Assembly (NCBI GenBank): GCA_965214295.1
Contig: OZ243944.1
Coordinates: forward strand, 821,395 to 885,394
From: Chloroflexota bacterium
Lineage (GTDB): Bacteria; Chloroflexota; UBA11872; UBA12225; JAJDUF01
Length of the DNA: 64,000 bases
Reading direction: 5' to 3'
The notes under the pieces were generated by a model. The model saw nothing but the letters and a program-made list of their open reading frames with translations, ran no database searches and was not told where the DNA came from. Positions within the stretch are counted from its first letter, which is position 1. The number at the start of each line of letters is the position of its first letter. The position numbers and the translations under genes are program-made. Positions 1-64,000 of this stretch are shown here, one piece after another.

Positions 1-206
1 TGTATTGGCAGGAGCCGCTCCCGCCCAACCATCCCCTGCTCACCCGCGACAACGTGATCCTAGCCCCCCACATCGCCTGGGTGACTGACGTAGGCTCGGC
101 CAATCAGGTCCGGCTGCCGGTGGACAACGTACTGGCCTATATCGCGGGCCGGCCCCAGCATGTCGTCAACCCCCCGGCGCTCCAACACCCCCGCCAAAGG
201 CGGTGA
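1..206 (+). CDS. D-isomer-specific 2-hydroxyacid dehydrogenase family protein, C-terminal fragment (5' end outside window)
   Basis: Frame-3 translation ...RDNVILAPHIAWVTDVGSANQVRLPVDNVLAYIAGRPQHVVNP* matches the conserved C-terminus of D-2-hydroxyacid dehydrogenases (NxxxTPHxA motif); stop TGA at 204-206. Confidence 0.55.
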   Translation, partial: YWQEPLPPNHPLLTRDNVILAPHIAWVTDVGSANQVRLPVDNVLAYIAGRPQHVVNPPALQHPRQRR

Positions 207-374
207 CGTGACATAGCAATGGCTCCCACCTCCCGCCCTCCGTCATTGCGGCGCAAGCATGTCCCGCACCCCGATACGGGGCCGCAATTCATGTCCCCAC
301 GGCGCCCGCCCACCACCGCCACACACCCCCTCTCCACAAGTGGAGAGGGGGCCGGGGGGTGAGGCAGGCCAACA

Positions 375-1217
375 ATGCCGCCGCAGCCCGCACCCGCTCT
401 GATCGCCAGCCCCCGTAATCCGCGGATCATGCAGGTCCGCAAGCTGGCCACCCGCAAGGAGCGCAGCCGCAGCGGCCTGTTCTTCGCCGAGGGCATTCGG
501 CTCGTGGTCGAGGCGATCCGCAGTGACAGCGAGATCACGTCGCTGATCGTCGCCCCGGAGCTACTGACCAGCGACTTCGCTCACGACCTGATCGCCCGGC
601 AGGTGGGCCGCGACATCCCCAGGTTGGAGGTCACGACCGCAGTGATGCAGCGCCTCGCGGCACGCCAGCATCCGCAGGGACTCGCGGCCGTCGTGCGCCA
701 GCGCTGGCACCCCCTCGCCACCGTGCGGCCCGGCAACGAGCTGTGCTGGGTTGCCCTCGACGCTCCCCAGGACCCCGGCAACGTCGGCACCATCCTACGC
801 ACGCTCGACGCGGTTGGCGGCGCCGGACTGATCCTCCTCGGCGACGCCACCGACCCGTATCATCCCGCGGCCGTGCGCGCCAGCATGGGCGCCATCTGCA
901 CTCAACGCTTGGTACGCACGACGTTTGCCGAGCTATGCACCTGGAAACAGACGCATGGGTACCGGCTCGCCGGCACCGCAGTCACCGCCACGCGCGACTA
1001 TGACGCCGTTTCCTACGACGCCCCGCTCGTCCTGCTCATGGGCAGCGAGCGGGAAGGGCTATCGGCCAATCAGGCGGCAGCATGCGACGACCTCCTACGC
1101 CTCCCCATGGTCGGTCGCGTCGACTCACTCAACCTCGCGGTGGCGACGAGCGTCATGCTCTACGAGATATTCCGGCAGCGCCTCTTCATAGTCTCCAACT
1201 TCCACCTCCGAGCTTAG
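375..1217 (+). CDS. TrmH/SpoU family RNA 2'-O-methyltransferase
   Basis: 280-aa ORF with SpoU methylase motifs (DAPQDPGNVGTILRTLDAVG, LLMGSEREGLS, SLNLAVATSVMLYE); TAG stop. Confidence 0.85.
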   Translation: MPPQPAPALIASPRNPRIMQVRKLATRKERSRSGLFFAEGIRLVVEAIRSDSEITSLIVAPELLTSDFAHDLIARQVGRDIPRLEVTTAVMQRLAARQHPQGLAAVVRQRWHPLATVRPGNELCWVALDAPQDPGNVGTILRTLDAVGGAGLILLGDATDPYHPAAVRASMGAICTQRLVRTTFAELCTWKQTHGYRLAGTAVTATRDYDAVSYDAPLVLLMGSEREGLSANQAAACDDLLRLPMVGRVDSLNLAVATSVMLYEIFRQRLFIVSNFHLRA

Positions 1218-2108
1218 GTAGACTGGCAATGTGCCGGCAACCGGATAACTGCGGGTGATCCGGGGGTCCACGGCTGCATACAGTGTCGTGGTCCAGCCCC
1301 CACCGGAGACCCCGGTCATCGAGACCGACCGAAAGTCATGCTCTTGCTCGACGTAATTCAGCAGAATGGCAACCGGTTCGAGGAAGAGCTTGAGCGACGA
1401 AAACGTAGCGGTATCCAGATAGCGCAGATGGTCATGCGTGTGTAGTCGTAGCTTGCCGAAACGAGGGAGATCAACAACCGGCTGATTGTTCATACCGAGC
1501 AGCGGCATGGCAAAAGCAGCAACCGCATAGCCCTTCCCGAGGAAATAGGCAATCGTTTCTTTGCCCAAGAGAAATCCGCCACGATGCCCCTGATGATAGA
1601 TCATGAGCTTGTGATTATCGCGCACCGGATGGAGCAGATAAATAATAGAGTTGATACCATGATCCATCGCTACTGTGATCTGATCAATACTTTTGAGGTT
1701 GTCCAAGCTGCTAAAATCAGGGTCGAAGATATCCTTTGTAATCAATGTAGTGGATTGCTGCGGAAACCCCCGATCATGCCAGATGTAACGGACAAGCTCG
1801 TCTCTCCGTGCCAAGAGCTTGCTTTCGCTCGACAGGGTTATCAGGCGCGGCACGTCAGTACCGTATGGCGCGGAGCTACCGGCGGGTTCGGGGTTCCGCC
1901 GCTCCTGATCGAGGAGGACCTGCACGTGTGTAGCCTCGAAGTCCGGCGCAAAGAGCGCTGTCCGGATACTCGCCAAGAGCTCCTGCGGCAGGATGAGGTT
2001 GACTGCGATGAGGCACAGCGCCAGCAAGAGGTAGACCGGGGGCGCAAAAAGCCGCCGAATCTCCGCGCGATGGCGGAGTGCGGCAAACGAGCGGCGCAGC
2101 CGCAGCAT
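1125..2108 (-). CDS. membrane-anchored alpha/beta-hydrolase-like hypothetical protein
   Basis: ORF 1125..2207; internal ATG at 2108 (MLRLRR...) precedes a hydrophobic anchor (VYLLLALCLIAVNLIL); GVSGGGW resembles a GxSxG nucleophile elbow. Start uncertain. Confidence 0.45.
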   Translation of the reverse strand: MLRLRRSFAALRHRAEIRRLFAPPVYLLLALCLIAVNLILPQELLASIRTALFAPDFEATHVQVLLDQERRNPEPAGSSAPYGTDVPRLITLSSESKLLARRDELVRYIWHDRGFPQQSTTLITKDIFDPDFSSLDNLKSIDQITVAMDHGINSIIYLLHPVRDNHKLMIYHQGHRGGFLLGKETIAYFLGKGYAVAAFAMPLLGMNNQPVVDLPRFGKLRLHTHDHLRYLDTATFSSLKLFLEPVAILLNYVEQEHDFRSVSMTGVSGGGWTTTLYAAVDPRITRSYPVAGTLPVYLSSEVEVGDYEEALPEYLVEHDARRHREVE

Positions 2109-2905
2109 AGCCGGCGGTGCCCCCTGGACCGCGATGCGGCCCGACACCGCATCAGTACCCACCAGGATGTGGTACAGGGAAGCACCTGTGGGCCACGCCC
2201 TCGGCATCTAGGTTGTTCGACGCCTCCACGACCGGTAGGAGAGCGCTGGGGACGCCGCTCCGAACGGGAATACTCCCGACGGGGAGGACTCTACTACACG
2301 CGCGGACAACGCGCTACTCCCGCTCGATGGTGCTGGTCAGCTTGAAGCTCCGCAAGCGATCCCGATACAGTTCGGCCAGTTCCAGCAGGCACACGATGAC
2401 GGTAGCCACACCCTCCTCGTGTGCCTCAAGCATGATGGCCTCCGCCTCTTCCCTACTCAACGACGGCACCGCCTTCTGGAGCGCGCGGACCACTTAGCCC
2501 ATCTCGTTGAACTCGTCATTGTGGAGCAGCACGCGGTAGCGCGGAATGAGACGCGACCGGCGCTCCATGTCCGGGGCAAGCTCCGGGGGCGCTACCTCCG
2601 GCATGACCATACCACTCTCCCCTCTAAGACCGTTGCAAAAGTCGTCATTCCCGCTTTCGCGGGAACCCAAAAATCGGCCCCCCAGGTTGGCGGAGAGCCG
2701 ACGTTGTATGGAGTCACCGGCACCATAGCACTCCGTCCGGGGAGTTACACAAAGGTTTCCTCGAGCACGGCTGTCCACTGCCGCAGGCCCGACCGCCGTG
2801 CCCAGCCACCTGCTAGTAGAACGTTGGGCAGCGCCCCCCCGTTGCTGACACGGCGGAGCCACACTACCCCCCAGCAGCACTGCGGCGCGCACCGCTGCCT
2901 ATCAC

Positions 2906-3607
<702 letters not shown>

Positions 3608-3640
3608 CGCACGATCTCGCCAGCAGAGCTTCCGGCCATG

Positions 3641-5803
3641 CTAGGCTTCACCCAGTCCCGAACGACCGCCGGAGCTTTGGCCGGCGACCGCCTCTCGCTC
3701 GCGCAGCGCCGGCCCAACTCCGTCATTCCCACGTGCGCGGGAATCCAGCGCCAGGTCCACACCATCCGTTGCCATTTGATCGTGCCGCCCTGGCGTCGTC
3801 CGGCTGGCGACGGGGATGGTGAACCACACGGTCGTTCCAACCCCCTCGTCGCTCGTTAAGCCGATGCGACCACCATGGGCCTCGACGATAGCCTTGGCGA
3901 TAGACAGCCCTAGTCCCGTGCCCGGCGACCCCTGCGGCGTCGTGGCGGAGCGGAAGTAACGCTCGAAGACCGTCGCCTGGTCGGGCAGCGGGATACCGGC
4001 GCCGTGGTCGGTGACGGCAATCCGCACCTGCCCCGGCGTCGTCAGCTCGCCCTGCCAGCTGGCCTCGACCACAATGTCGTCCCCGGCCGGCGCATACTTG
4101 CTGGCATTGGTGAGCAGGTTCGTCAGCACCTGGATGAGGCGGTTACGGTCGGCCAACAGCGGCGGTAACGTGGCCGGGAGGTCGCGCACGTCGCTGGTCA
4201 AATCCCCCTCCGAGCGTCGCCGGTACCGGGAGCTTGTGACCAGCGAGACGCGCTGCCTCCGACCTTCGAGCAGCGGACGGACCGTTGCTACCGCCTGCCC
4301 GAACACCACGTCGAGGCGGGTCGGCGTGACATAAATATCGAAGCGTCCCGCCCGGATGCTGCCGGCGTCCAGCACGTTGTCCACCAACGTCCTCAATCGC
4401 ACCGAGCTACGCGAGATGCGCTCGACCGCTGACCGCAGCTCGGCTGGCGTCATCAGCTCGTAGTCGCCCGCCAGGATTTCGACGGTGGCCAGCAACGCCG
4501 TCAGCGGTGTCCGCACCTCGTGCGCCACGCTGAAGAGGTATTCGTCCTTGAGCTTGTTCAGTTCGGTCAGGTTTTCATAGGTTTGCTGCAAGCTGCGGCG
4601 CATCTCTTCCATCCGCCCCGCGAGGAGCGCCACTTCGTCGTCACCGGTGATGGCAATTGGCGTCTGCAGATCCCCCTGGCTGATCTGCTCGGCAGCCTTG
4701 GTCAGACGGCGCAGCGGCCGGGTCAGCCGCATCGCTACCACATAGCCGACCGCAATCGCCACCAAGGCAATGGAGCCGATCACCGGCAAAAAGACGCGCA
4801 GCAACGACGCTCGATCATCCGCCAGCGTGTGTGCCGGCACACCGACCGCGTACATGCCGATGCGCTTGCCCGACCGCGTGAGCAGCGGTTCGTACCGCGT
4901 GAGCATATTCGCTTCGAATACCCGGATCAGGCGCTCACGCGATTTGCCCTCACCCAAGACCCCATCGCGCACCCGCACGTCGGCCGACTGCCCCAGCGCC
5001 GGCTTGAGCAGCGGAAAGGTGGTGGCAGCGAGGCGGTCCAAGCAATAGATGCTCAAGTCCAAGCCAATGTCGTCTTTGATTTGCTCGGCGAAGGCTTGAT
5101 CGAGCGGATACGCCACGTACACCGTCCCGAGGAGGTCTTGTTCTACGCCCAAGCCTGTACCGGACTGCGATCCGGTAATGGGCATGGCTACCGACATGGC
5201 CAGCGCACAGGTGGTGTAGTCTGGTGCAGGGTTCTCCGGCCCGCCGGTCTGATAGACAATTGCCGGCGGCGGCCGCTCGCCCTGGAGCGCATGGGAGACA
5301 CCGGGCAGGTGCAACAGACTTGTAGTTGGCAGACTTGCTCCGGCCGGTGCCGAGCGGGCGACGACGCGCCCGTTGGGATCGGTCACCGCAAGGCTATAGT
5401 GCGGGTGGAGATCGCGAATCGGCTCCAGGAGCAAGGTGATCGCCGCCCGCTTCTGATCAATCGGAACCCCGTCCTCGGCAGGCGGGTCGGTGTCCAGCTC
5501 GTGCTGCTGGACGGAGAAGGCGACTTCCTCCGCGATCTGCTCACCCACGCTACGCGCGGCTTCGATCCGCTGCTCATACAGGAACGCAAACGTCTTCGCG
5601 GCGTCACGAAGCCGGTCACTGGCCGTCTGCACTAGCTTCTGGTCGGCAATAAACCAACTGGCGGCCCCGGTGCCGCCCACGGCCAGCAGCACCAAAAGCA
5701 CCGCGCTCGCCACCAAACGCACACGGAGGCCCATCCGGCCCGTGCCACTGTCTTCCGCTGCGTCGCTACCGGCAAATGCCGTCGTGGACATGGTCCCCCG
5801 CAC
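3641..5803 (-). CDS. sensor histidine kinase (HAMP-HisKA-HATPase)
   Basis: H-box SVAHEVRTPLTAL, N/G boxes (DHGAGIP, GTGLGLSIAKAIVEAHGG), N-terminal TM segments. It ends 34 bp before the response regulator start. Its C-terminal tail of about 55 aa reads through a REP-like element. Confidence 0.88.
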   Translation of the reverse strand: MRGTMSTTAFAGSDAAEDSGTGRMGLRVRLVASAVLLVLLAVGGTGAASWFIADQKLVQTASDRLRDAAKTFAFLYEQRIEAARSVGEQIAEEVAFSVQQHELDTDPPAEDGVPIDQKRAAITLLLEPIRDLHPHYSLAVTDPNGRVVARSAPAGASLPTTSLLHLPGVSHALQGERPPPAIVYQTGGPENPAPDYTTCALAMSVAMPITGSQSGTGLGVEQDLLGTVYVAYPLDQAFAEQIKDDIGLDLSIYCLDRLAATTFPLLKPALGQSADVRVRDGVLGEGKSRERLIRVFEANMLTRYEPLLTRSGKRIGMYAVGVPAHTLADDRASLLRVFLPVIGSIALVAIAVGYVVAMRLTRPLRRLTKAAEQISQGDLQTPIAITGDDEVALLAGRMEEMRRSLQQTYENLTELNKLKDEYLFSVAHEVRTPLTALLATVEILAGDYELMTPAELRSAVERISRSSVRLRTLVDNVLDAGSIRAGRFDIYVTPTRLDVVFGQAVATVRPLLEGRRQRVSLVTSSRYRRRSEGDLTSDVRDLPATLPPLLADRNRLIQVLTNLLTNASKYAPAGDDIVVEASWQGELTTPGQVRIAVTDHGAGIPLPDQATVFERYFRSATTPQGSPGTGLGLSIAKAIVEAHGGRIGLTSDEGVGTTVWFTIPVASRTTPGRHDQMATDGVDLALDSRARGNDGVGPALREREAVAGQSSGGRSGLGEA

Positions 5804-5974
5804 CAGTCACCCCTAGCAGGGCGTAGGACACTCCTCCGATACTCCGCGTATCGCTGTTGCCTTAGTATACGCTGCGTGCCCCCAAGCCACCGCAGAAACG
5901 AGGGATACCGCCGTCCCCGCCTCCCGGAACGCCGGCGCTGCAGCCCCAGCCTTCTCCCCCCTACCAAGAGAACG

Positions 5975-6140
5975 TGGCTTCAATCTGGAGCTACGCCTTG
6001 CCGTCAGGGCCTTGCCACTGTCACCCTGAGCGGAGCGAAGGGTCTCTCCCTCGTGGCCAAGATTCTGCGCTCCGCTCAGAATGACATTGGACAGGCCGCT
6101 CGGAATGACCGGGTTGGCGGCGACTTTGGAAAGGCCCTCC
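5975..6140. repeat. composite REP-like repeat block (gtcaccctgagcggagcgaag.../gtcattccgagcggcctgtcc... units), inverted copy of block at 7765-7975
   Basis: Palindromic units ctgagcggagcgaag / cttcgctccgctcag; terminal ggttggcggcgactttggaaaggccct is the exact reverse complement of 7773-7799. Confidence 0.8.
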
Positions 6141-6150
6141 CTTGCCGTAG

Positions 6151-7707
<1,557 letters not shown>

Positions 7708-7764
7708 TCACAGTGTAATTAGCCTAGTGTAGCGGCGGCTGCGACCCGGCCGCAACCACTACCA

Positions 7765-7975
7765 CGTGCAGCGCAGGGCCTTTCCAAAGTCGCCGCCAAC
7801 CCTGCCATTCCGAGCAGCCTTCCCAACGTCATTCCGAGCAGCCTGTCCCCTGTCATTCCGAGCGGCCTGTCCCCTGTCATTCTGAGCGGAGCGAAGAATC
7901 TCGGCCTCGCGAGTGCGACCCGTCGCTCCGCTCAGAGCCGACACTGAGCCTGTCGAAGTGGTGACATATGGCAAG
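7765..7975. repeat. composite REP-like repeat block, tandem gtcattccgagc(a/g)gcctgtccc units plus gtcattctgagcggagcgaag palindrome
   Basis: Three tandem units of about 22 bp followed by a palindrome ctgagcggagcgaag...cgtcgctccgctcagag; inverted relative to 5975-6140. Confidence 0.8.
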
Positions 7976-8155
7976 GCCCTGCGCGCAGCGACAGCCTCCC
8001 CGCTATCAGGAGGCTGTCGCCACCTTGCCGTTTCGGGCCACCGGCAAGAAGGCGCGTGGCCGGTAGCGCCGGAAAATCACCTCCAGCCCCGGGTAGATGG
8101 CCAGCACCGTCAGCCACCGTTGCCTCGGAGTTTTCCTGCAACCCGGTTGAGCTAC

Positions 8156-9049
8156 TCATACCGGCACCCGAGCGATGAAGTACAGCACGCGAGCGATGAT
8201 CGCGCCGCTCACCACCGCTCCCGTCGCGATATAGAGCAGGCCCGTAGCCGCCATCATCGAGCGCGTGCGAGCCGTCCGCCAGATCATCCAGCTCAGGACC
8301 AACGGAAACGCCACGCCGATACCAACCCGTAACCCGAACCACCAGCGATAGTGCTCCAGGAGTGCCGCCGGGCCGATCTCCGCCGGCGCCACCACCAGGG
8401 CCACCCCGACCATACTCAGTGCCAAGAGCGCCTGCACACCCAGCGCGCCCGCGAGGCCGGCATTGATGAGCAGCAACGGCCGCGGCGAGAGCTGCGGCGT
8501 CACCAGATACCAGTGACCCAGCATCCAGCCGCTCCACACACTCCCCAGCACCAGCGTGCTCGCCGCCGTAGCGAGCAGCGCCAATAGCAAGAGCACACCT
8601 GGCGTCGTCACGGGCGGCAGATACGCGGCCACGCCGGCGGCCAAGGCCACCAGCCCCACGCCACCGGCCACCAGCCCGACCCGCGTGGCCAGCCGCGGTC
8701 GCTCTGACGACGCCAGCCGCGCACCACCCCTCCCATCATCGTGCGCGGCTGGCGCGTCATCGGCACGCACCAGCAACAAGTGAACGACCAGCAGCGCCGC
8801 GAACAGCACCCACAGCACCGGCTCATACGCCACCCACGGCGCGCGCGCCTCATAAGGCAGCAGGGACGGCAGCGGCAGGGCCAACCGCAGCCACAGGCCC
8901 AGCACCATGAACAGCAGCAGCACCGCCCCGTTGAAGAGGAGGTACCCACGGGCCAGCGGCGTGCGGAGGTGTACCGCCAGACTGGTCAACAGCCCACCGG
9001 TACTCAGCATCACGAGCACATGGAAAAAGCTAAGTGGCACTGCCTGCAC
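8156..9049 (-). CDS. hypothetical polytopic membrane protein
   Basis: 297-aa ORF; about 8 hydrophobic helices; no recognisable catalytic motif. Confidence 0.5.
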   Translation of the reverse strand: MQAVPLSFFHVLVMLSTGGLLTSLAVHLRTPLARGYLLFNGAVLLLFMVLGLWLRLALPLPSLLPYEARAPWVAYEPVLWVLFAALLVVHLLLVRADDAPAAHDDGRGGARLASSERPRLATRVGLVAGGVGLVALAAGVAAYLPPVTTPGVLLLLALLATAASTLVLGSVWSGWMLGHWYLVTPQLSPRPLLLINAGLAGALGVQALLALSMVGVALVVAPAEIGPAALLEHYRWWFGLRVGIGVAFPLVLSWMIWRTARTRSMMAATGLLYIATGAVVSGAIIARVLYFIARVPV

Positions 9050-9184
9050 CGCTTATTCCTCCCTGGTGAACGGGAGTGCCAGCAGCATTATACGCCGCGC
9101 CGCCCTCGCCGCCGCGCCTCGGAACCCCTGTCTCCCTGCGGAGCCGGGGAACCATCGTGGGGGCCGGTACTTTGCAGCCATACC

Positions 9185-9991
9185 CTAACCCGGCCACACA
9201 AACACCGGATCACCCCGGCGGATACCTAGAACGCCAGCCGCGCTCCCCTCGCGCACGGCCAGCTCGAGGAAACCGGCGCTACCCCAGATCACCAACGGCT
9301 CACCGACCGCAGCTCCGGCATAACTCTCGACCGGACCGAGCAAGGTGTGGGTCCGTATGTCCACCCTCAGCCCGTCCCCTGGCCTAGAGAGATGCTCCGG
9401 GCGGATGTTGGCGACGGCGTTCCCGAAGTGGTCGATGTGCAGGATTTCGCCCCGCAGGCGGTCCCCGTCCCGCGTCGGCCGCGGCAAAGGTATCCCCGCC
9501 AGCGCGCCGAGGGGGCTACCGAGCCGATCCAGTGCCACGCCGGCCGCGAGGTGGGCCGCGACCGGCGCCATGATGTCGCGCCCGTGAAAAGTGTGGCTGA
9601 CCTCACTCGCTGGCACCAGCCAGTACTGCGGCTCCGTAAGCTCCACGGCTCGCCAGCTATCCGCAGCCAGCCACTCCACGATCCAGCGGAGCAGACCGTT
9701 ATCCGGCCCGACGAAGGAGTGGCCGCCGGCCTCCACCGCAATCAGCGGTCGGTCGGTCCCCACACCGGGGTCCACGACCGCGAGGTGGATGCTGCCGGCC
9801 GGGAAATACGGACAGGCCACGACCAGGTGGAATGCGCCGGCCCGGACATCCTGCGGCGGCACTGCGTGGGTCAGATCCACGACCGCAGCCTCGGGACAGA
9901 TGCTTCCGATCACCCCCCTCAGCACGCCCACGTAGGTATCCCGGCTGCCAAAGTCGGTCAGCAGGGTGATGAGCGGCCGACGAGACGGCAT
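9185..9991 (-). CDS. SAM hydroxide adenosyltransferase family protein (DUF62)
   Basis: N-terminal LITLLTDFGSRDTYVGVLRGVI and the overall about 270-aa architecture typical of the DUF62/fluorinase-chlorinase-related family. Confidence 0.8.
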   Translation of the reverse strand: MPSRRPLITLLTDFGSRDTYVGVLRGVIGSICPEAAVVDLTHAVPPQDVRAGAFHLVVACPYFPAGSIHLAVVDPGVGTDRPLIAVEAGGHSFVGPDNGLLRWIVEWLAADSWRAVELTEPQYWLVPASEVSHTFHGRDIMAPVAAHLAAGVALDRLGSPLGALAGIPLPRPTRDGDRLRGEILHIDHFGNAVANIRPEHLSRPGDGLRVDIRTHTLLGPVESYAGAAVGEPLVIWGSAGFLELAVREGSAAGVLGIRRGDPVFVWPG

Positions 9992-10230
9992 AGTATATCC
10001 GCAGCCCAATGACTATCCGGTGCAGTGGATTGTATGATAGCGAGTACGCCAGGAGCACAGACGATGCTGCCGCGCTGCGCCCCGTCGGACGCTGATCGGT
10101 GTAGCACTGGCCCCCCTCTCGCCGGGGCCGAGAGCGCCTCCCGCGTGCCACTGCCCACTGAACAGGGTGTGGGAGCTACCCCACCTCACGCACCCTCCTG
10201 CCGATTTCCTCACCGTGCTATACTCATCCC

Positions 10231-10524
10231 ATGCCAAAGGCCAGCGCAGCAGAGTCCACCTCCATGACTATTCCCTACGATGAGTTTGCTCGCAATCTCG
10301 CGGGCATCCTAGAGCAGCTCACCCCCGGCGGCGAGCCGGTCATCGTCGAGCGCAACGGCACATGCTATCAGGTTGTAGTCGCACCTCCCGCTCACCGTGA
10401 AGACCGGCGGCTCACCAGGGACGACCCGCTCTGGGAGCTTGTCGGCTCCGCGACGGATGCGCCGCCAACGGACGCCGCCAAGAAGCACGAGTACCTGGCG
10501 GATGCGTATACTCCTCAGCCGTGA
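10231..10524 (+). CDS. type II antitoxin, Phd/YefM-like
   Basis: 97 aa; MTIPYDEFARNLAGILEQL...PVIVERNGTCYQVVVAPP resembles Phd/YefM antitoxins. It overlaps the start of the downstream PIN toxin by 4 nt. Confidence 0.6.
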   Translation: MPKASAAESTSMTIPYDEFARNLAGILEQLTPGGEPVIVERNGTCYQVVVAPPAHREDRRLTRDDPLWELVGSATDAPPTDAAKKHEYLADAYTPQP

Positions 10525-10971
10525 GCATCCGAGCGGTCGGCTCCCAGTGGGTATTTCTGGATAGCTCTGGATTCTTGGCCCTAATCCACCCCCGCGATGC
10601 CCATTACCAGGAAGCACGTACCTGCTGAACGTGGCTCTCCGACCACTATTGGCTGCCCGTCACCACCAACTTCATTGTTGCCGAAACACACGCGCTCTTA
10701 CTGTCTCGCCTCGGCCACACCCATGCGACCGCCTTCTTGCGTCGGCTTCCCCAGAGCGCCACGCAGATCGAGCGAGTCACGGTCGCTGACGAGCAGCGCG
10801 CTTTGGCGATCATCTTCCAGTACGCAGATATACGCAGATAAGGGCTTCTCCCTCACAGATGCCACCAGCTTTGCGGTGATGGAACGCCTGGGGATTACCC
10901 ACGCCTTGGCGTTTGACCGCCATTTCACCCAGTACGGGTTGACCGTGCTTACATCCGCAGCACTACCATAG
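10521..10971 (+). pseudogene. vapC: vapC-like PIN-domain toxin, disrupted (in-frame TGA plus 10-bp tandem duplication frameshift)
   Basis: GTG 10521: VFLDSSGFLALIHPRDAHYQEARTC-TGA(10626)-TWLSDHYWLPVTTNFIVAETHALLLSRLGH...ADEQRALAIIFQYAD, then the duplication gcagatatacgcagata shifts the frame before DKGFSLTDATSFAVMERLGITHALAFDRHFTQYG (PIN C-terminus). Confidence 0.6.
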
Positions 10972-11008
10972 TCTCCGCCGGGCTGTGCCGCCCCGGCACT
11001 CGGCGGCG

Positions 11009-12304
11009 CTAACCCACGTAGCTGATCCGGTAGATCGCGTTGGTGCGGTCATCGGTGACGTACAGACTGCCGTCGCTCCCAACCACCGGCTCGACGGGGC
11101 GCCCCCAAGCGTCGGCCGGACCGCGCGGTCCGGTGAGCCAGCCACGCGCGAAGTCGAGCGGTGGCTGCGGCTGACCGTTGATAAACCTGATGCGGACCAC
11201 CTTGTACCCGGTGGCCTCGCTCCGGTTCCACGAGCCGTGGTAGCCGACGAATAGATCGCCCCGGTAGGCCGCGGGAAATTGCTCCCCGTCGTAGAAGGCC
11301 AGCCCCAGCGGCGCCGAATGCGCCTGCACCGGCACCGTCGGCACCGTCAGATCGGCGCAGGACGGGTTCCGCGCCGGCACGCGGTCATCCACCACCCAAG
11401 CACCGTCCCCGCGCTGATAGCAGAAAGGCCAGCCATAGTGCGCGCCCTCCTGCACCCTCGTCACCATGTCCGGCGGGATGTCATCGCCGAGCAGGTCCCG
11501 CTCGTTCACCACCGTCCACAGCTCGCCGGTCGCCGGGTTGATCGTCAGACCAACCGGATTACGCAGCCCGGTGGCATACTGCCGCCCGTCCGTCCCGTCC
11601 CGCCGGTACTGCATCACCCCGCCGCGCCGCCCGTCCCGCTCGATACACACGTTACACGTAGAGCCTAAGGACACGTAGAGCAGCCCGGCGCCGTCAATGG
11701 CCAGCCCGCGATAATGATGCGCGTGGCACCCCGATTCGGGCAGCCCGTCCACAATCACCTCCGGCGACCGCACCGCCAGCTCGCCGGGCACGTAGGCGTA
11801 GCGCACGACCTGCCGCGAGAGCGCCACGTACAGCGCACTCTCGTGAAAGACCATGCCGTAGGGACAATCGAGGCCGGTAGCTACCGTCTCTACGCTGTCC
11901 ACCACCCCGTCGCCGTTGCGGTCGGGCAATCCGACGATCCTGCCCCGCCCCGGCAGCGTGGCGTACAGGTCCCCGTTGGGCGCCACGGCCATCGTCCGCA
12001 CCCCGGGCAGGTCGGCCGCGAAGACGCTGATCCGAAAGCCGGAGACCAGCTGGAGTTCGCGCGGCCGGGCAAACGGCCCCTGCTGGAACTGTGTCGGCAC
12101 TTGGAGCGGCGTAGCGACCAGTGTCCGCGTATCAACCGCCAGCGCCGGTGCCTCCGGCGCGGCAGTAGGTGCAGCCGCTACCTCAGCGACCGGCTGCGTG
12201 GACACCGCGGCCGGCGCCGCCATCTCCCCACACGCGACGACAGCGACTCCGGCTACCAGCAGCACCACCGTAAGCGCCAGCGACCGCCAACCAACCAAGA
12301 CCAC
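11009..12304 (-). CDS. PQQ-dependent sugar (glucose/sorbosone) dehydrogenase family lipoprotein
   Basis: Signal peptide with a lipobox-like AVVAC, then beta-propeller GSDH motifs (GLAFYDG, LYVTDD, HYGWP). Confidence 0.8.
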   Translation of the reverse strand: MVLVGWRSLALTVVLLVAGVAVVACGEMAAPAAVSTQPVAEVAAAPTAAPEAPALAVDTRTLVATPLQVPTQFQQGPFARPRELQLVSGFRISVFAADLPGVRTMAVAPNGDLYATLPGRGRIVGLPDRNGDGVVDSVETVATGLDCPYGMVFHESALYVALSRQVVRYAYVPGELAVRSPEVIVDGLPESGCHAHHYRGLAIDGAGLLYVSLGSTCNVCIERDGRRGGVMQYRRDGTDGRQYATGLRNPVGLTINPATGELWTVVNERDLLGDDIPPDMVTRVQEGAHYGWPFCYQRGDGAWVVDDRVPARNPSCADLTVPTVPVQAHSAPLGLAFYDGEQFPAAYRGDLFVGYHGSWNRSEATGYKVVRIRFINGQPQPPLDFARGWLTGPRGPADAWGRPVEPVVGSDGSLYVTDDRTNAIYRISYVG

Positions 12305-12476
12305 ACCTCTGATCCGTCAGGTCCACACCATATTCCGGCCCCGACCGGAATCTACGTCCTCCTGCCATGCGGAGGGACCATAGGGGCCCAGCCATCATCC
12401 CGTCATTGCCGCGCCTCCGGCAATCCACCCCCTCTCTACATGGTGGAGAGGGGGCTGGGGGGTAAGGCCCGCTCAC

Positions 12477-12725
12477 CTACTCCCCCGCCGGCCGCTCGGC
12501 CAGCTGTGCCAAGTAGCGCCCGACCTCGTAGGCGTCGGTATCGATCAGGAGGTGCCCGTCTATCTCGACGACCGGCGCGAGCCACTGCCCCGACTTTTCC
12601 ACCATCTCGTCGAAATACCGCCGATTGCCGTAGACCTCGCGCTCCTCATACACGATCCCGCGACTATCGAGCAGACTGAGCACCTCGTAGCACCAGCCAC
12701 ACCCCCGCTTCGTGTACACGATCAC
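12477..12725 (-). CDS. glutaredoxin/NrdH-like redoxin
   Basis: CxxC active site in VIVYTKRGCGWCYEV; GTG start at 12725 chosen because the upstream part of the ORF is repeat-derived. Confidence 0.6.
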   Translation of the reverse strand: MIVYTKRGCGWCYEVLSLLDSRGIVYEEREVYGNRRYFDEMVEKSGQWLAPVVEIDGHLLIDTDAYEVGRYLAQLAERPAGE

Positions 12726-12850
12726 CCGCTCCGGACCGGTGCGCGGCGTCCCTGACACGCCAGACGCGCACCGCCCCTCCCACCATCGTGCATGTCTGGC
12801 GTCGTCACCCCCGCCATCACGCCCGCCGTTGCTTCCCGTCATCGGCCCAC

Positions 12851-13447
12851 TCACCCCTGCTCAGAGAGCCTCAACCGCCCCAGCGTCGTCACCGCCGCGC
12901 CGGCCTCCACCATCTCCGCAATCGCCCGCTCCGCATCCCCCGGTCCCACGTTCACACCACGGATAGCGTCGAGCAGCACCGTCGCGCCAAAACCGGCCCG
13001 CAGCCCGTCCAGCACCGTCGAACGCACGCAGTAGTCCGTTGCCAGCCCGCCCACGAACAGGTGCCCCACTCCAAGCTCCCGCAACGCCGCCGCCGCCCCG
13101 GCCCCCCGCGCCGCACGGCCCTGAAACGCCGAGTAAGCATCCTCGGTCGGATCGTCGCCTTTCGTCACGATGACCGCACCGTCCGGCAGCCGCAAGTCCG
13201 CGTGAAACGCCGCCCCCGGCGTGTCCTGCACGCAATGTGGCGGCCACAGCCCACCACCCGACTGGAAATGCACCGTCTGTTCGGGATGCCAGTCCCGCGA
13301 GGCCAAGACCGGCAGCCCAGCGGCGGTGAAGCGGGCAATGTACTCATTCAACGGCGCCACCACCTCATCGCCCCTGCCCACCGCCAACGCCCCACCCGGA
13401 CAGAAGTCGTTCTGCACGTCGACCAGCAGCAACGCCCCCGTGCCCAT
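12851..13447 (-). CDS. pncA: isochorismatase-family hydrolase, nicotinamidase-like
   Basis: 198 aa from ATG 13447: LLLVDVQNDFCPGGALAV, catalytic Cys in GLATDYCV. The longer 385-aa ORF is a read-through of the upstream tandem repeats. Confidence 0.85.
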   Translation of the reverse strand: MGTGALLLVDVQNDFCPGGALAVGRGDEVVAPLNEYIARFTAAGLPVLASRDWHPEQTVHFQSGGGLWPPHCVQDTPGAAFHADLRLPDGAVIVTKGDDPTEDAYSAFQGRAARGAGAAAALRELGVGHLFVGGLATDYCVRSTVLDGLRAGFGATVLLDAIRGVNVGPGDAERAIAEMVEAGAAVTTLGRLRLSEQG

Positions 13448-13595
13448 CGTCCCTGGCCTCCCTCCCCACACTCTAGCACACCCCCACCAGGGATAGATAC
13501 AACCCAAGCCGTAGGGGCGCTCACATCCGTCATTCCCGCGCAAGCCGGAATCCGCGCCCCCCGCCACGCGGGAGGACCACAGGGGGCAGACCATC

Positions 13596-13860
13596 CACCC
13601 CCTCTCCAAATGTTGGAGAGAGGCCTGGGGAGTGAGGAATACCCCTCCCCCCGCCGCCTTCCCCCCCTCTCCAAATGTTGGAGAGGGGGCCGGGGGGTGA
13701 GGAATACCCCTCCCCCCGCCGCCTTCCCCCCCTCTCCAAATGTTGGAGAGGGGGCCGGGGGGTGAGGAATACCCCTCCCCCCGCCGCCTTCCACCCCCTC
13801 TCCAAATGTTGGAGAGGGGGCCAGGGGGTGAGGAATACCCCTCCCCCCGTTGTCTTCTCC
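13596..13860. repeat. tandem array, 4 copies of a 65-bp unit containing the palindrome ccccctctccaaatgttggagaggggg + ccggggggtgaggaatacccctccccccgccgccttcc
   Basis: Direct head-to-tail copies at about 13597, 13664, 13729, 13794; they translate to PLSKCWRGG...GVRNTPPP in several frames. Confidence 0.85.
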
Positions 13861-14460
13861 CCACTCCCACCCAATATGACCCAACGTTGGGATGTGGCAG
13901 TTGCAAGACCATCCTGGAGCACCGGGCACCGCCCGGCAGGAAAGCACACCTACCATCGTGTCTACCAACGACGGTGGCATAGCCACCCAGCCGAGGGCGC
14001 CGGGTCACGGCCGACCCCTCACCGCACAGCCGGCGGTGAGGCCTGACCGTCCGTGCGCCGCGCCACGCGGACCGGTCCCCGACCGCTCCCGCCTAGCGCA
14101 AAGGGCGCCGGATCAGCACGTACCCCGGGCCACCACGGCCCGGGCGCCGGGTGCTGATCGTCCGCGCGCCGCGCCTCTGGCGCCGGGGCCACGCCGCCCC
14201 CGCCACGCGCAGATGGCGCCGGGTGCTGACGTACCCCTCGCCACCACGGCGGGGGCGCCGGGTCCGCACCGTCCGTGCGCCGGCACTGCCGTGCCTCGCG
14301 CCACCGCGTCCCTGCCGGCCGGCCGCCGCTGGCTGCGCCAGGTAATCTTGCCCCGCGTCCCTGCCACTCCCAACACCCTGATTGCCGCGTATCCGCACTC
14401 CCGCTCCATCGCCTCGGCCTTCCCCCGCCAGCACGAATCCAGGCTGCCGCCCGCCACCCC

Positions 14461-14493
14461 GGTAGGGGCGCAACATGTTGCGCCCGTCCCCCC
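14461..14493. repeat. palindromic repeat family gtaggggcgcaacatgttgcgcccgtcccc (other copies 21196-21228, 23470-23503; variants near 22885, 35990, 44090, 46205)
   Basis: Perfect 30-bp palindrome recurring in intergenic spacers. Confidence 0.8.
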
Positions 14494-14828
14494 GCTAAGT
14501 GGGGGAACCACAAGGGGAGCCGGGCGGCGGCCCGCCCAGGTCGGTACCGCTGGAGCGACTATCCCCACCTCTCAAGTGCATCCTGCCACCCAAGTTCCGC
14601 CCTGCCCGCGGTCTTGCTCCACCGCGGACACGGGCTGCCCCCACCCGCACTCCGCCCGCGCCCCTCCCTCATACACACCCACCGGTGCCAATGCCTTCTC
14701 CCTTCTCCACATGTGGAGAGGGGACCCGGTCGGGTTGTTGTGCGTGTTGATGATGCCCCCCCTCTCCACACATGTGGAGAGGGGCCGGGGGTGAGGATTA
14801 GAGGGGGCATACTGACCCCTAGCCACTG

Positions 14829-16949
14829 CTATGGGCACAGCGGCGTGAACAGCAAGCGCGGCTGCCAATACGCCAGCGACGGGTCCGTGGGGCCACTGCC
14901 CCGGCGTGGCCCCCCGCCCGCCGTCTCGTACCGGCCGACGATGCCATACAGCGCCACCCACTCCCTGGCCCGGATCCGGTTGCACCGCCACTCCACTTCC
15001 CGCACCGCGAGCAGTGTGAAGCGTGCCGGGTCGGCGAGCGCCGCGCGGACCGCCAACGGCCACCGTCCATAATGGGTGGACGACACGTGCAGATACGCCA
15101 CGCCGAGCCGCTCGATGGCCGCCGCGTCGAGCGTCCCCAGCGCCGCCGCATAGTCGCCGGTATCGCCGTTGATGAAGTGCGGCGCCAGGGTGGACGGCGC
15201 CAAACGGCCAGCCAGCGACGCCACCCACTGCGGATTGTCGCTGAGAATCCGCACCGACGGCGGCACCAGCTCGACCACACGTGCCGCCAGCTGCACCTGC
15301 GCCGGACGCAATGCGGGCATCTTCGCTTGTAGCCCGTCCGGCGGCCATAGCGAAATAGCAAAGCTGAGACCCATATAGGTCGAGCCGAGCACAAAGACGC
15401 CCAGCAGCACATAGGCCAAGCGGTTCCAGCGCAGCCCCCGGGTCACCTCCACGGCGGTCAGCGCACAGAGCACTAGCCACAAGTAGCCCGCCGTCCGACT
15501 GAACGCGGCCATTGCAGCATCATCCCGCGCATACTCAAGCACTAGCGGCACGACAAACCCGCTCACCGCCGTTGCCAACAGCCACGACTTCAACGGCGTC
15601 GGGCGGTGCCAGCACCACCACACCACCACCGGCAGGAGCAGCAACGGCAAGCCATACTCGGCCAGCAGCACTTCCCACCACCACCCGCCATCGAGCTGCC
15701 CCACGTCCCCGGCCAGCCGGGGCCATCCCGGTGGACTACGCCAGCCGAGACTACTGCCCAGCGGCAAATCGCGCGCGCGCAGCAACAGGTCCGTGACGGC
15801 GCCGCCGGACAGCGAGCCTACGCCCAGAGTCGCCAGCAGCAGCACGCCATCGCGCCCCACCGCCCGCCACCCCCCGTCCCCGCTCGCCAGCGTCACCCCC
15901 GACCGACGCAGCCGGCCGACCGCCAGCCGCCCGGCCCGCAGGCCGACAACGGCCGCCGTCCCCGCGAGCAGGAGCACGAAGTCGCTCGTCGCGGCTAACG
16001 CCGTTGCCCCGCCGATGAGTACCAGCAGGCCCGCCGCCAACCACCACGTCCGCGGCTGCCGCGAAAGGGCGTGTACACTGAGCCACCCGTGGCTATAGGC
16101 AATGAGGCACACCAGCCCCAAGGCCGAGGGATGCTCGTGGACGATCAGGGCGAGAGCTTTGAACAGCTCGCCCATAACAATCGGCTCGGACTGCATGCCG
16201 ATGAGCGGCCCCTCGGCGTGTGTCAGCCAAAAAGGCAGCCGCTCGGCAAACCATCCCGGTACCCAGCCGCCACCGAAGAAGACGAAGAATGCCCCCACGA
16301 CCGCCAGGTTCATCGTGGCGCCAGCGCGCCGCAGGAGGGCCGCGACGCCCCAGAAGACCGCCAGCGCGACCACCAGGGTAATGACATCAATGGACCACCA
16401 TACGGGCAGTCCGCTGAGGTGGTGTGCGGCCGCGGCCAGCAGCGCAAAGCCGTAGTGATACACCGCCGGCCATGCCGGCCAGAACGGCAGCCGCGGCGGG
16501 AAGTTGCCCTCGGCGATGGTCGCCGCCAGCGGCCAGTGCTGCAATTCCTCGTCGTACAGCAGCGTTGCGAAGGCGCCAGCCCCCACTGCCCCCATAACCG
16601 CCAGCCCGGCGACAAGCCAGATGAGCGTGTCGGCGGCGTCTACCGGCGCGCTACGCTCCTCGTCAGCCGCTCGGTCAGGCGTGGCCGCCCTGCGCTGCCA
16701 CCACCACCAAACCACCGCGGCCAGCGCGAGGAGACTGGTGCTCAGGCCGGCCGCCCACCCGGCCGGTACGATGAAGGCCAGAGCGTTTGTTGCTACCAGG
16801 CCCAGCGCGAGACCTACCCCCGGCGCCACGCCCCACACCACGTCGGCCGCGCCCAAGCGCCAGCCCCACCGGGCCGCCGCCCAGCCGACGATGACCACCC
16901 CGGCAATCCAGAGCACTGCTACGACCATTCGTTCACCTGGCTGGCCCAA
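14829..16949 (-). CDS. large polytopic membrane protein (possible ArnT/PMT-like glycosyltransferase fold), function unknown
   Basis: 706 aa with more than 12 hydrophobic helices and Trp-rich loops; no diagnostic motif recognised. Confidence 0.5.
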   Translation of the reverse strand: MGQPGERMVVAVLWIAGVVIVGWAAARWGWRLGAADVVWGVAPGVGLALGLVATNALAFIVPAGWAAGLSTSLLALAAVVWWWWQRRAATPDRAADEERSAPVDAADTLIWLVAGLAVMGAVGAGAFATLLYDEELQHWPLAATIAEGNFPPRLPFWPAWPAVYHYGFALLAAAAHHLSGLPVWWSIDVITLVVALAVFWGVAALLRRAGATMNLAVVGAFFVFFGGGWVPGWFAERLPFWLTHAEGPLIGMQSEPIVMGELFKALALIVHEHPSALGLVCLIAYSHGWLSVHALSRQPRTWWLAAGLLVLIGGATALAATSDFVLLLAGTAAVVGLRAGRLAVGRLRRSGVTLASGDGGWRAVGRDGVLLLATLGVGSLSGGAVTDLLLRARDLPLGSSLGWRSPPGWPRLAGDVGQLDGGWWWEVLLAEYGLPLLLLPVVVWWCWHRPTPLKSWLLATAVSGFVVPLVLEYARDDAAMAAFSRTAGYLWLVLCALTAVEVTRGLRWNRLAYVLLGVFVLGSTYMGLSFAISLWPPDGLQAKMPALRPAQVQLAARVVELVPPSVRILSDNPQWVASLAGRLAPSTLAPHFINGDTGDYAAALGTLDAAAIERLGVAYLHVSSTHYGRWPLAVRAALADPARFTLLAVREVEWRCNRIRAREWVALYGIVGRYETAGGGPRRGSGPTDPSLAYWQPRLLFTPLCP

Positions 16950-17191
16950 AGCTCCACGATCTTATCGTTCCCAATGCGGTGCAGCTTTGGCCAGCTACCA
17001 TTCAGGATAGTACCGTTGACGCGCCAACCCTGCACCATCCGCTGACCACTGGCTACTGGCTACTGGCTACTGACTTGGTGGGAGGCTACAATCAGGAGGG
17101 ACGTGCCCGGTGGCTTATACTATCTCGATAGTGCCACCCGCGGCGCGCAACAAGACGACGGAGACGACATAGCGTGCAACGCGCTCTACGT

Positions 17192-17614
17192 ATGTTCAGT
17201 TGGGATACGCCGGCCAAGTGCCCCCAGTGTGGGGCGCCGACCACCACCCGCGAAGCCGGGTGAAGCGGCGGATCGTTTGCAGCCCTCTGCCCGGACTGCC
17301 GCCGCAAGAGCCAGTCGGAATCGTTCTTGACGGTGCAGTTCTGCCAGGGTGGGTGATGCAACGAGGACGGCGCCCGTGCGGCGCTTCCCGCCGTAGTAGA
17401 TGCCCTGCGTCAGGAGGGCATCGCGGCCAACGTGTCCGTCGTGCCCGTATCCTGCATGGGCGTGTGCGACATGGGCCCGGTGTGTCGTATCGTCCAGCAA
17501 GATCGTCTACATAGTAGAATCACGGCCGCGCGGGCGCCGGCATTCGCCGCGCGGCTGGCGCGTATCATTCGCGCCGGCCGCCTTGCGGTCCGCAAGCGGC
17601 GCCGGCACCGGTAG
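17192..17614 (+). pseudogene. thioredoxin-like [2Fe-2S] ferredoxin-like ORF interrupted by in-frame TGA codons (pseudogene or recoding candidate)
   Basis: Single frame: MFSWDTPAKCPQCGAPTTTREAG-TGA-SGGSFAALCPDCRRKSQSESFLTVQFCQGG-TGA-CNEDGARAALPAVVDALRQEGIAANVSVVPVSCMGVCDMGPVCRIV... The C-x4-C ... C-x3-C-x2-GPV spacing matches thioredoxin-like ferredoxins (Fd4/NuoE). Confidence 0.3.
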
Positions 17615-17654
17615 CGACGACCGGTTCGCCGGCCGTCCGGACCGTAACGTCACA

Positions 17655-17770
17655 GGAGACCTTTGCAGAAGTCGTCATTCCCGCGAAAGCATGTCCCGTA
17701 CCCCGATACGGGGCGGGAATCCGAACAGCGGCCCTCCCAGGTTGGCGAGCGTGGAGTCACGACCACTGAG
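17655..17770. repeat. about 115-bp MITE-like element built around gtcattcccgcgaaagc-atgtcccgtaccccgatacggggc-gggaatcc (second copy 20508-20625)
   Basis: Near-identical copies at 17655-17770 and 20508-20625 share the flanks gagacctttgcagaagtcgt and ggccctcccag...gtcacg. A shorter form is at 2625-2700. Confidence 0.8.
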
Positions 17771-17856
17771 CACGCCGTCCTGGTGGTTATGCAAAGGTCC
17801 CCACAGGGAGCACAGCATGCTGCGCCCGACCACCGTACCCCAGTAGCGAGGCGGAT

Positions 17857-18951
17857 ATGCGTATAGCGCTCGATGCGATGGGCGGCGACCATGCCCCCGG
17901 CGAGATTGTGCGCGGCGCCGTGCTAGCCGCTCGTAGGCACAGCGCCGACGGCCTCCATGTCGTCCTCGTTGGACACGAAGCCGTCATGGAGCAGGAGCTG
18001 CAAGCAGCAGCCGGCACCCGCTGGCGCCGCACGAATGAGAGGCGGGGTGGTGCGGCGCCAGCGGGTGACCCTGGCGAGCTGCCCATCACGGTCGTCCATG
18101 CGCCGGACGTGATCGCCATGGACGCCCACGCTGCCCACGCCGCTCGCCGCCAGCGGCAGTCATCCATTCATCTCGGCCTACGCCTCGTCCGCGATGGCGC
18201 GGCCGACGCCTTCCTGTCGGCCGGCAATAGCGGCGCCACGATGGCTACCGCCATGCTGACGCTGCGTCCGCTCCCCGGCGTGGATCGACCCGCGATAGGC
18301 GCGGTGTTTCCGCTGCCGAGCGGACAGACCATCATCGTAGACGTGGGTGCCAATGCCGACTGCCAGCCACACCACCTGGTTGACTTTGCCTACCTCGGCG
18401 CCGCCTACATGGAGAGCGTGTTTGGCCTGCAGCGGCCCCGCGTCGGCCTCCTCAGCAATGGCGAGGAAGCCGGCAAGGGCAATCGGCTGGTCCAGGAAAC
18501 CTACCCCCTGCTCACCGCCAGCGACCTGAATTTCATCGGCAACGTAGAGGGACGCGACGTTACGTCCGGCGCTGCCGCTGTCATCGTCTGCGACGGCTTT
18601 GCCGGCAACGTCATGCTGAAGCTCGCCGAGGGCATGGTCGCCCTGATCTTCGACCTCGTCCGCAGCGCCGTCCGCAGCCGCTTCCACTACAAGCTCGCCG
18701 GCATGGTCTTGCGACCGGCGTTGCGTCGCGCGGCGCGGCGCCTCGACTACCGAGAGCATGGCGGCGCGCCCCTCCTGGGCGTGCGCGGCCTGGTCTTCAT
18801 CTCACACGGCCGCTCCGACGCAGCGGCGATTGCCAGCGGCCTCCGGTCAGCCCACGCCGCCGCCCAGCGTGGTCTGCTCGATCATATAAGCGCCCAGCTC
18901 GCCGCCCGCCCGCCCCGGACGGCGAGCACCACAGCAGAGTCCGCATCGTGA
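17857..18951 (+). CDS. plsX: phosphate acyltransferase PlsX
   Basis: MRIALDAMGGDHAP N-terminus and full-length PlsX similarity. Confidence 0.92.
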   Translation: MRIALDAMGGDHAPGEIVRGAVLAARRHSADGLHVVLVGHEAVMEQELQAAAGTRWRRTNERRGGAAPAGDPGELPITVVHAPDVIAMDAHAAHAARRQRQSSIHLGLRLVRDGAADAFLSAGNSGATMATAMLTLRPLPGVDRPAIGAVFPLPSGQTIIVDVGANADCQPHHLVDFAYLGAAYMESVFGLQRPRVGLLSNGEEAGKGNRLVQETYPLLTASDLNFIGNVEGRDVTSGAAAVIVCDGFAGNVMLKLAEGMVALIFDLVRSAVRSRFHYKLAGMVLRPALRRAARRLDYREHGGAPLLGVRGLVFISHGRSDAAAIASGLRSAHAAAQRGLLDHISAQLAARPPRTASTTAESAS

Positions 18952-19122
18952 TGCCACGCTCGTTCCCCGGCACCCGACGGAGGGCCTGGGGCTAATCGCC
19001 GTCGAGCGCCGGGCGCTGTGGCGACCCGGGCCGACGCGGGACTTCAGAACGGTTGCCGTGGGCGACATCGAGGCGTGGAGGGTGCTCGGTAATCTACGCG
19101 AAGACCTGTCGCAGGTGCAAAG

Positions 19123-19632
19123 ATGGTTTTCCGGGTGATAGTGTCCAATCGCGGTTTCCGACCGTGGGCCACCGCCTTGGCAATCGTCGTGCTGGCCACC
19201 ACGATGGGAACCCAGTTCAATAATGCCCTGTGGGAGCAGCCGGCCCTAACGTTCGCGCTCACTTACCTACGAGAGGCGCTCGGCTGGCTGTGGATGCTCG
19301 CTGTGGCGCTAGTAGTGGGGCGAGCCGCTGTCTCCTTCGCACAGAGCCGCGCAAGACCCGGGGGCTTTGCTGAACCACCCACAGCTACCATGCCGCCAGG
19401 CAAGCGTGCGCCGCGCCCACGGCCCTGGGGACAAGTCGTCGAGCGTGCCGTCCTCATCACGGCACTGATCTTGCCACGCTTCCTGCACGATCTGCCGACT
19501 GGCACCGTCATGGCGTTCTGGCTGGTAATCTTGCTGACTTGCGGCTACCTCGCTCTTGAGGGTGTGTCGTCCACTCACCACCAACGATGGTATCGGTGGC
19601 GGTACCGCCGTCGCCCTGTAGAGAATCGGTAG
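19123..19632 (+). CDS. hypothetical membrane protein
   Basis: 169-aa ORF with 3-4 hydrophobic segments; weak support. Confidence 0.35.
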   Translation: MVFRVIVSNRGFRPWATALAIVVLATTMGTQFNNALWEQPALTFALTYLREALGWLWMLAVALVVGRAAVSFAQSRARPGGFAEPPTATMPPGKRAPRPRPWGQVVERAVLITALILPRFLHDLPTGTVMAFWLVILLTCGYLALEGVSSTHHQRWYRWRYRRRPVENR

Positions 19633-19962
19633 CCTCTCCCCAGCCTGGCCATCGTTGATATAGCTGTTGAGTTGGCCTAGAGCGTGTCTGCAAACTAGCT
19701 TTTAGGTAGGGGCATCATTCATGCCCCCCCATCATGGCAACTCCCCTCCCGTCATGGCAGCTCCCCTCCCGTCATGGCGGCTCCTCCCCGTCATTGCGGC
19801 GCAGGCCACAATCCAGGCCCACCAGGAAGCCACGCATCGCCCTCTGCCGACTGGTACTTTGCAAACACGTCCTAGTTCAGTTTTCTCAGCACCACTAGGG
19901 GGAGCCAATCCGGTTAGGCATGACCCCGGCCACACTCCCGCTCCCTATGCCTTTGGCCCAGA

Positions 19963-20424
19963 TCAACGAGCGTGGCCGACCAGCGTGAGATTGGTCACGT
20001 GCCCGGCCAGCTCCTCGTCACTGAGCCGCTCGCTGGCATCGGGATGCGGCGGAATGACCATCGCCCGTCGTGCCGGGTCGGTATCGATGATCTTCAGTTC
20101 CAGGTCCTCGCTGAGGCGCAGCCCCATAGCCAGCAAGGTACCGGCTGCATCGCGGTTGATCTGATCCTTGTAGTCCGGCGCCTTCCAATACGCCGGTGCG
20201 GCGGTGAGCCACCCCGGATAACAGGAGCACGGCGTACACACGATGGCGTGGTGGATTGAGCCGGTATTGTCGTGTACCTCCAACGCGATGTCCTCCGCAT
20301 ACTCGATACCCAGCTCCATGAGCGCCGCGCGCGGATCCGCCAACAGCCGCGCTTTGTACGCGGGATCGGTCCAGGCTTTGACTACGACCTGCGCTGCCGG
20401 GTCGGCTGCCGTCTGCTGCATCAT
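19963..20424 (-). CDS. nitrile hydratase alpha-subunit-like protein (orphan, N-terminally short)
   Basis: VVVKAWTDPAYKARLLADPRAA..., IHHAIVCTPCSCYPGWLTAAPAYWK (metal-binding C-S/T-x-C-S-C cluster) and C-terminal LKIIDTDPARRAMVIPPHP...LVGHA align along the NHase alpha fold. No beta subunit is adjacent. Confidence 0.7.
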   Translation of the reverse strand: MMQQTAADPAAQVVVKAWTDPAYKARLLADPRAALMELGIEYAEDIALEVHDNTGSIHHAIVCTPCSCYPGWLTAAPAYWKAPDYKDQINRDAAGTLLAMGLRLSEDLELKIIDTDPARRAMVIPPHPDASERLSDEELAGHVTNLTLVGHAR

Positions 20425-20655
20425 CCCGTGTCTCCTCTCCGTGTTCTCTGTGCGCTCTGTGGCCCAAAATCCTTCCATGTCGTGCGGCCCACTCGCCAAC
20501 CCACTCAGAGACCTTTGCAGAAGTCGTTATTCCCGCACAAGCATGTCCCGTACCCCGCTACGGGGCGGGAATCCCAACATCGGCCCTCCCAGATGGGCGG
20601 GCGTGGCGTCACGGCCACGGAGCACGCCGTCCTGGGAGTTATGCACAGGTCTCAC

Positions 20656-21138
20656 TCAGAAGTAGATGCGGGTGAGCGTCTCGGCGACCATACCGGGCCG
20701 TTCCTGGCCTTTTACCTCCATGGTCTGCTGGTACATGAGCTGCAGCGCCTGCGGCTGGCCATCCGGCCCGGCCCCAGGCTTGATAGCCTCTACGTCGAGC
20801 AGCCTGGTGCGGAGCCGAATCCGGTGCCCTACCGGCACCGGCCCCGGAAAACGCACCCGGTTAAGGCCGTAGTTGATGGTCATACGACACGGCAGATTGA
20901 TCCGTATGCCGTCGCGCTCGCGGCTCAGTCGCGTGACCAGTGAGAGCGTGAAGTAGCCGTGCGCGATGGTCCCGCCGTACATCGTCTGCCGCGCCCGCTC
21001 GGGGTCCACGTGGATGTACTGGTGGTCACTGGTGAGATCGGCAAACGCCTGCACCTGCTCCTGGGTGACGGTAAGCCATGGGCTGACGCCCAGCTCCTCC
21101 CCAACGAGCGCCCGGACCTCAGCGATTGACGACGCCAT
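20656..21138 (-). CDS. MaoC-like (R)-specific enoyl-CoA hydratase, hot-dog fold
   Basis: 160 aa; the YIHVDPERARQTMYGGTIAHGYFTLSL motif is typical of the MaoC dehydratase family. Confidence 0.85.
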   Translation of the reverse strand: MASSIAEVRALVGEELGVSPWLTVTQEQVQAFADLTSDHQYIHVDPERARQTMYGGTIAHGYFTLSLVTRLSRERDGIRINLPCRMTINYGLNRVRFPGPVPVGHRIRLRTRLLDVEAIKPGAGPDGQPQALQLMYQQTMEVKGQERPGMVAETLTRIYF

Positions 21139-21634
21139 CCCTCTACCTCCCTACATGAGCTATAGCACGCTGCACCCGTCCCCCCGCCGCCAACGCCGTA
21201 GGGGCGCAACATGTTGCGCCCGTCCCCCGCACCGGAGACCTTTGCAAAATCGTCATTCCCGCGCCAGGAGACCTTTGCGTAATCCGTCATTCCCGCGCAA
21301 GCGGGAATCCAAAAGCGACACCTCCCAGGTGAGTGGGAGGTGAGCATGGCTACCCCAGCACTTCATCCGGGTAGTTATGCAAAGGTCTCCGCCAGCGGGA
21401 ATCCACCCCCTCTCCCCGTGGGAAAGGGCTGGAGTGAGGGCCGCTGGAGTGAGCGCAGCCTCAGCGACGGACCGGCACCGCCATCGCTCCCCTGCCCTGC
21501 CAAGGAAGGGGCCGGGGGGTAGGCCCAATCCGCCCCACACAAAAAACTACCCCTGTCATCACCATCTCCCAGCCTCGACTTACTCCCCCTCTCTATCGCT
21601 TGGCGATGGAGAGGGGGACGGGGGTGAGGATAGG

Positions 21635-22837
21635 TCAAGCAAAGGCCGACTCTCCCGTGATATCCCGCCCTACCGCCAGCGTGTGTATCTCGTGTGTGCC
21701 CTCGTAGGTATACACCGTTTCCAAGTTGACGGCATGGCGCATCACGCCATAGTGGAGGCGAATGCCGTTGGCGCCCAACATGGACCGCGCCGTCCGCGCT
21801 ACGTCCAGCGCCAGCGCCACGTTCGTCCGCTTGCCCAGGCTCACCTGCTGGTGGCGGAGTCGGCCGGCCACTTTGAGCCGGCCCAGTTGTACGGCGAGGA
21901 GCTGGCCTTGGGTGATGCCCGTCAGCATATCCACCAGCTTCTGCTGGGTTAGTTGGAACGCCGCGAGAGGCTTACCGAACTGTATCCGCTGCTTGGTGTA
22001 AGCCAATGCCGTCTCATAACAGGCCATCGCTGCACCCACCACACCGAAAATGATCCCAAACCGCGCCTCCGTGAGGCAGCGCAAGGCCGCGCCTAGCCCC
22101 ACCGCGCCCGGCAGCAGCGCATCGGCCGGCACGCGGCAGTCGGTGAAGGTCAGCTCCGAGACCGCCGCGGCACGCAACGAGAGCCGATCCTCGATGTCGC
22201 GAGTAGAAAAACCGGGTGCCAAAGCCGCACGGATGGTGCCAGGTGTGGCGCGGCTTTGGCACCCGGACCGGTCACGCTCGACGAGAAACCCGCGAATGCC
22301 CTCCGGTGTGCGGCCCCACACGACCGCGATGTCCGCCAGCGAGCCGTTACCGATCCACGTTTTCGTGCCGTTGAGCACCCAGCCGTTGCCATCGGGCGTC
22401 GCGGTCAGCTCCATCGCGCTAGGGTCCGAGCCATGCCTCGGCTCGGTCAGGCCGAAACAGCCGATCAGTGTCCCTCGCGCCATCTCCGGCAGGTAGCGCC
22501 GCTGCTGCACCTCGGAGCCATACGTGTAAATCGGGAACATACACAACGCGCTCTGAATGGAGAGAAAACTGCGGAGGCCGCTATCGCCCCGCTCCAATTC
22601 CTGGCAGGCCAGCCCATAGGCCATCGGCGTCAGGCCCGTCCCCCCCGTCCCGTCAGGAGGGAGCGTGCCGCCGAGCAGCCCCAGCTCGGCCAGCCGCGGG
22701 ATCAGCTCCGTCGGAAAGCGCCGCGCCTCGAAACAGGCCGGAATCAGCGGTAGCGCCTCCTCCTCCACGAACTGTCGCACCCGCTGTTGGAGCTGGCGAG
22801 CGTCGTCGGGTAGCTCGATGTCCAGATAGTTCAGCAT
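21635..22837 (-). CDS. acyl-CoA dehydrogenase (glutaryl-CoA dehydrogenase-like)
   Basis: 400 aa with ACAD N-terminal, middle and C-terminal domain signatures (GCFGLTEPRHGSD, TWIGNG, YEGTHEIHTL). It carries an in-frame insertion of the palindromic element at 22214-22264. Confidence 0.9.
   Translation of the reverse strand: MLNYLDIELPDDARQLQQRVRQFVEEEALPLIPACFEARRFPTELIPRLAELGLLGGTLPPDGTGGTGLTPMAYGLACQELERGDSGLRSFLSIQSALCMFPIYTYGSEVQQRRYLPEMARGTLIGCFGLTEPRHGSDPSAMELTATPDGNGWVLNGTKTWIGNGSLADIAVVWGRTPEGIRGFLVERDRSGCQSRATPGTIRAALAPGFSTRDIEDRLSLRAAAVSELTFTDCRVPADALLPGAVGLGAALRCLTEARFGIIFGVVGAAMACYETALAYTKQRIQFGKPLAAFQLTQQKLVDMLTGITQGQLLAVQLGRLKVAGRLRHQQVSLGKRTNVALALDVARTARSMLGANGIRLHYGVMRHAVNLETVYTYEGTHEIHTLAVGRDITGESAFA
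22214..22264. repeat. 51-bp palindromic element inside the acyl-CoA dehydrogenase CDS (in-frame)
   Basis: gggtgccaaagccgc-acggatggtgccaggtgtggc-gcggctttggcaccc; it encodes ...SGCQSRATPGTIRAALAPG... within the ACAD. Related copies are at 34504-34547 and 55309-55359. Confidence 0.8.
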
Positions 22838-22903
22838 GTCGTTGATCCTGTCTCGCTGACCGCTTGGTTAGCACTATCCAGAGGGCTACGGCATGCTGCG
22901 CCC

Positions 22904-23341
22904 CTACGACCGCAGCGGGCCGGGGCGCGGCCGGAACTTGGGCAAGGCTATCTCCGGTGTCACATCGTCGTACACCACCTCGACGGGCAGACCGACGTGT
23001 ACGTGTTGTGGATCGGGAGTCACCTCCACGAGATTGCTCATCATCCGCACGCCCTCGTCCAGCTCGATCAGGGCCACGACGTAGGGAGTATCCGCGCGAA
23101 AGGCGGGCGTGGAGTGGTAGTGGACAATCGTGAACGCATGCACCACTCCCCGACCGCTCACCGGCACCCACCCCAGGTCCCGGCTGAAACAGGCCGGGCA
23201 GTGCATCCGCGGATAGAACACGTACCTCCGGCACACGCTACACCGCTGGATGCTCATCGCATGCGCCTTAACGCTGTCCCAGAATGGCTGCGTCACCGGG
23301 TCGGGCCGCGGCAGCGGCTTGCTGTAGCCGTCGTCAGTCAT
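22904..23341 (-). CDS. Zn-ribbon/OB-fold protein (DUF35), thiolase partner
   Basis: C4 ribbon CSVCRRYVFYPRMHCPAC followed by an OB fold; it sits immediately upstream of an SCP-x-type thiolase, as is typical. Confidence 0.8.
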   Translation of the reverse strand: MTDDGYSKPLPRPDPVTQPFWDSVKAHAMSIQRCSVCRRYVFYPRMHCPACFSRDLGWVPVSGRGVVHAFTIVHYHSTPAFRADTPYVVALIELDEGVRMMSNLVEVTPDPQHVHVGLPVEVVYDDVTPEIALPKFRPRPGPLRS

Positions 23342-23555
23342 CGTGTCCCGTTCTCCACTCCGAGACCTTTGCATACCTCGTCATTCCCGCGAAAGCGGGA
23401 ATCCACCGAGGCAACTCGCACTCCGACTCGTCCACGGGTAGTCATTCCCGCACCAGCGGGAATCCACCGCCGTAGGGGCGCAACATGTTGCGCCCGTCCC
23501 CCCGCACAGCGGGGGGACCATAGGGGGGGCCGGTATTATCCTCACCATCTGGTGC

Positions 23556-24707
23556 TCACACCCCCAAGATCGCCGTGCCGGTTGCCGACAGCACCCCGCC
23601 GGTGCCGTGTACGAGCGCCAGCCGCGCGCCAGGCACCTGTCGCTCTGGTTGGCTGGCGGCAGCGTAGTCCCCCCGCAGCTGCCGGACCGCCTCGATGATC
23701 GTGAAGATGCCGAACATACCAGGATGGGTGTAGGACAGCCCGCCGCCCTGAGTATTCAGCGGAAAGTCGCCACCCGGGGCGGTGCGTTGGCCGGAGACGA
23801 AGGCGCCCCCCTCCCCCTTCCGGCAGAAGCCCAAGTCCTCCAGGGAGAGCAGCACGGTATAGGTGAAGCTGTCGTAGATTTCGGCCACGTCAATGTCACC
23901 ATGGCGGACACCGGCCATGGCAAACGCCCGGGCGCCGGATACCTGCCCTGGCCCCACCGTCAGATCGGGCATCTGGCTGATGATCGCGTGGTCGTGGTGC
24001 TCGCCAAACCCCAGCACGGCAACCGGCTGGCGCTGGGTATCTCTGGCCCGATCCTTGCCGGTCAGTACCACCGCGCCGCCGGCGTCCGTCACGAGACAGC
24101 AGTCCAGCAAGTGGAACGGCCAGCTAATCCAGCGGCTCTCCAGCACGTCGGCAATGGTCAACGGATCGCGCATCAGCGCTTTCGGGTTCAGCGCGGCCCA
24201 CTTGCGCGTCGCTACCGCGATCTCGGCCAGCTGCTCGTGCGTCGTGCCATAGCAGTGCATGTGGCGCGCGCAGGCCATCGCGTAGGCGCCCAGCGGTCGC
24301 GGCAGCCCCCACGGCTCCTCGAACTGTGCGGCGTTCCGGCCGTACAGGTCGGGCGGCGGACCGCTCTGGCGCGAGCGCCCGACCTGGCCATGGCTAATCA
24401 GCGCCACCCGACAGAGTCCGTTGGCGATGGCGCTCACGGCATGACCGACATGGATGACAAACGACGAGCCGCCGACGTTCGTCCCGTCGGTGTACGTCGG
24501 CCGAATACCGAGGTATTCGCCCAACTCGATGGTCGAAAGCCCGGCGGCGAACAGCCCGTCCACCTCATCCTTCTCGATACCGGCATCGGCCAAGGCATTC
24601 TGCGCCGCCTCGGCGTGAAGCTGCAGCGCCGTCTTGTGCGGCACAACGCCGAGCTCATCCGACTCGGCGACGCCGACGACGGCCACTTTCCCAGTCAGTG
24701 CATTCAT
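23556..24707 (-). CDS. thiolase-like protein (SCP-x / lipid-transfer-protein type, non-acetoacetyl)
   Basis: 383 aa; thiolase fold with catalytic-Cys region (VAVVGVAES...) and a C-terminal GG-rich loop; paired with DUF35. Confidence 0.88.
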   Translation of the reverse strand: MNALTGKVAVVGVAESDELGVVPHKTALQLHAEAAQNALADAGIEKDEVDGLFAAGLSTIELGEYLGIRPTYTDGTNVGGSSFVIHVGHAVSAIANGLCRVALISHGQVGRSRQSGPPPDLYGRNAAQFEEPWGLPRPLGAYAMACARHMHCYGTTHEQLAEIAVATRKWAALNPKALMRDPLTIADVLESRWISWPFHLLDCCLVTDAGGAVVLTGKDRARDTQRQPVAVLGFGEHHDHAIISQMPDLTVGPGQVSGARAFAMAGVRHGDIDVAEIYDSFTYTVLLSLEDLGFCRKGEGGAFVSGQRTAPGGDFPLNTQGGGLSYTHPGMFGIFTIIEAVRQLRGDYAAASQPERQVPGARLALVHGTGGVLSATGTAILGV

Positions 24708-25122
24708 AGCCTATACTGCCCCGGCCGGCCCCTCTATGGTTCCCTGTCAAGGGTAGTTTTGGGAGAGGGGCGCGATTCATTGCACCGCCCCGTCATTGCG
24801 GCGGAAGCCGCAATCCATGCCCCCTGACTGTAGCTCGGGGACGGTCCGTTGCCTCCCCTGGATCTTGCTCCGAAGGAGGGCTAAGGAGCCGACAAGGGTA
24901 GGTTTTTTGCGGAGGGGCGCGATTCACCGCGCCTACACGCTGGTCATTCCGCCTGCACCGGGTAGTCCAGGGGCGAAAGCATATCCCGTACCCCGCTACG
25001 GGGCCGGAATCCAGGACCATTCGTGGCCCCCGGTCCGTCTGGATGCCGGCTTCCGCCACCATAAGGGAGACCGAGGAGAGGTACGTAGCTCCACACACAA
25101 AAACCTACCCTTGTCAGCGAGA

Positions 25123-26103
25123 TCAATCCTGCTCCCAGAACCGCACCCCGGGCGCCACGTCGCTGCCACCCGCGGGAATTTGGTCGAGTACGCTGAACGC
25201 TCCCCCGACCGCAGGCGGCGGGTGCAGATCGCTGCCGAGGGTGGTCGGCACCAAGGCGCGTAGCTCCTCCGGCTCCCAGCGTCGTGAGTGCCGTAACCCG
25301 CGGATGAAGCGCGGCTGCGCCAGCAGTGCAATCTCGTAGCCAAAGCTGCCAAAGACCTGGCCGTTGACCGCTTGGGCCGCGTCGCTGGCGAGGTAGACCA
25401 CCAGCGGCGCTACGTTGTCGGGGTCGCGCTCCGTCCCGGCGGCCGTTTCACTCGGCCACTTCCCCGTCTGCTCGAACTGCTCCTGGGCACGCGGCGTCGT
25501 GTCAATCATCCGCGTGTCGGCGAACGGCATGATCGCGTTGGCCGTCACGTTGTAGCGCGTCAGCCCATTGGCACAGGACCGGATCAGACCCAGAATCCCG
25601 GCCTTGGCCGCACCGTAGTTGGGCTGTCCCGGCGCACCCAGCGCCGAGGTCGAAGAGAAGGCAATGATGCGCCCGGAGCGTTGCTGCCGAAAGCGCTGCG
25701 TGGCCGGATGAATCACGTTGTACGCGCCCTTGAGGTGTACCGCTATCACGGTGTCCCACTCGTCCTCGGTGAGATTGAAGATCATCCGATCACGCAAGAT
25801 ACCCGCCGTATGCACCACAATATCAATCTTGCCGAAATGATCCACGCAGTCCTGGACCATCTGCTGACCTTGGGCATGGTCCGTGACCGATCCGGTATTG
25901 GCAACAGCCGCACCACCGGCGGCGCGAATCTCCGCAACGACTTGGGTGGCCGGGCCACGGTCAGCACCCTCGCCCGTGAGTGAAGCGCCGATGTCATTGA
26001 CTACCACGCTCGCTCCGGCTCGCGCCAGCGCCAGCGCAATGCCCCGCCCGATACCCCGTCCGCCGCCCGTGACCAAGGCCGTCTTGCCCTCAAGCATGCC
26101 CAT
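25123..26103 (-). CDS. short-chain dehydrogenase/reductase (SDR) with about 65-aa C-terminal extension
   Basis: TGGGRGIGRGIA Rossmann motif, YGAAK catalytic motif. Confidence 0.88.
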   Translation of the reverse strand: MGMLEGKTALVTGGGRGIGRGIALALARAGASVVVNDIGASLTGEGADRGPATQVVAEIRAAGGAAVANTGSVTDHAQGQQMVQDCVDHFGKIDIVVHTAGILRDRMIFNLTEDEWDTVIAVHLKGAYNVIHPATQRFRQQRSGRIIAFSSTSALGAPGQPNYGAAKAGILGLIRSCANGLTRYNVTANAIMPFADTRMIDTTPRAQEQFEQTGKWPSETAAGTERDPDNVAPLVVYLASDAAQAVNGQVFGSFGYEIALLAQPRFIRGLRHSRRWEPEELRALVPTTLGSDLHPPPAVGGAFSVLDQIPAGGSDVAPGVRFWEQD

Positions 26104-26175
26104 CGTATCTCGCCCGTTTCCTCTCCGGCTCCCGTCTCGTCACTGCGGCGGAAGCCGCAGTCCAGGCCCCTTCCG

Positions 26176-27516
26176 TCATTCCCGCGCAAGCGGGAATCCA
26201 TCCGCACACTGCACAATGCCCTGCTCGGCCCATTCGGCCACCGTCTCCGGCGAGCAGCCCAGCATGTCAACCAGCACGGCCTCGGTGTGCTGGCCGAGCA
26301 ACGGCGGCGGTCGCGGCGGCGCGTCCGGGTGAGCACCGCGGTCGGCCGGCCGGCCATAGCGCCAAGGTAGCACCGTAGTAGGCACCGGGCCGATGGGATG
26401 ATCCAGCTCACGCACCAGCCCGCGCGCCTGCACTTGCGGGTGCGCCGCCACGCGGTCCATCGTATTGATCGGGCCACACGGCACGCCCTCCCGCTCCAAC
26501 CGCGCCAGCCACTCGTCGGCCGGCCGCGTCCTGAACAAGGCTTCCAGCTCCGGCAAAAGCTGGTCGCGGTGGCGCACCCGGTCGCCGTTCGTCGCAAAGC
26601 GCGGATCGGCGGCGAGGTCCGGCAGCGCGACGGCGCGGCAGAAATGCTGCCAGAGCCGGTCGTTGTTCACCGCTATGGTGATCTCGAACGTCGCTGTCTC
26701 GAAAACCTGGTAGGGCACAATATACGGCAGCGCATTGCCCATCCGTCCCGGCAGCTTCCCGGAGAGCAGTGTGCCGACGAGGTGATACCCGAGCAGGGAG
26801 ACCTGCCCCTCCAGCAGCCCCACGTCAATGTATTGCGCCGCCGCCCTGTCCGCGTGCGCGGCTCGCTCCCGCGCCAGCAGCGCCCCGAGCAGGGCGGCCA
26901 GCGCGTTGGTCCCGGCGAGAATATCCGTTTCCGCGACCCCGGCCTTCACCGGCGGTCCGTCCGGGTGGCCGGTGACACTCATCATACCGGCCTCGCCTTG
27001 CATAATCAGGTCATAGCCGGGTTTCCAGGCATCCGGCCCATCCTGACCGTAGGCCGAGATCGAGCAATACACCACGTTGGGACGGACCGCACGCACTGCC
27101 TCATAGCCCACCCCCAGCCGGTCCGCGACCCCGGGGCGAAAGTTCTCGATCACGATATCCGACTGCGTGGCCAGCTGGAGACAGAGCCGTACCCCCGTCG
27201 CGTCCTTCAAGTCGAGCGCCACGCTGCGCTTGTTGCGGTTCATCGAGAGAAAGTAGGAGCTTTCACCGCCGTAGAAGGGCGGGCCCCAGTGCCGAGCCTC
27301 ATCGCCGGTCGCCGGTCGCTCGACTTTGATAACATCGGCGCCCAAGTCACCCAGCAGCATCGTGCAGTACGGTCCGACCAAGGCACGAGTCAGGTCGAGC
27401 ACGCGGTAGCCGGCAAGCGGCAGCGCCGCAACGAGCGGCTGTGATGCGCCAGGTCTGCACCGCCTATTTCCAGTTGATTGTGCAGCCCTGGCGGCGTCAT
27501 GCGAAGAGAGACTCAT
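26176..27516 (-). CDS. family III CoA-transferase (CaiB/BaiF-like)
   Basis: LAGYRVLDLTRALVGPYCTMLLGDLGADVIKVE signature. The start is possibly internal, and the last about 8 codons come from a REP element. Confidence 0.85.
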   Translation of the reverse strand: MSLSSHDAARAAQSTGNRRCRPGASQPLVAALPLAGYRVLDLTRALVGPYCTMLLGDLGADVIKVERPATGDEARHWGPPFYGGESSYFLSMNRNKRSVALDLKDATGVRLCLQLATQSDIVIENFRPGVADRLGVGYEAVRAVRPNVVYCSISAYGQDGPDAWKPGYDLIMQGEAGMMSVTGHPDGPPVKAGVAETDILAGTNALAALLGALLARERAAHADRAAAQYIDVGLLEGQVSLLGYHLVGTLLSGKLPGRMGNALPYIVPYQVFETATFEITIAVNNDRLWQHFCRAVALPDLAADPRFATNGDRVRHRDQLLPELEALFRTRPADEWLARLEREGVPCGPINTMDRVAAHPQVQARGLVRELDHPIGPVPTTVLPWRYGRPADRGAHPDAPPRPPPLLGQHTEAVLVDMLGCSPETVAEWAEQGIVQCADGFPLARE

Positions 27517-27626
27517 AAGCTGGCTCTACCTTATACTATCCCGACCAGTTGCTCGTCGCCGGAGGCCCGTCACCCGTGTTCCTGGCCACCGGCTACTGAC
27601 CGCTGACCACTGCCCTGGGGGTTGAG

Positions 27627-28805
27627 GTGATCGTCGGAGTACCCGCAGAGACGTATCCAGGCGAACGGCGCGTAGCCCTGATACCGGCAGCGATGCCGGC
27701 CTTAGCCAAGGCCGGGCTGGAGACGCTCGTGGAGCGGGGCGCAGGGGCGAAGGCCGGTTATCCCGATTCTGCTTTCGAGGTGCAGGGAGCGCGGCTCGCG
27801 CCGGACCGGACTCAGCTGTTCTCCACGGCCGACCTGCTCGTGTACGTGCATGGGCCGGACACCGGCTCCACCGACCTGGACCTGCTACGCGGCGGTCAGG
27901 TCGTGATCGGGCTGCTTAACCCGCTGGGAGCGCCGGCGGCGGTCCGCGCGCTGGCGGAAAAGGGTGTTACCGCCTTTGCGCTGGAGCTGGTCCCGCGGAT
28001 TAGCCGCGCCCAGCCGATGGACGCCCTCTCGTCCATGGCCACCGTCGCCGGCTATAAGGCCGCGCTGCTGGCCGCCGAATCCCTACCGAAGATGTATCCC
28101 ATGATGATTACCGCCGCCGGGACCATCACTCCCACGCGGGTCTTCGTGGTTGGAGCCGGCGTCGCCGGTCTCCAGGCTATCGTCACGTCGCGCCGCCTCG
28201 GCGCGGTCGTACATGCCTACGACATCCGCCCGGTAGTGAAAGAGCAAGTCGAAAGCCTGGGCGCCAGGTTCGTGGAGCTTGGCCTGGAGACCGAAGGCGC
28301 CGAGGGTTCAGGAGGGTACGCCCGCGCCATGGGCGAGGCGTTCTATCGTCGCCAGCGCGAGGTGATGACCCAAGTGGTGGCCGAAAGCGATGTAGTCATC
28401 ACCACGGCCGCGATCCCCGGCCGTAAGGCGCCGACGCTCATCACCGCGGAGATGATCGCCCGGATGCGTCCGGGGGCGATCATTGTCGACCTGGCCGCCG
28501 AAGGCGGCGGCAACTGCGAGTTGACTCGGCCCCGGGAGACGGTAGAGGCCCATGGCGTCACCATTGTAGGCCCGGTGAACCTCCCAGCCGCCATCCCGTA
28601 CCATGCCAGTCAGCTGTACGCCAATAACATCGCCGCCTTCCTAGGCAACCTGTTTGCCAGCGGCCAGCTCCGACTGAACCTGGAAGACCCGATCATTCAC
28701 GACACCCTCCTCACCCACGAGGGAGAGGTCTACAACGACCGGGTGCGGGAGCTGCTCGGACTACCCGCCGCGAACGCGCACACTGCTGAAGGGAGTGGCT
28801 CCTAA
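27627..28805 (+). CDS. pntAA: NAD(P) transhydrogenase subunit alpha part 1
   Basis: Alanine-dehydrogenase/PNT N- and C-domains; co-linear with E. coli PntA residues 1-390. Confidence 0.92.
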   Translation: MIVGVPAETYPGERRVALIPAAMPALAKAGLETLVERGAGAKAGYPDSAFEVQGARLAPDRTQLFSTADLLVYVHGPDTGSTDLDLLRGGQVVIGLLNPLGAPAAVRALAEKGVTAFALELVPRISRAQPMDALSSMATVAGYKAALLAAESLPKMYPMMITAAGTITPTRVFVVGAGVAGLQAIVTSRRLGAVVHAYDIRPVVKEQVESLGARFVELGLETEGAEGSGGYARAMGEAFYRRQREVMTQVVAESDVVITTAAIPGRKAPTLITAEMIARMRPGAIIVDLAAEGGGNCELTRPRETVEAHGVTIVGPVNLPAAIPYHASQLYANNIAAFLGNLFASGQLRLNLEDPIIHDTLLTHEGEVYNDRVRELLGLPAANAHTAEGSGS

Positions 28806-29098
28806 TGGAAGAGCTGGACGTCTTTGTCAAGGCACTGACCATCTTCGTGCTGGCGCTCTTTGTGGGCTTCGAGGTCATCCGCAAGGTCCCACCGCTTTTA
28901 CACACCCCACTCATGTCCGGGGCCAACGCCATCTCCGGCATCACCCTGGTCGGCACCCTCGTGACGGCCGGCCAGCAGCTTACCCTCTTCACCACTATCC
29001 TGGGGGTGATCGCCGTAGCGATGGCGACCGCGAACGTGGTGGGAGGCTTCCTCGTGACCCACCGCATGCTAGGGATGTTCCGCGGACGGAAGACGTAG
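28805..29098 (+). CDS. pntAB: NAD(P) transhydrogenase subunit alpha part 2 (membrane)
   Basis: 97-aa three-helix membrane protein immediately after pntAA; the start overlaps the pntAA stop. Confidence 0.88.
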   Translation: MEELDVFVKALTIFVLALFVGFEVIRKVPPLLHTPLMSGANAISGITLVGTLVTAGQQLTLFTTILGVIAVAMATANVVGGFLVTHRMLGMFRGRKT

Positions 29099-29099
29099 C

Positions 29100-30500
29100 A
29101 TGCCACAAGCAGTCATAGACCTCTGCTACCTACTCGCCGCAATCCTCTTCATCCTCGGCTTACGGGACATGTCCCACCCGCGCCGGGCCGTGCAGGGCAA
29201 CCTGCTCGGCTCGGCGGGTATGCTCGTGGCCATCGTAGTCACCCTGCTGGATCGACGCATCGTCAGCTTCGAGGTCATCATCGTGGGGCTGGTGTTGGGG
29301 GCGCTGATCGGCGCGGTCATGGCCTACCGCGTCCCCATGACCGGCATCCCCCAGGTCGTCGCCATCTTCAACGGCTTCGGCGGTGGCGCCTCGGCCCTGG
29401 CCGTCGGCGCCGCGCTGGAAGAAGCACTCAAGGGCGGCTTCGTCGAGGAGATTTCGGTCCAGTTCACCGTGTCCGCCGTCGCCGCCGGGCTGATCGGCGG
29501 CGTGGCCTTGACGGGCAGCGCCATCGCCTTTGGCAAGCTCCAAGGCCGCATCCCGGAGCGGCCCATCCTCCTACCCGGCCGTCACGTCATCAACGTTGGA
29601 TTGGCGTTGATCTGCCTGGGCCTGAGCGTCTGGCTGATCCTGGACCCGACCTCCTCGGTACCGTTCTGGCTCCTGGTGCCCGTGGCTGCCCTCCTCGGCA
29701 TCTTCCTCGTGCTCCCCATCGGCGGTGCCGACATGCCGGTGGTGATCGCCCTGCTCAACTCGTACTCCGGCCTGGCCGCTGCGGGGCACGGATGGGTCCT
29801 CAACAACAGCGTGCTCATCATCGCCGGCTCCCTCGTCGGTACCGCCGGGTTCATCCTCACCGTCCTGATGTGCCGAGCGATGAATCGCTCGCTGACCAAC
29901 GTGATCTTCGCCGGCGTGGGTGCGGAGGTGGCTACCACGACCGAAACCGACGACATCTACGCCGGGCGGGTGAAGTCGGCGTCACCGGACGACGTGGCGC
30001 TGCTCATGGACGGCAGCCGGCGCGTGGTCATCGTCCCCGGCTACGGAATGGCTGCTGCCCAAGCCCAATACGTCGTCGGAGACCTCGTAGCTCTGCTGGA
30101 GGACCGGGGCGTGGAGGTGGAGTTCGCCATTCACCCCGTCGCCGGGCGTATGCCGGGCCACATGAACGTCTTGCTGGCCGAGGCGGACGTTCCCTACGAG
30201 AAGCTGAAGGAGATGGACCAGATCAACCCCACCTTCCGGCAAACCGACGTGGCGCTGGTCATCGGTGCCAACGACGTGGTCAATCCCATGGCCCGCACGG
30301 CCGACCCCTCGCTGCCCATCGCCGGCATGCCCATCATCAACGTGGACGAGGCCCAGTCCGTGATCGTAGTCAAGCGTAGCCTCAGCCCCGGGTTTGCCGG
30401 CCTCCCCAACCCTCTCTTTGCCGCCGACAACACCCTCATGCTCTTCGGCGATGGCCGGGACATGATCCAAGCCCTCGTCGCCGCCCTCAAGGAGTTCTAG
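29100..30500 (+). CDS. pntB: NAD(P) transhydrogenase subunit beta
   Basis: 466 aa; membrane domain plus NADP(H)-binding dIII (GYGMAAAQAQY...). Confidence 0.93.
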   Translation: MPQAVIDLCYLLAAILFILGLRDMSHPRRAVQGNLLGSAGMLVAIVVTLLDRRIVSFEVIIVGLVLGALIGAVMAYRVPMTGIPQVVAIFNGFGGGASALAVGAALEEALKGGFVEEISVQFTVSAVAAGLIGGVALTGSAIAFGKLQGRIPERPILLPGRHVINVGLALICLGLSVWLILDPTSSVPFWLLVPVAALLGIFLVLPIGGADMPVVIALLNSYSGLAAAGHGWVLNNSVLIIAGSLVGTAGFILTVLMCRAMNRSLTNVIFAGVGAEVATTTETDDIYAGRVKSASPDDVALLMDGSRRVVIVPGYGMAAAQAQYVVGDLVALLEDRGVEVEFAIHPVAGRMPGHMNVLLAEADVPYEKLKEMDQINPTFRQTDVALVIGANDVVNPMARTADPSLPIAGMPIINVDEAQSVIVVKRSLSPGFAGLPNPLFAADNTLMLFGDGRDMIQALVAALKEF

Positions 30501-30606
30501 GCCGCGTCCGCAAAGCGGTTGTGCTGGCGCATAAGGGGGGTAAGGGCAGAGCCGCAGCACGCTGCACCCGTCCTCCCGCTTCCGCGGGGCCGTCAACTGA
30601 CAGTCT

Positions 30607-30645
30607 CCCCCTCTCCGCATGGTGGAGAGGGGGCCGGGGGTGAGG
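30607..30645. repeat. palindromic repeat family ccccctctcc-N7-ggagagggggccgggggtgagg between convergent pntB and the aminotransferase (other copies 326-364, 12425-12467, 14696-14810, 21585-21629, 46319-46358)
   Basis: Hairpin-forming, positioned between convergent 3' ends; it may act as a bidirectional terminator. Confidence 0.75.
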
Positions 30646-30654
30646 CCACAACGT

Positions 30655-31833
30655 CTAGCCCAAGAACCGCTCCAGCCGCTCCAAGGCCGCGCTCAACACG
30701 TCCCTGCTGGTGGCATAGCTGAGACGTAAGTTGCCCTCACCGTAGAAGTCGGCACCCGGCACGGTAACGATATGCGCCTCGGTGAGCAGTCGGTCCGCAA
30801 AGTCCAGCGATGAAGACTCCCCGGCCGGCAGGCTCGGATAGGCATAGAAGGCGCCCTCCGGCCAGGCGCATTCGACCCCAATCCGGTGCAGGCCGTTGAT
30901 GAAATACTCGCGGCGCTTGGCAAACTCGCCGACCATTTCCTGCACGCAGTCCTGCGGACCGGTCAGGGCCTCGACGGCCGCCCATTGTGAGACGGAGGCC
31001 GTCTGCGTGGTGCTCTGCCCCATCAGCGCGGTCATCGCGCCGATGACCTCGGCTGGGCCGGCAGCATATCCCACCCGCCACCCGGTCATCGCATACGTCT
31101 TGCTAACCGTATTGACCTCGATGGTCCACCGCTTCACTTCCTCATCGAGCGCTGCCGGCACCACATGGGTCGCATCGCCATACAGGAAATGCTCGTAGGT
31201 TTGGTCGCCGATCAGGTAGATACCCCGCTCGACCGCCAGTTCGGCCACGGCCCGCACCTCGGCCGGGTCCATGACGACCCCGGTCGGGTTATTCGGGCTA
31301 TTCAGGAAGATCGCGCGCGTGCGGGCAGTGATGTGCGGCTCCAGGTCGGCCCGGCGGACCCGGTGATCGCCGCCTAGCTCGACCAGCACCGGCTTGCCCT
31401 CCGCGAGCTTGACCTGCTCCACGAACGTCTGCCAGACCGGGATCGGCACCAGCACCTCGTCTCCGGGGTCGCAGATCGCCATGCAGATGTTGTAGAGCAC
31501 TTGCTTGGCCCCGACGGCGACCATCACCTCGGCAGGCTGATAGTCCAGACCGTTCTCCCGCCGGAACTTCTCGCAGATCGCCTCCCGCAGCTCCGGGATA
31601 CCACTGGCCGGCGTGTACTTGGTCTTGCCGTCACGGATGGCGCGGCGCGCGGCCTCCTTGAGGTGCTCCGGTGTATCGAAGTCCGGCTCGCCCAACGTCA
31701 GGTTGAGGACCTTGTGTCCCTGCTGCTGGATAGCGGCCGCCTTGGCCGCCATCGCCATCGTCGGCGAAGGTGCCATGGTCCGAATGCGTTGCGCGACGTG
31801 CGGCATGGAGGTAGTCGGTGCTGCTGTGGACAT
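30655..31833 (-). CDS. pyridoxal-phosphate-dependent aminotransferase, class I (aspartate aminotransferase-like)
   Basis: VAQRIRTMAPSPTMAMAAKA...LNLTLGEPDFDTP and SKTYAMTGWRVGY (PLP lysine). Start taken at ATG 31833. Confidence 0.88.
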   Translation of the reverse strand: MSTAAPTTSMPHVAQRIRTMAPSPTMAMAAKAAAIQQQGHKVLNLTLGEPDFDTPEHLKEAARRAIRDGKTKYTPASGIPELREAICEKFRRENGLDYQPAEVMVAVGAKQVLYNICMAICDPGDEVLVPIPVWQTFVEQVKLAEGKPVLVELGGDHRVRRADLEPHITARTRAIFLNSPNNPTGVVMDPAEVRAVAELAVERGIYLIGDQTYEHFLYGDATHVVPAALDEEVKRWTIEVNTVSKTYAMTGWRVGYAAGPAEVIGAMTALMGQSTTQTASVSQWAAVEALTGPQDCVQEMVGEFAKRREYFINGLHRIGVECAWPEGAFYAYPSLPAGESSSLDFADRLLTEAHIVTVPGADFYGEGNLRLSYATSRDVLSAALERLERFLG

Positions 31834-31873
31834 TGATCGAGATCCTTTCGATATGAGGTAGTAGATCTGACCG

Positions 31874-31927
31874 CCAGGTCTACACAATCCAATTGGATTA
31901 TAGGCGGTGTAGACCTGGCGCGTCATT
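31874..31927. terminator. inverted-repeat hairpin ccaggtctacac-N20-gtgtagacctgg followed by cgcgtcatt; second copy at 55457-55510
   Basis: 12-bp perfect stem. Both copies lie just downstream of a minus-strand stop codon, and in the second copy the element overlaps the taa stop of the polyprenyl synthase. Confidence 0.45.
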
Positions 31928-32015
31928 GGCCGAAGCCAATCGGCAGGAGTCTACCCACGCGCCCCGGCGAGCGTCAACGCCGTGCGCGCCGCCATAAGCG
32001 GCGGATTGTGCGCGT

Positions 32016-32882
32016 CTAGCGGCCAGGTGCCGCGTGCGCTTGGATCGCCTCGCCATCCAAGGCAAACTCACCGGTCCCATCCTCCCCGGCGTCCAAGCAT
32101 TGCTGACGCACGGGACACCAGCCCCGGCAGATGGGATGGGAATGTGGGTCCCACGCGCGCGGCGGGAGCGCCTCCCCCTCTAGGGCCTGCAGGATAGCTG
32201 CGCCACGCTCCGTTACGAAGCGTCCCACCTGTTCCAGAGGCAAGAGCGGCACGCGCCGCTTATACACTTCGTTGGGCGCCAGGTAGACGATCCCGAGCTG
32301 CTGAATATCGTAGGCGACCCGCTCCCCGGTCACGATGTCCTGACCGTCCTGCACGATCCACCGATACAAATTGAGCTGCCAGATGTGCTCCTCGCGGACT
32401 TTTCTCGGTAGCGTCTTGACGGTCTTGTAGTCCACGATGAGTCGGCGGTGCAGATCAATCTCATCCGGCTGACCGGTCAGCACGACCTCCGGTGCAGCGC
32501 TCCGCCGAAAGCGCCGCTCGGCGATGATCTCCTCATCATCCCCCTGCTGCGCTTCGATGCCGGCGTGCATCAGCGCACCGCGCAGCCGGGGATAAAGCTG
32601 GTGAGGATACGCCGTATAGTCAACCAGCAGTTCCAGCGCGGTCTGGCGCGTGCAGCCGGTCAGCCCCGTAGCGGACAGCACTACGCCTTCGCGGCCGTTA
32701 TCGCTCTGAGCGAGCGCACGCAGCAGTGGATAGGTGAACTGGCACCGGCGGCCACGCGGCGGTGAGACGGCGCGGGAACAGCGCAGGCACTCCCCGAACT
32801 CGACCGGATTGTGCTCTACTTCGCAGCGAAATCGCGCTAACGGCACCCTGTCGCTTTCCTTGCCCCGCCGGCAAGCCGCCAC
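32016..32882 (-). CDS. PD-(D/E)XK nuclease family protein, Cas4/DUF83-like with C-terminal Cys cluster
   Basis: DYKT core motif and C-terminal CRGWCPVRQQC plus N-terminal Cys residues, as in Cas4/AddB-type Fe-S nucleases. There is no cas or CRISPR nearby. Confidence 0.6.
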   Translation of the reverse strand: MAACRRGKESDRVPLARFRCEVEHNPVEFGECLRCSRAVSPPRGRRCQFTYPLLRALAQSDNGREGVVLSATGLTGCTRQTALELLVDYTAYPHQLYPRLRGALMHAGIEAQQGDDEEIIAERRFRRSAAPEVVLTGQPDEIDLHRRLIVDYKTVKTLPRKVREEHIWQLNLYRWIVQDGQDIVTGERVAYDIQQLGIVYLAPNEVYKRRVPLLPLEQVGRFVTERGAAILQALEGEALPPRAWDPHSHPICRGWCPVRQQCLDAGEDGTGEFALDGEAIQAHAAPGR

Positions 32883-33133
32883 GCCGCGGCGCGGCGGCGA
32901 CCGGCAGCCGACCCCCGTCCCATCTACTCAACCATGCAGGAGTACTCACGGTTTCGCCGCCCCGCCGTCGGCAAGCATAGCACGGCCCTGTAGCTGTAAC
33001 GCACCCAGCGCTGGGTACCGAACCTGGGCGGACTCTCATGGTCACGTTTGACGGCTGACTCGAAAGCAGGCTAAGATGTAGGCAAGGTCGCCTCCGGGTG
33101 AATACCAGGGAAGGTAGCACAGGGGGAACGCAC

Positions 33134-33685
33134 ATGAGTGAAGCCGGCAGCACCACACAGACGGGTGGATTCTTCGGTAAGTTGCTTGCGCCGTTTCGCG
33201 AGTTCCGGGAGCGCGAGCGGCAGCGCCAAAACCGGGAGCAAGCCGAAATCCGCCGCCGCCTCGACGCATACGTCCGCGAAGTTGAGGAAGACTACGCCAA
33301 CGGGCAACACATCGAACCCAAGTCCTATAAGGAGCTAACCGCCGGTGAAGTGCGTCAAGGGACGACGCCATCCTACGAGCACGTCCAGAGCACCGGCACG
33401 ATCCGGCTCCATATGCTCCTGCCACCGGAACAGATGGACCGTGCCCAGCTCGTCCAAGCGCTGGCTCGCCCGATGGATGAAGAGCTGCCCGACCTCTTCG
33501 ACGTCAAGCCGCACGAGGGCCGCTCCAAGGAGCACGGCTACGTCATCATCGGTCCGGCCGAGCAGTTCTTGCACACCCGCGGCGAGAACTGGCGTCTCTA
33601 CGTCGAGCTAACCTACAGCATGGCCTCCCACGGCGGTCGTGCGACGATCAACCGCCGGTTCTACGTGCTCGACATTGTGCTGTAG
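33134..33685 (+). CDS. hypothetical protein
   Basis: 184-aa ORF with a charged coiled-coil-like N-terminus; no recognisable domain. Confidence 0.4.
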   Translation: MSEAGSTTQTGGFFGKLLAPFREFRERERQRQNREQAEIRRRLDAYVREVEEDYANGQHIEPKSYKELTAGEVRQGTTPSYEHVQSTGTIRLHMLLPPEQMDRAQLVQALARPMDEELPDLFDVKPHEGRSKEHGYVIIGPAEQFLHTRGENWRLYVELTYSMASHGGRATINRRFYVLDIVL

Positions 33686-33706
33686 GCGCTATCGAAGGTC
33701 CGCCGG

Positions 33707-35203
33707 TTGCCGCTGATGTCTACCGGGCACGATTTGCTCACGCTTCCCCTCGCCGCAACGGCCCAGCTACTCGCCCGCCGGCAAGTCTCGCCCGTGGAAT
33801 TGGTCGCGGCAGCACTCGACCGCAGTGCCGCCGTGCAGCCGCACCTCAACTGCTACCTCGACCTCTACGCCGACCAAGCGCTGGCAGCGGCCCGCCGCGC
33901 CGAAGCGGCGTTCGCGGCCGGCCAGGTACTCGGCTCTCTCCACGGCATCCCCTACGCGCCCAAGGACATCTTCACCGAGCCGGGTGTCCGCTGCACGGCC
34001 GGCTCGCGTATTCTGGCCGATTGGATTCCCAGGCGTGAAGCGACGGTATTGGCTCGCCTGCGCGCCGCCGGCGCCATCAGGATCGGCCGGACAAATCTGC
34101 ACGAATTCGCCTACGGAATCACCAACGTCAATCCGCACTATGGCCCCGTCCGCAATCCCTGGCAGCGCGACCATGTGACCGGCGGCTCCAGCGGCGGCTC
34201 GGCCGCGGCGGTGGCCGCCGGCGCAGCCGGATTTTCGCTGGGTACTGACACCGGCGGATCGGTACGCCTGCCCGCCGCCCTCTGCGGGATCGTGGGCCTG
34301 AAGCCGACGTATGGCCGTGTCTCGCGGACCGGGCTGCTGCCTCTAGCGTGGTCGCTGGACCACGTCGGGCCGATGACCCGCACCGTCGCCGATGCCGCCC
34401 TGGTGCTGGCGGCCATCGCCGGCCACGACCCCTCCGACGCCACCTCATCACGGACGCCCGTACCGGCCTACGCCGCCGGGCTGGAGGGCAGCCAGACGCG
34501 CCGGACGCGCACCACACCTGGCACCGTCCGTGCGCGTTTGGCGCGTCACCTGAGCGGGCTACGACTAGGCGTGCCCCAGGAAGACGGTTGGGGCGAGGTA
34601 GACCCGGAAATCCGCGACCTGGTCCAAGCGGCCGTCTCCACGCTGCGTAGCCTCGGGCCGAGCGTCGAGCCGGTGTCACTGCCGGCGCTCGATGACTTCG
34701 GCCCCGCCTTCGACCCGATCATTCGCTCCGAAGCCACCACCGTTCACCTCAAATGGCTGCGCTCGCGCCCCGACGAATACGGAAACGACGTGCGCGAGCG
34801 CCTGGAGCTTGGCTTGGCGCTCCCCGCGACGGCCTACCTCACCGCCCAGCGTGTCCGCACGGTCATCAGTGAGCGGATGCGTGCCGTGTGGGAGCAGGTA
34901 GACCTCCTCGCACTCCCTGCCATTCCGGTGCCGGCCCCCAGAATTGACGAGGGCCTGGTGAGCGTACAGCCGGGGACGCCGCCCACGGACGTGCGGCGCG
35001 TCCTCACCCGCCTCACCAACCCCTTCAACTTGCTCGGCCTCCCGGCGATCTCGGTGCCCTGCGGCCTCACCAGCCACGGCTTACCCGCCGGCCTCCAGCT
35101 TGTCGGGCCACCCTTCACCGAGCAGCGTCTCCTCCGAGCCGCCCACGCCTACGAACAAGCCACCGCCGACACACCGGACCGGCACCCCCCGCTGCCGTCC
35201 TAG
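33707..35203 (+). CDS. amidase (amidase-signature family, GatA-like)
   Basis: GIPYAPKDIF, GGSSGGSAAAVAAG signature. It contains a degenerate copy of the palindromic element at 34504-34547, encoding RTRTTPGTVRARLARH. Confidence 0.88.
   Translation: MPLMSTGHDLLTLPLAATAQLLARRQVSPVELVAAALDRSAAVQPHLNCYLDLYADQALAAARRAEAAFAAGQVLGSLHGIPYAPKDIFTEPGVRCTAGSRILADWIPRREATVLARLRAAGAIRIGRTNLHEFAYGITNVNPHYGPVRNPWQRDHVTGGSSGGSAAAVAAGAAGFSLGTDTGGSVRLPAALCGIVGLKPTYGRVSRTGLLPLAWSLDHVGPMTRTVADAALVLAAIAGHDPSDATSSRTPVPAYAAGLEGSQTRRTRTTPGTVRARLARHLSGLRLGVPQEDGWGEVDPEIRDLVQAAVSTLRSLGPSVEPVSLPALDDFGPAFDPIIRSEATTVHLKWLRSRPDEYGNDVRERLELGLALPATAYLTAQRVRTVISERMRAVWEQVDLLALPAIPVPAPRIDEGLVSVQPGTPPTDVRRVLTRLTNPFNLLGLPAISVPCGLTSHGLPAGLQLVGPPFTEQRLLRAAHAYEQATADTPDRHPPLPS
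34504..34547. repeat. degenerate copy of the in-gene palindromic element, inside the amidase CDS
   Basis: gacgcgc-accacacctggcaccgtcc-gtgcgcgtttggcgcgtc; it shares the core cacacctggcacc. Confidence 0.6.
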
Positions 35204-35296
35204 GGGGTGCATACCTTATACTGACAATAGCGGTCTGAGAACGGATCGTCGCGCTGAACAGCGTGCCCAACAGCCCAGAATTGAGCAGGGGGAAAC

Positions 35297-35893
35297 ATGA
35301 ACCAAGAAGAGGATCCCAGTCCACTGCGGCTTACTCAGGGCACCAGGCGTGTCTACACCTTCAAGGACCTGTCGAATGCTTGTTTTTGTTCCCTAGAGCT
35401 GGCAAGAGAAAGTGAGAAGGGAAGATTCTATAACTGCATGTTCAGCATGATTGGTGCAGCATTTGCCGTAGAAGCCTACCTCAACCATCTCGGACAGTAT
35501 AAGTTTGGCCAGAAGGAATGGGGGAAAATAGAACGAAAGATGAGGCCAGAATCCAAACTACGAGTGTTGGCCAAGCTGATCAACCACAATCTCGACTTCA
35601 GCAGGCGGCCGTGTCAGACGTTTACCGATATGTTCAGGTACCGAAATGCAATTGCCCATGCCAGGACTGAAACCCTTACCTTTGAGGAACAGACATACGA
35701 TCCTGGGGAAAGCCCAGCTGAACCCGAGACCAAGTGGGAACAAGCGACAAAGCTGGAAACGGCAGAACGCTTCTACAGAGACGCCCGGGAGTTGGTACGG
35801 CAACTGCATGAAGCGGCTGGACTGCCTGAACACCAACTCTGGTCCTCAGGAATGAGCGAATGGAGTGGATCGCCCGTATCAGAACACGAGTAG
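35297..35893 (+). CDS. HEPN-like (DUF4145/Abi-like) protein on a low-GC island
   Basis: GC about 50% against 68% background; all-alpha prediction; MFRYRNAIAHARTE fits the HEPN Rx4-6H motif (R-N-x-x-A-H). Confidence 0.4.
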   Translation: MNQEEDPSPLRLTQGTRRVYTFKDLSNACFCSLELARESEKGRFYNCMFSMIGAAFAVEAYLNHLGQYKFGQKEWGKIERKMRPESKLRVLAKLINHNLDFSRRPCQTFTDMFRYRNAIAHARTETLTFEEQTYDPGESPAEPETKWEQATKLETAERFYRDARELVRQLHEAAGLPEHQLWSSGMSEWSGSPVSEHE

Positions 35894-36082
35894 AGCACGA
35901 AATCACCACCCCACCGCTGGACTCCAGCTTGCGCCGCAATGACAGGCGGCCCCACGCGCCTCACCTTTCCAGCCCCCTCCCCCGCTGCGGCGCGGGGACA
36001 AAGCTACGGCATGCTGCGCTCAGGGTGCTCGCGGCCATCTGGAGCGCACGACCTTGATGTATGGTAACGCATAGGGTACCAT

Positions 36083-36418
36083 GTGTCTATGATCACTATC
36101 CGGGAGTACATTGATGACCAAGGCCGTAGTCCATTCGCTCGCTGGTTCAACCGGCTCAACGCCCCGGCTGCGGCCAAAGTGGCCGTCGCTCTCGCCCGGA
36201 TAGAGACCGGGAACCTGTCCAACGTCAAGAGCGTGGGCCGTGGCGTGTTGGAGTACCGCATTCATTTTGGCCCTGGCTACCGGGTCTACTTTGGCCGGAT
36301 CGGCGACACCCTCATCATCCTGCTGGGCGGTGGGACCAAGAAGCGGCAACAGCAGGATATCGCCAGGGCACAGACCCTTTGGCAGCAGCACCAACGGCGT
36401 AGGCGAGAGGAGACATAG
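36083..36418 (+). CDS. addiction-module killer protein (HigB/RelE-ParE superfamily, Gp49-like)
   Basis: IREYIDDQGRSPFARWFNRLNAPAAAKVAVALARIETGNLSNVKSVGRGVLEYRIHFGPGYRVYF matches the TIGR02683-type toxin family. Confidence 0.75.
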   Translation: MSMITIREYIDDQGRSPFARWFNRLNAPAAAKVAVALARIETGNLSNVKSVGRGVLEYRIHFGPGYRVYFGRIGDTLIILLGGGTKKRQQQDIARAQTLWQQHQRRRREET

Positions 36419-36419
36419 A

Positions 36420-36809
36420 GTGATGGCCCTCACACGTGATTTCAAGGAATCCATCCAAGCTCGCGTCCAGCGTGACCCCGACTTCCGAGCGCACCTGCTG
36501 CAAGAAGGCATGGAGTGCCTGCTTGCCGGTGACCTGGCTACCGGCAAGGCCGTGCTGCGGGACTACATCAACGCCGCTATCGGGTTTAGCGAGTTGGGTA
36601 GCCTGACCGATAAATCACCCAAGAGCCTCATGCGTATGTTCGGTCCTCACGGCAACCCCCAAGCCGGCAACCTGTTCGAGGTCATCAACCGTATCCGGCA
36701 GCACGAAGGGGTGCAGTTTGAGGTGCGGGCAATCAAGTCCGGCTCACAGCGGCCACGCCCCGAACCGGCCAACGCGGCACCCGCAACCCGGACCGCCAGC
36801 CCCACTTAA
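36420..36809 (+). CDS. addiction-module antidote protein (HigA-family HTH antitoxin)
   Basis: It starts 2 nt after the toxin stop; the HTH segment SLTDKSPKSLMRMFGPHGNPQAGNLFEVINRI matches the TIGR02684-type antidote family. Confidence 0.7.
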   Translation: MMALTRDFKESIQARVQRDPDFRAHLLQEGMECLLAGDLATGKAVLRDYINAAIGFSELGSLTDKSPKSLMRMFGPHGNPQAGNLFEVINRIRQHEGVQFEVRAIKSGSQRPRPEPANAAPATRTASPT

Positions 36810-36949
36810 AGGCCGAGGCGGTCGTAGTATCCGTCGGCCCTCAGCCTGAAACGATGGCTGGAGTCGACCACGGGCCGAAAGCTGACAGCTGATCACGGTC
36901 CGCCCCCTACACGGTGCTCTCTGTGGGTAAAAAGAGCGAGCCGTCGCGC

Positions 36950-37165
36950 CTAGACCCGCTCGATGGCCGAGGCCGGGAGCCACGTCTCCCGGTCGTCGCG
37001 CAGGCGCACCAAATACCAACCGGGGCGCTCCTCGACGATAGAAAGCTCCACGCCGGCGTGCAGGGGTGCGCGGAAGCTCGGCTCATAGCCCACCGGGTCC
37101 GGCCCCTTGCGACCCACCACCTGCTCGGCCACGATGACCCCCTCGTTCGCACGTCGGCTCCCCAC
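36950..37165 (-). CDS. BatE-like C-terminal SH3b domain fragment (separated from the TPR part by an in-frame TGA)
   Basis: GWYLVRLRDDRETWLPASAIERV SH3b motif; same frame as 37187-37777, with a TGA between them. Confidence 0.5.
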   Translation of the reverse strand: MGSRRANEGVIVAEQVVGRKGPDPVGYEPSFRAPLHAGVELSIVEERPGWYLVRLRDDRETWLPASAIERV

Positions 37166-37186
37166 CTCGTCTACGACCAGCGATCC

Positions 37187-37777
37187 TCAGCACAGCGCAG
37201 CGACCACGGCGAGCATCGCCACGGGCAGACGTAGCGAGAACCGCGCTAGGTTGAAGAGCTTCAGCGCGGCCAGTAGCCAGATCAGATCGAACGCCAGCAC
37301 CAAGACGGCCAGCCGGGGCAGCACGGGCAAGCCGGTGTGCCAAGCCAGGACCGTGTCCAGCACCCGGCGCTGGGGCGGCACGGGGATGCTGTCGCGCACC
37401 TGACTGCGTGCAAAGGTGAGGTTGCCTTGCAGGTTTCGGTCCTCCGGCGTCAGGCGCTCGGCGCGACGGTAGTTCAGAATAGCTCTCCCCACGTCGCCCT
37501 TGAGCAGGTAGGTGTTCGCCAGATTGTAGAAGAGCTTGCTATTGCGGACATTGCCCGCGCTGATGATCTTCTCGAACCGGACAATACTCTCCTGATAGAG
37601 CAGCTTGGCGGCTGCCGGGTCCTCCGGCGCCACCCGCGTCGCTTGCCGGAACTTCTCGCTCGCCTGCTCCAACAGACCTCGCAGCGCCTCGGTCCCCAGC
37701 GTCGGCTCGGCAGCGAGGCCGGTGGCCGGCAGCAGCACGATCACAACCGCGATGAGCACTACCTTTAGCCGCTGCAT
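37187..37777 (-). CDS. BatE-like TPR-repeat protein with signal peptide and C-terminal TM helix
   Basis: Signal peptide, TPR helices (LFYNLANTYLLKGDVGRAILNYRRAERL), C-terminal hydrophobic helix; last gene of the Bat operon. Confidence 0.6.
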   Translation of the reverse strand: MQRLKVVLIAVVIVLLPATGLAAEPTLGTEALRGLLEQASEKFRQATRVAPEDPAAAKLLYQESIVRFEKIISAGNVRNSKLFYNLANTYLLKGDVGRAILNYRRAERLTPEDRNLQGNLTFARSQVRDSIPVPPQRRVLDTVLAWHTGLPVLPRLAVLVLAFDLIWLLAALKLFNLARFSLRLPVAMLAVVAALC

Positions 37778-37811
37778 GGTTCGTACTCCCCCCGCGTGGC
37801 CAGTGACCGGT

Positions 37812-39782
37812 TCACCGCCCCCTCGCCCCTAGCCACCGGTCAATGGCGCCGAGGAGCCGCTCCGCCTCGTCGCACAGTTCCCCGGCAGCGCCCGGTCCGA
37901 GGCCGGCAAACCGCGCCGCGTCGCACCGCTCCAGCAGCTCCCGCACCGCCGCAGCCTGTGGCACGCCCCGCGCCCGCAGCAGGCGCTCGGCCTCTGCCGG
38001 AGTCAACCCAGCGACCGGAACGTCGAACGTCGCTGCCAGGTAGCTATGGACAGCTCGGATCGTGCGGGTAGCCTCCGTGGATGACACCGCCAGGTCTGCG
38101 CCACCATATCCTGTCGGAGGCATTGAATTGTGCAGACCTGGTGCGTCAGACTCATCGCTGCGCGTGGCGCGTAGCTCGCGCCGGGCCTCGCGTAGCGCCC
38201 GGCGCCGCCGCCGGTCGGCGGTGTCGGCGCCCGACCGCTGGCGCACGACGTGTGCGGCAGCGAGGCTGAAGTAGATCGCCATTGGGCCCAGCAGCGCAGC
38301 CAGCCACGCCGGATGGCGCAGCCGGTCCAGCAGCCCGCCCCCCTGATCCGTCAACACCCCGGCATCCTCGTAGTTGTGGGCAATTCCCTCTACCCGCGTC
38401 TCCACCTCGGTAGCCGCGGGCGCATCACCGCTCCCACCAACGGCGTCCGCTGCGGTGACTTCGCGCGTCGCACGCACGACCAGTGGGATGGACGCGCTCC
38501 GCACCGTCCGGTACACGCCTTGGTCCACGTCAAAGAGAGCTAACTCGAGCGGCGGGATTGCCGTTACTCGGTCGTCGAGGGCACGCACGGTCTGCGTGAA
38601 CACGGCGCTACCGTCCTGCACCACCGGCGCCGCCGGCTCATCCGACACCTTGAAGTTCTCGACGAGACTACGCTGCGTGTGCAAGGCCGGCGCGGGGATA
38701 GTGCCGAGCGGCTCCGGGCCGCGAATGCGGATGGTGAGCGTAATCGGATCGCCGACGTTGACCTCGGTCGGCGCCGCCGCCGTCTCGATGCTATAAGCGC
38801 CGACCAGTCCCGTAAAGCTGGGCGGGCGCGGCTCCGGCAGGGGTAGAACCTCCAGGTTCAGCTCGTTGGAGGGGACAACTAGCTTGCGCGTCACCTCGCG
38901 GCTGAACGGTGAGTTCCGGAAAAACGAGCTTCCCGAAAAGAAATCGTCGAAGAGGCTGCGGCTCGGTGTGCGGCCCGTCACGACGTTCAGCTCCACGGCC
39001 GCCGGTCCGATCCGAAACTGCCCCGTCTCCTGCGGGATCAGGACCTTCTCCAGCGTCAGCGTCGTGAATTGCTCCCCGTTCAGCGTGCTCTCCCCTCTAC
39101 GCGCTAGGACCTCGCTCCCAAGGAAATCCACCGCCAGATACTCCCCACTGAGCAAGCCTTGCCGTGCATCGGCCGGTGCCGCCGGGTCGCCGGCCGCGAA
39201 CGCGCCGGCCAGCGGCATGGATAGCGCAAACCCGCGCACGTTCTGCCGCAGGTACCAGGTCAGCTGGAGCTTCACCGGCTCGCCGACATACACCTGCTCC
39301 TTCTCCAACGCCAGCCTCAGCTTGAAGTCTTGATGCTCGGTCGGCTGGACAACGGTAATGGCCATGGGCTGCGTCCGGTACGTCCGGCCGTCTATCGTCA
39401 ATGTCGCCGCGGGAATGGTGTGCTGGCCGGGCGAGAGCGCCGTCATCCGGTATTGGAAGTAATACTGCTCGGTGACAGTCTCGGTCGTGCGACCGTTGAT
39501 GACGGAAATTGAGCGCGACGACACATCCCGGCCACCCTCATACCCCACCTCGAAGGCGTCGAGCGCCGGGAGTTGCGGCTCGACTTGCGGTGTCGCTCCC
39601 TCGACAATCACCCGATAGACAAAGCTCTCACCGGCATAGACCCGGTCGGTTTCGACCACCGCCCGCACGCTGATCGGCTCCGCGCCGGACGCCGGGACGG
39701 TCAGCGCCAGCACGAGCAGCACGGTGGCCACGGCCGCTACGGTGGCTACGATGGCCGTGAGTCGTCGCATTGGTCCGCTCAC
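37812..39782 (-). CDS. BatD-like oxygen-tolerance protein
   Basis: 656 aa; signal peptide, beta-rich ectodomain, C-terminal TM plus basic tail, in the operon position of BatD. Confidence 0.75.
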   Translation of the reverse strand: MSGPMRRLTAIVATVAAVATVLLVLALTVPASGAEPISVRAVVETDRVYAGESFVYRVIVEGATPQVEPQLPALDAFEVGYEGGRDVSSRSISVINGRTTETVTEQYYFQYRMTALSPGQHTIPAATLTIDGRTYRTQPMAITVVQPTEHQDFKLRLALEKEQVYVGEPVKLQLTWYLRQNVRGFALSMPLAGAFAAGDPAAPADARQGLLSGEYLAVDFLGSEVLARRGESTLNGEQFTTLTLEKVLIPQETGQFRIGPAAVELNVVTGRTPSRSLFDDFFSGSSFFRNSPFSREVTRKLVVPSNELNLEVLPLPEPRPPSFTGLVGAYSIETAAAPTEVNVGDPITLTIRIRGPEPLGTIPAPALHTQRSLVENFKVSDEPAAPVVQDGSAVFTQTVRALDDRVTAIPPLELALFDVDQGVYRTVRSASIPLVVRATREVTAADAVGGSGDAPAATEVETRVEGIAHNYEDAGVLTDQGGGLLDRLRHPAWLAALLGPMAIYFSLAAAHVVRQRSGADTADRRRRRALREARRELRATRSDESDAPGLHNSMPPTGYGGADLAVSSTEATRTIRAVHSYLAATFDVPVAGLTPAEAERLLRARGVPQAAAVRELLERCDAARFAGLGPGAAGELCDEAERLLGAIDRWLGARGR

Positions 39783-40999
39783 CAGTTCTTCTCCACCGGC
39801 GACGTGCGCGGCAGTATTCCCCGTTGCAGCTGCTCGCGCGCCGCCCGGTCCCGCCGTTCTTTATCCAAGATTTGCGCTGCCGTCGCATCCTGCGGAGTGG
39901 GCGCCGGTTGCTCCTGCTGCCCAAGAGCCGGCTGTTCACCGGCCCCCGCCCCCTCGGGCTGCGCCGCAGGAGTAGGACTTTGCCGACCTGACGCATCAGG
40001 CGTGTCCTCCTGCCCCTGTGACTGCTCCTGCGGAGCGCCGGCTGTTCCCGCGTCGTTGGGATCACGCAGCGCCTGCATCGCGGCTGCGATGTCCTCGGCC
40101 GCGGCGCGCTGGTGGGCGGCGGCTGAACGCGGCTCCTGGCCTTCCAGCCGCTCCTCGGCACGCTCTTGCTGGCTCTGCGCGTCTTGCAGCTTTTGCAAGG
40201 CTTCCTGGCGGCGCTCGTCGCCGGCATCCGGCGTTGCGGACGGTGACGGCGTTCCCGACGGTTGCGCCGACCCCGCCTGCTCTTGGAGCTGCTCTGCCGC
40301 GGCGGCAGTTTCCTCGCTAATCCGTTGCTGCTCTTGCCGGAGCTGCTGCAGTGCCTCCGCCGCGTCCGGCGGCGGCTCGTTTGCCAACTGCGTCGACCTG
40401 GCCGCGGCGTCTTCCTGTCGCTGCTGCAAGTTCCTGAGCTGCTCGGCTACCTCGTTCTGCGCTTGCTGCGCCTGCTGCTGGTCCTGCAGTTGATCGAGGA
40501 TGTCCTTGATGGCGAGCCGGACCACCTCGATGTTGCGGGCGGCCTCTTGGTCATGCGGAGTAAGCTCGAGTGCCCCCTGGTAAAACGCCACGCTTGCTTG
40601 GAGCGCGGAGAGTGCCTGCTGCACGTCACTCTCGCGCTGCGCCATGCCTTGCCGGAACTTACTGTTGCCGAGGTTGTACCGGGCCGCGGCCACAAGCTCC
40701 AAGTCCCGCGCCGTCCGATCCACCTGCCGGAAGCGTTGCTCCGCCTCGCCGTAGTCGCCCAAGGCATACTGAGCGACGCCCTGGTTGTAGGCCACCTCCG
40801 GCGAATCCGGGAGCTGGGCCGCTGCCGCGGTATAGGCCTCCAGCGCCGCCGCGTAGTCCTGCCGGTCGAAGAGCGCATTGCCCCGGCCGACCTCATCCCC
40901 CGGCCCGGCCGCGGGCCGGCCTGGGGGAGCGCACGCACTCAACGCGGCCCCCCACAGCACAATGAGGAGGACAATGGCGCTAGGTCGTCTTGCGTTCAC
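39779..40999 (-). CDS. BatC-like TPR protein with Gln/Glu-rich coiled-coil tail
   Basis: Lipoprotein-like signal, TPR repeats, then a long EQ-rich low-complexity region. Confidence 0.7.
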   Translation of the reverse strand: MNARRPSAIVLLIVLWGAALSACAPPGRPAAGPGDEVGRGNALFDRQDYAAALEAYTAAAAQLPDSPEVAYNQGVAQYALGDYGEAEQRFRQVDRTARDLELVAAARYNLGNSKFRQGMAQRESDVQQALSALQASVAFYQGALELTPHDQEAARNIEVVRLAIKDILDQLQDQQQAQQAQNEVAEQLRNLQQRQEDAAARSTQLANEPPPDAAEALQQLRQEQQRISEETAAAAEQLQEQAGSAQPSGTPSPSATPDAGDERRQEALQKLQDAQSQQERAEERLEGQEPRSAAAHQRAAAEDIAAAMQALRDPNDAGTAGAPQEQSQGQEDTPDASGRQSPTPAAQPEGAGAGEQPALGQQEQPAPTPQDATAAQILDKERRDRAAREQLQRGILPRTSPVEKNW

Positions 41000-42005
41000 G
41001 GATGAATGCCTCCCCTACTAGGAGCGCCAGGGCCAGCAACAGGAAAATTTGGTATCGCTCGTCATAGCGAATTACCGATTGCGACTGAGCTTCGCGCCGC
41101 GCCGCTGCTTTGACAAACTGCTCGTACACCTGGTCCAGGTTGATATTGCCGGTGGCGACGTTGAGGTACTTGCCATCGTGCGACGCAAGAGCGGTCTTGC
41201 GTAGCGTCTCGCCGTCCAGCTTGCTCCGCACCTCCTCGCCCTTGTAGGTCAGGAAGGTGCGTTGGCCGGCCTCGTCGGTGATGGGAATCCGTCTGCCGTC
41301 GCCCTCGTCACCGAGGCCGATAGCGATGATGCGGACCCCCGCCGCGCTGGCCTGTTCGGCAGCCTGGATGGGGAAGCTCTCGTGATCTTCTCCGTCGGTG
41401 ATGAGGATGATGTCCTTGAACCCGCGCTCGCTGTCGTCGAACACCTCGTTTAGGGCCACGCGAATGGCATCGCCTATGAGCGTGCCGCCGCGAGAGACAC
41501 TCTCCGGTGCAAGGTCTCGGAGCGCCAGGCGCATGAAGCTGTAGTCCAACGTGAGCGGGCTTTTCACGACGGCCGTGCCGGCAAACGCCACCAGCCCTAC
41601 GCGGTCCCCTTCCAAGGTGTCCAGCACGTCCGCAATGGCCAGCTTGGCCCGCTCCAAGCGGTTGGGAGCGAGGTCCTCGGCCAGCATGCTGCGCGACACG
41701 TCCACGACGAACACAACGTCACGTCCCAAGCGTTGCAGCTGCTCCGGCTGGGGATTCCACCGCGGCCGCGCCAGAGCGACGGCAATCAACCCCAGCGCCA
41801 GCAGAACCAGCGCCGCCTTGACGATCTGGCGCGGCCGGCTGACCGAAACGTTCACCACGGGGAGCAGCCCCGGCTCCCGGATGAACGTCCGCAGCGCCAC
41901 GCTCTTGCGGTGGAAAGCGTAGGCATAGAGCGCCGCCAGCGCCGGGAGCAGCCATAAAGCGTGCAGCCATTCGGAGTTGTGCATCAGGGCGCTCTCCGTA
42001 GCCAC
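40980..42005 (-). CDS. VWA-domain protein BatB
   Basis: Two N-terminal TM helices plus a vWFA domain (DVSRSMLAED, MIDAS). Confidence 0.8.
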   Translation of the reverse strand: MATESALMHNSEWLHALWLLPALAALYAYAFHRKSVALRTFIREPGLLPVVNVSVSRPRQIVKAALVLLALGLIAVALARPRWNPQPEQLQRLGRDVVFVVDVSRSMLAEDLAPNRLERAKLAIADVLDTLEGDRVGLVAFAGTAVVKSPLTLDYSFMRLALRDLAPESVSRGGTLIGDAIRVALNEVFDDSERGFKDIILITDGEDHESFPIQAAEQASAAGVRIIAIGLGDEGDGRRIPITDEAGQRTFLTYKGEEVRSKLDGETLRKTALASHDGKYLNVATGNINLDQVYEQFVKAAARREAQSQSVIRYDERYQIFLLLALALLVGEAFIRERKTT

Positions 42006-43048
42006 GTGTTGCTCAGGACGATCTCGGATAGCAGCAAGAGGCCCGCCACCAGCGCGTAGGGTAGGAACGCTTCATCGTGCCGGGAAAACTCCAGCGTCTC
42101 GATCTCCGTCTTCTCCAGACGGTCAATCTCCCGATAGACATTCCGCAGCGCGTCGCCGTCGGCCGCCACGAAGTACCGACCACCGGAAACCTCGGCGACG
42201 GTCCGCAAGGTCGCCTCGTCCATTCCGCCGGTCGGTACCCGCACGGTGCCCAACGGAGTCTGCACGGTGATGAACTCCTCGCCGCCCCCGATCCCGATGG
42301 CATAAATCTTGATTCCCCAGTCGCGGGCCAGTGCGGCGGCCTGGCCGGGCGTCAGGTCACCGGCGTTGTTGCGCCCGTCGGTGAGCAGGATGATTGCTTT
42401 GCTCTTGATCTTGAAGGCATCGGCGTTGCCGCTTTCCGTCCAGCGAGCGAGGTCTTCCTCGGCCCGTTTGAGACGCGCGGCAGCGAGTGCCAAAGCATCA
42501 CCGATGGCCGTCCCGTCTTCCGCCTCGAATTGGACGATCTTGGTGCCGCGCACAAACTGCACCAGGGCATCGTGCGCCCGCACCAGCGGCGCGGCCGTGT
42601 CGGCAAACCGGGCAAAGGCGATCATGCCGACGAGGTCATGCGGCCGGCCGGGGAGATCGTCACCGTTGCCCACGACGAACTCGGTAAACACCCGCTTGAC
42701 CACCTCCAGCCGGTTCAGGCGCTCACCCTCGAAATCCATCTCCGCCCGCATGCTGCTGGAGCGATCCACGACCATCTCCAGGGCTACGCCCTCCGTGGAC
42801 ACCCGTGCCTCGGATCGGCTCGTCTGCGGCCGGGCGATGGCGACGACGAGCAAGGCGAGCGCAGCCAAACGCAAGATCAGCAGCAGCGGTCTAGCCCGCA
42901 GACGCACACTGCGCCGCAGGCTGCCGACGTGCCGGAGCGACGAAAACCGCACGGTAGCTGTGCGCCCACGCCGCAGATAGAACCACGCCACCAGCGGCAG
43001 CAGCGTAAGCAGCAGAAACGCTTGGGGCGCTGCAAAACGCACAATCAC
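41984..43048 (-). CDS. VWA-domain protein BatA
   Basis: N-terminal TM helices plus vWFA (VVDRSSSM... MIDAS). Confidence 0.8.
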   Translation of the reverse strand: MIVRFAAPQAFLLLTLLPLVAWFYLRRGRTATVRFSSLRHVGSLRRSVRLRARPLLLILRLAALALLVVAIARPQTSRSEARVSTEGVALEMVVDRSSSMRAEMDFEGERLNRLEVVKRVFTEFVVGNGDDLPGRPHDLVGMIAFARFADTAAPLVRAHDALVQFVRGTKIVQFEAEDGTAIGDALALAAARLKRAEEDLARWTESGNADAFKIKSKAIILLTDGRNNAGDLTPGQAAALARDWGIKIYAIGIGGGEEFITVQTPLGTVRVPTGGMDEATLRTVAEVSGGRYFVAADGDALRNVYREIDRLEKTEIETLEFSRHDEAFLPYALVAGLLLLSEIVLSNTWLRRAP

Positions 43049-43057
43049 GCCTCCAAT

Positions 43058-44068
43058 TCAGGCCGCAGCCTCGACCACGACCTGTCGTTCCTCGGTCCTG
43101 GTCTGCTCGATGAATGTCCGGGCCGTGTCGAACGTCCGTTGGACCTCCGCTGTCGTCGGGGTAAGCTCGGCGAACTTCACCTGATCGCAGTGCGCGAGAA
43201 AGTTGCCGAGCGTGTCCGCCTGAGCCGTCGTGAACACGGCCGACCGCCGGGCCTCGCGCAGAAACTCCTCCGTCGTCCGTTCGGGCGCGTGGAGCGCGAA
43301 CCGATCCTCGATGTATTGGCGCAGAATCTGCGACACCTCCCGGTAAAACGCCTTCACTTCTCCCCGTTCGACGAGGTTCCGCTCCGCCAGCCGCTCTAGC
43401 TTGGCGGACGCCAGCTCGTCCGCCGTGTAGTGCAGCGCCGCCGCCGGCCGTTGCCGGCGCCGCCGGACATAGAGCACTCCCAAAGCGCCCAGCGCGAGCA
43501 CGGCGCCGCCGGCGATCCACAACCACGTGCGCGAGGAGGACGGCAACGCGACGACCGACTTGATCGGTCCCACGGTCAATGCGCTGCGTTGGTCGTCGAG
43601 CAGCGAGGTCACCTCTACCGGGATACGCTCGGTGGTGAGCGTGAAAGAGTCCGGCGCTGTGCCGTCGCCGCGGCCGGCGTGGGCACGGACGCTGAAGGTC
43701 AACGGCGGAATCTCATAGCTTCCCGACAGGAACGGGTGTAGCTCGTACTCCCGCGTCGTGACGTGCCGGCCCTGATCGTCGAGCGATACCGGCGCCGACG
43801 TCTGGTCGCCGATGGACCAGCCGCCAAGCTGCTGACCGAGCTGCGGCTCAACCAGCGTATAGCCCTCCTGCAGCACGGTCACAACCACGAGACGCAGGTG
43901 CTCGGCGATAGTGATGGTGTCCTTGTCGAGACGAACCCGGACCGTGAGCGGCCCACGCTCGAACGGGCGGTCCACGGCAAACGCCGGCGTCTCCGCCGCA
44001 CTCATCTCACCGACCTCGCACCCGACAGGGAGCAGGGCAAGCACGATGAGTACCCCCACCACCACCGG
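43058..44068 (-). CDS. DUF4381-like membrane protein of the MoxR/Bat operon
   Basis: Single N-terminal TM, extracytoplasmic domain, second TM plus RRRRQR stop-transfer. The ORF's 5' extension to 44170 is repeat-derived. Confidence 0.55.
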   Translation of the reverse strand, partial: PVVVGVLIVLALLPVGCEVGEMSAAETPAFAVDRPFERGPLTVRVRLDKDTITIAEHLRLVVVTVLQEGYTLVEPQLGQQLGGWSIGDQTSAPVSLDDQGRHVTTREYELHPFLSGSYEIPPLTFSVRAHAGRGDGTAPDSFTLTTERIPVEVTSLLDDQRSALTVGPIKSVVALPSSSRTWLWIAGGAVLALGALGVLYVRRRRQRPAAALHYTADELASAKLERLAERNLVERGEVKAFYREVSQILRQYIEDRFALHAPERTTEEFLREARRSAVFTTAQADTLGNFLAHCDQVKFAELTPTTAEVQRTFDTARTFIEQTRTEERQVVVEAAA

Positions 44069-44188
44069 CGCAGGTACGGGCCATGTCGTAGGGGCACAGC
44101 ATGCGGCACCCGGGCCCCTGCGGAGCGAGGGGACCATAGGGGTGCCGATGTTGCATCTACCCACAACCATTGTGCCGTTCCGTTCAGC

Positions 44189-45064
44189 CTACCGTCGGCG
44201 TTCCCGTGTGTGGAAAAATCGCACCAGGTCCTGCACATACGAGGTGCCGGTGGAGAGGGCAATAGAGTCGGCCCCGATCCGCCGCAGATCGCTGTGCAGT
44301 TGCTGGGCCTCCCGCTGCGCGCCGGCCCGGTACTCGTCGCGCACCCGTGCGCTGCGCGTATCTATCAGCAGCGTTTCACCTGTCTCCGCGTCCTCTAGCT
44401 CGATCAACCCGACGTCCGGTAGCTCCCGCTCGCGGTGGTCCTCGATGGTCACGGCGATCAGGTCGTGGCGGCGGCTGACCCGCCGCAGCGGCCGGTGAAA
44501 GTCCGAGGCGATGAAGTCCGACACCAGGAACACCACCGCCCGCCGCTTGAGCACCTTGGCCAGGTAGTCCAGGGCGCCGGGAATATCCGTCTCGGCCGCG
44601 CGCGGCTCGAAGCTGAGGAGCTCGCGGATCACCCGCAGGACGTGGCGGATGCCCTTTTTCGGCGGGATGTATAGCTCGATCCGCGCGGTGAAGATGAGCA
44701 GCCCCACCCGGTCGTTGCTCTTGGTGGCTGCAAAGGCCAACACCGCGCACACCTCCGCCGCCAGCTCGTTCTTGAGCCGCTCGACCGAGCCGAACCGACC
44801 GGAGGAGCTGAGGTCAACAACTAGCATGACGGTCAGCTCCCGCTCCTCCACGAACTGCTTGACGAACGGAGCGCCGGCGCGAGCCGTCACGTTCCAGTCA
44901 ATGGTGCGTACCTCGTCACCGGGCTGGTACTCACGCACCTCGGCGAACTCCATACCGCGGCCCTTGAAGGCACTCTCGTACTCACCGGCAAAGGCCTCAT
45001 TGACCACGCGCCCCGTGAGAATCCGAAGACGATGAACCTGCCGCATCAGCTCGTTAGAGATCAT
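44189..45064 (-). CDS. DUF58 family protein (MoxR-associated)
   Basis: VREYQPGDEVRTIDWNVTAR motif. Confidence 0.85.
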   Translation of the reverse strand: MISNELMRQVHRLRILTGRVVNEAFAGEYESAFKGRGMEFAEVREYQPGDEVRTIDWNVTARAGAPFVKQFVEERELTVMLVVDLSSSGRFGSVERLKNELAAEVCAVLAFAATKSNDRVGLLIFTARIELYIPPKKGIRHVLRVIRELLSFEPRAAETDIPGALDYLAKVLKRRAVVFLVSDFIASDFHRPLRRVSRRHDLIAVTIEDHRERELPDVGLIELEDAETGETLLIDTRSARVRDEYRAGAQREAQQLHSDLRRIGADSIALSTGTSYVQDLVRFFHTRERRR

Positions 45065-45133
45065 GGAGTCTCCCGATCACCAGATCGGCACCATCGAATG
45101 CCAGCGGTAGCGCAGACCCGGCGCGTCACCGGC

Positions 45134-46126
45134 CTACGGTACGAGCACATGATCGAATATCTGCTTGACCAAGTCGTCGGCGGTCCGCTCTTCCGCCTCG
45201 GCCTCGTAGCTCGGGATGAGCCGGTGGCGCAGCACGTCCGGCCCGATGGTTTTCACGTCCTGGGGCGTGACGTAGCCGCGCCCCAGCAGGAACGCATACG
45301 CCTTGGCCCCGAGGGTGAGGGCGATAGTGGCTCGCGGCGAGGCACCGTATTCGATCAGGTGAGCCAGATCGAGCCCGTATTCGCCCGGCGTCCGGGTGGC
45401 CTGGACAATATCTACGATGTAGTCCTTGATCTTGTCATCCACGTAGATTTCGTCCACCACCATTCGCGCCTGCAAGATGTCCTCCGGCTGCACCACCGGC
45501 TCCACGTCCGTCTTGGGCTGCGTCGAGGCCATGCGGTCCAGTATCCGGCGCTCTTCCTGCTTCGAGGGGTACGTCACCTTGAGCTTGAGCATGAAGCGAT
45601 CCACCTGAGCCTCGGGCAGTGGGTAGGTGCCTTCCTGCTCGATTGGATTCTGGGTAGCGAGCACGAGGAACGGCTCCACGAGCGCATAGGACTCATCACC
45701 CAGCGTGACCTGCTTTTCCTGCATCGCTTCCAGGAGGGCGCTCTGGACCTTCGGTGGGGCACGGTTGATCTCGTCTGCCAAGACGAGATGGGCAAAGATC
45801 GGCCCCTTCTTCGGCGTGAAGGAGCCATCGCGCGGGTTATAGATCAGCGTCCCGATGAGGTCCGCCGGCAGTAGGTCCGGAGTGAACTGAATCCGCTGAA
45901 ACTGCGCTTGGATGGCCTGCGCCAGGGTAGTCACCATCAGGGTCTTTGCCAGCCCCGGCACCCCTTCTAGCAACACATGTCCGCCGGTGAGCAACCCGAC
46001 AAGCAGACGCTCGATCATATACTGTTGCCCGACAATCACTTCTTCCAGCGCGAACATGAGCGTTCTCAGGAAGTGGCTGTGATCTTCGACTGCTCTCCCA
46101 ATCTGCTTTACGTCAACGGCCATCAC
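45134..46126 (-). CDS. MoxR-family AAA+ ATPase
   Basis: Walker A GVPGLAKT, Walker B LADEINRAPP, sensor motifs. Confidence 0.93.
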   Translation of the reverse strand: MMAVDVKQIGRAVEDHSHFLRTLMFALEEVIVGQQYMIERLLVGLLTGGHVLLEGVPGLAKTLMVTTLAQAIQAQFQRIQFTPDLLPADLIGTLIYNPRDGSFTPKKGPIFAHLVLADEINRAPPKVQSALLEAMQEKQVTLGDESYALVEPFLVLATQNPIEQEGTYPLPEAQVDRFMLKLKVTYPSKQEERRILDRMASTQPKTDVEPVVQPEDILQARMVVDEIYVDDKIKDYIVDIVQATRTPGEYGLDLAHLIEYGASPRATIALTLGAKAYAFLLGRGYVTPQDVKTIGPDVLRHRLIPSYEAEAEERTADDLVKQIFDHVLVP

Positions 46127-46531
46127 GTCCTACCTCCACGGCGACCACCCCCGACTTACGATTTTAAGCGACTCACGTCGCCTCCACCATACGCACAAAA
46201 CTGTCCTGGCCCCCTTCCCTATAGTCCCGCTGCTCCGCAGGGGGACTATAGGGGGGCCTTCATTGGAGCAGCTGGTTACGGCCCCATACCCCATTACCCG
46301 CTCGCCTCCGGCAGACTCCCCCTCTCCATACACGCGGAGAGGGGCTTAGGAGTGAGGAGAGCTGGCCGCGACCGGCAGTACGACTAGAGACCATTGTGCG
46401 GCGTGGAGGTTCCGGGCCGGTTGCGAGCAGATTACAGCCTCGCAACCGGCCGTCGGAGGGGCAGCGCGGGGCAAGGTAGAGAGCAAAGGAAACAGCCCGT
46501 CGGATTGCTCCGACGGGCCGTTCTCCAGTAG

Positions 46532-46605
46532 TATCCCCGGAGGGATTCGAACCCCCGACCTCTTGGTTCGTAGCCAAGCGCTCTGTCCAGCTGAGCTACG
46601 GGGAT
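46532..46605 (-). tRNA. tRNA-Arg (anticodon ACG), CCA not encoded
   Basis: Reverse complement folds as acceptor ATCCCCG/CGGGGAT, D-arm GCTCAGCTGGACAGAGC, anticodon loop CTACGAA, T-arm GGGGGTTCGAATCCCTC; closely parallels E. coli tRNA-Arg(ACG). Confidence 0.75.
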
Positions 46606-46762
46606 AGCCGCGGGCGCCGCACATAACCTGCCGGCGAGACACCCGACGCCATAGAGTATTGTAGTGAACTCCCTCACCGGAGGTCAACTACGCTTGCCGT
46701 GGTCGGCGCCCGCGTGCCGGTCTCGTGCCGGTACGGAATACGGCGACAACGCTTGGGCATCG

Positions 46763-48436
46763 CTACCCTCCCCGGTTCCACAGTTCGGCGCGCTTGAGGA
46801 ATACGGACGGGTCTGCCACCCACTCACCATAGCCGATACGCCGGTTGTCCGTCAGCCAATTGATCTTCTCGTCGAGGCAAGCGGCCAGGGCCGCATCGCT
46901 CACGGCCAGTGTAAAGCCGCCGAACTCAACCGCGTCATCGAGGGCAGTGACCACGAATACCCCACCGGCAACGTGGGCAGCGTCACGGTTGCCGATCTCG
47001 CCTCTGGCCAGCGCGTCTATCGTACCGGCACCCAGGGCCGCCAGTAGCTCCGTTTCACCGGCCACGTCACCGAGATAGACTACTTGCGGCATGGCTTCCA
47101 TGGGAGGCTGGAGGTGCCGCCGGCCCGCGAGATTCGGCGACTCGCCGGCGGCAGTGATGACGTACGCCGCGCTGCCGTCGGCAACCACCGTGCCCTGCGG
47201 CGTTTCGATGCGCGTACCGACGGCCAGCACACCGTTGGCGTCAACGAGGCCCGTCAGCTCCAGCAGGCGGAACTCCCCTGTGGTACCGGCCAGCGCGCCG
47301 ACGCGCACGTCGCTGGTCAGGTCGTCATGCGTGGCTAGGCGCTCCGCGTCTGCGGCGCGTACCAGGAGCGACTGGCGAAACGCGATATGGCCCGACGTAA
47401 AGGCGACTACCGGCCGGCCCGTCGCGTCGCGGGTTCGAGAATCGAGAATCGTGATGCCGCCGCCGATAATATCGTATTGCGGGCCGGCGGATCGCAGCCA
47501 GATGCCGTCCCACACGTCAATACCGCGGCGAGAGAAAGACAGCCCGGCACCATCCAAGGCTTCGAGCGCGGTCAACAGATCCGCTTCATAGCCACGGTGG
47601 ATATGGAAGCCGGCGGCGGCCGGGTTTTCGTCGGCGCTGTAGCTCACCGGCTCGAAAAAGGCATAGAAGCCGACGTTGAGCGCGCGGTCGCCATCCGTGC
47701 AGGCCGGCGGGCTGGGCAAGCGCCTAATCGCCACGACCGCCACCGGGTTGCGCCAGTCGTGCTGGGCCGGGTCGAGCCCCCCGCCACCGTGAACGCCCGC
47801 GTGGACGTGGACGTAGCCCTCAGCTGCCGCAGTATCGTCGTGGACATGGTTGCCACAGGCCGGGCCGGGGATGTAGGCACAATTCTCGCTGTTGGCCTCG
47901 CTGCCCGCGTCGTAGGCGACCAGCGTCATCCGCCGGTTGTAAAGCTCCACACCGTTCGCGCCGATGAAGGCGTCGTTGGTGTTCACCAACATGCCCGCCA
48001 GGGAGAGATACCGCGCCTTGCCCTGGACCGTGATTGTGGCCGTGACGGTCTTGCCCGGCAGGATCGGCCCGCTGTCGCTGGTGACGAACTGGGCCGAGCC
48101 GACCTGCTCGTTCGTTGCCGGGTTCCACGCCGCCATAAGACCGGCAGCGTCGGCATCCTCGGCCATGGCTGCCAGCGCCGCGCTGGCGGGCTGGCCGAGC
48201 GTGTAGAGCGGCTCCACGCCCTTCGTATGCGTAGCCAGGAAGATGGGCGAGAGGGGCTGCCCGCGGGTCAGATTGGTGATGGAAACCTCGTAGGTGACTG
48301 CCTGTGTAGCCACGCCGCTGTCACCGCCGGCAATGACCAGGCCCCAGGTCAGCCCGGCCAGCGCAGCCACGCCGACCAAGGCGGCGGCGAGCTTTCTCCC
48401 CAGAGCAAAGGGCAAAGGTAAAGTGTTCGCACGCAT
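46763..48436 (-). CDS. secreted protein: N-terminal spondin-N-like domain fused to a periplasmic solute-binding (SBP family 3-like) domain
   Basis: Signal peptide; VTYEVSITNLTRGQPLSPIFLATH spondin_N-like; C-terminal half resembles polar amino-acid-type binding proteins. Confidence 0.6.
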   Translation of the reverse strand: MRANTLPLPFALGRKLAAALVGVAALAGLTWGLVIAGGDSGVATQAVTYEVSITNLTRGQPLSPIFLATHTKGVEPLYTLGQPASAALAAMAEDADAAGLMAAWNPATNEQVGSAQFVTSDSGPILPGKTVTATITVQGKARYLSLAGMLVNTNDAFIGANGVELYNRRMTLVAYDAGSEANSENCAYIPGPACGNHVHDDTAAAEGYVHVHAGVHGGGGLDPAQHDWRNPVAVVAIRRLPSPPACTDGDRALNVGFYAFFEPVSYSADENPAAAGFHIHRGYEADLLTALEALDGAGLSFSRRGIDVWDGIWLRSAGPQYDIIGGGITILDSRTRDATGRPVVAFTSGHIAFRQSLLVRAADAERLATHDDLTSDVRVGALAGTTGEFRLLELTGLVDANGVLAVGTRIETPQGTVVADGSAAYVITAAGESPNLAGRRHLQPPMEAMPQVVYLGDVAGETELLAALGAGTIDALARGEIGNRDAAHVAGGVFVVTALDDAVEFGGFTLAVSDAALAACLDEKINWLTDNRRIGYGEWVADPSVFLKRAELWNRGG

Positions 48437-48728
48437 ACTCCCTCCCCATCTCCCCTCAACTGTTGTCTCTTCCCGTCCGGCAAGCGTCTCCCCTCCGAGC
48501 GACCGGTGACTATAGCATGGGGGGTGTCCGGCAGGAGGTGGGCCGCGACTAGGCTCCCGTCATGGCGGCGGAAGCCGCCATCCAGGGCCATTCGTGGCCT
48601 CCTGGTCGACCTGGATTCCGGCCTGCGCCGGAACGATGAGGGGTGAGGCGCAACTCCCATCGAAAAACCTACCCCTGTCAGGGGTGAGGGAAGGGGCCGG
48701 GGGCTAGGTCGAAATCACCGGTCCGGAG

Positions 48729-49778
48729 TTAGGGCTGGGGAGCCAGTGCCACGTACTGTTCAGGGACGTAGCCGACCCTACCCTCCGGGTCCTGCACCTG
48801 TAGCCAGGCCTCGCCGCGCGTGCGCGGCGCTTCCGTGCCGTTCGCCTCGGCCGCCAGCACTTGGAACTTGGTACCTTCACCCCACGCTACCCACTTGCTC
48901 GACCAGTTCGGTTGGCGCCGCAGGTAGAGGCCCTGACCGTCAGTGTTGGCGACGACGACCCACCCTCCTACCGACACTGCGCTGGTAGCCGGCGTGGGGA
49001 CGACCGTCAAGGGTGGTTGCGTCTCGGCCCCCTCGCCGGTGCCGGCCTCCGCTCCGGTAACGGCCGGCTGTGCTTGCGCTGGCGCCTCGGCACCGCTGCG
49101 CTGCTGAAGCTCCATCACCAGGGCAGCCGTCACTAAGACCCCGATGACCGCGGCCACCACCAGCAAGGTCCGTGGTATGGCCCGGTGTAGCCAACGGACG
49201 CGCCTGAACGCCAGGAACGGCCCGCACAGCAGGAGATAGAACGACCACCACGAACCCAGCGCCGACTGGCGCGGACGGGTAGCGTTGGGCCGGCTATCGG
49301 ACAGGGCCGGAAGCACTTCCCCGGACCAGGACAGCGAATCTGCGCTCGCCCGGTGGCGCCGCAGCCGGCGGGACGCGGACCGGCCGGGGATCGCGCCGGC
49401 AATCGCCTCAGGGCCGGTCGGGCCATCACCAAGCACCATACCGGCCGCTTCCCACTCACCTAACGAGGTGATGTGCCATGCCAGGCCGCTCGGCCTAGCT
49501 CGCCTGGCAGGATCGGTCGCGGGCCAAAACTCCTCCAACGGAGGACAAGCTGCGGCGTAGTCGGGCCATGTGTCGCCAAACCCGGCGGCGGCCGGCCGGC
49601 CAGCGTCGAGTGCCGGCGGCCGGCGCTCGATATCCACATCTGCGGCGACCGGCCCATCCGGTGAGCTACTCGGGGGGTATGGCCACTGCCGGGGAAGTGT
49701 TGTTGCCACGGAGGGCCTCCTTACACCTGCCGAACGTCCGCAAGAGGGGATACGTGAGAGGAGAGCGCTTTCTGCCAC
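48729..49778 (-). CDS. membrane-anchored protein with C-terminal SH3b-like domain
   Basis: Cytoplasmic N-terminus, one TM (LLVVAAVIGVLVTAALVM), Ala/Pro linker, SH3b-like WVVVANTDGQGLYLRRQP...RVGYVPEQYV. Confidence 0.5.
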   Translation of the reverse strand: MAESALLSRIPSCGRSAGVRRPSVATTLPRQWPYPPSSSPDGPVAADVDIERRPPALDAGRPAAAGFGDTWPDYAAACPPLEEFWPATDPARRARPSGLAWHITSLGEWEAAGMVLGDGPTGPEAIAGAIPGRSASRRLRRHRASADSLSWSGEVLPALSDSRPNATRPRQSALGSWWSFYLLLCGPFLAFRRVRWLHRAIPRTLLVVAAVIGVLVTAALVMELQQRSGAEAPAQAQPAVTGAEAGTGEGAETQPPLTVVPTPATSAVSVGGWVVVANTDGQGLYLRRQPNWSSKWVAWGEGTKFQVLAAEANGTEAPRTRGEAWLQVQDPEGRVGYVPEQYVALAPQP

Positions 49779-49850
49779 CAGGACAGGGGTAATGGTTGGG
49801 GCGACCGGCCAATCGCCCCAGCGGGCTGCAAGCGATGCACAGCGTTCGGT

Positions 49851-51485
49851 CTAGCCGGCCGGCTCGACGTAGCGGGCGGGTACGAAGCCTTCCCGCCCGA
49901 CCGGATCACGCACCGGCACCCACACCTCGCTGCGACCCGGCTGCGACCCGGTTCCCGTTACCTCCGGGCCGCGCACCTGAAGCTGCGTGCCTTCCAGCCA
50001 GGCCACCCAGCCGTGATGCTCCCACGCCCCTTGCTCCTTGGTCTCTCCCGCCGCGGCCGGCCACCGTGCTGCCCACTCCGGACGGGGGCGCAAGAACACG
50101 CCGCTGCCGTTGGTCCCGGCCACGACAACGTACTGCGCGGTTGCCTGTCCGGTGTCGCTAGCCGACGGTGCCGCGGTCGGAACGGCAAGCGCCGCCGCCT
50201 CGACACGCTGGAGATACCGTGCGGGTAGGTAGCCTTCCCGCCCGACCGGATCCCGCACCGGCACCCACGCCTCACTACTGCCCGGCTGCGACCCGGTTCC
50301 CGTTACCTCCGGACCGCGTAGCTGGAGCAGCGTGCCCTCCCGCCAAGCGATATTGCCGTGATGCGGATAGGCCCCCTCGCGTTGAGTAGCACCCGGCTCC
50401 GCGCGCCACCGCGCGGTCCACACCGGCTCCGGGCGCAGGAAGACACCCGTCCCACCGGAGTTGACAACGACTACCCACTCAATGGCCGGGGCCTCGCCCG
50501 CTACCGGACTGGCTGCCGGCTGGGCCACCGGGGCCGGTGTGGGGATCACCGTCGGTAGAACGGCCGGGGTCGCTACCGTCGTCTCCGCCACAGCGGTCGG
50601 TGCCGGTTGCACCGCAATCTCCGTTGCCGGTCGAGTGACAGTCTCCACTACCGGCGCCTGGGCCGCAGCCGGGGGCACTACGACCGCCGTTGCAGCCGGC
50701 GCTTGCGCCTGTCGTTGAGTCGGCGCGTCCGTTCGCGGTTGCGCCGTAGTATTCACGGCCGGCGCCTGGGCCGCAGCCGGGGATGCTCCCGCGGTTGTGG
50801 CTGGCGCTTGCATCTGTTGTTGGGCCGGAGGTACGACGACTTGACCTACACCGGATTCTGTCACCGGACTGCGGAAAAACAACCCACCGTTGACCACCAG
50901 CAGCACGGCAACGACCACAATGCCTGCCAAGACGCCGACGGCCAGCAAATAGCGCAACGCCGCCATACGGCGCCTAAAGCCCCAGACCGGAACTCGCGAC
51001 GGCAAGAGCACACGGGCTATTGCCGCGAAGACCAATCCCACCAGCAGAAACGGCCCCACTGCCACCATGTACAGCAGCCAACGCCAGTCCATTCGTTGGC
51101 GCGAGCTATGCCCACTACCACGCCCGGCGCCATCGGCGATCCAGCGTGCGAGTTCTTCGTCGGAGTACCACTGCCTGCCCGCGTCAGCGCCGCTGCCCGG
51201 CATCGCGGCCGGCCGAAGGGGTGTATCTACGCTCGATGCTTCATCTCCACTGGCGCCGCTCCCCTCGCCTGCCGCGGGCGAGGGCGCTTCCACGAAAGCA
51301 CCCAGCAACATGCTGTCGCGCAGCTCGGTAGCCCCACCCTCCGTATCGTCCGGTGCAGCATCCGGCGCATCGGCCGGCGGAGCTTGCACGTCCTTCTTCG
51401 GCACATGACCGTTGGATCGATCCCGTGGTTCAGCAGCAACCATGTTTCCGGCACTCCTTAGAATGTGCCCTCCGTTACCGAGCAA
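49851..51485 (-). CDS. membrane-anchored protein with two tandem SH3b-like domains
   Basis: TM (FLLVGLVFAAIARVLL), Ala/Pro/Thr-rich linker, two about 95-aa repeats (…GVFLRP.P.W.ARW…VRDPVGREG(Y/F)(L/V)PARY). The DNA copies are 49866-50160 and 50200-50490. Confidence 0.55.
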   Translation of the reverse strand: MLGNGGHILRSAGNMVAAEPRDRSNGHVPKKDVQAPPADAPDAAPDDTEGGATELRDSMLLGAFVEAPSPAAGEGSGASGDEASSVDTPLRPAAMPGSGADAGRQWYSDEELARWIADGAGRGSGHSSRQRMDWRWLLYMVAVGPFLLVGLVFAAIARVLLPSRVPVWGFRRRMAALRYLLAVGVLAGIVVVAVLLVVNGGLFFRSPVTESGVGQVVVPPAQQQMQAPATTAGASPAAAQAPAVNTTAQPRTDAPTQRQAQAPAATAVVVPPAAAQAPVVETVTRPATEIAVQPAPTAVAETTVATPAVLPTVIPTPAPVAQPAASPVAGEAPAIEWVVVVNSGGTGVFLRPEPVWTARWRAEPGATQREGAYPHHGNIAWREGTLLQLRGPEVTGTGSQPGSSEAWVPVRDPVGREGYLPARYLQRVEAAALAVPTAAPSASDTGQATAQYVVVAGTNGSGVFLRPRPEWAARWPAAAGETKEQGAWEHHGWVAWLEGTQLQVRGPEVTGTGSQPGRSEVWVPVRDPVGREGFVPARYVEPAG

Positions 51486-51698
51486 GACACCGTTGGACGG
51501 TGATGTCTTGCGGGATTAACGGGTTGCCGGAATACGGAGTAGCGGCCGCAGCAACGGTGACACGCCAGCTTGCATCCGCTGGGGATATAGGCTAGGCATG
51601 CGCTTGCGGTCTTGATGCCCCATAAGACACAGACACCACATCTGCCATCTACTGATGTATGATATGATTGCCACGGCGTCAGGCACTGGAGGGCTGAT

Positions 51699-51896
51699 GT
51701 GAAAACCACCATGAACATAGATGACCAGCTGGTGGAAGAGGCCCAGCGACTCACCGGCATTGGCCCAAAAACCGCTCTGGTGAGAGAAAGCCTACGCGCT
51801 TTGATCGAACGGGAGAGCGCCCGAAGACTGGCACGTCTCGGTGGGAGTGAGCCACAGTTGCAGTCCACTCCACGCCGCAAGATTGAGCCGGCATGA
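51699..51896 (+). CDS. vapB: type II antitoxin VapB (RHH/COG4423-like)
   Basis: MKTTMNIDDQLVEEAQRLTG N-terminus typical of VapB antitoxins; overlaps the vapC start by 4 nt. Confidence 0.75.
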   Translation: MKTTMNIDDQLVEEAQRLTGIGPKTALVRESLRALIERESARRLARLGGSEPQLQSTPRRKIEPA

Positions 51897-52271
51897 TCCT
51901 GGTCGACACTTCCGTCTGGATCAATCACCTGCGCGCCGCAGAGCCACGCCTCGTGTCCCTGTTGAACGACAACCGGGTACTGGTCCACCCGATGGTGATT
52001 GGTGAACTGGCTTGTGGCAACCTGCACAATCGGGGCGAAGTGCTGAAGCTCCTCAGCAGGTTAGCTGAGATATCCGTAGCCGCTGATGACGAGGTGCTCT
52101 TTTCCATATGAACGGCACCGACTGATGGGCCGCGGCATTGGGTACATTGATGTCCACCTGCTGGCAGCTACGGCGCTCGCCGGCCCCGCCCTACTTTGGA
52201 CGAGTGATCGCCAGCTCATGACCGTGGCGACAGACTTGCGCCTTGCCTACGAATTGCCTCGTTCACAATAG
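51893..52271 (+). pseudogene. vapC: vapC PIN-domain toxin with +1 frameshift near codon 72
   Basis: MILVDTSVWINHLR...VHPMVIGELACGNL...DEVLFSI* then the frame shifts to ...ERHRLMGRGIGYIDVHLLAATALAGPALLWTSDRQL. Removing a single base at about 52104 would restore a contiguous PIN domain. Confidence 0.65.
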
Positions 52272-52307
52272 CCGTCGCGGTCGCTGCCGCTACAATGGGG
52301 AAAACCG

Positions 52308-53402
52308 ATGTCCAGGGCACGTTGGCAAGGAGTCAACCTCGCCGGCTGGCTGTCGCAATCTCCGCTTGCACCCGCGCATATCGCTTCCTTCGTGAGCGAA
52401 GCCGACATCCGGCGGATCGCCACGTGGCAGTTCAACCACGTGCGCGTCCCCGTTGCAGCACAGTTCCTGTGGGACGCGGAGCGGGTGGCGCTGCACGAGC
52501 CTGGCGTGGCGGCGGTGGATCGGCTTGTGGATTGGTGTGCGCGGGCCGGTTTGCAGTGCTTCATTGCGCTGCACCTCAGCGGTAATACGGACCCGGATCC
52601 CCTCAGCGCACTACACCGGGAGGACGACCGGCAACAGCTCACCGCGCTCTGGGGCGCGGTCGCCGACCGTTACGCCAGCCGACCGGGGAGCCACCTGGCG
52701 TATGACTTGGTTCACCGGCCGACCGGGATCACCGCAGCTTCCTGGAACCGGACTGCCCGCTCTATCACGGAGGCCATCCGCGCGGTGGACACCCGGCACA
52801 CCCTCGTAGTCAGCGGGGCGGATGGCGGGCGTCCCGCCGGGTTTGACTCCTTGCGCCCAACACGCGACCCCAACACCGTGTACGCCTGTCACTTCTACGA
52901 GCCGGTGCTTTTCACCCACCAACAGCTAGCGACCACAGTGATGACACCAGACGCGCCCCATCATCGTGCGCGTCTGGCGCGTCAGGAGCACGGCGACGCC
53001 TATCGTGAGGCCGTGCCCTACCCCGGCAGCGCCCCGACGCCGGCGGCGTACCCGGAAGGTGCCATTGGCGAGTATCTGCGCGCCGAGGTGGGCCGGCGCT
53101 GGGACCGCGACGTGCTGGCGGCGGCGCTCGATCCGATCCTGGCGTTTCAAGAGATCTACGACCGGCCAATCTATGTCGCATCCTTTGGGGCCTCGTGTCG
53201 AGCGTCGCGGCGCAGCCGGCTGACGTGGCTGCGCTCCGTGCTGACGCTCTTCAAGGCGCACGACCTCAGCTGGTCATACTGGACCTACAAGGGGCTGGGG
53301 TTCGGCCTCATGGACCCCTGGGACGACCTCAGCGCGGCGACGGCCGACGATCCGACCGCCGGCTTGGACTACGACCGCCTCGCCCTCTTGCAGAGCACGT
53401 AG
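52308..53402 (+). CDS. glycoside hydrolase family 5-like protein lacking both catalytic glutamates
   Basis: GVNLAGWL start and TIM-barrel GH5 layout. However, the NEP acid/base motif reads HRP (LAYDLVHRP) and the nucleophile GEFG reads ASFG (PIYVASFGAS). Confidence 0.6.
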   Translation: MSRARWQGVNLAGWLSQSPLAPAHIASFVSEADIRRIATWQFNHVRVPVAAQFLWDAERVALHEPGVAAVDRLVDWCARAGLQCFIALHLSGNTDPDPLSALHREDDRQQLTALWGAVADRYASRPGSHLAYDLVHRPTGITAASWNRTARSITEAIRAVDTRHTLVVSGADGGRPAGFDSLRPTRDPNTVYACHFYEPVLFTHQQLATTVMTPDAPHHRARLARQEHGDAYREAVPYPGSAPTPAAYPEGAIGEYLRAEVGRRWDRDVLAAALDPILAFQEIYDRPIYVASFGASCRASRRSRLTWLRSVLTLFKAHDLSWSYWTYKGLGFGLMDPWDDLSAATADDPTAGLDYDRLALLQST

Positions 53403-53442
53403 CCGCGCCCAGGACGGCGGACCGAGGGTGAGGCGGTCGCGC

Positions 53443-55392
53443 TTACGAGCCGGTTGGAGCCTGCGCTGGACTTGATCCAGGGATGGTCAGGCGGCGGTAG
53501 AGCCGCAGCGCCACCTGCCAGGCGCGATAGAGCCGGGGATGAGGCACACAATCGTAGGCGCCCAGCCAGCGCACATAGCGTCCGCCAAACCCCTGCTTGA
53601 ACCGATATACCCCCCACAGCGGGTCATCTTCCCGTAGCTCGCTCGGTGCGCCCCACATATCGTAGGTATCGCAGCCATGCTCGCGTGCCCACTGCATCGC
53701 TCGCCACTGCAACAAGTGATTCGGCTGGTCGCGGCGATGGCGTGCGCCGGAAGCGCCATAGAGAAACCAGGCCCGGCGACCGTAACGACACACAACCAGG
53801 CCGGCCACCGTCTCGCCGGCCACGTCCGCCAAGAGCAGCACCGCTCCCTGCTCCTGGCGCAATGGCGGGCCAAAGCTGCCGGTACCGGCCCTGCTCGGAG
53901 GCAGCTTTGGCCCGCCAAGATGCTCCCACAGAACCCGGTAGTAGTCCAGTGGCCGGATGACAAAGTGATCGCGGGCGGCCGTTTCCTCATACAGGCGGTA
54001 AAAGGTCGCTAGATCGCCCGTGCCCCCCTCGCGGACCTGCACTCCACGTCGCTGCGCCAGCCGCACGTTGTAGCGCCATTTCGAGTGCATCCGCGCCAGC
54101 AGCTCATCATCGCTGCCACGCAGGTCCACGAGCATGGTTGCCGGGAGCTGCACTTGCTCCTCGGCAGGAAGGAACCCGGCAGCCTCTAGCTCGCGGGCTA
54201 CGACTCCGTTGTCCACCTCAACGTCGGGATCGAGCTTGAGCCACAGCACGCGATAGTCCCGCGCCCAGGCCACGAGCGCCCGCGCCACGTCGACCACATT
54301 CTGATCGTTCCACTCGGCCAGGACAGGGCCTTTCGGGACGTAGCCAATGCCGAGTCCCCGCACCGGCAAAGGGCGGCGTAGGACCAAGGCGGTCCCTACC
54401 AAGCGCCCGGCACGACGAAACGCCAGCCGATGCGGCGTCCAGCCCAGTTGCTCGCGGGCCGCCCCCCACGCCGCCGACTGTAGCAGGTGCGCGCCGGGCA
54501 GACTGCGGACCAGGTCGTCCCACTCGTGCGCGGGGACCGTCTCGGTCACCAAGTCCGCCTGCTGCTGCGGATGTGCCACCTGTGTTCCCGTGTGGAGGGC
54601 GATGGTGCCGAGCGCGAGCGGGCGGGCGGTGACTTGGGCAAAGCCGGCCGCCTGGAAGCGGTGTTGGAGTTGGCGACGGCTGAGAAACGCTTGCACCGAG
54701 GTCGGTAAGTAGCGGTAGGCTGCCCCATAACCGGCTACCGACGCACCCACGAGCGGCACGATGTGCCGGAAATAGTACCGGAAGAGCGTCCGAAAGACGG
54801 GCAATGTCGGCGAGGTAATCTCCAGCGAAGCCAGCCGCCCTCCGGGACGCAAGACGCGCTGGAACTCGGCCAACGCCCCGTCCAAGTCGGCCAGGTTCCG
54901 TACCGTAAAGGCGGTGACGAGAGCATCGAACGCATCGGCGCGCAACGGAAGGGCCAGCGCGTCTGCTTGCACGGGGAGCACGACCGCCGCCGGTCGGCCA
55001 TCCCGGCCCGCCGCTCGTCGTTGCAGCTTGGTACGCGCTACGCCGAGCATCTCCGCAGCAAAGTCGAGCGCCACGATCCGGCCGCCGTCCGGCATGGCGT
55101 CGGCCACTGCCAGGCTGAGATCGCCGGTCCCGGCGCCCACGTCGAGCACCGTCCGGGTTTCCGGATCAATAACCGCCGCCGCTGCGATCTTGCGCCAAGC
55201 AGCGTCGCGCCCCAGTGTCATCAACCGGTTCATCAGGTCATACCGCTGGGCGATAGCGTCAAACAGTGTACGCACGTACTGCGCCCGCGCCTGTCCGGTT
55301 GGGAGGTCGTCGGCCAAAGCCGCACCACACCTGGCACCATCCGTGCGGCTTTGGCCGACGTCGGCCGGCATGGACTGCCGTTCAGGTTGCAT
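53443..55392 (-). CDS. fusion protein: demethylmenaquinone/ubiquinone methyltransferase (MenG/UbiE) N-terminal domain + FemAB-family peptidyltransferase C-terminal domain
   Basis: YVRTLFDAIAQRYDLMN, LDVGAGTGD, RPGGRLASLE (UbiE/MenG) followed without a stop by FemAB motifs (WRYNVRLAQRRG, AWFLYGASG, WGVYRFKQGFGG). The N-terminal region contains the palindromic element 55309-55359. Confidence 0.75.
   Translation of the reverse strand: MQPERQSMPADVGQSRTDGARCGAALADDLPTGQARAQYVRTLFDAIAQRYDLMNRLMTLGRDAAWRKIAAAAVIDPETRTVLDVGAGTGDLSLAVADAMPDGGRIVALDFAAEMLGVARTKLQRRAAGRDGRPAAVVLPVQADALALPLRADAFDALVTAFTVRNLADLDGALAEFQRVLRPGGRLASLEITSPTLPVFRTLFRYYFRHIVPLVGASVAGYGAAYRYLPTSVQAFLSRRQLQHRFQAAGFAQVTARPLALGTIALHTGTQVAHPQQQADLVTETVPAHEWDDLVRSLPGAHLLQSAAWGAAREQLGWTPHRLAFRRAGRLVGTALVLRRPLPVRGLGIGYVPKGPVLAEWNDQNVVDVARALVAWARDYRVLWLKLDPDVEVDNGVVARELEAAGFLPAEEQVQLPATMLVDLRGSDDELLARMHSKWRYNVRLAQRRGVQVREGGTGDLATFYRLYEETAARDHFVIRPLDYYRVLWEHLGGPKLPPSRAGTGSFGPPLRQEQGAVLLLADVAGETVAGLVVCRYGRRAWFLYGASGARHRRDQPNHLLQWRAMQWAREHGCDTYDMWGAPSELREDDPLWGVYRFKQGFGGRYVRWLGAYDCVPHPRLYRAWQVALRLYRRLTIPGSSPAQAPTGS
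55309..55359. repeat. 51-bp palindromic element at the 5' end of the MenG-FemAB gene
   Basis: gtcggccaaagccgcac-cacacctggcaccatcc-gtgcggctttggccgac; it encodes ...GQSRTDGARCGAALADD... if the gene starts at ATG 55392/55371. Confidence 0.75.
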
Positions 55393-55456
55393 CGCGCACG
55401 TGCCCCTCTCGAAGCGCGGTAGACAGTAGCCGTGCCACCGGCGGCACTTGACGACA

Positions 55457-55510
55457 CCAGGTCTGCACCACTATAGCCGTCATCGGATTGTGCAGACCTG
55501 GCACGTCATT
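55457..55510. terminator. inverted-repeat hairpin ccaggtctgcac-N20-gtgcagacctgg + cacgtcatt (copy of 31874-31927)
   Basis: Located between the polyprenyl synthase stop (55509-55511) and the MenG start. Confidence 0.45.
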
Positions 55511-56585
55511 AGGACTGTCTGCTGAGGGCGTAGCGCACCAGCTCGGCCAGCGCCGCCCCCTGTGGGCTATCCGGCAGCCCCTCCAGACAGCGCGTGGCCG
55601 CGGCGCCAAACCGGAAGGCGACCGCGCGGGCGCGGCCAACGGCCGCGGACTCCCGTATCTCCGCCACAAACTGCCGGACGCGGCGCTCGTCCGTCGGCGT
55701 GCCGTCGGCCATCAGGATGTCCACGAGGGGATGCTGCGGTTGCGCCTCGAGGAAGTAGATGATCGGCAGCGTCATCGTGCCCTGGAGCAGGTCACTACCC
55801 ACCGGCTTCCCGAGCACTTCCTCGGTGCTCGTCAAGTCCAAAATATCGTCAATAATCTGGAAGGCCACGCCCAACTCCAGGCCATACTGCCGCATGCGGG
55901 AGACCACCACCTCGTCGGCTCCGTCCAGCATCGCGCCCGTCTGGCAGCACATTGCCAGCAACGAGGCTGTCTTGCTGCGTACCTTGGCCAAGTAGGTGTC
56001 CTCCAAGCGGCGTAGCTGCCCCGTGACCCCGGACGCACGGCCGGAAGCAGGATCACCGTTGAGGCTCAAGGGCAGCATCTCCCCCTGGCACAGCTCCATC
56101 ACAGCCCACGCGAAGACGCCCATAATCGCTGGGCTATCCAGGCTCGCCACGAACTCCGCAGCCTTGGCGAACAGATAATCGCCGGTCAACACGGCCAACG
56201 AGTTCTCAAAGACCGTATTGACTGTGGCCCGGCCCCGGCGGGCCGCACTCTCGTCGAGAATATCATCATGCACGAGGGTCGCCGTATGCAGCAGCTCTGC
56301 CGCTACGGCCAGGCGCTCGCGCCGGTCCAACGGCGTGCCGTTGAAGCCGGAGGCGAGCAGGACCAGCGCGGGACGTAGGCGCTTGCCCCCAGGACCGAGG
56401 ATCAGCCGCAGTGTCTGACCCAAGATCGGATGGTCAACGTCCGAGACGGCGTTGAGACGTCCCTCGACACCATCAAGCTCCGACAACACCGAGCCGAAGG
56501 GCGTGGAGGCAGCCGGCGGCCCGCCAGAGTTGAACGACGGTGGCAGGAGTGGTGCGGCTCTGGCGTCGTCAACGTCAGTAGTCAC
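55509..56585 (-). CDS. polyprenyl diphosphate synthase (hepta/octaprenyl-type, trans-IPPS)
   Basis: First and second DDxxD motifs (LVHDDILDES, FQIIDDILD). A GTG start at 56585 overlaps the TatD stop in a GTGA arrangement. Confidence 0.85.
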   Translation of the reverse strand: MTTDVDDARAAPLLPPSFNSGGPPAASTPFGSVLSELDGVEGRLNAVSDVDHPILGQTLRLILGPGGKRLRPALVLLASGFNGTPLDRRERLAVAAELLHTATLVHDDILDESAARRGRATVNTVFENSLAVLTGDYLFAKAAEFVASLDSPAIMGVFAWAVMELCQGEMLPLSLNGDPASGRASGVTGQLRRLEDTYLAKVRSKTASLLAMCCQTGAMLDGADEVVVSRMRQYGLELGVAFQIIDDILDLTSTEEVLGKPVGSDLLQGTMTLPIIYFLEAQPQHPLVDILMADGTPTDERRVRQFVAEIRESAAVGRARAVAFRFGAAATRCLEGLPDSPQGAALAELVRYALSRQS

Positions 56586-57376
56586 GCCGTTGTCCTCTGA
56601 CCCGTGTGTCCGGCACTGCCGAACAAGCGCTCGGCGTTCGCGGTCACGAGGGCTGCACACGCCGCCGTGGTCATGCCCCGCACGGTTGCCAGGGTCTCGA
56701 CCGTCGCCGGCAGGTACGCCGGCTCGTTACGCCGGCCCCGCCACGGCTGCGGGGGCAAGTACGGACAATCCGTCTCGACCAGCAGCCGCTCGGCCGGCAC
56801 TACGGCCGCCGCCGCCCGCAGCGTATCGGCGCGGCGATAGGTCAGCGGCCCGGCAAACGAGAGCAGCAATCCGGCAGCTACCGCCCGCTCTACGTCGCTC
56901 GACTCCCCGGCAAACGCATGCAGCACGCCACCAGCCCTCAGCCGGCGCTCTTCAACCGCCGTCAGCGCATCCGCAATCGCCGCGCGACTATGGATGATGA
57001 CTGGCAAGTCCAAGTTCTCGGCGAGATCGAGCATCGCTGCAAAGGCTTCTTGCTGTCGCGCCCGCGGCGCCAAGTCACGGTAGTAGTCTAGCCCGGTTTC
57101 GCCAATAGCGACCACGCCCGGCTCGGCAGCCAAATCTCGAATGGCCGCAACGCCGGCCGCGTCCGCTTGCTCGGCGTCGTGAGGGTGAATACCGACGGCT
57201 GCGTGCAACCGCCCCGGATAGCGCTGGGCGAGGGCCACCGCCCGGCGACTCGAAGCGAGATTATAGCCCACGACCACCAGCTGCGACACCGTTTTCGACT
57301 GCGCGCGCGCCAGTACCCGGCCCAGATCGTGAGCGAAAGCCGGGGCATTGAGATGCGCGTGTGTATCGAAGAGCAT
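56582..57376 (-). CDS. tatD: TatD-family metal-dependent hydrolase/DNase
   Basis: MLFDTHAHLN start and conserved His/Asp/Glu metal ligands. Confidence 0.88.
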   Translation of the reverse strand: MLFDTHAHLNAPAFAHDLGRVLARAQSKTVSQLVVVGYNLASSRRAVALAQRYPGRLHAAVGIHPHDAEQADAAGVAAIRDLAAEPGVVAIGETGLDYYRDLAPRARQQEAFAAMLDLAENLDLPVIIHSRAAIADALTAVEERRLRAGGVLHAFAGESSDVERAVAAGLLLSFAGPLTYRRADTLRAAAAVVPAERLLVETDCPYLPPQPWRGRRNEPAYLPATVETLATVRGMTTAACAALVTANAERLFGSAGHTGQRTTA

Positions 57377-57481
57377 CAGGAGCGATGATAGCAGAGGGTG
57401 CCGGCGCAGGAGAGAACCGGGTTAGCCACAGCGTAGAGAGCTACAACACGCTGCGTCCGTCCCTCGCGCCGCTCCCACTCG

Positions 57482-58333
57482 TCATTCCTCCCGATGCAGG
57501 CGGCGATAGACCTCACGGCGCGGCTGCCCCGTTTCGGCGACGAGCCGGACCAAGGCTTGCCGGCGATCACCCAGCGTATCGCACAACGCGGTGAAGCGCC
57601 GGGCCAGCAGCGCGTCGTCGCAGCGCAGCAGCTCCGGCTCTCCCGCAAGGACCGTCGTCGGCCCGTCACCACTGCCTCGCAGCACAAGGACGAACTCGCC
57701 GCGCGGTGGCTTGAGTGCGAGCCGCGCCGCGACAACGGCGGCCGGCCCGCGCACGATCTCCTCGTGGAGCTTGGTCAGCTCGCGGCCCACAACGAGCTGC
57801 TGCGCGCCGGCAACGGCCGCGACGTCGGTAAGCGCCGCCTGGAGCCGATGCGGCGTCTCGAAGCACACGATGACACCCGGGAGGGCAACATAGCGCTCGA
57901 TGAGGTCGCGGCGGTCCTTACGCTTGCGAGGCAGAAAGCCCAGAAAGTGAACCGGCCCCGACCCGCAGCCGGCTACGGAGATCATGGCGCTCAACGCCGA
58001 GGGGCCGGGTAGCGGCACGACCGCGTGGCCGGCGGCGGCCGCGGCGTTCACCAGCTCCGCGCCAGGATCGCTGATGCCGGGCGTGCCGGCATCGCTGACC
58101 AGCGCGACATCGCCCTTATCCAGCAAGGCCAGGATGCGCGGCAACTGCCGGCGCTCGTTGTGCTGGTAGTAGCTGATGAGCGGCGTAGCGATCTCGTAGT
58201 GGCGCAGCAGCTTGGCCGTATGGCGCGTGTCCTCGGCGGCAATGTGACCGACGGAGCGCAGAACGTCCAGGGCACGCAGCGTAATGTCACCCAGATTGCC
58301 GATGGGCGTCGCAACGACAAACAATCGGCTCAT
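57482..58333 (-). CDS. rsmI: 16S rRNA (cytidine1402-2'-O)-methyltransferase RsmI
   Basis: LFVVATPIGNLGDITLRALDVLRSVGHIAAEDTRHT tetrapyrrole-methylase fold typical of RsmI. Confidence 0.9.
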   Translation of the reverse strand: MSRLFVVATPIGNLGDITLRALDVLRSVGHIAAEDTRHTAKLLRHYEIATPLISYYQHNERRQLPRILALLDKGDVALVSDAGTPGISDPGAELVNAAAAAGHAVVPLPGPSALSAMISVAGCGSGPVHFLGFLPRKRKDRRDLIERYVALPGVIVCFETPHRLQAALTDVAAVAGAQQLVVGRELTKLHEEIVRGPAAVVAARLALKPPRGEFVLVLRGSGDGPTTVLAGEPELLRCDDALLARRFTALCDTLGDRRQALVRLVAETGQPRREVYRRLHREE

Positions 58334-58353
58334 GGCGCTACGCGATCATGGCC

Positions 58354-58854
58354 TTACGCCATCGCTGAGGCCATAGCTCTGGCCCTAGCCAGAGTGAGTG
58401 TGGCTAGCTCCGGAGGCTGCATCTCTTCCGGGAGCGGCTCGTTCCCGGAAGCCATGCTCTCCAGCACCAGACCGATAGCTTCAGCAGCCATTGCCAGCGC
58501 TTCCTGACAGTCGGCCCCTTCCGTAATACAGCCGGGAAGCAACGGCACGGTCACGGTAAACACTCCTGATTCCTCGTCCGGCTCCAGCACGATGGTATAC
58601 GTGCGGAGTATGGGCCGGTTGACTTGGACACGGGCCAGCACTGCCGGCCCTCCGGCTGGCGGATCATCCAAGCCCGCTGCTGCAAGCGACGCCAGGTGTT
58701 CGGGCAGCGCAGCCTGTGCCCGCTTCAGAACGAGGCTACGGGATGGCGCCGTCAGGCGATCCGAGCCATAGGGCGGCAGGACGACCGTCCAGGGAGCGCT
58801 ATGCCCGGAGCTTGGTATAAGGACGACGGTTACTCGGCGCATATGCTTCTCCAT
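58354..58854 (-). CDS. hicB: HicB-family antitoxin with tandem HicB-like domains
   Basis: Two consecutive HicB-like cores: VTVVLIPSSGHSAPWTVVLPPYG... and YTIVLEPDEESGVFTVTVPLLPGCITEGADCQEALAMAAEAI. Confidence 0.65.
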   Translation of the reverse strand: MEKHMRRVTVVLIPSSGHSAPWTVVLPPYGSDRLTAPSRSLVLKRAQAALPEHLASLAAAGLDDPPAGGPAVLARVQVNRPILRTYTIVLEPDEESGVFTVTVPLLPGCITEGADCQEALAMAAEAIGLVLESMASGNEPLPEEMQPPELATLTLARARAMASAMA

Positions 58855-58882
58855 TTACATGATACACCGCTGTCTCCCATGG

Positions 58883-59113
58883 CTAGAGGAGTACCCGGAA
58901 CTTGTCGGCTGTCAGGTCAGCTTGCTTGAGGATTGTATTGAGCACGCGCGGTGAAAGTGTTCGGCCAGCGTGCAGCGGTACCGCTACTCGGCGACCGGGC
59001 TTCTCCGGACGGTTGAGTTGATGGTGGCTTCCCCGTGTACGTACAATCTCCCAGCCACTACGACGCAAGGCACGCAAGCACTCGTTGCCGGTGATGCGAG
59101 GCAGACGAGGCAT
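58883..59113 (-). CDS. hicA: HicA-family mRNA interferase toxin
   Basis: 76 aa; LRRSGWEIVRTRGSHHQL...VAVPLHAGRTLSPRVLNTILKQADL matches the YcfA/HicA fold with the GSHH motif. Confidence 0.75.
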   Translation of the reverse strand: MPRLPRITGNECLRALRRSGWEIVRTRGSHHQLNRPEKPGRRVAVPLHAGRTLSPRVLNTILKQADLTADKFRVLL

Positions 59114-59119
59114 GAGGCG

Positions 59120-60010
59120 CTACCGTCCCCAATCGCGCGAGTAGAGGAAATCGCGATCTATTGTGCGTTGCGAGACCTTGGCGATCAGAGGCAGTTGGCG
59201 CTTGAACTGCGAGCCTTGCACCAGGCGTTGCACCCGCCGAACGAAGGCTGGATCGAGTCCCTCCGCGATCAACTCGTCGGCTGAGTACCGCTCGTCTATC
59301 AGCAGGTACAGCAGTTGGTCCACCTGTTCGTAGGTGAAACCCAGCTCGCCCTCGTCCGACTGCCCTGCCCAGAGATCGGCGCTGGGCGGCTTGTCGAGAA
59401 TGGCCTGGGGCACGCCGAGCGCAGCCGCCAGCTGGCGCACCTGCGTCTTGTACAGGTCGCCGATGGGGTTCAGGGCGCTGGCCATGTCGCCCCAAAGGGT
59501 GCCATAGCCCAGCAGTAGCTCCGTTTTGTTGCTGGTGCCCACGACGAGGGCCTCAAAGGCCTCGGACTGGTCGTAGACGGCGATCATGCGCGCGCGCGCC
59601 ATGACGTTGCCGCGCCGCTTGGGAGTCAGCTCTTCTTCCCAGTCGGTATACGCTTCCACCATCGGCGTAATCTCGAAGATGCGATAGTCAATGTCGAGCG
59701 CGGCCACCACCCGATGCGCGTCGCCGAGACTGGCCGGATTGCTGGTGCGATAGGGCAGCATGATCGCCCGCACACGATCCGGTCCCAGCGCCGCGACTGC
59801 CAAGTAGGCCGTCAACGCCGAATCAATGCCCCCGGACAGCGCCACCACCACGCGCTCGTACCCGACCTTGGCAATCTCCTCCCGTATGAAGCCGTGCAGC
59901 AGGCGCGTCGTCAGCTCGACGTTGAGGCGCATCCCTTGATCTGCACGCGCTGCCAGCGCCGGCGGCACAGTGAAGGTGCTTGGGGCGGCTTCGTCGGTGC
60001 TGGTGGTCAT
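59120..60010 (-). CDS. nadE: NAD+ synthetase (synthetase domain only)
   Basis: PP-loop [17 protein letters not shown] and the rest of the NAD synthase fold. Confidence 0.9.
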
Positions 60011-60936
60011 GGTAGATCGTAGTGGGAACGGTAAATACGGGTCAGCTCACGATAGGTCAAGTCCAGGCGCTCATCGCGCAGCAGGGGCAGGCGGCTCCGC
60101 TGCCGGCGCAGTGGCAGTGGTGAGAGCTTGGCAGTGACCAGGCACTCTTCATAGTAAGGTCCGTGGGCGAGGCGTTGTCCGTCCGGTCCGAATACACTTG
60201 ATCCGCCGAAGAAATTGATCCCGTCCTCGTAGCCGACGCGATTGCAGTGGACAACATAGCAGGTCAAGAACTGCGAGTAGAACTCTCCGATGTGTTCATA
60301 GGCCAGCGCACTATCGAGATCGGGCGATGATTCCGATGTGCCGCGCCCAGGAGAGCTGGAAATGCCGATCAAGACCTCCGCGCCGTCATAGGAGGCGATA
60401 ACGGCCGCGGCCGGGTGCCACAGGTCCTCGCAAATCAAGATCGCGGCGCGTCCGCAGCGACTGTCAAAGGCGCGAATGCGATCACCGGCCCCGAAGAAGC
60501 GGCCGTCGTCAAAGATGCCGTAGGTCGCCGGATAGACCTTACGATGGACATGTTTAATTTGGCCGTCTTCCAAATAGGCGGCGGCAATGTAGAACTGCTG
60601 GCGCTCGGACTCCTCGGCAAAGCCGACAATCATCGGCAGGTCGTGGCTCGCCGCCAACAGCGGCTCCCACGACGGGTCATCGCACCGCCACGCCACGTCC
60701 GGGACCAGGTCTTTGACATAATACCCGGTCAGCGACAACTCCGGGAAGATAAGCATATCCACCCCGGCCTCGCGCGCCTGTTCGATGCAGGCCAAGTGCA
60801 TCTCGACGTTTGCCGCCACGTCACCGAGACGCGGGGAAACCTGCGCCAGCCCGAGCTTGCAGCGCGGCGGCCGCCTCGGGGATGCCGGCTGCTGCCGTCG
60901 GTTCTCCGTCACAGTGCCGTCTGCCTCCAGATGCAT
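60007..60936 (-). CDS. carbon-nitrogen hydrolase (nitrilase superfamily), likely glutaminase partner of NadE
   Basis: Glu-Lys-Cys triad context ([27 protein letters not shown]); the stop overlaps the nadE start by 4 nt. Confidence 0.8.
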
Positions 60937-61773
60937 TGTATCGCGCCAGGGCCTATCCGGCCCCTACCCCGTCATCGCGCGCCCCCGCTTCATTGCGGCG
61001 CAGGCCGCAATCCCAGGGGCACGATTGCTCGCGCCTAGATGCTCGTCATTGCGGCGCAAGCCGCCATCCAGGCTAGCGGCCGTGAACTGGAAGTCCCACC
61101 GGGCGCTCCACCAACCGGCAGCCGCCATTTTTCAGTGCCGGGCCTCCCCCCGTTGCGTTCCGCCGCCCGGCCGCGATGTACCTGTACGTGGGCGTGGGCA
61201 CGACCGCTGCCGGCACGCAACGACGCGCCTCCAGGCTCCCCTGTCAAGAGCTCACCGGGGAGCCGGGCCGTCCTGCGGCCCGGCTGACGTGCCCCGCAGT
61301 CCCGCGGCTTCGGCCGCACGCACACTCGCACACTTGCTCTTTGCGCTCTTGCTCTTTGCACTCTTGCTCTCGCGGGCACGCCAGCCCACGCCCACACACC
61401 ACTACCCCACACTCAACCGGATTAACCCACCGAGAGACCGGCGGACAAGAGGTGGTACGCAGGTAGAGGTGGTACGCAGGTAGGGGCGCCATTCATGGCG
61501 CCCAGAGCCGGCCCCGAGCGTGACCAGGGGCCGCGATCAACCGTGCCCCGCCCCTGGCGGCTGCCGCCGCAGTGCCTGCACCGGGGAAACCCGGTGCCGA
61601 GCGCCAAGGCGCGGTGAATCGCGTCCCTACACAAAAAACCCACCCCTGCCGGCGGCCGGGTCACTGGCCACGAGCCACTGGTCAGGGGGCCACGATTGCT
61701 CGCTCACCTCGCTGCGGTCCTCCCCCAGGCGCCCGCGCGCCCGGCCCGCCGGTTGAGGATACCGGCTCAACCG

Positions 61774-62391
61774 TCAACGCCGCTCGCCAATGGGCCGCGC
61801 CGGAGTACCACCGACGACCTGGTACGGTGCTACGTCGCGCGTCACCACGGCCCGCACCGCCACCACGGCGCCCCGGCCAATGGTGACACCCGGCAGCACC
61901 ACCACGTCGCTGTAGAGCATGACATCGTCCTCGATGGTCACGGGCGCCGTGCAGATCGGTGCCGCCAGCACGGGCACCGCGCGCCGCGCCGTATCGTGGG
62001 TATGAGTGTAAATCTGAGTCCACCGGCCGATATGGACACCGGCGCCAATGCGGATCGGCGCGGAGCAATCGAGGTGGCAGTCGGACAGCACCACGCTCCC
62101 CTCCCCTAGCTCGAAGCTCGTCGCACCCGCGACCGGCTCATCAATACCGAGGCGCACCCGATCGCGTATCTCGCAGCCGGCGTGGAGCCGGAGACGTAAG
62201 CCGCTCGTGAAGTAGAAGCCCTCGTGCAGCGTCACCCCGCCGCCAACGGTACAGCCGGGCCGCCGGCGCAGCACCGCGGCCCGCGCGCCCCGCAACGTGT
62301 GCCAGTAGGGGCGGAGCCGGTGCAGGTCGGGCAGCGCGCAGAGCCAGCGGCAGAGCGCGAGGTTGCCGGGTGAGCGAGGCAAGCGAGGCAT
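61774..62391 (-). CDS. hexapeptide-repeat (left-handed beta-helix) acyltransferase
   Basis: Repeating [LIV]G-x4 hexapeptides (IGAGVHIG, IEDDVMLYSDVVVLPGVTIGRGAVVAVRAVV). Confidence 0.8.
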   Translation of the reverse strand: MPRLPRSPGNLALCRWLCALPDLHRLRPYWHTLRGARAAVLRRRPGCTVGGGVTLHEGFYFTSGLRLRLHAGCEIRDRVRLGIDEPVAGATSFELGEGSVVLSDCHLDCSAPIRIGAGVHIGRWTQIYTHTHDTARRAVPVLAAPICTAPVTIEDDVMLYSDVVVLPGVTIGRGAVVAVRAVVTRDVAPYQVVGGTPARPIGERR

Positions 62392-62480
62392 GGTGCCTTG
62401 GGTTTGAGTTATACCAAGTCGGCAACGAGTCGCCGTGTAGAGTGGGCGTAGCCTGCTACACCCCTACGAACATCCCACCC

Positions 62481-63800
62481 TCACTTCAGGAGCGTTACGA
62501 TGCCTTCTCGTAGTGGGACCTGGTGCCGCTGCGTATTATGGCCCCACTTCCCCCCGCGCTGCCGCAGCACTTCGATTTCATAGGCGGAAAACCCGATACT
62601 CACACCCAACCGACCGATCAGCTCATCGGTCGGGATGTGGACCCCATAGGGCGCCGAGTCTCCCAGCACCAGCACGAACCGACCACCTGGCTTGAGTACG
62701 CGGTAGGCAGCCTTGAGCACCAGCAGCATGTCCTCGAAATAGCCGGCCGTCACGAGATCATACGTTTTCTTCCCACGCTTCACCCGGCGCTGCTCTCGCA
62801 GCTGTGCGATGATCGCTTGCAAGTCCGCATGAACCTCGGCATCCACTTTCCTAATCCCCGGGCAGGAGCGAACGCCATTCATGGCACTCACGCGCACTTG
62901 GGTCGTGGCCGCCATAATCAGGTGATCTCTGACCTGGGCGGTGATTTCCCCCCAACTCGTATAGATACCCCAAAAGTACGTCTCTAGCCGTGTCCGGTCA
63001 GCATAGTCATAGTTATTCATATACGGCGGGGAGGTAACGAGCAGGGCTACCGATTCCGGGTCAAGGTAGCAGTCAATCCGACGCGCATCGCCTCGAATAA
63101 GGTAGTGAGGTGCCGATAGAGCGAGCAGTTTGGTCGTTTGGACATCGCTAATCATCAAGTCGCAGCGTCGGCTGAACTCCGTGAAGGGGTCTCGATCTAC
63201 GGTACGCGCATGATACTTACTCGGCGCGATATAGGGCCAACCGGCCCCGGCGGTGTTCACGACTCGTAGCGTCGTCGTCAAGGCCAGCTTGAGAAACTGC
63301 GTTTCCGGCTGCTCCTGATCGAGCGCCAGCAGGGCCGCCCGTAGAGCAGCGAGCTTCCGCAGGCTCTCGGTGGTAAAGCACTTGTAGATGAGGTCGGGCC
63401 ACAGACCGGCTATCTCAATCCGCCGGTGCCGCTCCTGAGCAACGCGCAGCACCCCAGCCACATGCGACTGCACGCGGTCCCGGTCGTAGTCGAGATGGAG
63501 TTTCGTTTCGGCCACCCAATGCACAAACGCATGCGCCTCGACACCGACGGAGCGGATGCCCAGCAGCTTGGCCGCCAGCAAAGTAGTGCCGGTCCCCGCA
63601 AACGGATCGCCAATGACATCGCCCGGTTGCAGCTCTAGCTCGCGGCTCTTCTGCTCGACCAGCTTATAGGAGAAACCGGCCGGATAGGTGAACCAACGAT
63701 GGATCGGCGCCCGGAGGCTATCGCGGAAGGAACCGTATAACTGGGTCTCGGCGACCGCTGGCACGTGGTCCCCCTTCTTGTCTTGTCCAAGAACGGTCAA
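62481..63800 (-). CDS. DNA methyltransferase (N6-adenine/N4-cytosine, SPPY motif), orphan
   Basis: Motif I DVIGDPFAGTGTT and motif IV LLVTSPPY; GC about 59%, below the local background; TTG/GTG start near 63800. Confidence 0.78.
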   Translation of the reverse strand: MTVLGQDKKGDHVPAVAETQLYGSFRDSLRAPIHRWFTYPAGFSYKLVEQKSRELELQPGDVIGDPFAGTGTTLLAAKLLGIRSVGVEAHAFVHWVAETKLHLDYDRDRVQSHVAGVLRVAQERHRRIEIAGLWPDLIYKCFTTESLRKLAALRAALLALDQEQPETQFLKLALTTTLRVVNTAGAGWPYIAPSKYHARTVDRDPFTEFSRRCDLMISDVQTTKLLALSAPHYLIRGDARRIDCYLDPESVALLVTSPPYMNNYDYADRTRLETYFWGIYTSWGEITAQVRDHLIMAATTQVRVSAMNGVRSCPGIRKVDAEVHADLQAIIAQLREQRRVKRGKKTYDLVTAGYFEDMLLVLKAAYRVLKPGGRFVLVLGDSAPYGVHIPTDELIGRLGVSIGFSAYEIEVLRQRGGKWGHNTQRHQVPLREGIVTLLK

Positions 63801-63827
63801 GGCGGCCGCGGCGGCGCTTCGGCGCCC

Positions 63828-64000
63828 TCAGCGGTGAGCCGGCAATTCACCCATCCACTCCAGCACGCGCGCGGCGCGCTCCTCCCACGTATAGCACCGC
63901 ACCGCCACCGCGGCCGCCGCGGCCAGACGCCGGCCGCGCCCCGGGTCCTCCAGAATAGCGGTGATACCGGCGGCGAGTGCCGGCGGCGAATCGGGCGGCA
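63828..64000 (-). CDS. glycosyltransferase family 1 (GT4-like) C-terminal fragment; 5' end beyond the window
   Basis: ...GITAILEDPGRGRRLAAAAAVAVRCYTWEERAARVLEWMGEL-stop resembles GT4 C-termini. Confidence 0.5.
   Translation of the reverse strand, partial: PPDSPPALAAGITAILEDPGRGRRLAAAAAVAVRCYTWEERAARVLEWMGELPAHR

Follow-up and report, generated by a model that had tools for sequence, protein, structure and literature searches.

A short, probably free-standing nitrile hydratase alpha-like protein family with a conserved cysteine claw in uncultured Chloroflexota

Nitrile hydratases (NHases) serve as catalysts in industry, and work on their unusual metal site, with its oxidised cysteines, has always dealt with complexes of alpha and beta subunits. 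In the canonical enzymes, the beta subunit supplies two arginines that hold the oxidised cysteines, together with most of the substrate pocket. A gene in a 64,000-nucleotide stretch of a Chloroflexota genome (contig OZ243944.1, positions 821,395 to 885,394; the whole stretch is called the window here) raises the question of what an alpha subunit could be doing where no beta gene accompanies it. A preliminary description of this DNA had called the gene an orphan and had left its product as either a stand-alone metal-binding protein or a remnant. The analysis below arrives at the first of these readings, and in a more specific form: with a probability of about one half, the product is a functional, free-standing, globular NHase alpha core that would bind a low-spin trivalent metal, mature itself and act without a canonical beta subunit, likely as a Lewis-acid hydratase.

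The open reading frame begins with two successive ATG codons, and the Shine-Dalgarno-like sequence GGAGAGGAG ahead of them (Table 1) is the reason for which the start at 20424 is favoured over an alternative in-frame TTG at 20499, which would add 25 residues, runs into a repeat element and is unconserved in relatives. The product matches the Pfam family NHase_alpha (PF02979) at an E value of 4.6e-37 over profile positions 35-183 of 184, and its score of 127.6 bits against a cutoff of 27.2 places it within the domain superfamily. The alpha chains of solved Co-type NHases are matched at E values of 1e-30 to 1e-33; the relationship to NHase alpha is thus real and far beyond chance, and the near-complete alpha core with an intact metal claw that had been noticed at first sight is borne out. 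All of these matches to solved chains run from about residue 55 onward. Approximately 45 N-terminal residues of canonical alphas are missing, within the 40-60 proposed earlier, and with them the arm that wraps around the beta subunit. Accordingly short is the distance to the first claw cysteine, which is residue 63 in the window protein as against residues 70-136 in the CTLCSC alphas retrieved, while the C-terminus (...LTLVGHAR) ends three residues past the alpha domain. In one close relative (L001), the gap between the preceding gene and the start codon measures just 75 bp, leaving no coding room upstream for an N-terminal arm. A scan for promoters and terminators around the gene gave nothing informative.

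Table 1. Positions of the alpha-like gene, its neighbours and other features, counted from the first letter of the window.
Feature	Positions	Strand	Basis	Remarks
Short NHase-alpha-like CDS, 153 aa	19963-20424	(-)	ORF listing, sequence, Pfam	stop codon (19963-19965) included
Metal claw codons C63-T64-P65-C66-S67-C68	20221-20238	(-)	read from sequence	equivalent to Cys108-Cys113 of Pseudonocardia thermophila alpha
Shine-Dalgarno-like GGAGAGGAG	20432-20440	(-)	sequence	7 nt upstream of ATG
144-nt repeat element, inverted termini GAGACCTTTGCA...TGCAAAGGTCTC	20508-20651			spacer between MaoC gene and alpha-like gene
144-nt repeat, second full copy	17656-17799			90% identical
144-nt repeat, partial copies	21235-21387, 23362-23396, 24977-25012, 241-288
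MaoC-type dehydratase	20656-21138	(-)	Pfam	upstream same-strand neighbour
Beta-oxidation-like row: acyl-CoA dehydrogenase, ChsH2-type OB-fold protein, thiolase-like protein, SDR, family III CoA-transferase	21635-27516		Pfam
Tandem repeat, 20-nt unit CCCTCCCGTCATGGCAGCTC, 3.6 copies	19724-19794			convergent intergenic region, ~170 bp beyond alpha-like stop codon
Short matches related to the CCCTCCCGTCATGGCAGCTC repeat	24782, 48584, 60961, 61044
Conserved ORF, 706 aa	14829-16949	(-)		hydrophobic-looking, no Pfam or NCBIfam match; 82-86% identical in clade-1 relatives
Conserved ORF, 169 aa	19123-19632	(+)		hydrophobic-looking, no Pfam or NCBIfam match; ~60% identical in clade-1 relatives
Amidase-signature gene	33686-35203	(+)	PF01425, E 1.9e-121	13 kb from alpha-like gene
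BatA/BatD-VWA-DUF58-MoxR (AAA_3) aerotolerance-type operon	37812-46129	(-)

The predicted structure points the same way. AlphaFold2, run on the protein chain alone with neither metal nor partner, returned a model with a pLDDT of 93.2 and a pTM of 0.87 from a 120-sequence alignment (pLDDT 72.8 with 11 sequences only), a model that is biased to the canonical fold because canonical alphas dominate the alignment. Foldseek superposed it on solved NHase alphas with TM scores of 0.83-0.87 and an rmsd of 2.0-2.4 Å over about 147 columns; with the gamma subunit of thiocyanate hydrolase (SCNase) included, the query TM scores span 0.80-0.87 and the rmsd 2.0-2.6 Å. The modelled secondary structure consists of two units, each of three helices and a beta-hairpin, with the claw at the end of the first hairpin, in agreement with ECOD, in which NHase_alpha is a duplicated LigA-like domain. 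Judged by this model, the window protein is exactly the globular alpha core, without the arm.

Is this an isolated curiosity? A search of 5.8 billion proteins recovered an identical protein (P0001) on a 4.23-Mb contig and, among the matches listed, short relatives of 147-153 residues with 43-89% identity, after which the next-best matches were ordinary alphas of 196-200 residues at about 45% identity. The short relatives comprise approximately 45 sequence clusters, every one of 147-153 residues, and score 213-296 bits on the family profile, whereas canonical alphas reach at most 155 bits, a clear gap that marks the family as discrete. When 1.84 billion representatives at 50% identity were searched exhaustively with HMMER, only P0122 and P0219, both full-length members of the short family, and fragments scored above 141 bits. 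Scanning one genome per GTDB species for the pattern gave 23 loci, all of them (23/23) in Chloroflexota MAGs and many on complete chromosomes of 3.3-4.4 Mb. The short family was monophyletic in 199 of 200 neighbour-joining (NJ) bootstraps, in a set that counts as members P0011, P0147 and P0149, which carry C-terminal frameshifts or extensions. P0150, the nearest full-length alpha in a first NJ tree, was discarded as a relative after grouping with the short family in 0 of 200 bootstraps; its contig yielded no genomic context. Four lineages can be distinguished, namely clade 1, to which the window protein belongs, clade 2, the divergent P0219 and a marine (TARA) lineage. The source databases hold no name for any short member, and literature searches found no described stand-alone alpha family. 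What is new here is a truncated, probably free-standing NHase-alpha family specific to Chloroflexota, for which those searches returned no description. It is a discrete, conserved family, found only in uncultured Chloroflexota, and the word orphan fits the gene for its lack of a linked beta or activator gene and not as a one-off.

Separately from this family, other short alpha-like proteins of 158-175 residues were encountered (P0272, P0288 and P0311). The first has a CTPCSC claw, and its gene (L035, 786-1280) overlaps flanking genes, one of them weakly NosD-like; the claw of P0288 reads CVPCSC, and that of P0311 reads GVPCSC, so that its first claw cysteine is absent. Loss of the N-terminal part of alpha may thus have more than one origin.

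These data also decide the suggestion that the gene is a decaying remnant of an NHase operon. The protein is truncated relative to canonical alphas, and repeat elements flank the gene, as would be expected of such a relic, but a length of 147-153 residues is kept across some 45 clusters and at least 23 Chloroflexota genomes, pairwise dN/dS has medians of 0.16 (clade 1) and 0.10 (clade 2), and the gene has a strong Shine-Dalgarno sequence and an intact claw. The short family is under purifying selection, and because selection maintains the gene, the remnant reading is contradicted and was rejected as scarcely credible.

Which residues selection has kept was examined in an alignment of 42 short members and 208 canonical alphas, numbered according to the Pseudonocardia thermophila alpha subunit, with the register checked by the mutant names in PDB entries (aT109S, aY114T, aW116R and aS162A). 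The claw of NHases reads C-(S/T)-L-C-S-C, and the window protein has all of its positions (C63, T64, C66, S67 and C68) except that Pro replaces Leu; Tyr69 and Pro70 follow directly (VCTPCSCYP). The three cysteines and the serine are invariant in 42/42 short members and the threonine is present in 40/42, while the position of Leu110 is occupied by Pro in 39/42 and can also be Glu, Gln or Lys. The marine lineage carries CSECSC or CTQCSC, and P0219 carries CTKCSCW. The Leu-to-Pro exchange, which the preliminary description had singled out as an oddity, is typical of the short family and yet not unique to it, because CTPCSC also occurs in full-length alphas that adjoin beta genes, namely those at L030 (an Acidimicrobiales MAG), L031 (Dankookia sp. 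P2) and L032 (a Rhodospirillaceae MAG); it is present in the 194-residue alpha P0093 too.

Beyond the claw cysteines and serine (C108, C111, S112 and C113), the residues kept in both groups are W63, N98, H103, T109, Y114, P115, D161 and R167. Thr109 and Tyr114 constitute the signature of Co-type enzymes, Fe-type enzymes having Ser and Thr at those positions. A second set is near-invariant within each group and differs between them (E97D, L110P, P122A, W125Y/F, Y126W, R132K, R140A, S162T and Y168A), and a third, invariant in canonical alphas, varies among the short members (G55, R134, R174 and R192). Gln89 and Trp116 are deleted in the short family, and alphaGlu165, the equivalent of the alphaGlu168 of the Pseudomonas putida enzyme that is mutated in PDB 3qz5, is not conserved. 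Altogether, the short family has exchanged or dropped about a dozen residues that are invariant in canonical alphas, and it has invariants of its own, including a C-terminal G-H-x-R motif that ends the protein.

The beta subunit was sought in several ways. Three divergent betas and an activator-like ORF taken from L030-L032, which detected one another at 1e-5 to 1e-18, gave zero tblastn matches in the 64-kb window or at any Chloroflexota locus. An HMM of three beta sequences, run against all six-frame ORFs of at least 40 residues, reached a best E value of only 0.65 outside L030-L032. By these two methods, no beta subunit or activator lies within 10 kb of the 23 related genomic loci, and no beta-half genes of the thiocyanate-hydrolase kind were found. 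Pfam scans of 40 window ORFs revealed no NHase_beta (PF02211), CobW-type GTPase, cobalt transporter or RiPP maturase. A linked beta gene is absent from the window and from the 10 kb around 23 loci; the lack of nearby beta, activator and SCNase partners had been read correctly from the window.

An ordinary alpha subunit could still pair with a beta subunit, or with split betas, encoded elsewhere in the genome, and split or rearranged NHase gene sets do exist, such as that of Dankookia with two beta-half ORFs. We consider this improbable, given that the beta-clasping N-terminal arm is absent in every member and that the canonical invariants have been rewritten. Moreover, the genomic loci without a beta gene represent four different contexts, and short members score 110-120 bits on the NHase alpha equivalog model TIGR01323, the cutoff of which is 249.85 (120.1 bits, less than half the cutoff, for the window protein); on the same model, four full-length Co-type alphas score 238-307 bits and the outlier P0150 scores 199.

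Genomic context differs from lineage to lineage. In clade 1, the alpha-like gene stands at the downstream end of the beta-oxidation-like row, of which the MaoC gene is the last member, with a convergent membrane-protein-like gene next. The row is syntenic in clade-1 relatives and absent from the other three lineages; the MaoC gene and the row are context and not a demonstrated partner. In the marine lineage, the gene has SHMT upstream and an AP_endonuc_2 TIM-barrel gene downstream. In clade 2, a LigC-like Gfo/Idh/MocA dehydrogenase gene lies directly downstream, followed by a CehA/McbA-family metallohydrolase, archease and RtcB; what precedes the alpha-like gene varies. No neighbour common to all four lineages was found, and the context offers no consistent substrate clue. 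The clade-2 row (L016-L029 and L033, ~10500-17100; L034, 1-372) also holds an AIRS-domain protein, its metallohydrolase is 830 residues long, and the JGI name of its dehydrogenase is 2-hydroxy-4-carboxymuconate semialdehyde hemiacetal dehydrogenase.

The LigC-like gene, the only repeated association, suggests a further possibility, namely that the short alpha assists or regulates another enzyme, such as this dehydrogenase, as one of its small subunits, with the LigA-like fold acting as a partner-binding module. The gene follows directly in 15/15 clade-2 genomes, even where the upstream gene differs; P0219 has an orthologue of the dehydrogenase (55-60% identity) divergently upstream; and ECOD files NHase_alpha with the LigA-like domains, a group that includes regulatory subunits. 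This neighbour is, however, present neither in the window's clade nor in the marine lineage, its family of at least 649 members far exceeds the alpha-like family, and an accessory role would leave the conservation of the claw unexplained. The coincidence of a LigC-like neighbour with the ECOD grouping alongside LigA may be just that; we regard the neighbour as a lead, not a finding, and the accessory role as a long shot.

The immediate surroundings in the window are as first described, that is, repeats and a MaoC dehydratase. The 144-nt element in the spacer looks like a MITE or REP-type element and, as RNA, folds strongly (-76 kcal/mol, z -3.3); the 75-bp spacer of L001 is too short to hold it. 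A tandem repeat lies in the convergent intergenic region on the other side of the gene, and two conserved ORFs and an aerotolerance-type operon complete the features recorded in the window (Table 1). Nothing indicates that the amidase-signature gene is linked to the alpha-like gene; between the two lie transhydrogenase, aminotransferase and nuclease genes.

How such a protein might work can be proposed from its conserved residues. The core consists of two LigA-like repeats that flank the Cys-X-X-Cys-Ser-Cys claw, and the family has lost the N-terminal arm that clasps beta in canonical enzymes; it has kept the metal site along with some of the second-shell residues, and has rewritten many residues that are invariant in beta-dependent alphas. 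The claw is predicted to hold a low-spin trivalent metal, most likely cobalt (or else iron), because the Co-type Thr-...-Tyr signature is present. Maturation would proceed by oxidation of the protein's own claw cysteines, Cys66 and Cys68, as in NHases, and the mature protein would need no canonical beta subunit, acting either by itself or as a homo-oligomer. As a small Lewis-acid hydratase, it would likely act on a C-N multiple bond of the nitrile type.

Since the pocket and the two arginines come from beta in canonical enzymes, a lone alpha core would be expected to have an exposed, incomplete active site. The serious rival to a hydratase, unlikely as we judge it, is accordingly a non-catalytic metal or redox protein, whose claw binds, buffers or donates cobalt or iron, or senses oxidants through sulfenic and sulfinic cysteine chemistry, with no turnover. 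Residues that shape the pocket or contact beta are gone (Gln89 is deleted, Glu165 varies and several invariant arginines are replaced), the linked genes include no amidase, aldoxime dehydratase or other member of a nitrile pathway (the amidase closest by is 13 kb away), and the context varies between lineages. Against a purely metal-handling role, the Co-type second-shell residues T109, Y114, D161 and R167 have been retained, which is more than simple metal binding needs, and ToyJ, an alpha subunit discussed below, is described as active alone.

A bolder form of the hydratase reading may be put forward tentatively. The family could represent a 'minimal nitrile hydratase', a 150-residue, single-subunit, Cys-claw cobalt enzyme that matures and catalyses without beta or activator, and in which residues of its own (the C-terminal G-H-x-R, R119/R120 and H59 are candidates) possibly replace the beta arginines; its substrate or chemistry may be non-classical, and, of extant forms, it might stand nearest to an ancestor that lacked the N-terminal arm and that gave rise to NHLP leaders once the claw was deleted. 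If the free-standing reading is true, a beta-less core of 150 residues under selection would offer a compact system in which metal insertion into the claw, self-oxidation and catalysis could be studied alone, and it could reveal a new physiological role for the NHase metal site in marine and uncultured Chloroflexota.

Among known systems, the leaders named NHLPs, which belong to proteusin/TOMM-type RiPPs (TIGR03793), share with the window protein the same starting point, without the alpha N-terminal arm, at a KAW-D-P-x-(F/Y)-K motif, and also a second motif, LS-(D/E)-E-(E/Q)-L. In NHLPs, the similarity to alpha flanks a deletion of about 63 residues in which CxxCSC is lost, and a Gly-Gly cleavage site and then a core peptide follow (Haft et al., PMC2887384). 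The window protein, unlike these, keeps the claw segment of about 63 residues and has neither a Gly-Gly site nor a core peptide. Genes for maturation or export (cyclodehydratase, LanM, radical-SAM or ABC/HlyD) were found neither among the 40 window ORFs nor in related loci. It does pass TIGR03793, with 60.7 bits against a cutoff of 50.9, but this pass does not discriminate, because canonical alphas score 68-75 bits and every NHase alpha tested scores 60-75 (P0001, P0013, P0219 and P0010 included); the short family is no closer to NHLPs than they are. An NHLP-type RiPP precursor or leader-like peptide is thus contradicted and very improbable, as the preliminary description had already held. Since TIGR03793 is the only NCBIfam model that the short family passes and TIGR01323 is failed, automatic pipelines are likely to mislabel its members as RiPP precursors or as bona fide NHase subunits.

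The gamma subunit of thiocyanate hydrolase (2DD4 chain C) has the same fold and claw as the window protein at a lower similarity, and on the corresponding model (TIGR03887) the window protein scores 98.7 bits against a cutoff of 291.45. SCNase requires alpha and beta subunits, which are beta halves, and genes of this kind were found neither in the window nor at related loci. Beta halves were observed elsewhere, in the three-gene NHase-like cluster of Dankookia sp. P2 (NZ_CP192581.1; L031, 9204-10468), in which ORFs 9204-9503 and 9597-9869 encode the N- and C-terminal halves ahead of a 200-residue alpha with CTPCSC, an arrangement that resembles SCNase or ToyJKL. In the Rhodospirillaceae MAG (L032, ~3312-3965), an in-frame stop separates the N- and C-terminal halves of beta, which might mean that the beta is split, that the sequence contains an error or that the gene is a pseudogene.

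The closest structural counterparts are the Co-type NHase alphas of Pseudonocardia thermophila (1IRE), Pseudomonas putida (3QXE) and Bacillus smithii (1V29), which have the same core fold, 37-41% identity to the window protein over about 145 residues, and an identical C-T-x-C-S-C-Y-P claw that includes the Thr and Tyr of Co-type enzymes; D161 and R167 are shared as well. The window protein differs from them in lacking some 45 N-terminal residues and an adjacent beta or activator gene. A functional parallel is ToyJ, the alpha subunit of the three-subunit toyocamycin NHase, which is likened to the window protein here by its published description and not by sequence. ToyJ is encoded and works with the beta halves ToyK and ToyL, whereas the window gene has no linked beta-like gene; nevertheless, according to the account of Nelp et al. 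(2014) given in PMC7329996, ToyJ alone is catalytically active and fully modified, and so provides a precedent for a lone alpha subunit that binds cobalt, oxidises its own cysteines and hydrates a nitrile.

Follow-up and report, generated by a model that had tools for sequence, protein, structure and literature searches.

A variable Chloroflexota locus with two independent accessory cassettes: a stand-alone HEPN-superfamily protein, predicted to be an RNase, and a conventional type II toxin-antitoxin pair

Introduction

HEPN proteins have a layout in which a helix core carries an insert and a catalytic motif ends helix 3, with an acidic residue in helix 2 (PMC3710099). In the MAE_28990/MAE_18760-like families (PF18737; Anantharaman et al. 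2013, PMC3710099), the HEPN domain is joined to an N-terminal one (HEPN/RES-NTD1, Toprim-NTD1, Schlafen), or the gene lies in an operon with ParB/methylase or ParA/Soj. The HepT/MntA (HEPN-MNT) systems of type II/VII combine a small HEPN RNase with an MNT nucleotidyltransferase (PDB 7bxo, 8xeh, 1jog; PMC4621449, PMC7641770). HepS is a single-protein HEPN abortive-infection (Abi) system of the Gifsy-1 prophage that both senses and executes: it acts as a tRNA anticodon nuclease once a tail-tip protein of the phage has activated it (PMC13043305). Another group of small toxins is formed by the Gp49/HigB type with HI1419/HI1420-type partners (TIGR02683, PF05973; M. tuberculosis HigB1, PDB 7nbu/7awk).

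Here, we describe a low-GC patch in a window of 64 kb (the whole stretch of DNA that was analysed) from a Chloroflexota chromosome. The patch encodes a 198-aa HEPN-like protein, followed by a toxin-antitoxin pair. The HEPN-like protein shares with the MAE_28990/MAE_18760-like families an Rx4-6H motif with an asparagine after the arginine, the acidic residue in helix 2 and a four-helix core with an insert. However, it falls below the threshold of PF18737, as do 23 of 39 members of its own family that match this model, and one homologue (P0173) just passes with 27.1 bits versus a cutoff of 26.8. The family also differs from the MAE families in being single-domain, in lacking a conserved partner in 42 loci, and in the paired terminal beta strands that are added in the structural model. 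The best Pfam match was HEPN_RiboL-PSP (PF18735), over residues 88-131, which include the RNxxxH motif. This model was matched by 27 of the 39 members, but all below the gathering score (best E 7e-5; 16.6 bits versus 28.4 for the window protein) and only over its C-terminal half. The window protein is sub-threshold for every Pfam HEPN model.

HepT/MntA proteins gave the best structural matches and are likewise small HEPN RNases with an Rx4-6H motif. The window protein is 60-70 residues longer, however, lacks a neighbouring MNT nucleotidyltransferase both here and at the 42 family loci, and matches their fold with weak E-values. With HepS it shares only the concept of a HEPN protein without a partner, for which HepS sets a precedent as a toxin that has no antitoxin. 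A sequence relationship with HepS was not detectable by profile search against the PDB, and the structural match was poor (9oik_A, E 2.8, TM 0.29). Moreover, HepS resides in a prophage, whereas the window family is chromosomal and was found in none of 50,697 phage genomes. The toxin of the adjacent pair scores above the cutoffs of the Gp49/HigB models and has the same arrangement, with the toxin first and a gap of 4 nt. In contrast, its partner matches no NCBIfam model, including the HI1420-type antidote, and no Pfam HTH model. It comes from a separate, very large family of 105-aa 'transcriptional regulators', here with a disordered tail of about 23 residues.

Results

Composition and flanking genes

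The low-GC patch is a small hotspot of indels, bounded by an amidase gene on one side and a convergent Bat operon on the other; the first-pass annotation had placed it there too, and all the objects that it listed are present. The anchors and spacer elements are as follows.

33707-35203, plus strand: amidase gene, left anchor of the hotspot (Pfam Amidase, 1.8e-121; GC 70%, GC3 0.82, host-type)
35204-35296, plus strand: spacer 5' of the HEPN gene; a GGAGG-like ribosome-binding site lies about 8 nt upstream of the ATG
35917-35943, plus strand: degenerate copy of a REP-like palindrome (GGATTSSSGC-TTGC-GSSSSAATGAC), right arm intact and left arm decayed
36950-37777, minus strand: BatE-like TPR + SH3 gene, right anchor (87-90% identity in one frame by tblastn with 275-aa orthologues)

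The GC content of positions 35204-36809 is 58.0%, compared with a mean of 66.1% over the window. Both the lowest-GC 600-nt stretch of the whole 64 kb (35201-35800, 51.5%, z = -4.35) and the lowest-GC 1600-nt stretch (z = -3.6) fall in this patch. The dip is owed mainly to the HEPN gene (51.4% GC, GC3 0.56). The toxin and antitoxin genes are just mildly low (61-62% GC, GC3 0.74-0.75), compared with a GC3 of 0.82 for the amidase and 0.80 for BatD in the flanks.

In relatives the amidase has 90-93% identity, and its stop codon is the exact point at which nucleotide identity drops from about 90% to 74-86%. An alignment of the spacer that follows (35204-35296) revealed a 26-nt indel common to the window and to two of the related loci, L003 and L008. 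The BatE-like gene contains an in-frame TGA at 37187-37189; its true end is at 36950 rather than 37187. Host palindromic repeats had been thought to have colonised the spacers of the patch. The repeat family is real, with 13 copies in the window versus 0.56 expected, but the patch holds only the single degenerate copy listed above.

A search for flanking direct repeats marking site-specific insertion yielded just short repeats at chance level. The promoter and terminator scan did not find a plus-strand promoter, and terminator counts were at chance level. An Rfam scan of positions 34900-37300 gave no match at E <= 1.

The HEPN protein

35297-35893, plus strand: 198-aa stand-alone HEPN-superfamily protein, predicted RNase (GC 51%, GC3 0.56), which includes FRYRNAIAHARTE
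35471-35488, plus strand: helix-2 motif E59-A-Y-L-N63-H64, whose acidic residue is characteristic of HEPN active sites
35642-35659, plus strand: Rx4H (RNxxxH) HEPN catalytic motif R116-N-A-I-A-H121

The protein had been assigned to HEPN through its Rx4-6H motif, and this assignment is supported. In an alignment of 39 sequences H121 is invariant, while R116 and N117 are at least 90% conserved, as is the helix-2 motif E59-A-Y-L-N-H. The four core helices of the AF2 model (pLDDT 91) span residues 21-38, 43-70, 106-120 and 153-173, and two further helices (72-79 and 84-94) are inserted between the second and the third. E59 lies within helix 43-70, and R116-N-A-I-A-H121 is placed at the end of helix 106-120. 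Both the insert after helix 2 and the position of the motif at the close of helix 3 match the HEPN layout of PMC3710099. The protein is thus mostly helical, but not all-helical as first described, because the model also contains paired N- and C-terminal beta strands.

The top three matches of a Foldseek search against the PDB were all HEPN toxins (8xeh_D, 7bxo_F and 1jog_A, with probabilities of 0.97, 0.90 and 0.69), although weak by E-value (0.3-0.8; TM about 0.4-0.6). Membership of the HEPN superfamily is therefore credible. The more specific label 'DUF4145/Abi-like' has to be dropped: DUF4145, Abi_2, Swt1 and RnlA gave no Pfam match to the window protein even at E <= 1, and are absent from the top Pfam families of the 39 homologues.

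Other searches added little. The protein matched no model of PADLOC-DB v2 at E <= 1, and nothing in PHROGs or NCBIfam. A fold search of viral proteins (BFVD) had a single marginal match, to an uncharacterised Siphoviridae protein (E 0.12, TM 0.44), which is uninformative. Nup62, the sole match when a profile of the family alignment was searched against the PDB, was rejected as spurious.

The toxin-antitoxin pair

36061-36082, strand not assigned: palindrome ATGGTA-N10-TACCAT, candidate operator/promoter element, ending 7 nt before the higB start
36089-36418, plus strand: Gp49/HigB-type RelE/ParE toxin, 109 aa (open from GTG 36083; likely start ATG 36089)
36423-36809, plus strand: antitoxin-position gene, 128 aa, with a conserved 105-aa core and a Pro/Ala-rich disordered tail

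The toxin-antitoxin pair is of an ordinary, conventional type II, in agreement with its first description as a Gp49/HigB-like killer with a downstream antidote. The toxin matched TIGR02683 (6.2e-30, 103.4 bits versus a cutoff of 62.85), Pfam Gp49 (PF05973; 25.6 versus 23.9) and PHROG 3445 'toxin' (6e-25), and weakly resembles M. tuberculosis HigB1. Its start at ATG 36089 was set by an orthologue in the related locus L051 and by a public 109-aa gene call. The two genes were said to overlap in the manner of an operon. Their order is close and operon-like, but they do not overlap: the toxin stop codon (36416-36418) and the antitoxin ATG (36423) are 4 nt apart.

The antitoxin-position protein has at least 5,644 homologues, about 75% identical, and NCBI names one member of its cluster 'transcriptional regulator'. 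It gave no match in Pfam or NCBIfam, or in the PDB by sequence or profile. Its AF2 model is all-helical (pLDDT 74), and its top Foldseek matches were Xre-type HTH proteins (HicB3, ClgR, C.EcoT38IS, HipB), which were weak (E >= 1.5, probability 0.3-0.6). The model thus weakly suggests a helical, HTH-like DNA binder. The pairing itself recurs, with both genes in L051 and with a toxin of the same family upstream in L048. The arms of the palindrome are kept in L051 while its spacer differs; the palindrome alone is not statistically significant.

The antitoxin family is extremely common, yet has no curated profile.

Presence and absence in relatives

Comparison with related loci by blastn of the window resolved the patch into two units.

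35205-36030, strand not assigned: HEPN cassette, missing in L051, where HigBA directly follows the amidase
35910-36902, strand not assigned: HigBA cassette, missing in the HEPN-only loci L006, L007, L009 and L052

At the same amidase-Bat site, the HEPN gene occurs alone in L001/L006, L007 and L052, HigBA occurs alone in L051, and the HEPN gene occurs with a decayed HigA in L003 and L002/L008. In L003 and L008 only positions 36400-36600 of the HigBA cassette are kept, as a 200-nt HigA remnant. The HEPN copy of L009 is disrupted by a transposon. Between relatives, the short spacers around the HEPN gene show little conservation (40-81% identity).

Because HEPN-only, HigBA-only and HEPN plus HigA-remnant loci all occur at one site, the two modules are independent. 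Hence, the HEPN gene and HigBA are two independent accessory cassettes and not a coordinated defence system, nor the single acquired island that the first-pass annotation had proposed. Its suggestion that HigA might regulate the HEPN gene is contradicted as well, since the HEPN-only loci imply that HigA cannot be the regulator. The accessory, non-core nature of the patch was correctly recognised, given its variable presence among relatives. The opposite situation, with the same genes at native GC as part of the core genome, was not what we found: the HEPN gene is low in GC and variably present. Its acquisition does not appear to be recent, however, because the gene is syntenic in at least six relatives that have diverged to 55-81% amino-acid identity, and it stays AT-shifted there.

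Spread, neighbours and evolution of the HEPN family

The family comprises 2,195 cluster representatives at 50% identity (about 2,200) from many phyla, nearly all of 180-200 aa and single-domain, and its phyletic distribution is patchy. It has neither a name nor a usable profile. One homologue, P0022, is scrambled and possibly pseudogenised. No family member was detected in the phage genomes mentioned above, and a plasmid collection yielded one weak match only.

An all-against-all BLAST of 448 neighbouring ORFs from 42 loci revealed no conserved partner gene, except for the Chloroflexota synteny block and three small clusters. ORFs of about 200 aa that lie downstream of the HEPN gene at many loci were considered as partners and rejected as heterogeneous (GST, IS1595 transposase fragment, DUF2971, no match). 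The apparent lack of an MNT-type neutraliser was confirmed: the window contains no MNT ORF, and a motif regex found no MNT match among the neighbouring proteins of the 42 loci. NCBIfam likewise returned nothing for the insert ORFs of L009, a PIN-like pair in L003, a 195-aa ORF and a 360-aa low-GC ORF.

The term 'defense island' does not fit the locus. Its flanks are housekeeping genes, and the 136 neighbouring proteins at 36 other loci were mostly metabolic or housekeeping, with a minority related to defence or mobile elements. In total, 24 PADLOC models were matched among these 136 proteins, most of them by one protein and PDC-S31 by three. HTH_3 occurred in three of the 136, and the HEPN family was not linked to Gp49 toxins at the 36 loci. 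Family members adjoin PDC-S31/DUF2971 in three loci; Tn7-like genes, an integrase, PD-Lambda-2, SIR2 and SduA were found near other members.

The GC3 of the HEPN gene was lower than that of its neighbours in 35 of 42 loci (p = 5e-6). This AT shift (GC3 about 0.55 in genomes with a GC3 of about 0.8) is kept through dS values up to about 1. Among the orthologues, dN was 4-5 times that of the flanks, while dN/dS was 0.22-0.40. By these sequence estimates, the HEPN gene evolves fast, yet under purifying selection.

Discussion

We consider it most probable, at roughly 65%, that the locus carries two independent cassettes, a latent stand-alone HEPN predicted RNase and a conventional type II toxin-antitoxin operon. 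The first cassette (35297-35893) would represent an unnamed HEPN family of about 190 aa at the edge of the MAE_28990/MAE_18760-like clade. The protein is most likely a metal-independent RNase, and the strict conservation of R, N, H and E argues for enzymatic activity. Its active site would combine R116-N-x3-H121 of helix 3 with E59, N63 and H64 of helix 2, probably from both subunits of a homodimer, which is the arrangement of other HEPN enzymes. The protein appears to act without a genetically linked antitoxin and, by analogy with HepS, is probably latent until switched on by phage infection or stress. An active stand-alone RNase without an inhibitor would be toxic, and the latency mechanism is one that we infer entirely. 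A role in defence or abortive infection may be envisaged, although the genes around family members are mostly housekeeping. In the second cassette (36089-36809), the Gp49/HigB-type toxin presumably cleaves mRNA on the ribosome. The small helical antitoxin, a predicted DNA binder, would neutralise it and may autoregulate the operon, perhaps at ATGGTA-N10-TACCAT.

Adjacency on the same strand and a common lowering of GC could also be read as a single acquired mini defence island, with two cooperating RNase toxins and with the HEPN gene, too, under the control of the HigA-like HTH protein. The 26-nt indel shared by the three loci that retain HigA sequence beside the HEPN gene (the window, L003 and L008) adds to this picture, as it marks one haplotype group. 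However, at least five relatives without an intact HigA (L003, L006, L007, L008 and L052) keep an intact HEPN gene that is under purifying selection, and HigBA is intact without the HEPN gene in L051. The parts also differ in composition (GC3 0.56 versus 0.75), and at the 36 other loci the family is unlinked to Gp49 toxins, with HTH_3 in only three of the 136 neighbouring proteins. The presence/absence pattern thus largely refutes a single island, which we regard as very improbable. It is also unlikely, though less so, that the HEPN protein is the toxin of an addiction module in which an unlinked protein, a tiny ORF or a small RNA serves as an antitoxin that cannot be recognised at this locus. 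A neutraliser does accompany most of the small HEPN toxins that have been characterised (HepT/MntA, RnlA/RnlB, AbiEii-like; PMC3710099, PMC7641770, PMC8266594), the gene has stayed at a single locus in the manner of an addictive element, and low GC could hide a structured RNA. Yet neither a conserved flanking ORF nor an MNT motif was found at the 42 loci, Rfam was empty across the locus, and the spacers are short and variable. Furthermore, neither the clean loss of the gene in L051 nor its disruption in L009 is accompanied by any visible compensation.

Doubtful to a similar degree is the idea that the protein is benign, either inert or an accessory RNA-processing or RNA-binding factor, with a low GC that reflects amino-acid and codon constraints instead of foreign origin. 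This idea would agree with the mostly metabolic or housekeeping neighbours, the lack of a PADLOC match, the absence from phages and (but for one weak match) plasmids, a dN/dS below 0.4, and an AT shift that is family-wide even where the gene has long been syntenic. It is at odds with the strictly conserved catalytic residues. Several features are, moreover, typical of conflict genes: the patchy phyletic spread with presence and absence among close relatives, the 4-5-fold elevated dN, and, at some loci, adjacent genes such as PDC-S31, Tn7-like genes, an integrase or toxin-antitoxin genes. A bolder reading, tentative and somewhat less doubtful than the last two alternatives, is that the family forms a widespread antitoxin-free single-gene Abi system that directly senses a phage component, with a logic like that of HepS but no relationship to it in sequence. 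Its AT-shifted codons would then have been selected to keep expression of the RNase low, and would not be the footprint of recent transfer.

As it stands, this is a modestly interesting variable locus and not a new coordinated defence system. Closely related Chloroflexota with every combination of the two cassettes provide a clean natural experiment, which shows directly that 'toxin' genes lying side by side in a low-GC patch can belong to separate systems. If the HEPN protein is active and gated by a trigger, a fairly large family would join the short list of single-protein HEPN immunity or Abi systems, and would offer a simple model for how a HEPN nuclease is silenced without an antitoxin.

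Gene content and base composition of the low-GC patch

GC content in positions 35204-36809 was 58.0%, compared with 66.1% for the window as a whole, which bears out the GC drop described in the first-pass annotation. The three ORFs described there were also all found. The lowest-GC 600-nt window of the 64 kb (35201-35800; 51.5%, z = -4.35) and the lowest-GC 1600-nt window (z = -3.6) both fell inside this patch. The dip was unevenly spread over the patch, as the gene-by-gene values indicate.

Genes in and around the low-GC patch
33098-33685, plus strand: 195-aa ORF upstream of the amidase gene
Left-hand flank: amidase gene, GC3 0.82
35297-35893, plus strand: 198-aa HEPN gene, GC 51.4%, GC3 0.56
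36089-36418, downstream of the HEPN gene: toxin gene (HigB, 109 aa), GC 61-62%, GC3 0.74-0.75
36423-36809, downstream of the toxin gene: antitoxin gene (HigA, 128 aa), GC and GC3 in the same ranges
36950-37777, minus strand: BatE-like TPR/SH3 gene, 275 codons, right-hand neighbour
Bat operon: BatD gene, GC3 0.80

The most likely toxin start is ATG 36089, giving 109 aa, because this agrees with both the public gene call and the orthologue at locus L051 of a relative. ATG 36423, the start of the antitoxin, follows 4 nt past the toxin stop; hence, the two genes do not overlap, contrary to what had been proposed. The BatE-like gene contains an in-frame TGA (37187-37189) but extends to 36950, so that the right spacer actually spans 36810-36949 and not 36810-37186. 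This position is Phe or Leu in four relatives, which elsewhere share 87-90% identity over the 275 codons; the TGA could reflect a nonsense mutation or a pseudogene, or else an error in sequencing.

All relatives have the 195-aa ORF in synteny upstream of the amidase gene, conserved at 87-91% identity to that of the window; Pfam and NCBIfam searches gave no match. Within the amidase gene, an Arg/Thr-rich short linker around SQTRRTRTTPGTVRARLARH (34493-34549) was the sole part that did not align with relatives, and is a variable insertion. The second-lowest GC stretch of the window (1151-1750; 52%, z = -4.2) lies inside a 360-aa ORF (1125-2207, minus strand) without an NCBIfam match, which may be another foreign or accessory gene.

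A dispersed REP-like palindrome, GGATT(CCCGC|GCGGC)-TTGC-(GCGGG|GCCGC)AATGAC, occurred in two stem variants that both preserve pairing. Its 17-mer had 13 matches in the window, against 0.56 expected, of which 12 were on the minus strand: 242-258, 13529-13545, 17674-17690, 19790-19806, 21286-21302, 23380-23396, 24792-24808, 26139-26155, 26175-26191, 35927-35943, 48559-48575, 60989-61005 and 61045-61061. Several copies are followed by GCAAAGGTCTCC. The suggestion that host repeats had colonised the spacers of the patch holds for the repeat family itself, but exactly one copy was present there (35917-35943, left arm decayed), in the spacer between the HEPN gene and higB, and none was found in the other two spacers. 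This copy was partly present in locus L008 and absent from L051.

The 198-aa protein belongs to the HEPN superfamily

The 198-aa protein gave nothing above threshold in Pfam, NCBIfam, PHROGs or PADLOC; its sole Pfam signal was HEPN_RiboL-PSP (E = 0.008, residues 88-131). A database search returned 50 homologues, all of which lacked both a Pfam domain and an informative name. Thirty-nine of these were aligned: H121 was invariant, and R116 and N117 of the RNxxxH motif and a second block, E59-A-Y-L-N63-H64-L-G, were at least 90% conserved. When the 39 were scanned singly, 27 matched HEPN_RiboL-PSP and 23 matched HEPN_MAE_28990, all below threshold, and a more distant member (P0173) scored 27.1 bits on PF18737 against a cutoff of 26.8. 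The models DUF4145, Abi_2, Swt1 and RnlA, which had been named as ones to search, were never matched. The family is at the periphery of the MAE_28990/MAE_18760-like clade.

An AlphaFold2 model built on the alignment (pLDDT 91, pTM 0.84) contained strands at residues 11-18 and 186-193 and helices at 21-38, 43-70, 72-79, 84-94, 106-120 and 153-173. HEPN domains are four-helix bundles, in many cases with extra sequence inserted after helix 2 and before helix 3, an acidic residue in helix 2 and an Rx4-6H motif where helix 3 ends (Anantharaman et al., PMC3710099), and the model agreed with this description on every point: E59 lies within helix 43-70, R116 to H121 at the end of helix 106-120, and two helices are inserted. 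The top three Foldseek matches in the PDB were HEPN toxins (8xeh_D, 7bxo_F and 1jog_A; probabilities 0.97, 0.90 and 0.69), with weak E-values (0.3-0.8) and TM of ~0.4-0.6. From motif conservation, model layout and these matches, we conclude that the original HEPN call was right.

The toxin-antitoxin pair

The toxin matched TIGR02683 (RelE/ParE family, 'upstrm_HI1419'; 6.2e-30), Pfam Gp49 (above cutoff) and PHROG 3445 'toxin' (6e-25), in line with its initial description as Gp49/HigB-like, and weakly resembled M. tuberculosis HigB1. Its 128-aa partner had no Pfam, NCBIfam or PDB sequence match, yet belongs to a very large, unusually conserved family (homologues P0051-P0170) with at least 5,644 matches and ~75% identity over a 105-aa core. 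In 15 diverse sequences, 50 columns were invariant; the 105-aa family matched no Pfam or NCBIfam model searched, and one member is labelled 'transcriptional regulator' at NCBI. At L048, a member is preceded by a truncated homologue of the window toxin (68% identity over the aligned part). The AF2 model of the partner (pLDDT 74) consisted of helices only, apart from a disordered tail that begins at residue 103, and its best fold matches were Xre-type HTH proteins (HicB3, ClgR, C.EcoT38IS and HipB) at non-significant E-values. A palindrome, ATGGTA-N10-TACCAT (36061-36082), ends 7 nt before the toxin ATG; in L051 its arms are conserved and its spacer is changed. It is a reasonable candidate operator, although too short for significance alone. 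Toxin and partner form an ordinary HigBA-like module.

Comparison of the locus among relatives

The genome of the window is one of a set of Chloroflexota metagenome-assembled genomes in which a block of PNTB, aminotransferase, PD-(D/E)XK, 183-aa ORF and amidase genes faces the convergent Bat operon. The content between amidase and BatE varied.

Content between the amidase stop and the BatE stop
Window: HEPN gene and HigBA, both intact
L001/L006, L007, L052: HEPN gene only; ~30-40 nt in place of window 35910-36902
L003, L002/L008: HEPN gene and a 200-nt remnant with 90% identity to window 36400-36600 (first 57 codons of the antitoxin gene); toxin and antitoxin C-terminal half missing
L051: HigB (109 aa) and HigA (126 aa), no HEPN gene; 67 unrelated nt in place of window 35205-36030

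At L009, the HEPN gene is split at the equivalent of ~35450 by a ~880-bp element (7150-8028; 65% GC) with perfect terminal inverted repeats (CTCAGAGCCTGTACGA ... TCGTACAGGCTCTCAG) and no recognisable transposase; the insert is MITE- or IS-like. This varied content implies that the HEPN gene and HigBA were gained, lost and decayed independently. Judging from gene content, the HEPN gene is predicted to function without HigA, and HigBA without the HEPN gene. At L003 (6917-12606), the BatE gene breaks off at the position matching window ~37400, and a VapBC-like pair (a weak-PIN 150-aa and a 97-aa gene) and several ORFs without a family match replace the Bat operon. Hence, the same neighbourhood has taken up other cargo.

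Evolution of the HEPN gene

At the nucleotide level, relatives were 89-92% identical to the window over the final 650 nt of the amidase gene; from its stop codon on, identity fell to 74-86% in the HEPN gene. Among orthologues, dN, dS and dN/dS of the HEPN gene were 0.10-0.35, 0.37-1.10 and 0.22-0.40, compared with 0.02-0.08, 0.14-0.40 and 0.10-0.39 (mostly 0.13-0.25) for the amidase, BatD and 195-aa ORF. The dN/dS values indicate a real coding gene under purifying selection, evolving 4-5 times as fast as its flanks. The ratio of HEPN to amidase dS, calculated from these values, varied by pair from about 1.1 to 3.8. This variation may point to exchange of alleles or to deep allelic lineages, although codon bias could also have affected dS.

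GC3 of the HEPN gene was 0.52-0.57 in every syntenic Chloroflexota orthologue, despite dS up to 1.1. Across many phyla, GC3 was below that of the neighbours in 35 of 42 family loci (median difference 0.09, Wilcoxon p = 5e-6). An AT shift kept at a single locus over such divergence is not accounted for by recent horizontal transfer alone; selection for poor codons, repeated allele replacement and silencing-related constraints are options.

Distribution and neighbourhoods of the HEPN family

In an exhaustive profile search, 2,195 representatives of clusters at 50% identity matched with E <= 1e-3, of which 386 passed E <= 1e-30; nearly all of the proteins were 180-200 aa long and had a single domain. 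Scanning one genome per species gave 41 loci, patchily distributed over Chloroflexota, Beta- and Gammaproteobacteria, Cyanobacteria, Nitrospira, Acidobacteriota, Planctomycetes and Desulfobacterota. The family was absent from 50,697 phage records and had one weak match among 72,556 plasmids.

When the 448 ORFs lying up to 4 kb from the gene were compared all against all, no partner common to the family emerged. The frequent ~200-aa downstream ORFs were mutually unrelated (GST, IS1595 fragment, DUF2971 or unknown), and no small neighbour had an MNT-like motif, as had been noted for the window. The expected defence-island context was not borne out: the 136 immediate neighbours in 36 non-syntenic loci were mostly housekeeping enzymes, and a minority were defence or mobile genes. 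PD-Lambda-2, SIR2, SduA, DarG, methyltransferases and TnsB occurred as single instances; one family gene had Tn7-like genes and MqsRA next to it, and a second was close to an integrase. At three divergent loci, a PDC-S31/DUF2971 protein (a candidate defence gene in PADLOC; PDC-S31 matches up to 8.5e-78) is directly adjacent on the same strand (L035 8511-9149, L040 8590-9222 and L045 6173-6988), which may represent a two-gene variant.

Interpretation of the locus

We consider two independent accessory cassettes the best-supported reading (probability about 0.65). By what is established for the superfamily, the HEPN protein is predicted to act as a metal-independent RNase; its active site would combine R116, N117 and H121 with E59, N63 and H64 and, like that of other HEPN enzymes, probably spans a dimer. 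Since no linked inhibitor was found, the protein would have to be non-toxic, be expressed weakly, or be intrinsically latent until a trigger activates it. HepS, a single-protein HEPN Abi system that is latent and trigger-activated (PMC13043305), is a precedent for the last option. We infer a role in defence from the accessory, fast-evolving and patchily distributed behaviour of the gene.

One coordinated island under HigA control, as first proposed, is very improbable: HEPN-only, HigBA-only and HEPN plus HigA-remnant loci contradict a single unit, and the HEPN-only loci at the same site contradict regulation of the HEPN gene by HigA. A HEPN toxin held in check by a hidden RNA or unlinked antitoxin is unlikely, given the lack of a conserved flank and of an Rfam match in 34900-37300. 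We regard a benign or housekeeping HEPN protein as equally doubtful; the mostly metabolic neighbourhoods and the absence of a PADLOC match favour it, but the conserved catalytic residues and the gene turnover argue against it. Overall, the observation in the first-pass annotation was confirmed and its interpretation supported in part.

Nothing at the locus is categorically new: it holds a member of an undescribed family inside the well-known HEPN superfamily, adjoined by a routine RelE/ParE-type toxin-antitoxin pair that is independent of it. Worth keeping are the persistent low GC3 of the HEPN gene, the size of a HEPN family that has no name or usable profile, and the natural 'all combinations' polymorphism at the amidase-BatE hotspot.

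Follow-up and report, generated by a model that had tools for sequence, protein, structure and literature searches.

The FemX transferases of Staphylococcus aureus and Weissella viridescens are the closest described counterparts of one half of the protein considered here. The coiled-coil of the staphylococcal enzyme comprises residues 235–297, and in the Weissella enzyme (Wv-FemX) roles in precursor binding have been assigned to K36, W39, R211, Y215 and Y256 (PMC8280954). In the phylum Chloroflexota, a cultured member has an ornithine-containing peptidoglycan with a Ser/Gly interpeptide bridge, for which Fem-type enzymes are needed (PMC3236041). The other half resembles enzymes of menaquinone synthesis, and in mycobacteria MenG, MenJ, MurG and lipid II share a membrane domain (IMD) that is rich in polyprenol-lipid enzymes (PMC6747930). 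No description of a MenG–FemAB fusion was found in the literature. Such a fusion is encoded in the window, by which we mean the whole stretch of 64,000 nucleotides of Chloroflexota DNA that was analysed.

According to the ORF listing, the coding sequence of this MenG–FemX fusion occupies a single open reading frame of exactly 649 codons on the minus strand (positions 53443–55392; 649 aa, ATG start, stop included), and its identity is supported by Pfam, NCBIfam and full-length homologues at 42–90% identity. An earlier inspection of the same DNA without database searches, here called the sequence-only reading, had described the continuous 649-codon frame without stating its strand and had seen neither a stop codon nor a frameshift between the halves; both observations were confirmed, and each of the motifs that it quoted is present in the translated ORF. 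The start codon at 55392 is backed by the relatives P0002 and P0005, of which the N-termini read MQPER and MQTER. Look-up of the exact sequence of the window protein returned no record. The window copy carries two private in-frame insertions that are missing from the aligned relatives. One consists of 17 codons near the N-terminus (residues 12–28, positions 55309–55359, minus strand) and is flanked by a GCCGAC direct repeat. The other, of 19 codons, is located in the FemAB domain (residues 492–510, LGGPKLPPSRAGTGSFGPP, positions 53863–53919, minus strand), at the site of the loop that bears the coiled-coil arm in staphylococcal Fem proteins. Each has a length divisible by three and is located in a loop that is disordered in the AF2 model (pLDDT <50 for residues 1–28 and at residues 497–512). 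The ORF is a genuine and evolutionarily stable gene of a narrow Chloroflexota lineage, encoding one two-domain protein of about 70 kDa that is presumably translated as a single polypeptide. The assignment is far beyond chance, since the E-values of both domains are below 1e-45, dN/dS is 0.09–0.16 and the two confident AF2 folds match FemX and Coq5.

Residues 35–270 (positions 54583–55290, minus strand) constitute a class I SAM methyltransferase domain that belongs to the MenG/UbiE type. The sequence-only reading had placed it in the first 250 or so residues, in agreement with the matches to Pfam PF01209 (Ubie_methyltran; 174 bits, E 3e-51, cutoff 20.1, profile positions 4–232 of 233) and to the subfamily-level NCBIfam model TIGR01934 (MenG_MenH_UbiE; 195.3 bits, cutoff 158.35). 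The scores with the equivalog MenG/UbiE models are all below cutoff (NF001244, 192 vs 216; NF001241, 170 vs 327; TIGR02752, 153 vs 420). Among 37 fused proteins, the motifs RYDLMN, LDVGAGTGD, DF(A/S), DA..LP and LRPGGR are conserved at frequencies of 0.8–1.0. The domain is modelled with pLDDT values of 80–94, is matched by Foldseek to yeast Coq5 (4obw; E 6e-18, TM(target) 0.84), and has a dN/dS of 0.09–0.16. Standalone Chloroflexota MenGs share 43–53% identity with the methyltransferase half of the window protein, and the corresponding halves of distant fusion members share 46–56%; since these ranges overlap, this half evolves like an ordinary MenG. By its family membership and the adjacency of a hepT-like gene, the N-terminal domain is predicted to be a demethylmenaquinone methyltransferase.

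Residues 289–628 (positions 53509–54528, minus strand) form a FemAB/FemX-type aminoacyl-tRNA-dependent transferase domain without a coiled-coil arm. The FemAB-like domain that the sequence-only reading had noted behind the methyltransferase is detected by Pfam PF02388 with 162 bits (E 3e-47, cutoff 24), in three stretches across approximately these residues. With phmmer, residues 289–492 and 528–631 align with S. aureus FemX (6snr; E 2e-38). Foldseek matches the domain to the same structure (E 1e-26, TM 0.72), as well as to Weissella FemX (TM 0.81–0.82), FemA (TM 0.71) and 9wqy/9wqx, which are aminoacyl-tRNA-dependent peptide synthases of natural-product pathways (TM 0.79). The score with the FemX equivalog model NF047883 is so far below cutoff (63.9 bits vs 500) that the domain is not an orthologue of UDP-MurNAc-pentapeptide-lysine N6-alanyltransferase. 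Its dN/dS is 0.11–0.15. Residues K599, R480 and Y484, which are equivalent to K305, R211 and Y215 of Wv-FemX, are present in 37/37 fused proteins, as is D/E388; we take K305 to be the catalytic lysine. The equivalent of W39, W318, is found in 36 of the 37 proteins, and K36 is retained as K/R, with K/R313 in 34 of them. Three of the eight precursor-binding residues of Weissella FemX are replaced (Y103 by I/L/V, N38 by G and T209 by V/I). The coiled-coil arm is missing: in the alignment with 6snr, FemX residues 221–302 have no counterpart, and the query has a 35-residue gap (213–247) there. At this position the fused family has a short loop, to which the window copy adds its private disordered insertion of 19 aa. 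The missing arm rules out the staphylococcal subtype but not the FemAB family, since Weissella FemX is armless as well. The C-terminal domain is thus best described as a putative FemX-type transferase, expected to use aminoacyl-tRNA as the donor and a peptidoglycan precursor as the acceptor. The precise substrates of both halves are putative, since the methyltransferase half scores below the equivalog cutoffs and the FemAB half far below that for FemX.

The two domains are connected by a linker of residues 271–288 (VAHPQQQADLVTETVPAH, positions 54529–54582, minus strand), at which the AF2 pLDDT decreases to about 63. The sequence-only reading had recommended checking the junction at about 54650; this position is still in the methyltransferase domain, some 70–120 nt away from the linker. 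Across the fused family the linker measures 21–95 aa and is variable and of low complexity. The reading frame is unbroken at the junction in four species-level genomes, which differ from each other there by synonymous substitutions, and the dN/dS of the linker is 0.08–0.20. The AF2 model contains two confident domains (pLDDT 82), and its pTM of 0.57 implies that no defined interdomain interface can be derived from it. An internal translation start in the linker was considered as well, with L011 having AGGAG 5 nt before an in-frame GTG. This feature is missing in the query, in L012 and in L004–L006, and a comparison of these sequences gave no conserved internal Shine-Dalgarno sequence and start codon in the linker.

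The gene neighbourhood appears to reflect the two halves of the protein. On the upstream side, the conserved gene string starts with an RsmI-like tetrapyrrole-type methylase (57482–58333, minus strand), which was assigned by synteny only, a PF00590 TP_methylase being present at the orthologous position in L001–L006 and L093. Next comes a conserved TatD-family hydrolase (56582–57376, minus strand; PF01026, 259 bits), with synteny in L001–L007 and L093. It is followed by the long-chain polyprenyl diphosphate synthase that the sequence-only reading had correctly reported next to the fusion (55509–56585, minus strand; PF00348, 222 bits). This HepT/solanesyl-PP-synthase-like gene probably starts at a GTG that overlaps the stop codon of the TatD gene (GTGA); the ORF as called mechanically extends to 56660. 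Its best NCBIfam matches, HepT and solanesyl-PP synthase, are both under their equivalog cutoffs. A polyprenyl diphosphate synthase is located directly upstream of the fusion in all fusion loci examined, an arrangement that resembles the hepS-menH-hepT operon of Bacillus.

Downstream, the window has a convergent GH5 glycoside hydrolase (52308–53402, plus strand; PF00150, 92 bits), a layout shared with the close relatives L001–L003, whereas MurE holds that position in L004–L006 and L093. In L004–L006, MurE directly follows the fusion (TIGR01085, 423–448 bits, cutoff 257), with overlap of the stop and start codons in L004, and the downstream Mur ligase of L093 is 47.6% identical to the MurE of L004. 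The adjacency occurs in the 67%-identity and the 44–48%-identity lineages, and it probably also exists on at least ten further contigs, since that many additional MurE clusters are located on contigs that equal fusion contigs in length. In the window and its closest relatives murE is not adjacent, the window's own clade having lost this arrangement. Among the 120 clusters listed of 7,341, no MurE on the 2.74 Mb contig of P0003 was found. The 34 ORFs scanned across the window included no men/mqn or mur genes, and scans around the locus for Rfam families, tRNAs and promoters or terminators gave nothing relevant. The division of the context, in which the polyprenyl synthase flanks the methyltransferase half and MurE the FemAB half, fits two ordinary housekeeping activities that have been tethered.

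A search for the same architecture in relatives, which the sequence-only reading had proposed, yielded about 37 independent protein clusters with the same fusion, at 42–90% identity and originating from various studies and assemblers; relatives with the two domains encoded by adjacent unfused genes were not found among the loci examined. A fusion 90% identical to that of the window is encoded in OY759972.1 (4.39 Mb). The fused family is narrow. In an exhaustive profile search of 1.84 billion representatives, no more than 3 of the clusters at 50% identity were full-length fusions, and in a scan of species genomes tandem FemAB dominates the 80 loci listed, L011 and L012 being the only fused ones among these. 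In a neighbour-joining tree the FemAB domains of the fusions group as a single clade (69/100 bootstraps), so that the fusion probably arose once. Neighbouring menG and femAB genes that might represent the state before fusion were not found near the standalone FemAB gene of L008, the tandem of L009, the pair of L010 or the standalone MenG genes of L091 and L092. Locus L056 was rejected as a precursor, as it has the reverse order, FemAB being followed by a small non-UbiE methyltransferase. Automated annotation gives fusions of 600 aa the name "ubiquinone/menaquinone biosynthesis methyltransferase" or "peptidoglycan pentaglycine glycine transferase"; because such names cover one domain only, half of the function is hidden.

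The chance that two genes have been merged in this window only, either because a stop codon or frameshift was missed in sequencing or assembly or by an accidental read-through of very recent origin, is negligible. A gene-fusion artefact was one of the options left by the sequence-only reading, and the two private insertions of the window copy, as well as the apparently split state of its close relative P0015, could be cited in its favour. It is refuted by the about 37 clusters of diverse origin, by the four genomes in which synonymous changes surround an in-frame junction and by purifying selection on both halves. Furthermore, proteins with as little as 42% identity are still fused, through linkers that vary, and insertions in multiples of three in disordered loops do not point to sequencing errors. 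P0015, the only relative that looks split, is itself explained by sequencing error, since its contig has 5x coverage and several broken genes, the polyprenyl synthase and FemAB genes being truncated too. Fusions sometimes precede the loss of one domain, which raises the question whether one of the halves has become inactive and is decaying as a passenger. This is very unlikely, as the two halves have equally low dN/dS values and retain their catalytic and cofactor motifs in 37/37 or nearly all members, and AF2 predicts both domains with high confidence.

Two other explanations accept that both domains are active. The FemAB domain might, independently of the MenG domain, modify an acceptor other than peptidoglycan, such as a membrane lipid, a glycan or a protein. 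Unfused relatives are often found beside glycosyltransferase or polysaccharide genes, murE is not adjacent in the window's clade and three of the eight residues that bind the precursor in Weissella FemX are replaced, but this idea is unlikely: the top sequence and structure matches are transferases that use lipid II or UDP-MurNAc-pentapeptide, MurE is downstream in two separate identity classes of fusion and probably on at least ten more contigs, and the equivalents of R211, Y215, W39 and K36 are kept. It is unlikely that the protein is a coupled tailoring enzyme, with both domains acting in sequence on one, possibly new, substrate and not in two separate pathways. The product would be, for example, a methylated and aminoacylated polyprenyl-linked or peptide intermediate, or an aminoacylated quinone-related compound. 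A role of this kind can be envisaged because FemAB domains are paired with other class I methyltransferases as well (Methyltransf_23–FemAB in P0266, repeated FemAB–methyltransferase in P0211, and FemAB followed by a Methyltransf_11-like ORF in L056), because the fusion is stable over deep divergence with both halves under equivalog cutoffs, and because the FemAB fold also occurs in the natural-product peptide synthases mentioned above. However, given the abundance of class I methyltransferases, a fusion by chance is to be expected now and then, and the methyltransferase half exceeds the MenG/UbiE subfamily cutoff, keeps the UbiE-specific N-terminal motif and is equally similar to standalone MenGs and to distant fused copies. 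Genes of biosynthetic clusters were not found nearby in the window and the loci examined. The novel tailoring enzyme suggested by the sequence-only reading thus received no positive support, each half retaining the hallmarks of its family and the context splitting cleanly into a hepT and a murE side.

We therefore prefer, with moderate confidence, the explanation that the fusion is a bifunctional protein, predicted from its domains and context to combine demethylmenaquinone methylation with aminoacyl-tRNA-dependent branching of a peptidoglycan precursor. The N-terminal domain would be the MenG-type methyltransferase of this lineage, catalyzing the SAM-dependent final step of menaquinone synthesis. 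The C-terminal domain would act as a FemX-type non-ribosomal peptidyl transferase, with aminoacyl-tRNA carrying Gly, Ala or Ser as the donor, and would place the first branch residue on the diamino acid at position 3 of lipid II or UDP-MurNAc-pentapeptide. A single fusion event is the most likely origin, in which the boundary between neighbours in an ancestral order tatD-hepT-menG | femX-murE would have been lost. Retention may be due to both enzymes acting on polyprenyl-anchored lipids at the cytoplasmic face of the membrane, with one domain positioning the other, which would be the presumed benefit of the tether; alternatively, the fusion may simply be tolerated. That the covalent link is itself functional we regard as quite improbable. 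It could then form a polyprenyl-lipid "workstation" for the end step of quinone synthesis and lipid II branching, which may be a hard-wired counterpart of the mycobacterial IMD, or it could direct both domains to one new substrate and give, e.g. a methylated, aminoacylated polyprenyl-linked or peptide product, at which the pairings in P0266, P0211 and L056 hint.

If the bifunctional explanation is true, the protein is a natural "Rosetta-stone" fusion that links the synthesis of respiratory quinones with the branching of cell-wall precursors. Polyprenyl lipids at the inner membrane face are used in both pathways, and mycobacteria are so far the only organisms in which membrane fractionation has shown a spatial coupling between them. 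The fusion would offer a compact construct for asking whether it makes a difference that a FemX-type enzyme is tethered to a membrane-peripheral partner, and a handle on the bridge chemistry in the peptidoglycan of uncultured Chloroflexota. With few family members and two halves that are familiar enzymes, its general significance is modest. Nothing points to new chemistry; the fusion is real and conserved in one narrow Chloroflexota group.

Compared with the C-methyltransferases MenG, UbiE and Coq5, the window protein has the domain in full length, with SAM motifs I, post-I, II and III, the N-terminal RYDLMN motif and the Coq5 fold. These enzymes are standalone proteins of about 235–255 aa, whereas the window protein carries a C-terminal FemAB domain of about 360 aa, and since it stays below every equivalog cutoff, its assignment to MenG and not to another substrate is based on family and context. 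The FemAB half finds both its best sequence match and its best structural match in S. aureus FemX (FmhB, lipid II:glycine glycyltransferase, 6snr). It has the two-subdomain GNAT-like globular core that this enzyme shares with Streptococcus pneumoniae MurM, and it would be expected to start the branch in a similar way, by adding its first residue to position 3 of the stem peptide. However, the identity to S. aureus FemX is only about 24%, a methyltransferase is fused to the domain, and the coiled-coil helical arm of about 60 residues, typical of the subtype to which staphylococcal FemX, FemA and FemB and MurM belong, is lacking. The arm is missing also from W. viridescens FemX (1ne9/4ii9, UDP-MurNAc-pentapeptide:L-Ala transferase), and the equivalents of its residues K305, F304, R211, Y215, Y256, W39, D108 and K36 are retained in the fusion. 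In sequence, the window protein resembles the S. aureus enzyme, which uses lipid II, more closely.

Within the phylum, the most similar architectures are the tandem FemAB–FemAB proteins and adjacent FemAB pairs of Anaerolineae and other Chloroflexota (P0037, L009, L010 and L079 from Bellilinea). The C-terminal FemAB module is alike (40–46% identity), and here too an enzyme domain precedes it. In the tandem proteins this N-terminal partner is a second FemAB domain, which fits successive additions to the bridge, whereas a quinone methyltransferase, belonging to another pathway, takes its place in the window protein. For placing the last menaquinone steps beside lipid II synthesis, the mycobacterial IMD provides a precedent (PMC6747930). 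In that system the proteins are separate and their partitioning in the membrane was shown experimentally, whereas in the window the two activities would be brought together by covalent fusion, from which a benefit of co-localisation is inferred.

The gene at 53443..55392 is an uninterrupted open reading frame of 649 codons on the minus strand, the strand being an addition to the sequence-only reading, which had proposed a single frame, free of stops and frameshifts, joining a MenG/UbiE methyltransferase to a FemAB-family domain. The frame and both domains are borne out by the profile scores: in Pfam, residues 35-270 match the ubiE/COQ5 methyltransferase family (174 bits, nearly the entire 233-position profile) and residues about 289-628 match FemAB (162 bits), and the NCBIfam MenG_MenH_UbiE subfamily model gives 195 bits against a curated cutoff of 158. 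Neither half reaches an equivalog-level NCBIfam cutoff, so the exact substrates given below are inferences. The junction, earlier put at about 54650, has to be moved to 54529-54582 (minus strand), which encodes the interdomain linker (residues 271-288). The ATG start at 55392 is supported by relatives starting with MQPER or MQTER.

The fusion can be regarded with high confidence as real and conserved. The same architecture was looked for in relatives, as had been suggested: among 5.8 billion protein clusters there are full-length relatives with both Pfam domains at 42-90% identity (591-697 aa), originating from ENA, NCBI, JGI and Logan assemblies, and domain-wise BLAST distinguished about 37 fused proteins from about 15 tandem FemAB-FemAB and about 60 standalone FemAB proteins. 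In a codon alignment of the window with three species-level genomes (L001, L011 and L012), the frame at the junction is kept in all four, with synonymous differences present. By the Nei-Gojobori method, dN/dS among these four genomes is 0.09-0.16 in the methyltransferase half, 0.11-0.15 in the FemAB half and 0.08-0.20 in the linker between them (dS in the two domains about 0.28-0.44), so that purifying selection acts on the two halves to a similar degree. Family members differ in linker length (21 to 95 residues) and their linkers are of low complexity, as a true interdomain linker should be; no conserved internal Shine-Dalgarno sequence with start codon was found in the fusion genes compared. 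Recurrence in several assemblies, the in-frame junction, selection and linker pattern together make the gene-fusion artefact that the sequence-only reading had left open next to real function practically untenable. An apparent split was met in a close relative, P0015 (locus L007, contig ctg229953_5x_l, 2863-5832), where the methyltransferase (384 aa) and a FemAB fragment (124 aa) are separate. This contig has 5x coverage and its neighbouring genes, including the polyprenyl synthase, are also truncated; the split probably reflects frameshifts from long-read assembly at low depth, an error opposite in sense to a false fusion.

The fusion family is real but narrow. An exhaustive search with a profile of 20 fused sequences, run on 1.84 billion representatives of 50%-identity clusters, gave only three full-length fused representatives (P0024, P0005, P0121), next to 7,097 single-domain matches below 1e-30, and the named members are without exception MAGs of Chloroflexota, in some cases with the label Dehalococcoidia. 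A simple neighbour-joining tree built from FemAB domains unites those of the fused proteins in a single clade with moderate support (69/100 bootstraps), which points to one origin. The fusion probably arose when the boundary between two neighbouring genes was lost. Separate but neighbouring menG and femAB genes, an arrangement in relatives that the sequence-only reading had named as evidence against the fusion, occur in none of the genomes examined.

The N-terminal half resembles yeast Coq5 in a Foldseek comparison with the PDB (TM 0.84), and SAM motifs I to III as well as the UbiE-type RYDLMN motif are conserved in the methyltransferase halves. Identity to standalone Chloroflexota MenGs (43-53%) overlaps with that to the corresponding half of distant fusion members (46-56%), so that, judged by sequence, this domain evolves like an ordinary MenG. 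An AF2 model, made from a 20-sequence alignment, contains two confident domains (mean pLDDT 82), with a pTM of 0.57 that leaves their relative orientation undefined. For the C-terminal half, Foldseek retrieved Staphylococcus aureus FemX (E 1e-26), Weissella FemX (TM 0.82) and FemA. By sequence, S. aureus FemX, the lipid II:glycine glycyltransferase, is closest (E 2e-38), although the FemAB half lacks its coiled-coil arm (residues 235-297; PMC8280954) and shares the coiled-coil-less type with Weissella FemX. Residues listed for the latter enzyme (PMC8280954) were mapped onto the 37 fused proteins. Counterparts of R211 and Y215 occur without exception (37/37), the W39 equivalent is found in 36/37 and that of K36 is K or R in 34/37; the Y256 equivalent is Y or W and the D108 equivalent D or E, and other residues occupy the positions of Y103, N38 and T209. 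Also invariant (37/37) is the equivalent of K305, the catalytic lysine. The window copy carries two in-frame insertions (minus strand) without counterpart in the relatives aligned: 17 codons at 55309-55359, near the N-terminus and flanked by a GCCGAC direct repeat, and 19 codons (LGGPKLPPSRAGTGSFGPP) at 53863-53919, in the loop that is the coiled-coil site in staphylococcal Fem proteins. Both are predicted to be disordered (AF2 pLDDT below 50) and are probably real indels.

The polyprenyl diphosphate synthase neighbour noticed earlier is indeed present: a long-chain enzyme (222 bits) encoded upstream on the same, minus, strand. The window and its close relatives have the gene order rsmI-like, tatD, polyprenyl synthase (hepT), fusion, with a convergent GH5 glycoside hydrolase gene downstream. 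The mechanical hepT frame (383 aa, to 56660) over-extends into tatD; most likely hepT begins with a GTG that shares bases with the TatD stop codon (GTGA, 56582-56585) and encodes 358 aa, an arrangement that suggests translational coupling between the two genes. The same upstream string is found in L004-L006 (the 44-48%-identity branch) and in L093 (the 67%-identity lineage), and there a Mur ligase gene comes directly after the fusion; L093 also has additional upstream genes in common with close relatives of the window (L001). The ligase is MurE in L004-L006 (TIGR01085, 423-448 bits, cutoff 257), with a stop/start overlap in L004, and the L093 ligase shares 47.6% identity with L004 MurE; moreover, fusion-bearing contigs are exactly equal in length to contigs of at least 10 further MurE clusters. 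Since murE follows the fusion in both lineages, hepT-menG::femX-murE is the ancestral layout, and the adjacency was lost in the immediate clade of the window. No men or mur genes occur among the 34 window ORFs scanned. The two halves of the protein mirror their two neighbours, the menaquinone side-chain synthase on the left and MurE on the right. MurE installs the position-3 diamino acid, the residue from which FemX enzymes branch. All four fusion-adjacent ligases (L004 9833-11374, L005 9831-11363, L006 9884-11488, L093 9881-11440) carry EDPR or EDSR in place of DNPR, the DAP-binding motif of DAP-adding enzymes (PMC3829189), while NCBIfam still names them DAP ligases. The motif hints weakly at a stem peptide of the Lys or Orn type; the peptidoglycan of Ktedonobacter, a cultured Chloroflexota member, contains ornithine and a Ser/Gly interpeptide bridge (PMC3236041).

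Elsewhere in the window, the intergenic region between GH5 and an Ala/Pro-rich ORF (~51500-52300) has a GC content of 0.56-0.60 against ~0.67 elsewhere and gave no Rfam match at gathering thresholds. The ORF itself (49851-51485, minus; 544 aa) has no Pfam match at 1e-5 and ends in two ~90-aa internal repeats (…GVFLRP.P.W.ARW…VPVRDPVGREG.(L/V)PARY…); its orthologues in close relatives show a faint SH3_3 match, so the product may bind the cell wall. A complete BatA-D/MoxR-type aerotolerance-like operon (MoxR AAA, DUF58, hypothetical, BatA-VWA, VWA, TPR, BatD) occupies 37812-46126 (minus), with tRNA-Arg(ACG) upstream at 46531-46605; the window yielded no other RNA gene.

We consider it probable that the protein is bifunctional, in which case the MenG half would methylate demethylmenaquinone and the FemX-type half, with an aminoacyl-tRNA as donor, would place the first branch residue on a peptidoglycan precursor. 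If expressed as a single polypeptide, the fusion may have been retained neutrally, or because both enzymes would work at the cytoplasmic membrane face on polyprenyl-anchored lipids. A precedent for such an association comes from mycobacteria, in which MenG, MenJ, MurG and lipid II co-fractionate in the intracellular membrane domain (PMC6747930). A non-peptidoglycan acceptor for the FemAB half is conceivable in the clade of the window, where murE is not adjacent, but it is made unlikely by the MurE linkage in relatives and the retained precursor-binding residues.

Slightly less likely again is a coupled tailoring enzyme with both domains acting on one new substrate. Its only positive hint comes from other, non-UbiE class I methyltransferases paired with FemAB, namely P0266 (zinc-ribbon, Methyltransf_23 and FemAB), P0211 from a low-GC organism (FemAB-methyltransferase repeated) and L056 5965-7620 (a FemAB gene with a Methyltransf_11-like ORF after it), pairings that could be due to chance or hint at cooperation. 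The hallmarks of the MenG family and a gene context that divides cleanly into left and right speak against the tailoring reading. That one half is inactive is very improbable in view of the dN/dS values and motif conservation of both.

No description of a MenG-FemAB fusion was found in the literature searched, and database names of the fused proteins mention one domain only; with both domains belonging to well-known families, the architecture is undescribed but unsurprising. In Anaerolineae and other Chloroflexota, tandem FemAB-FemAB proteins of ~750-800 aa are widespread, as are pairs of adjacent FemAB genes (L009 7001-9277; L010 5932-8125; many of L013-L090, including L079 of Bellilinea caldifistulae and L070 of Anaerolinea thermophila); their N-terminal modules form a clade of their own (100/100 bootstraps), and P0133 adds a third, GNAT, domain. 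Thus, an enzyme domain ahead of FemAB is a recurring Chloroflexota theme, in which the front position is held by another FemAB module in the tandem proteins and by MenG in the present fusion.
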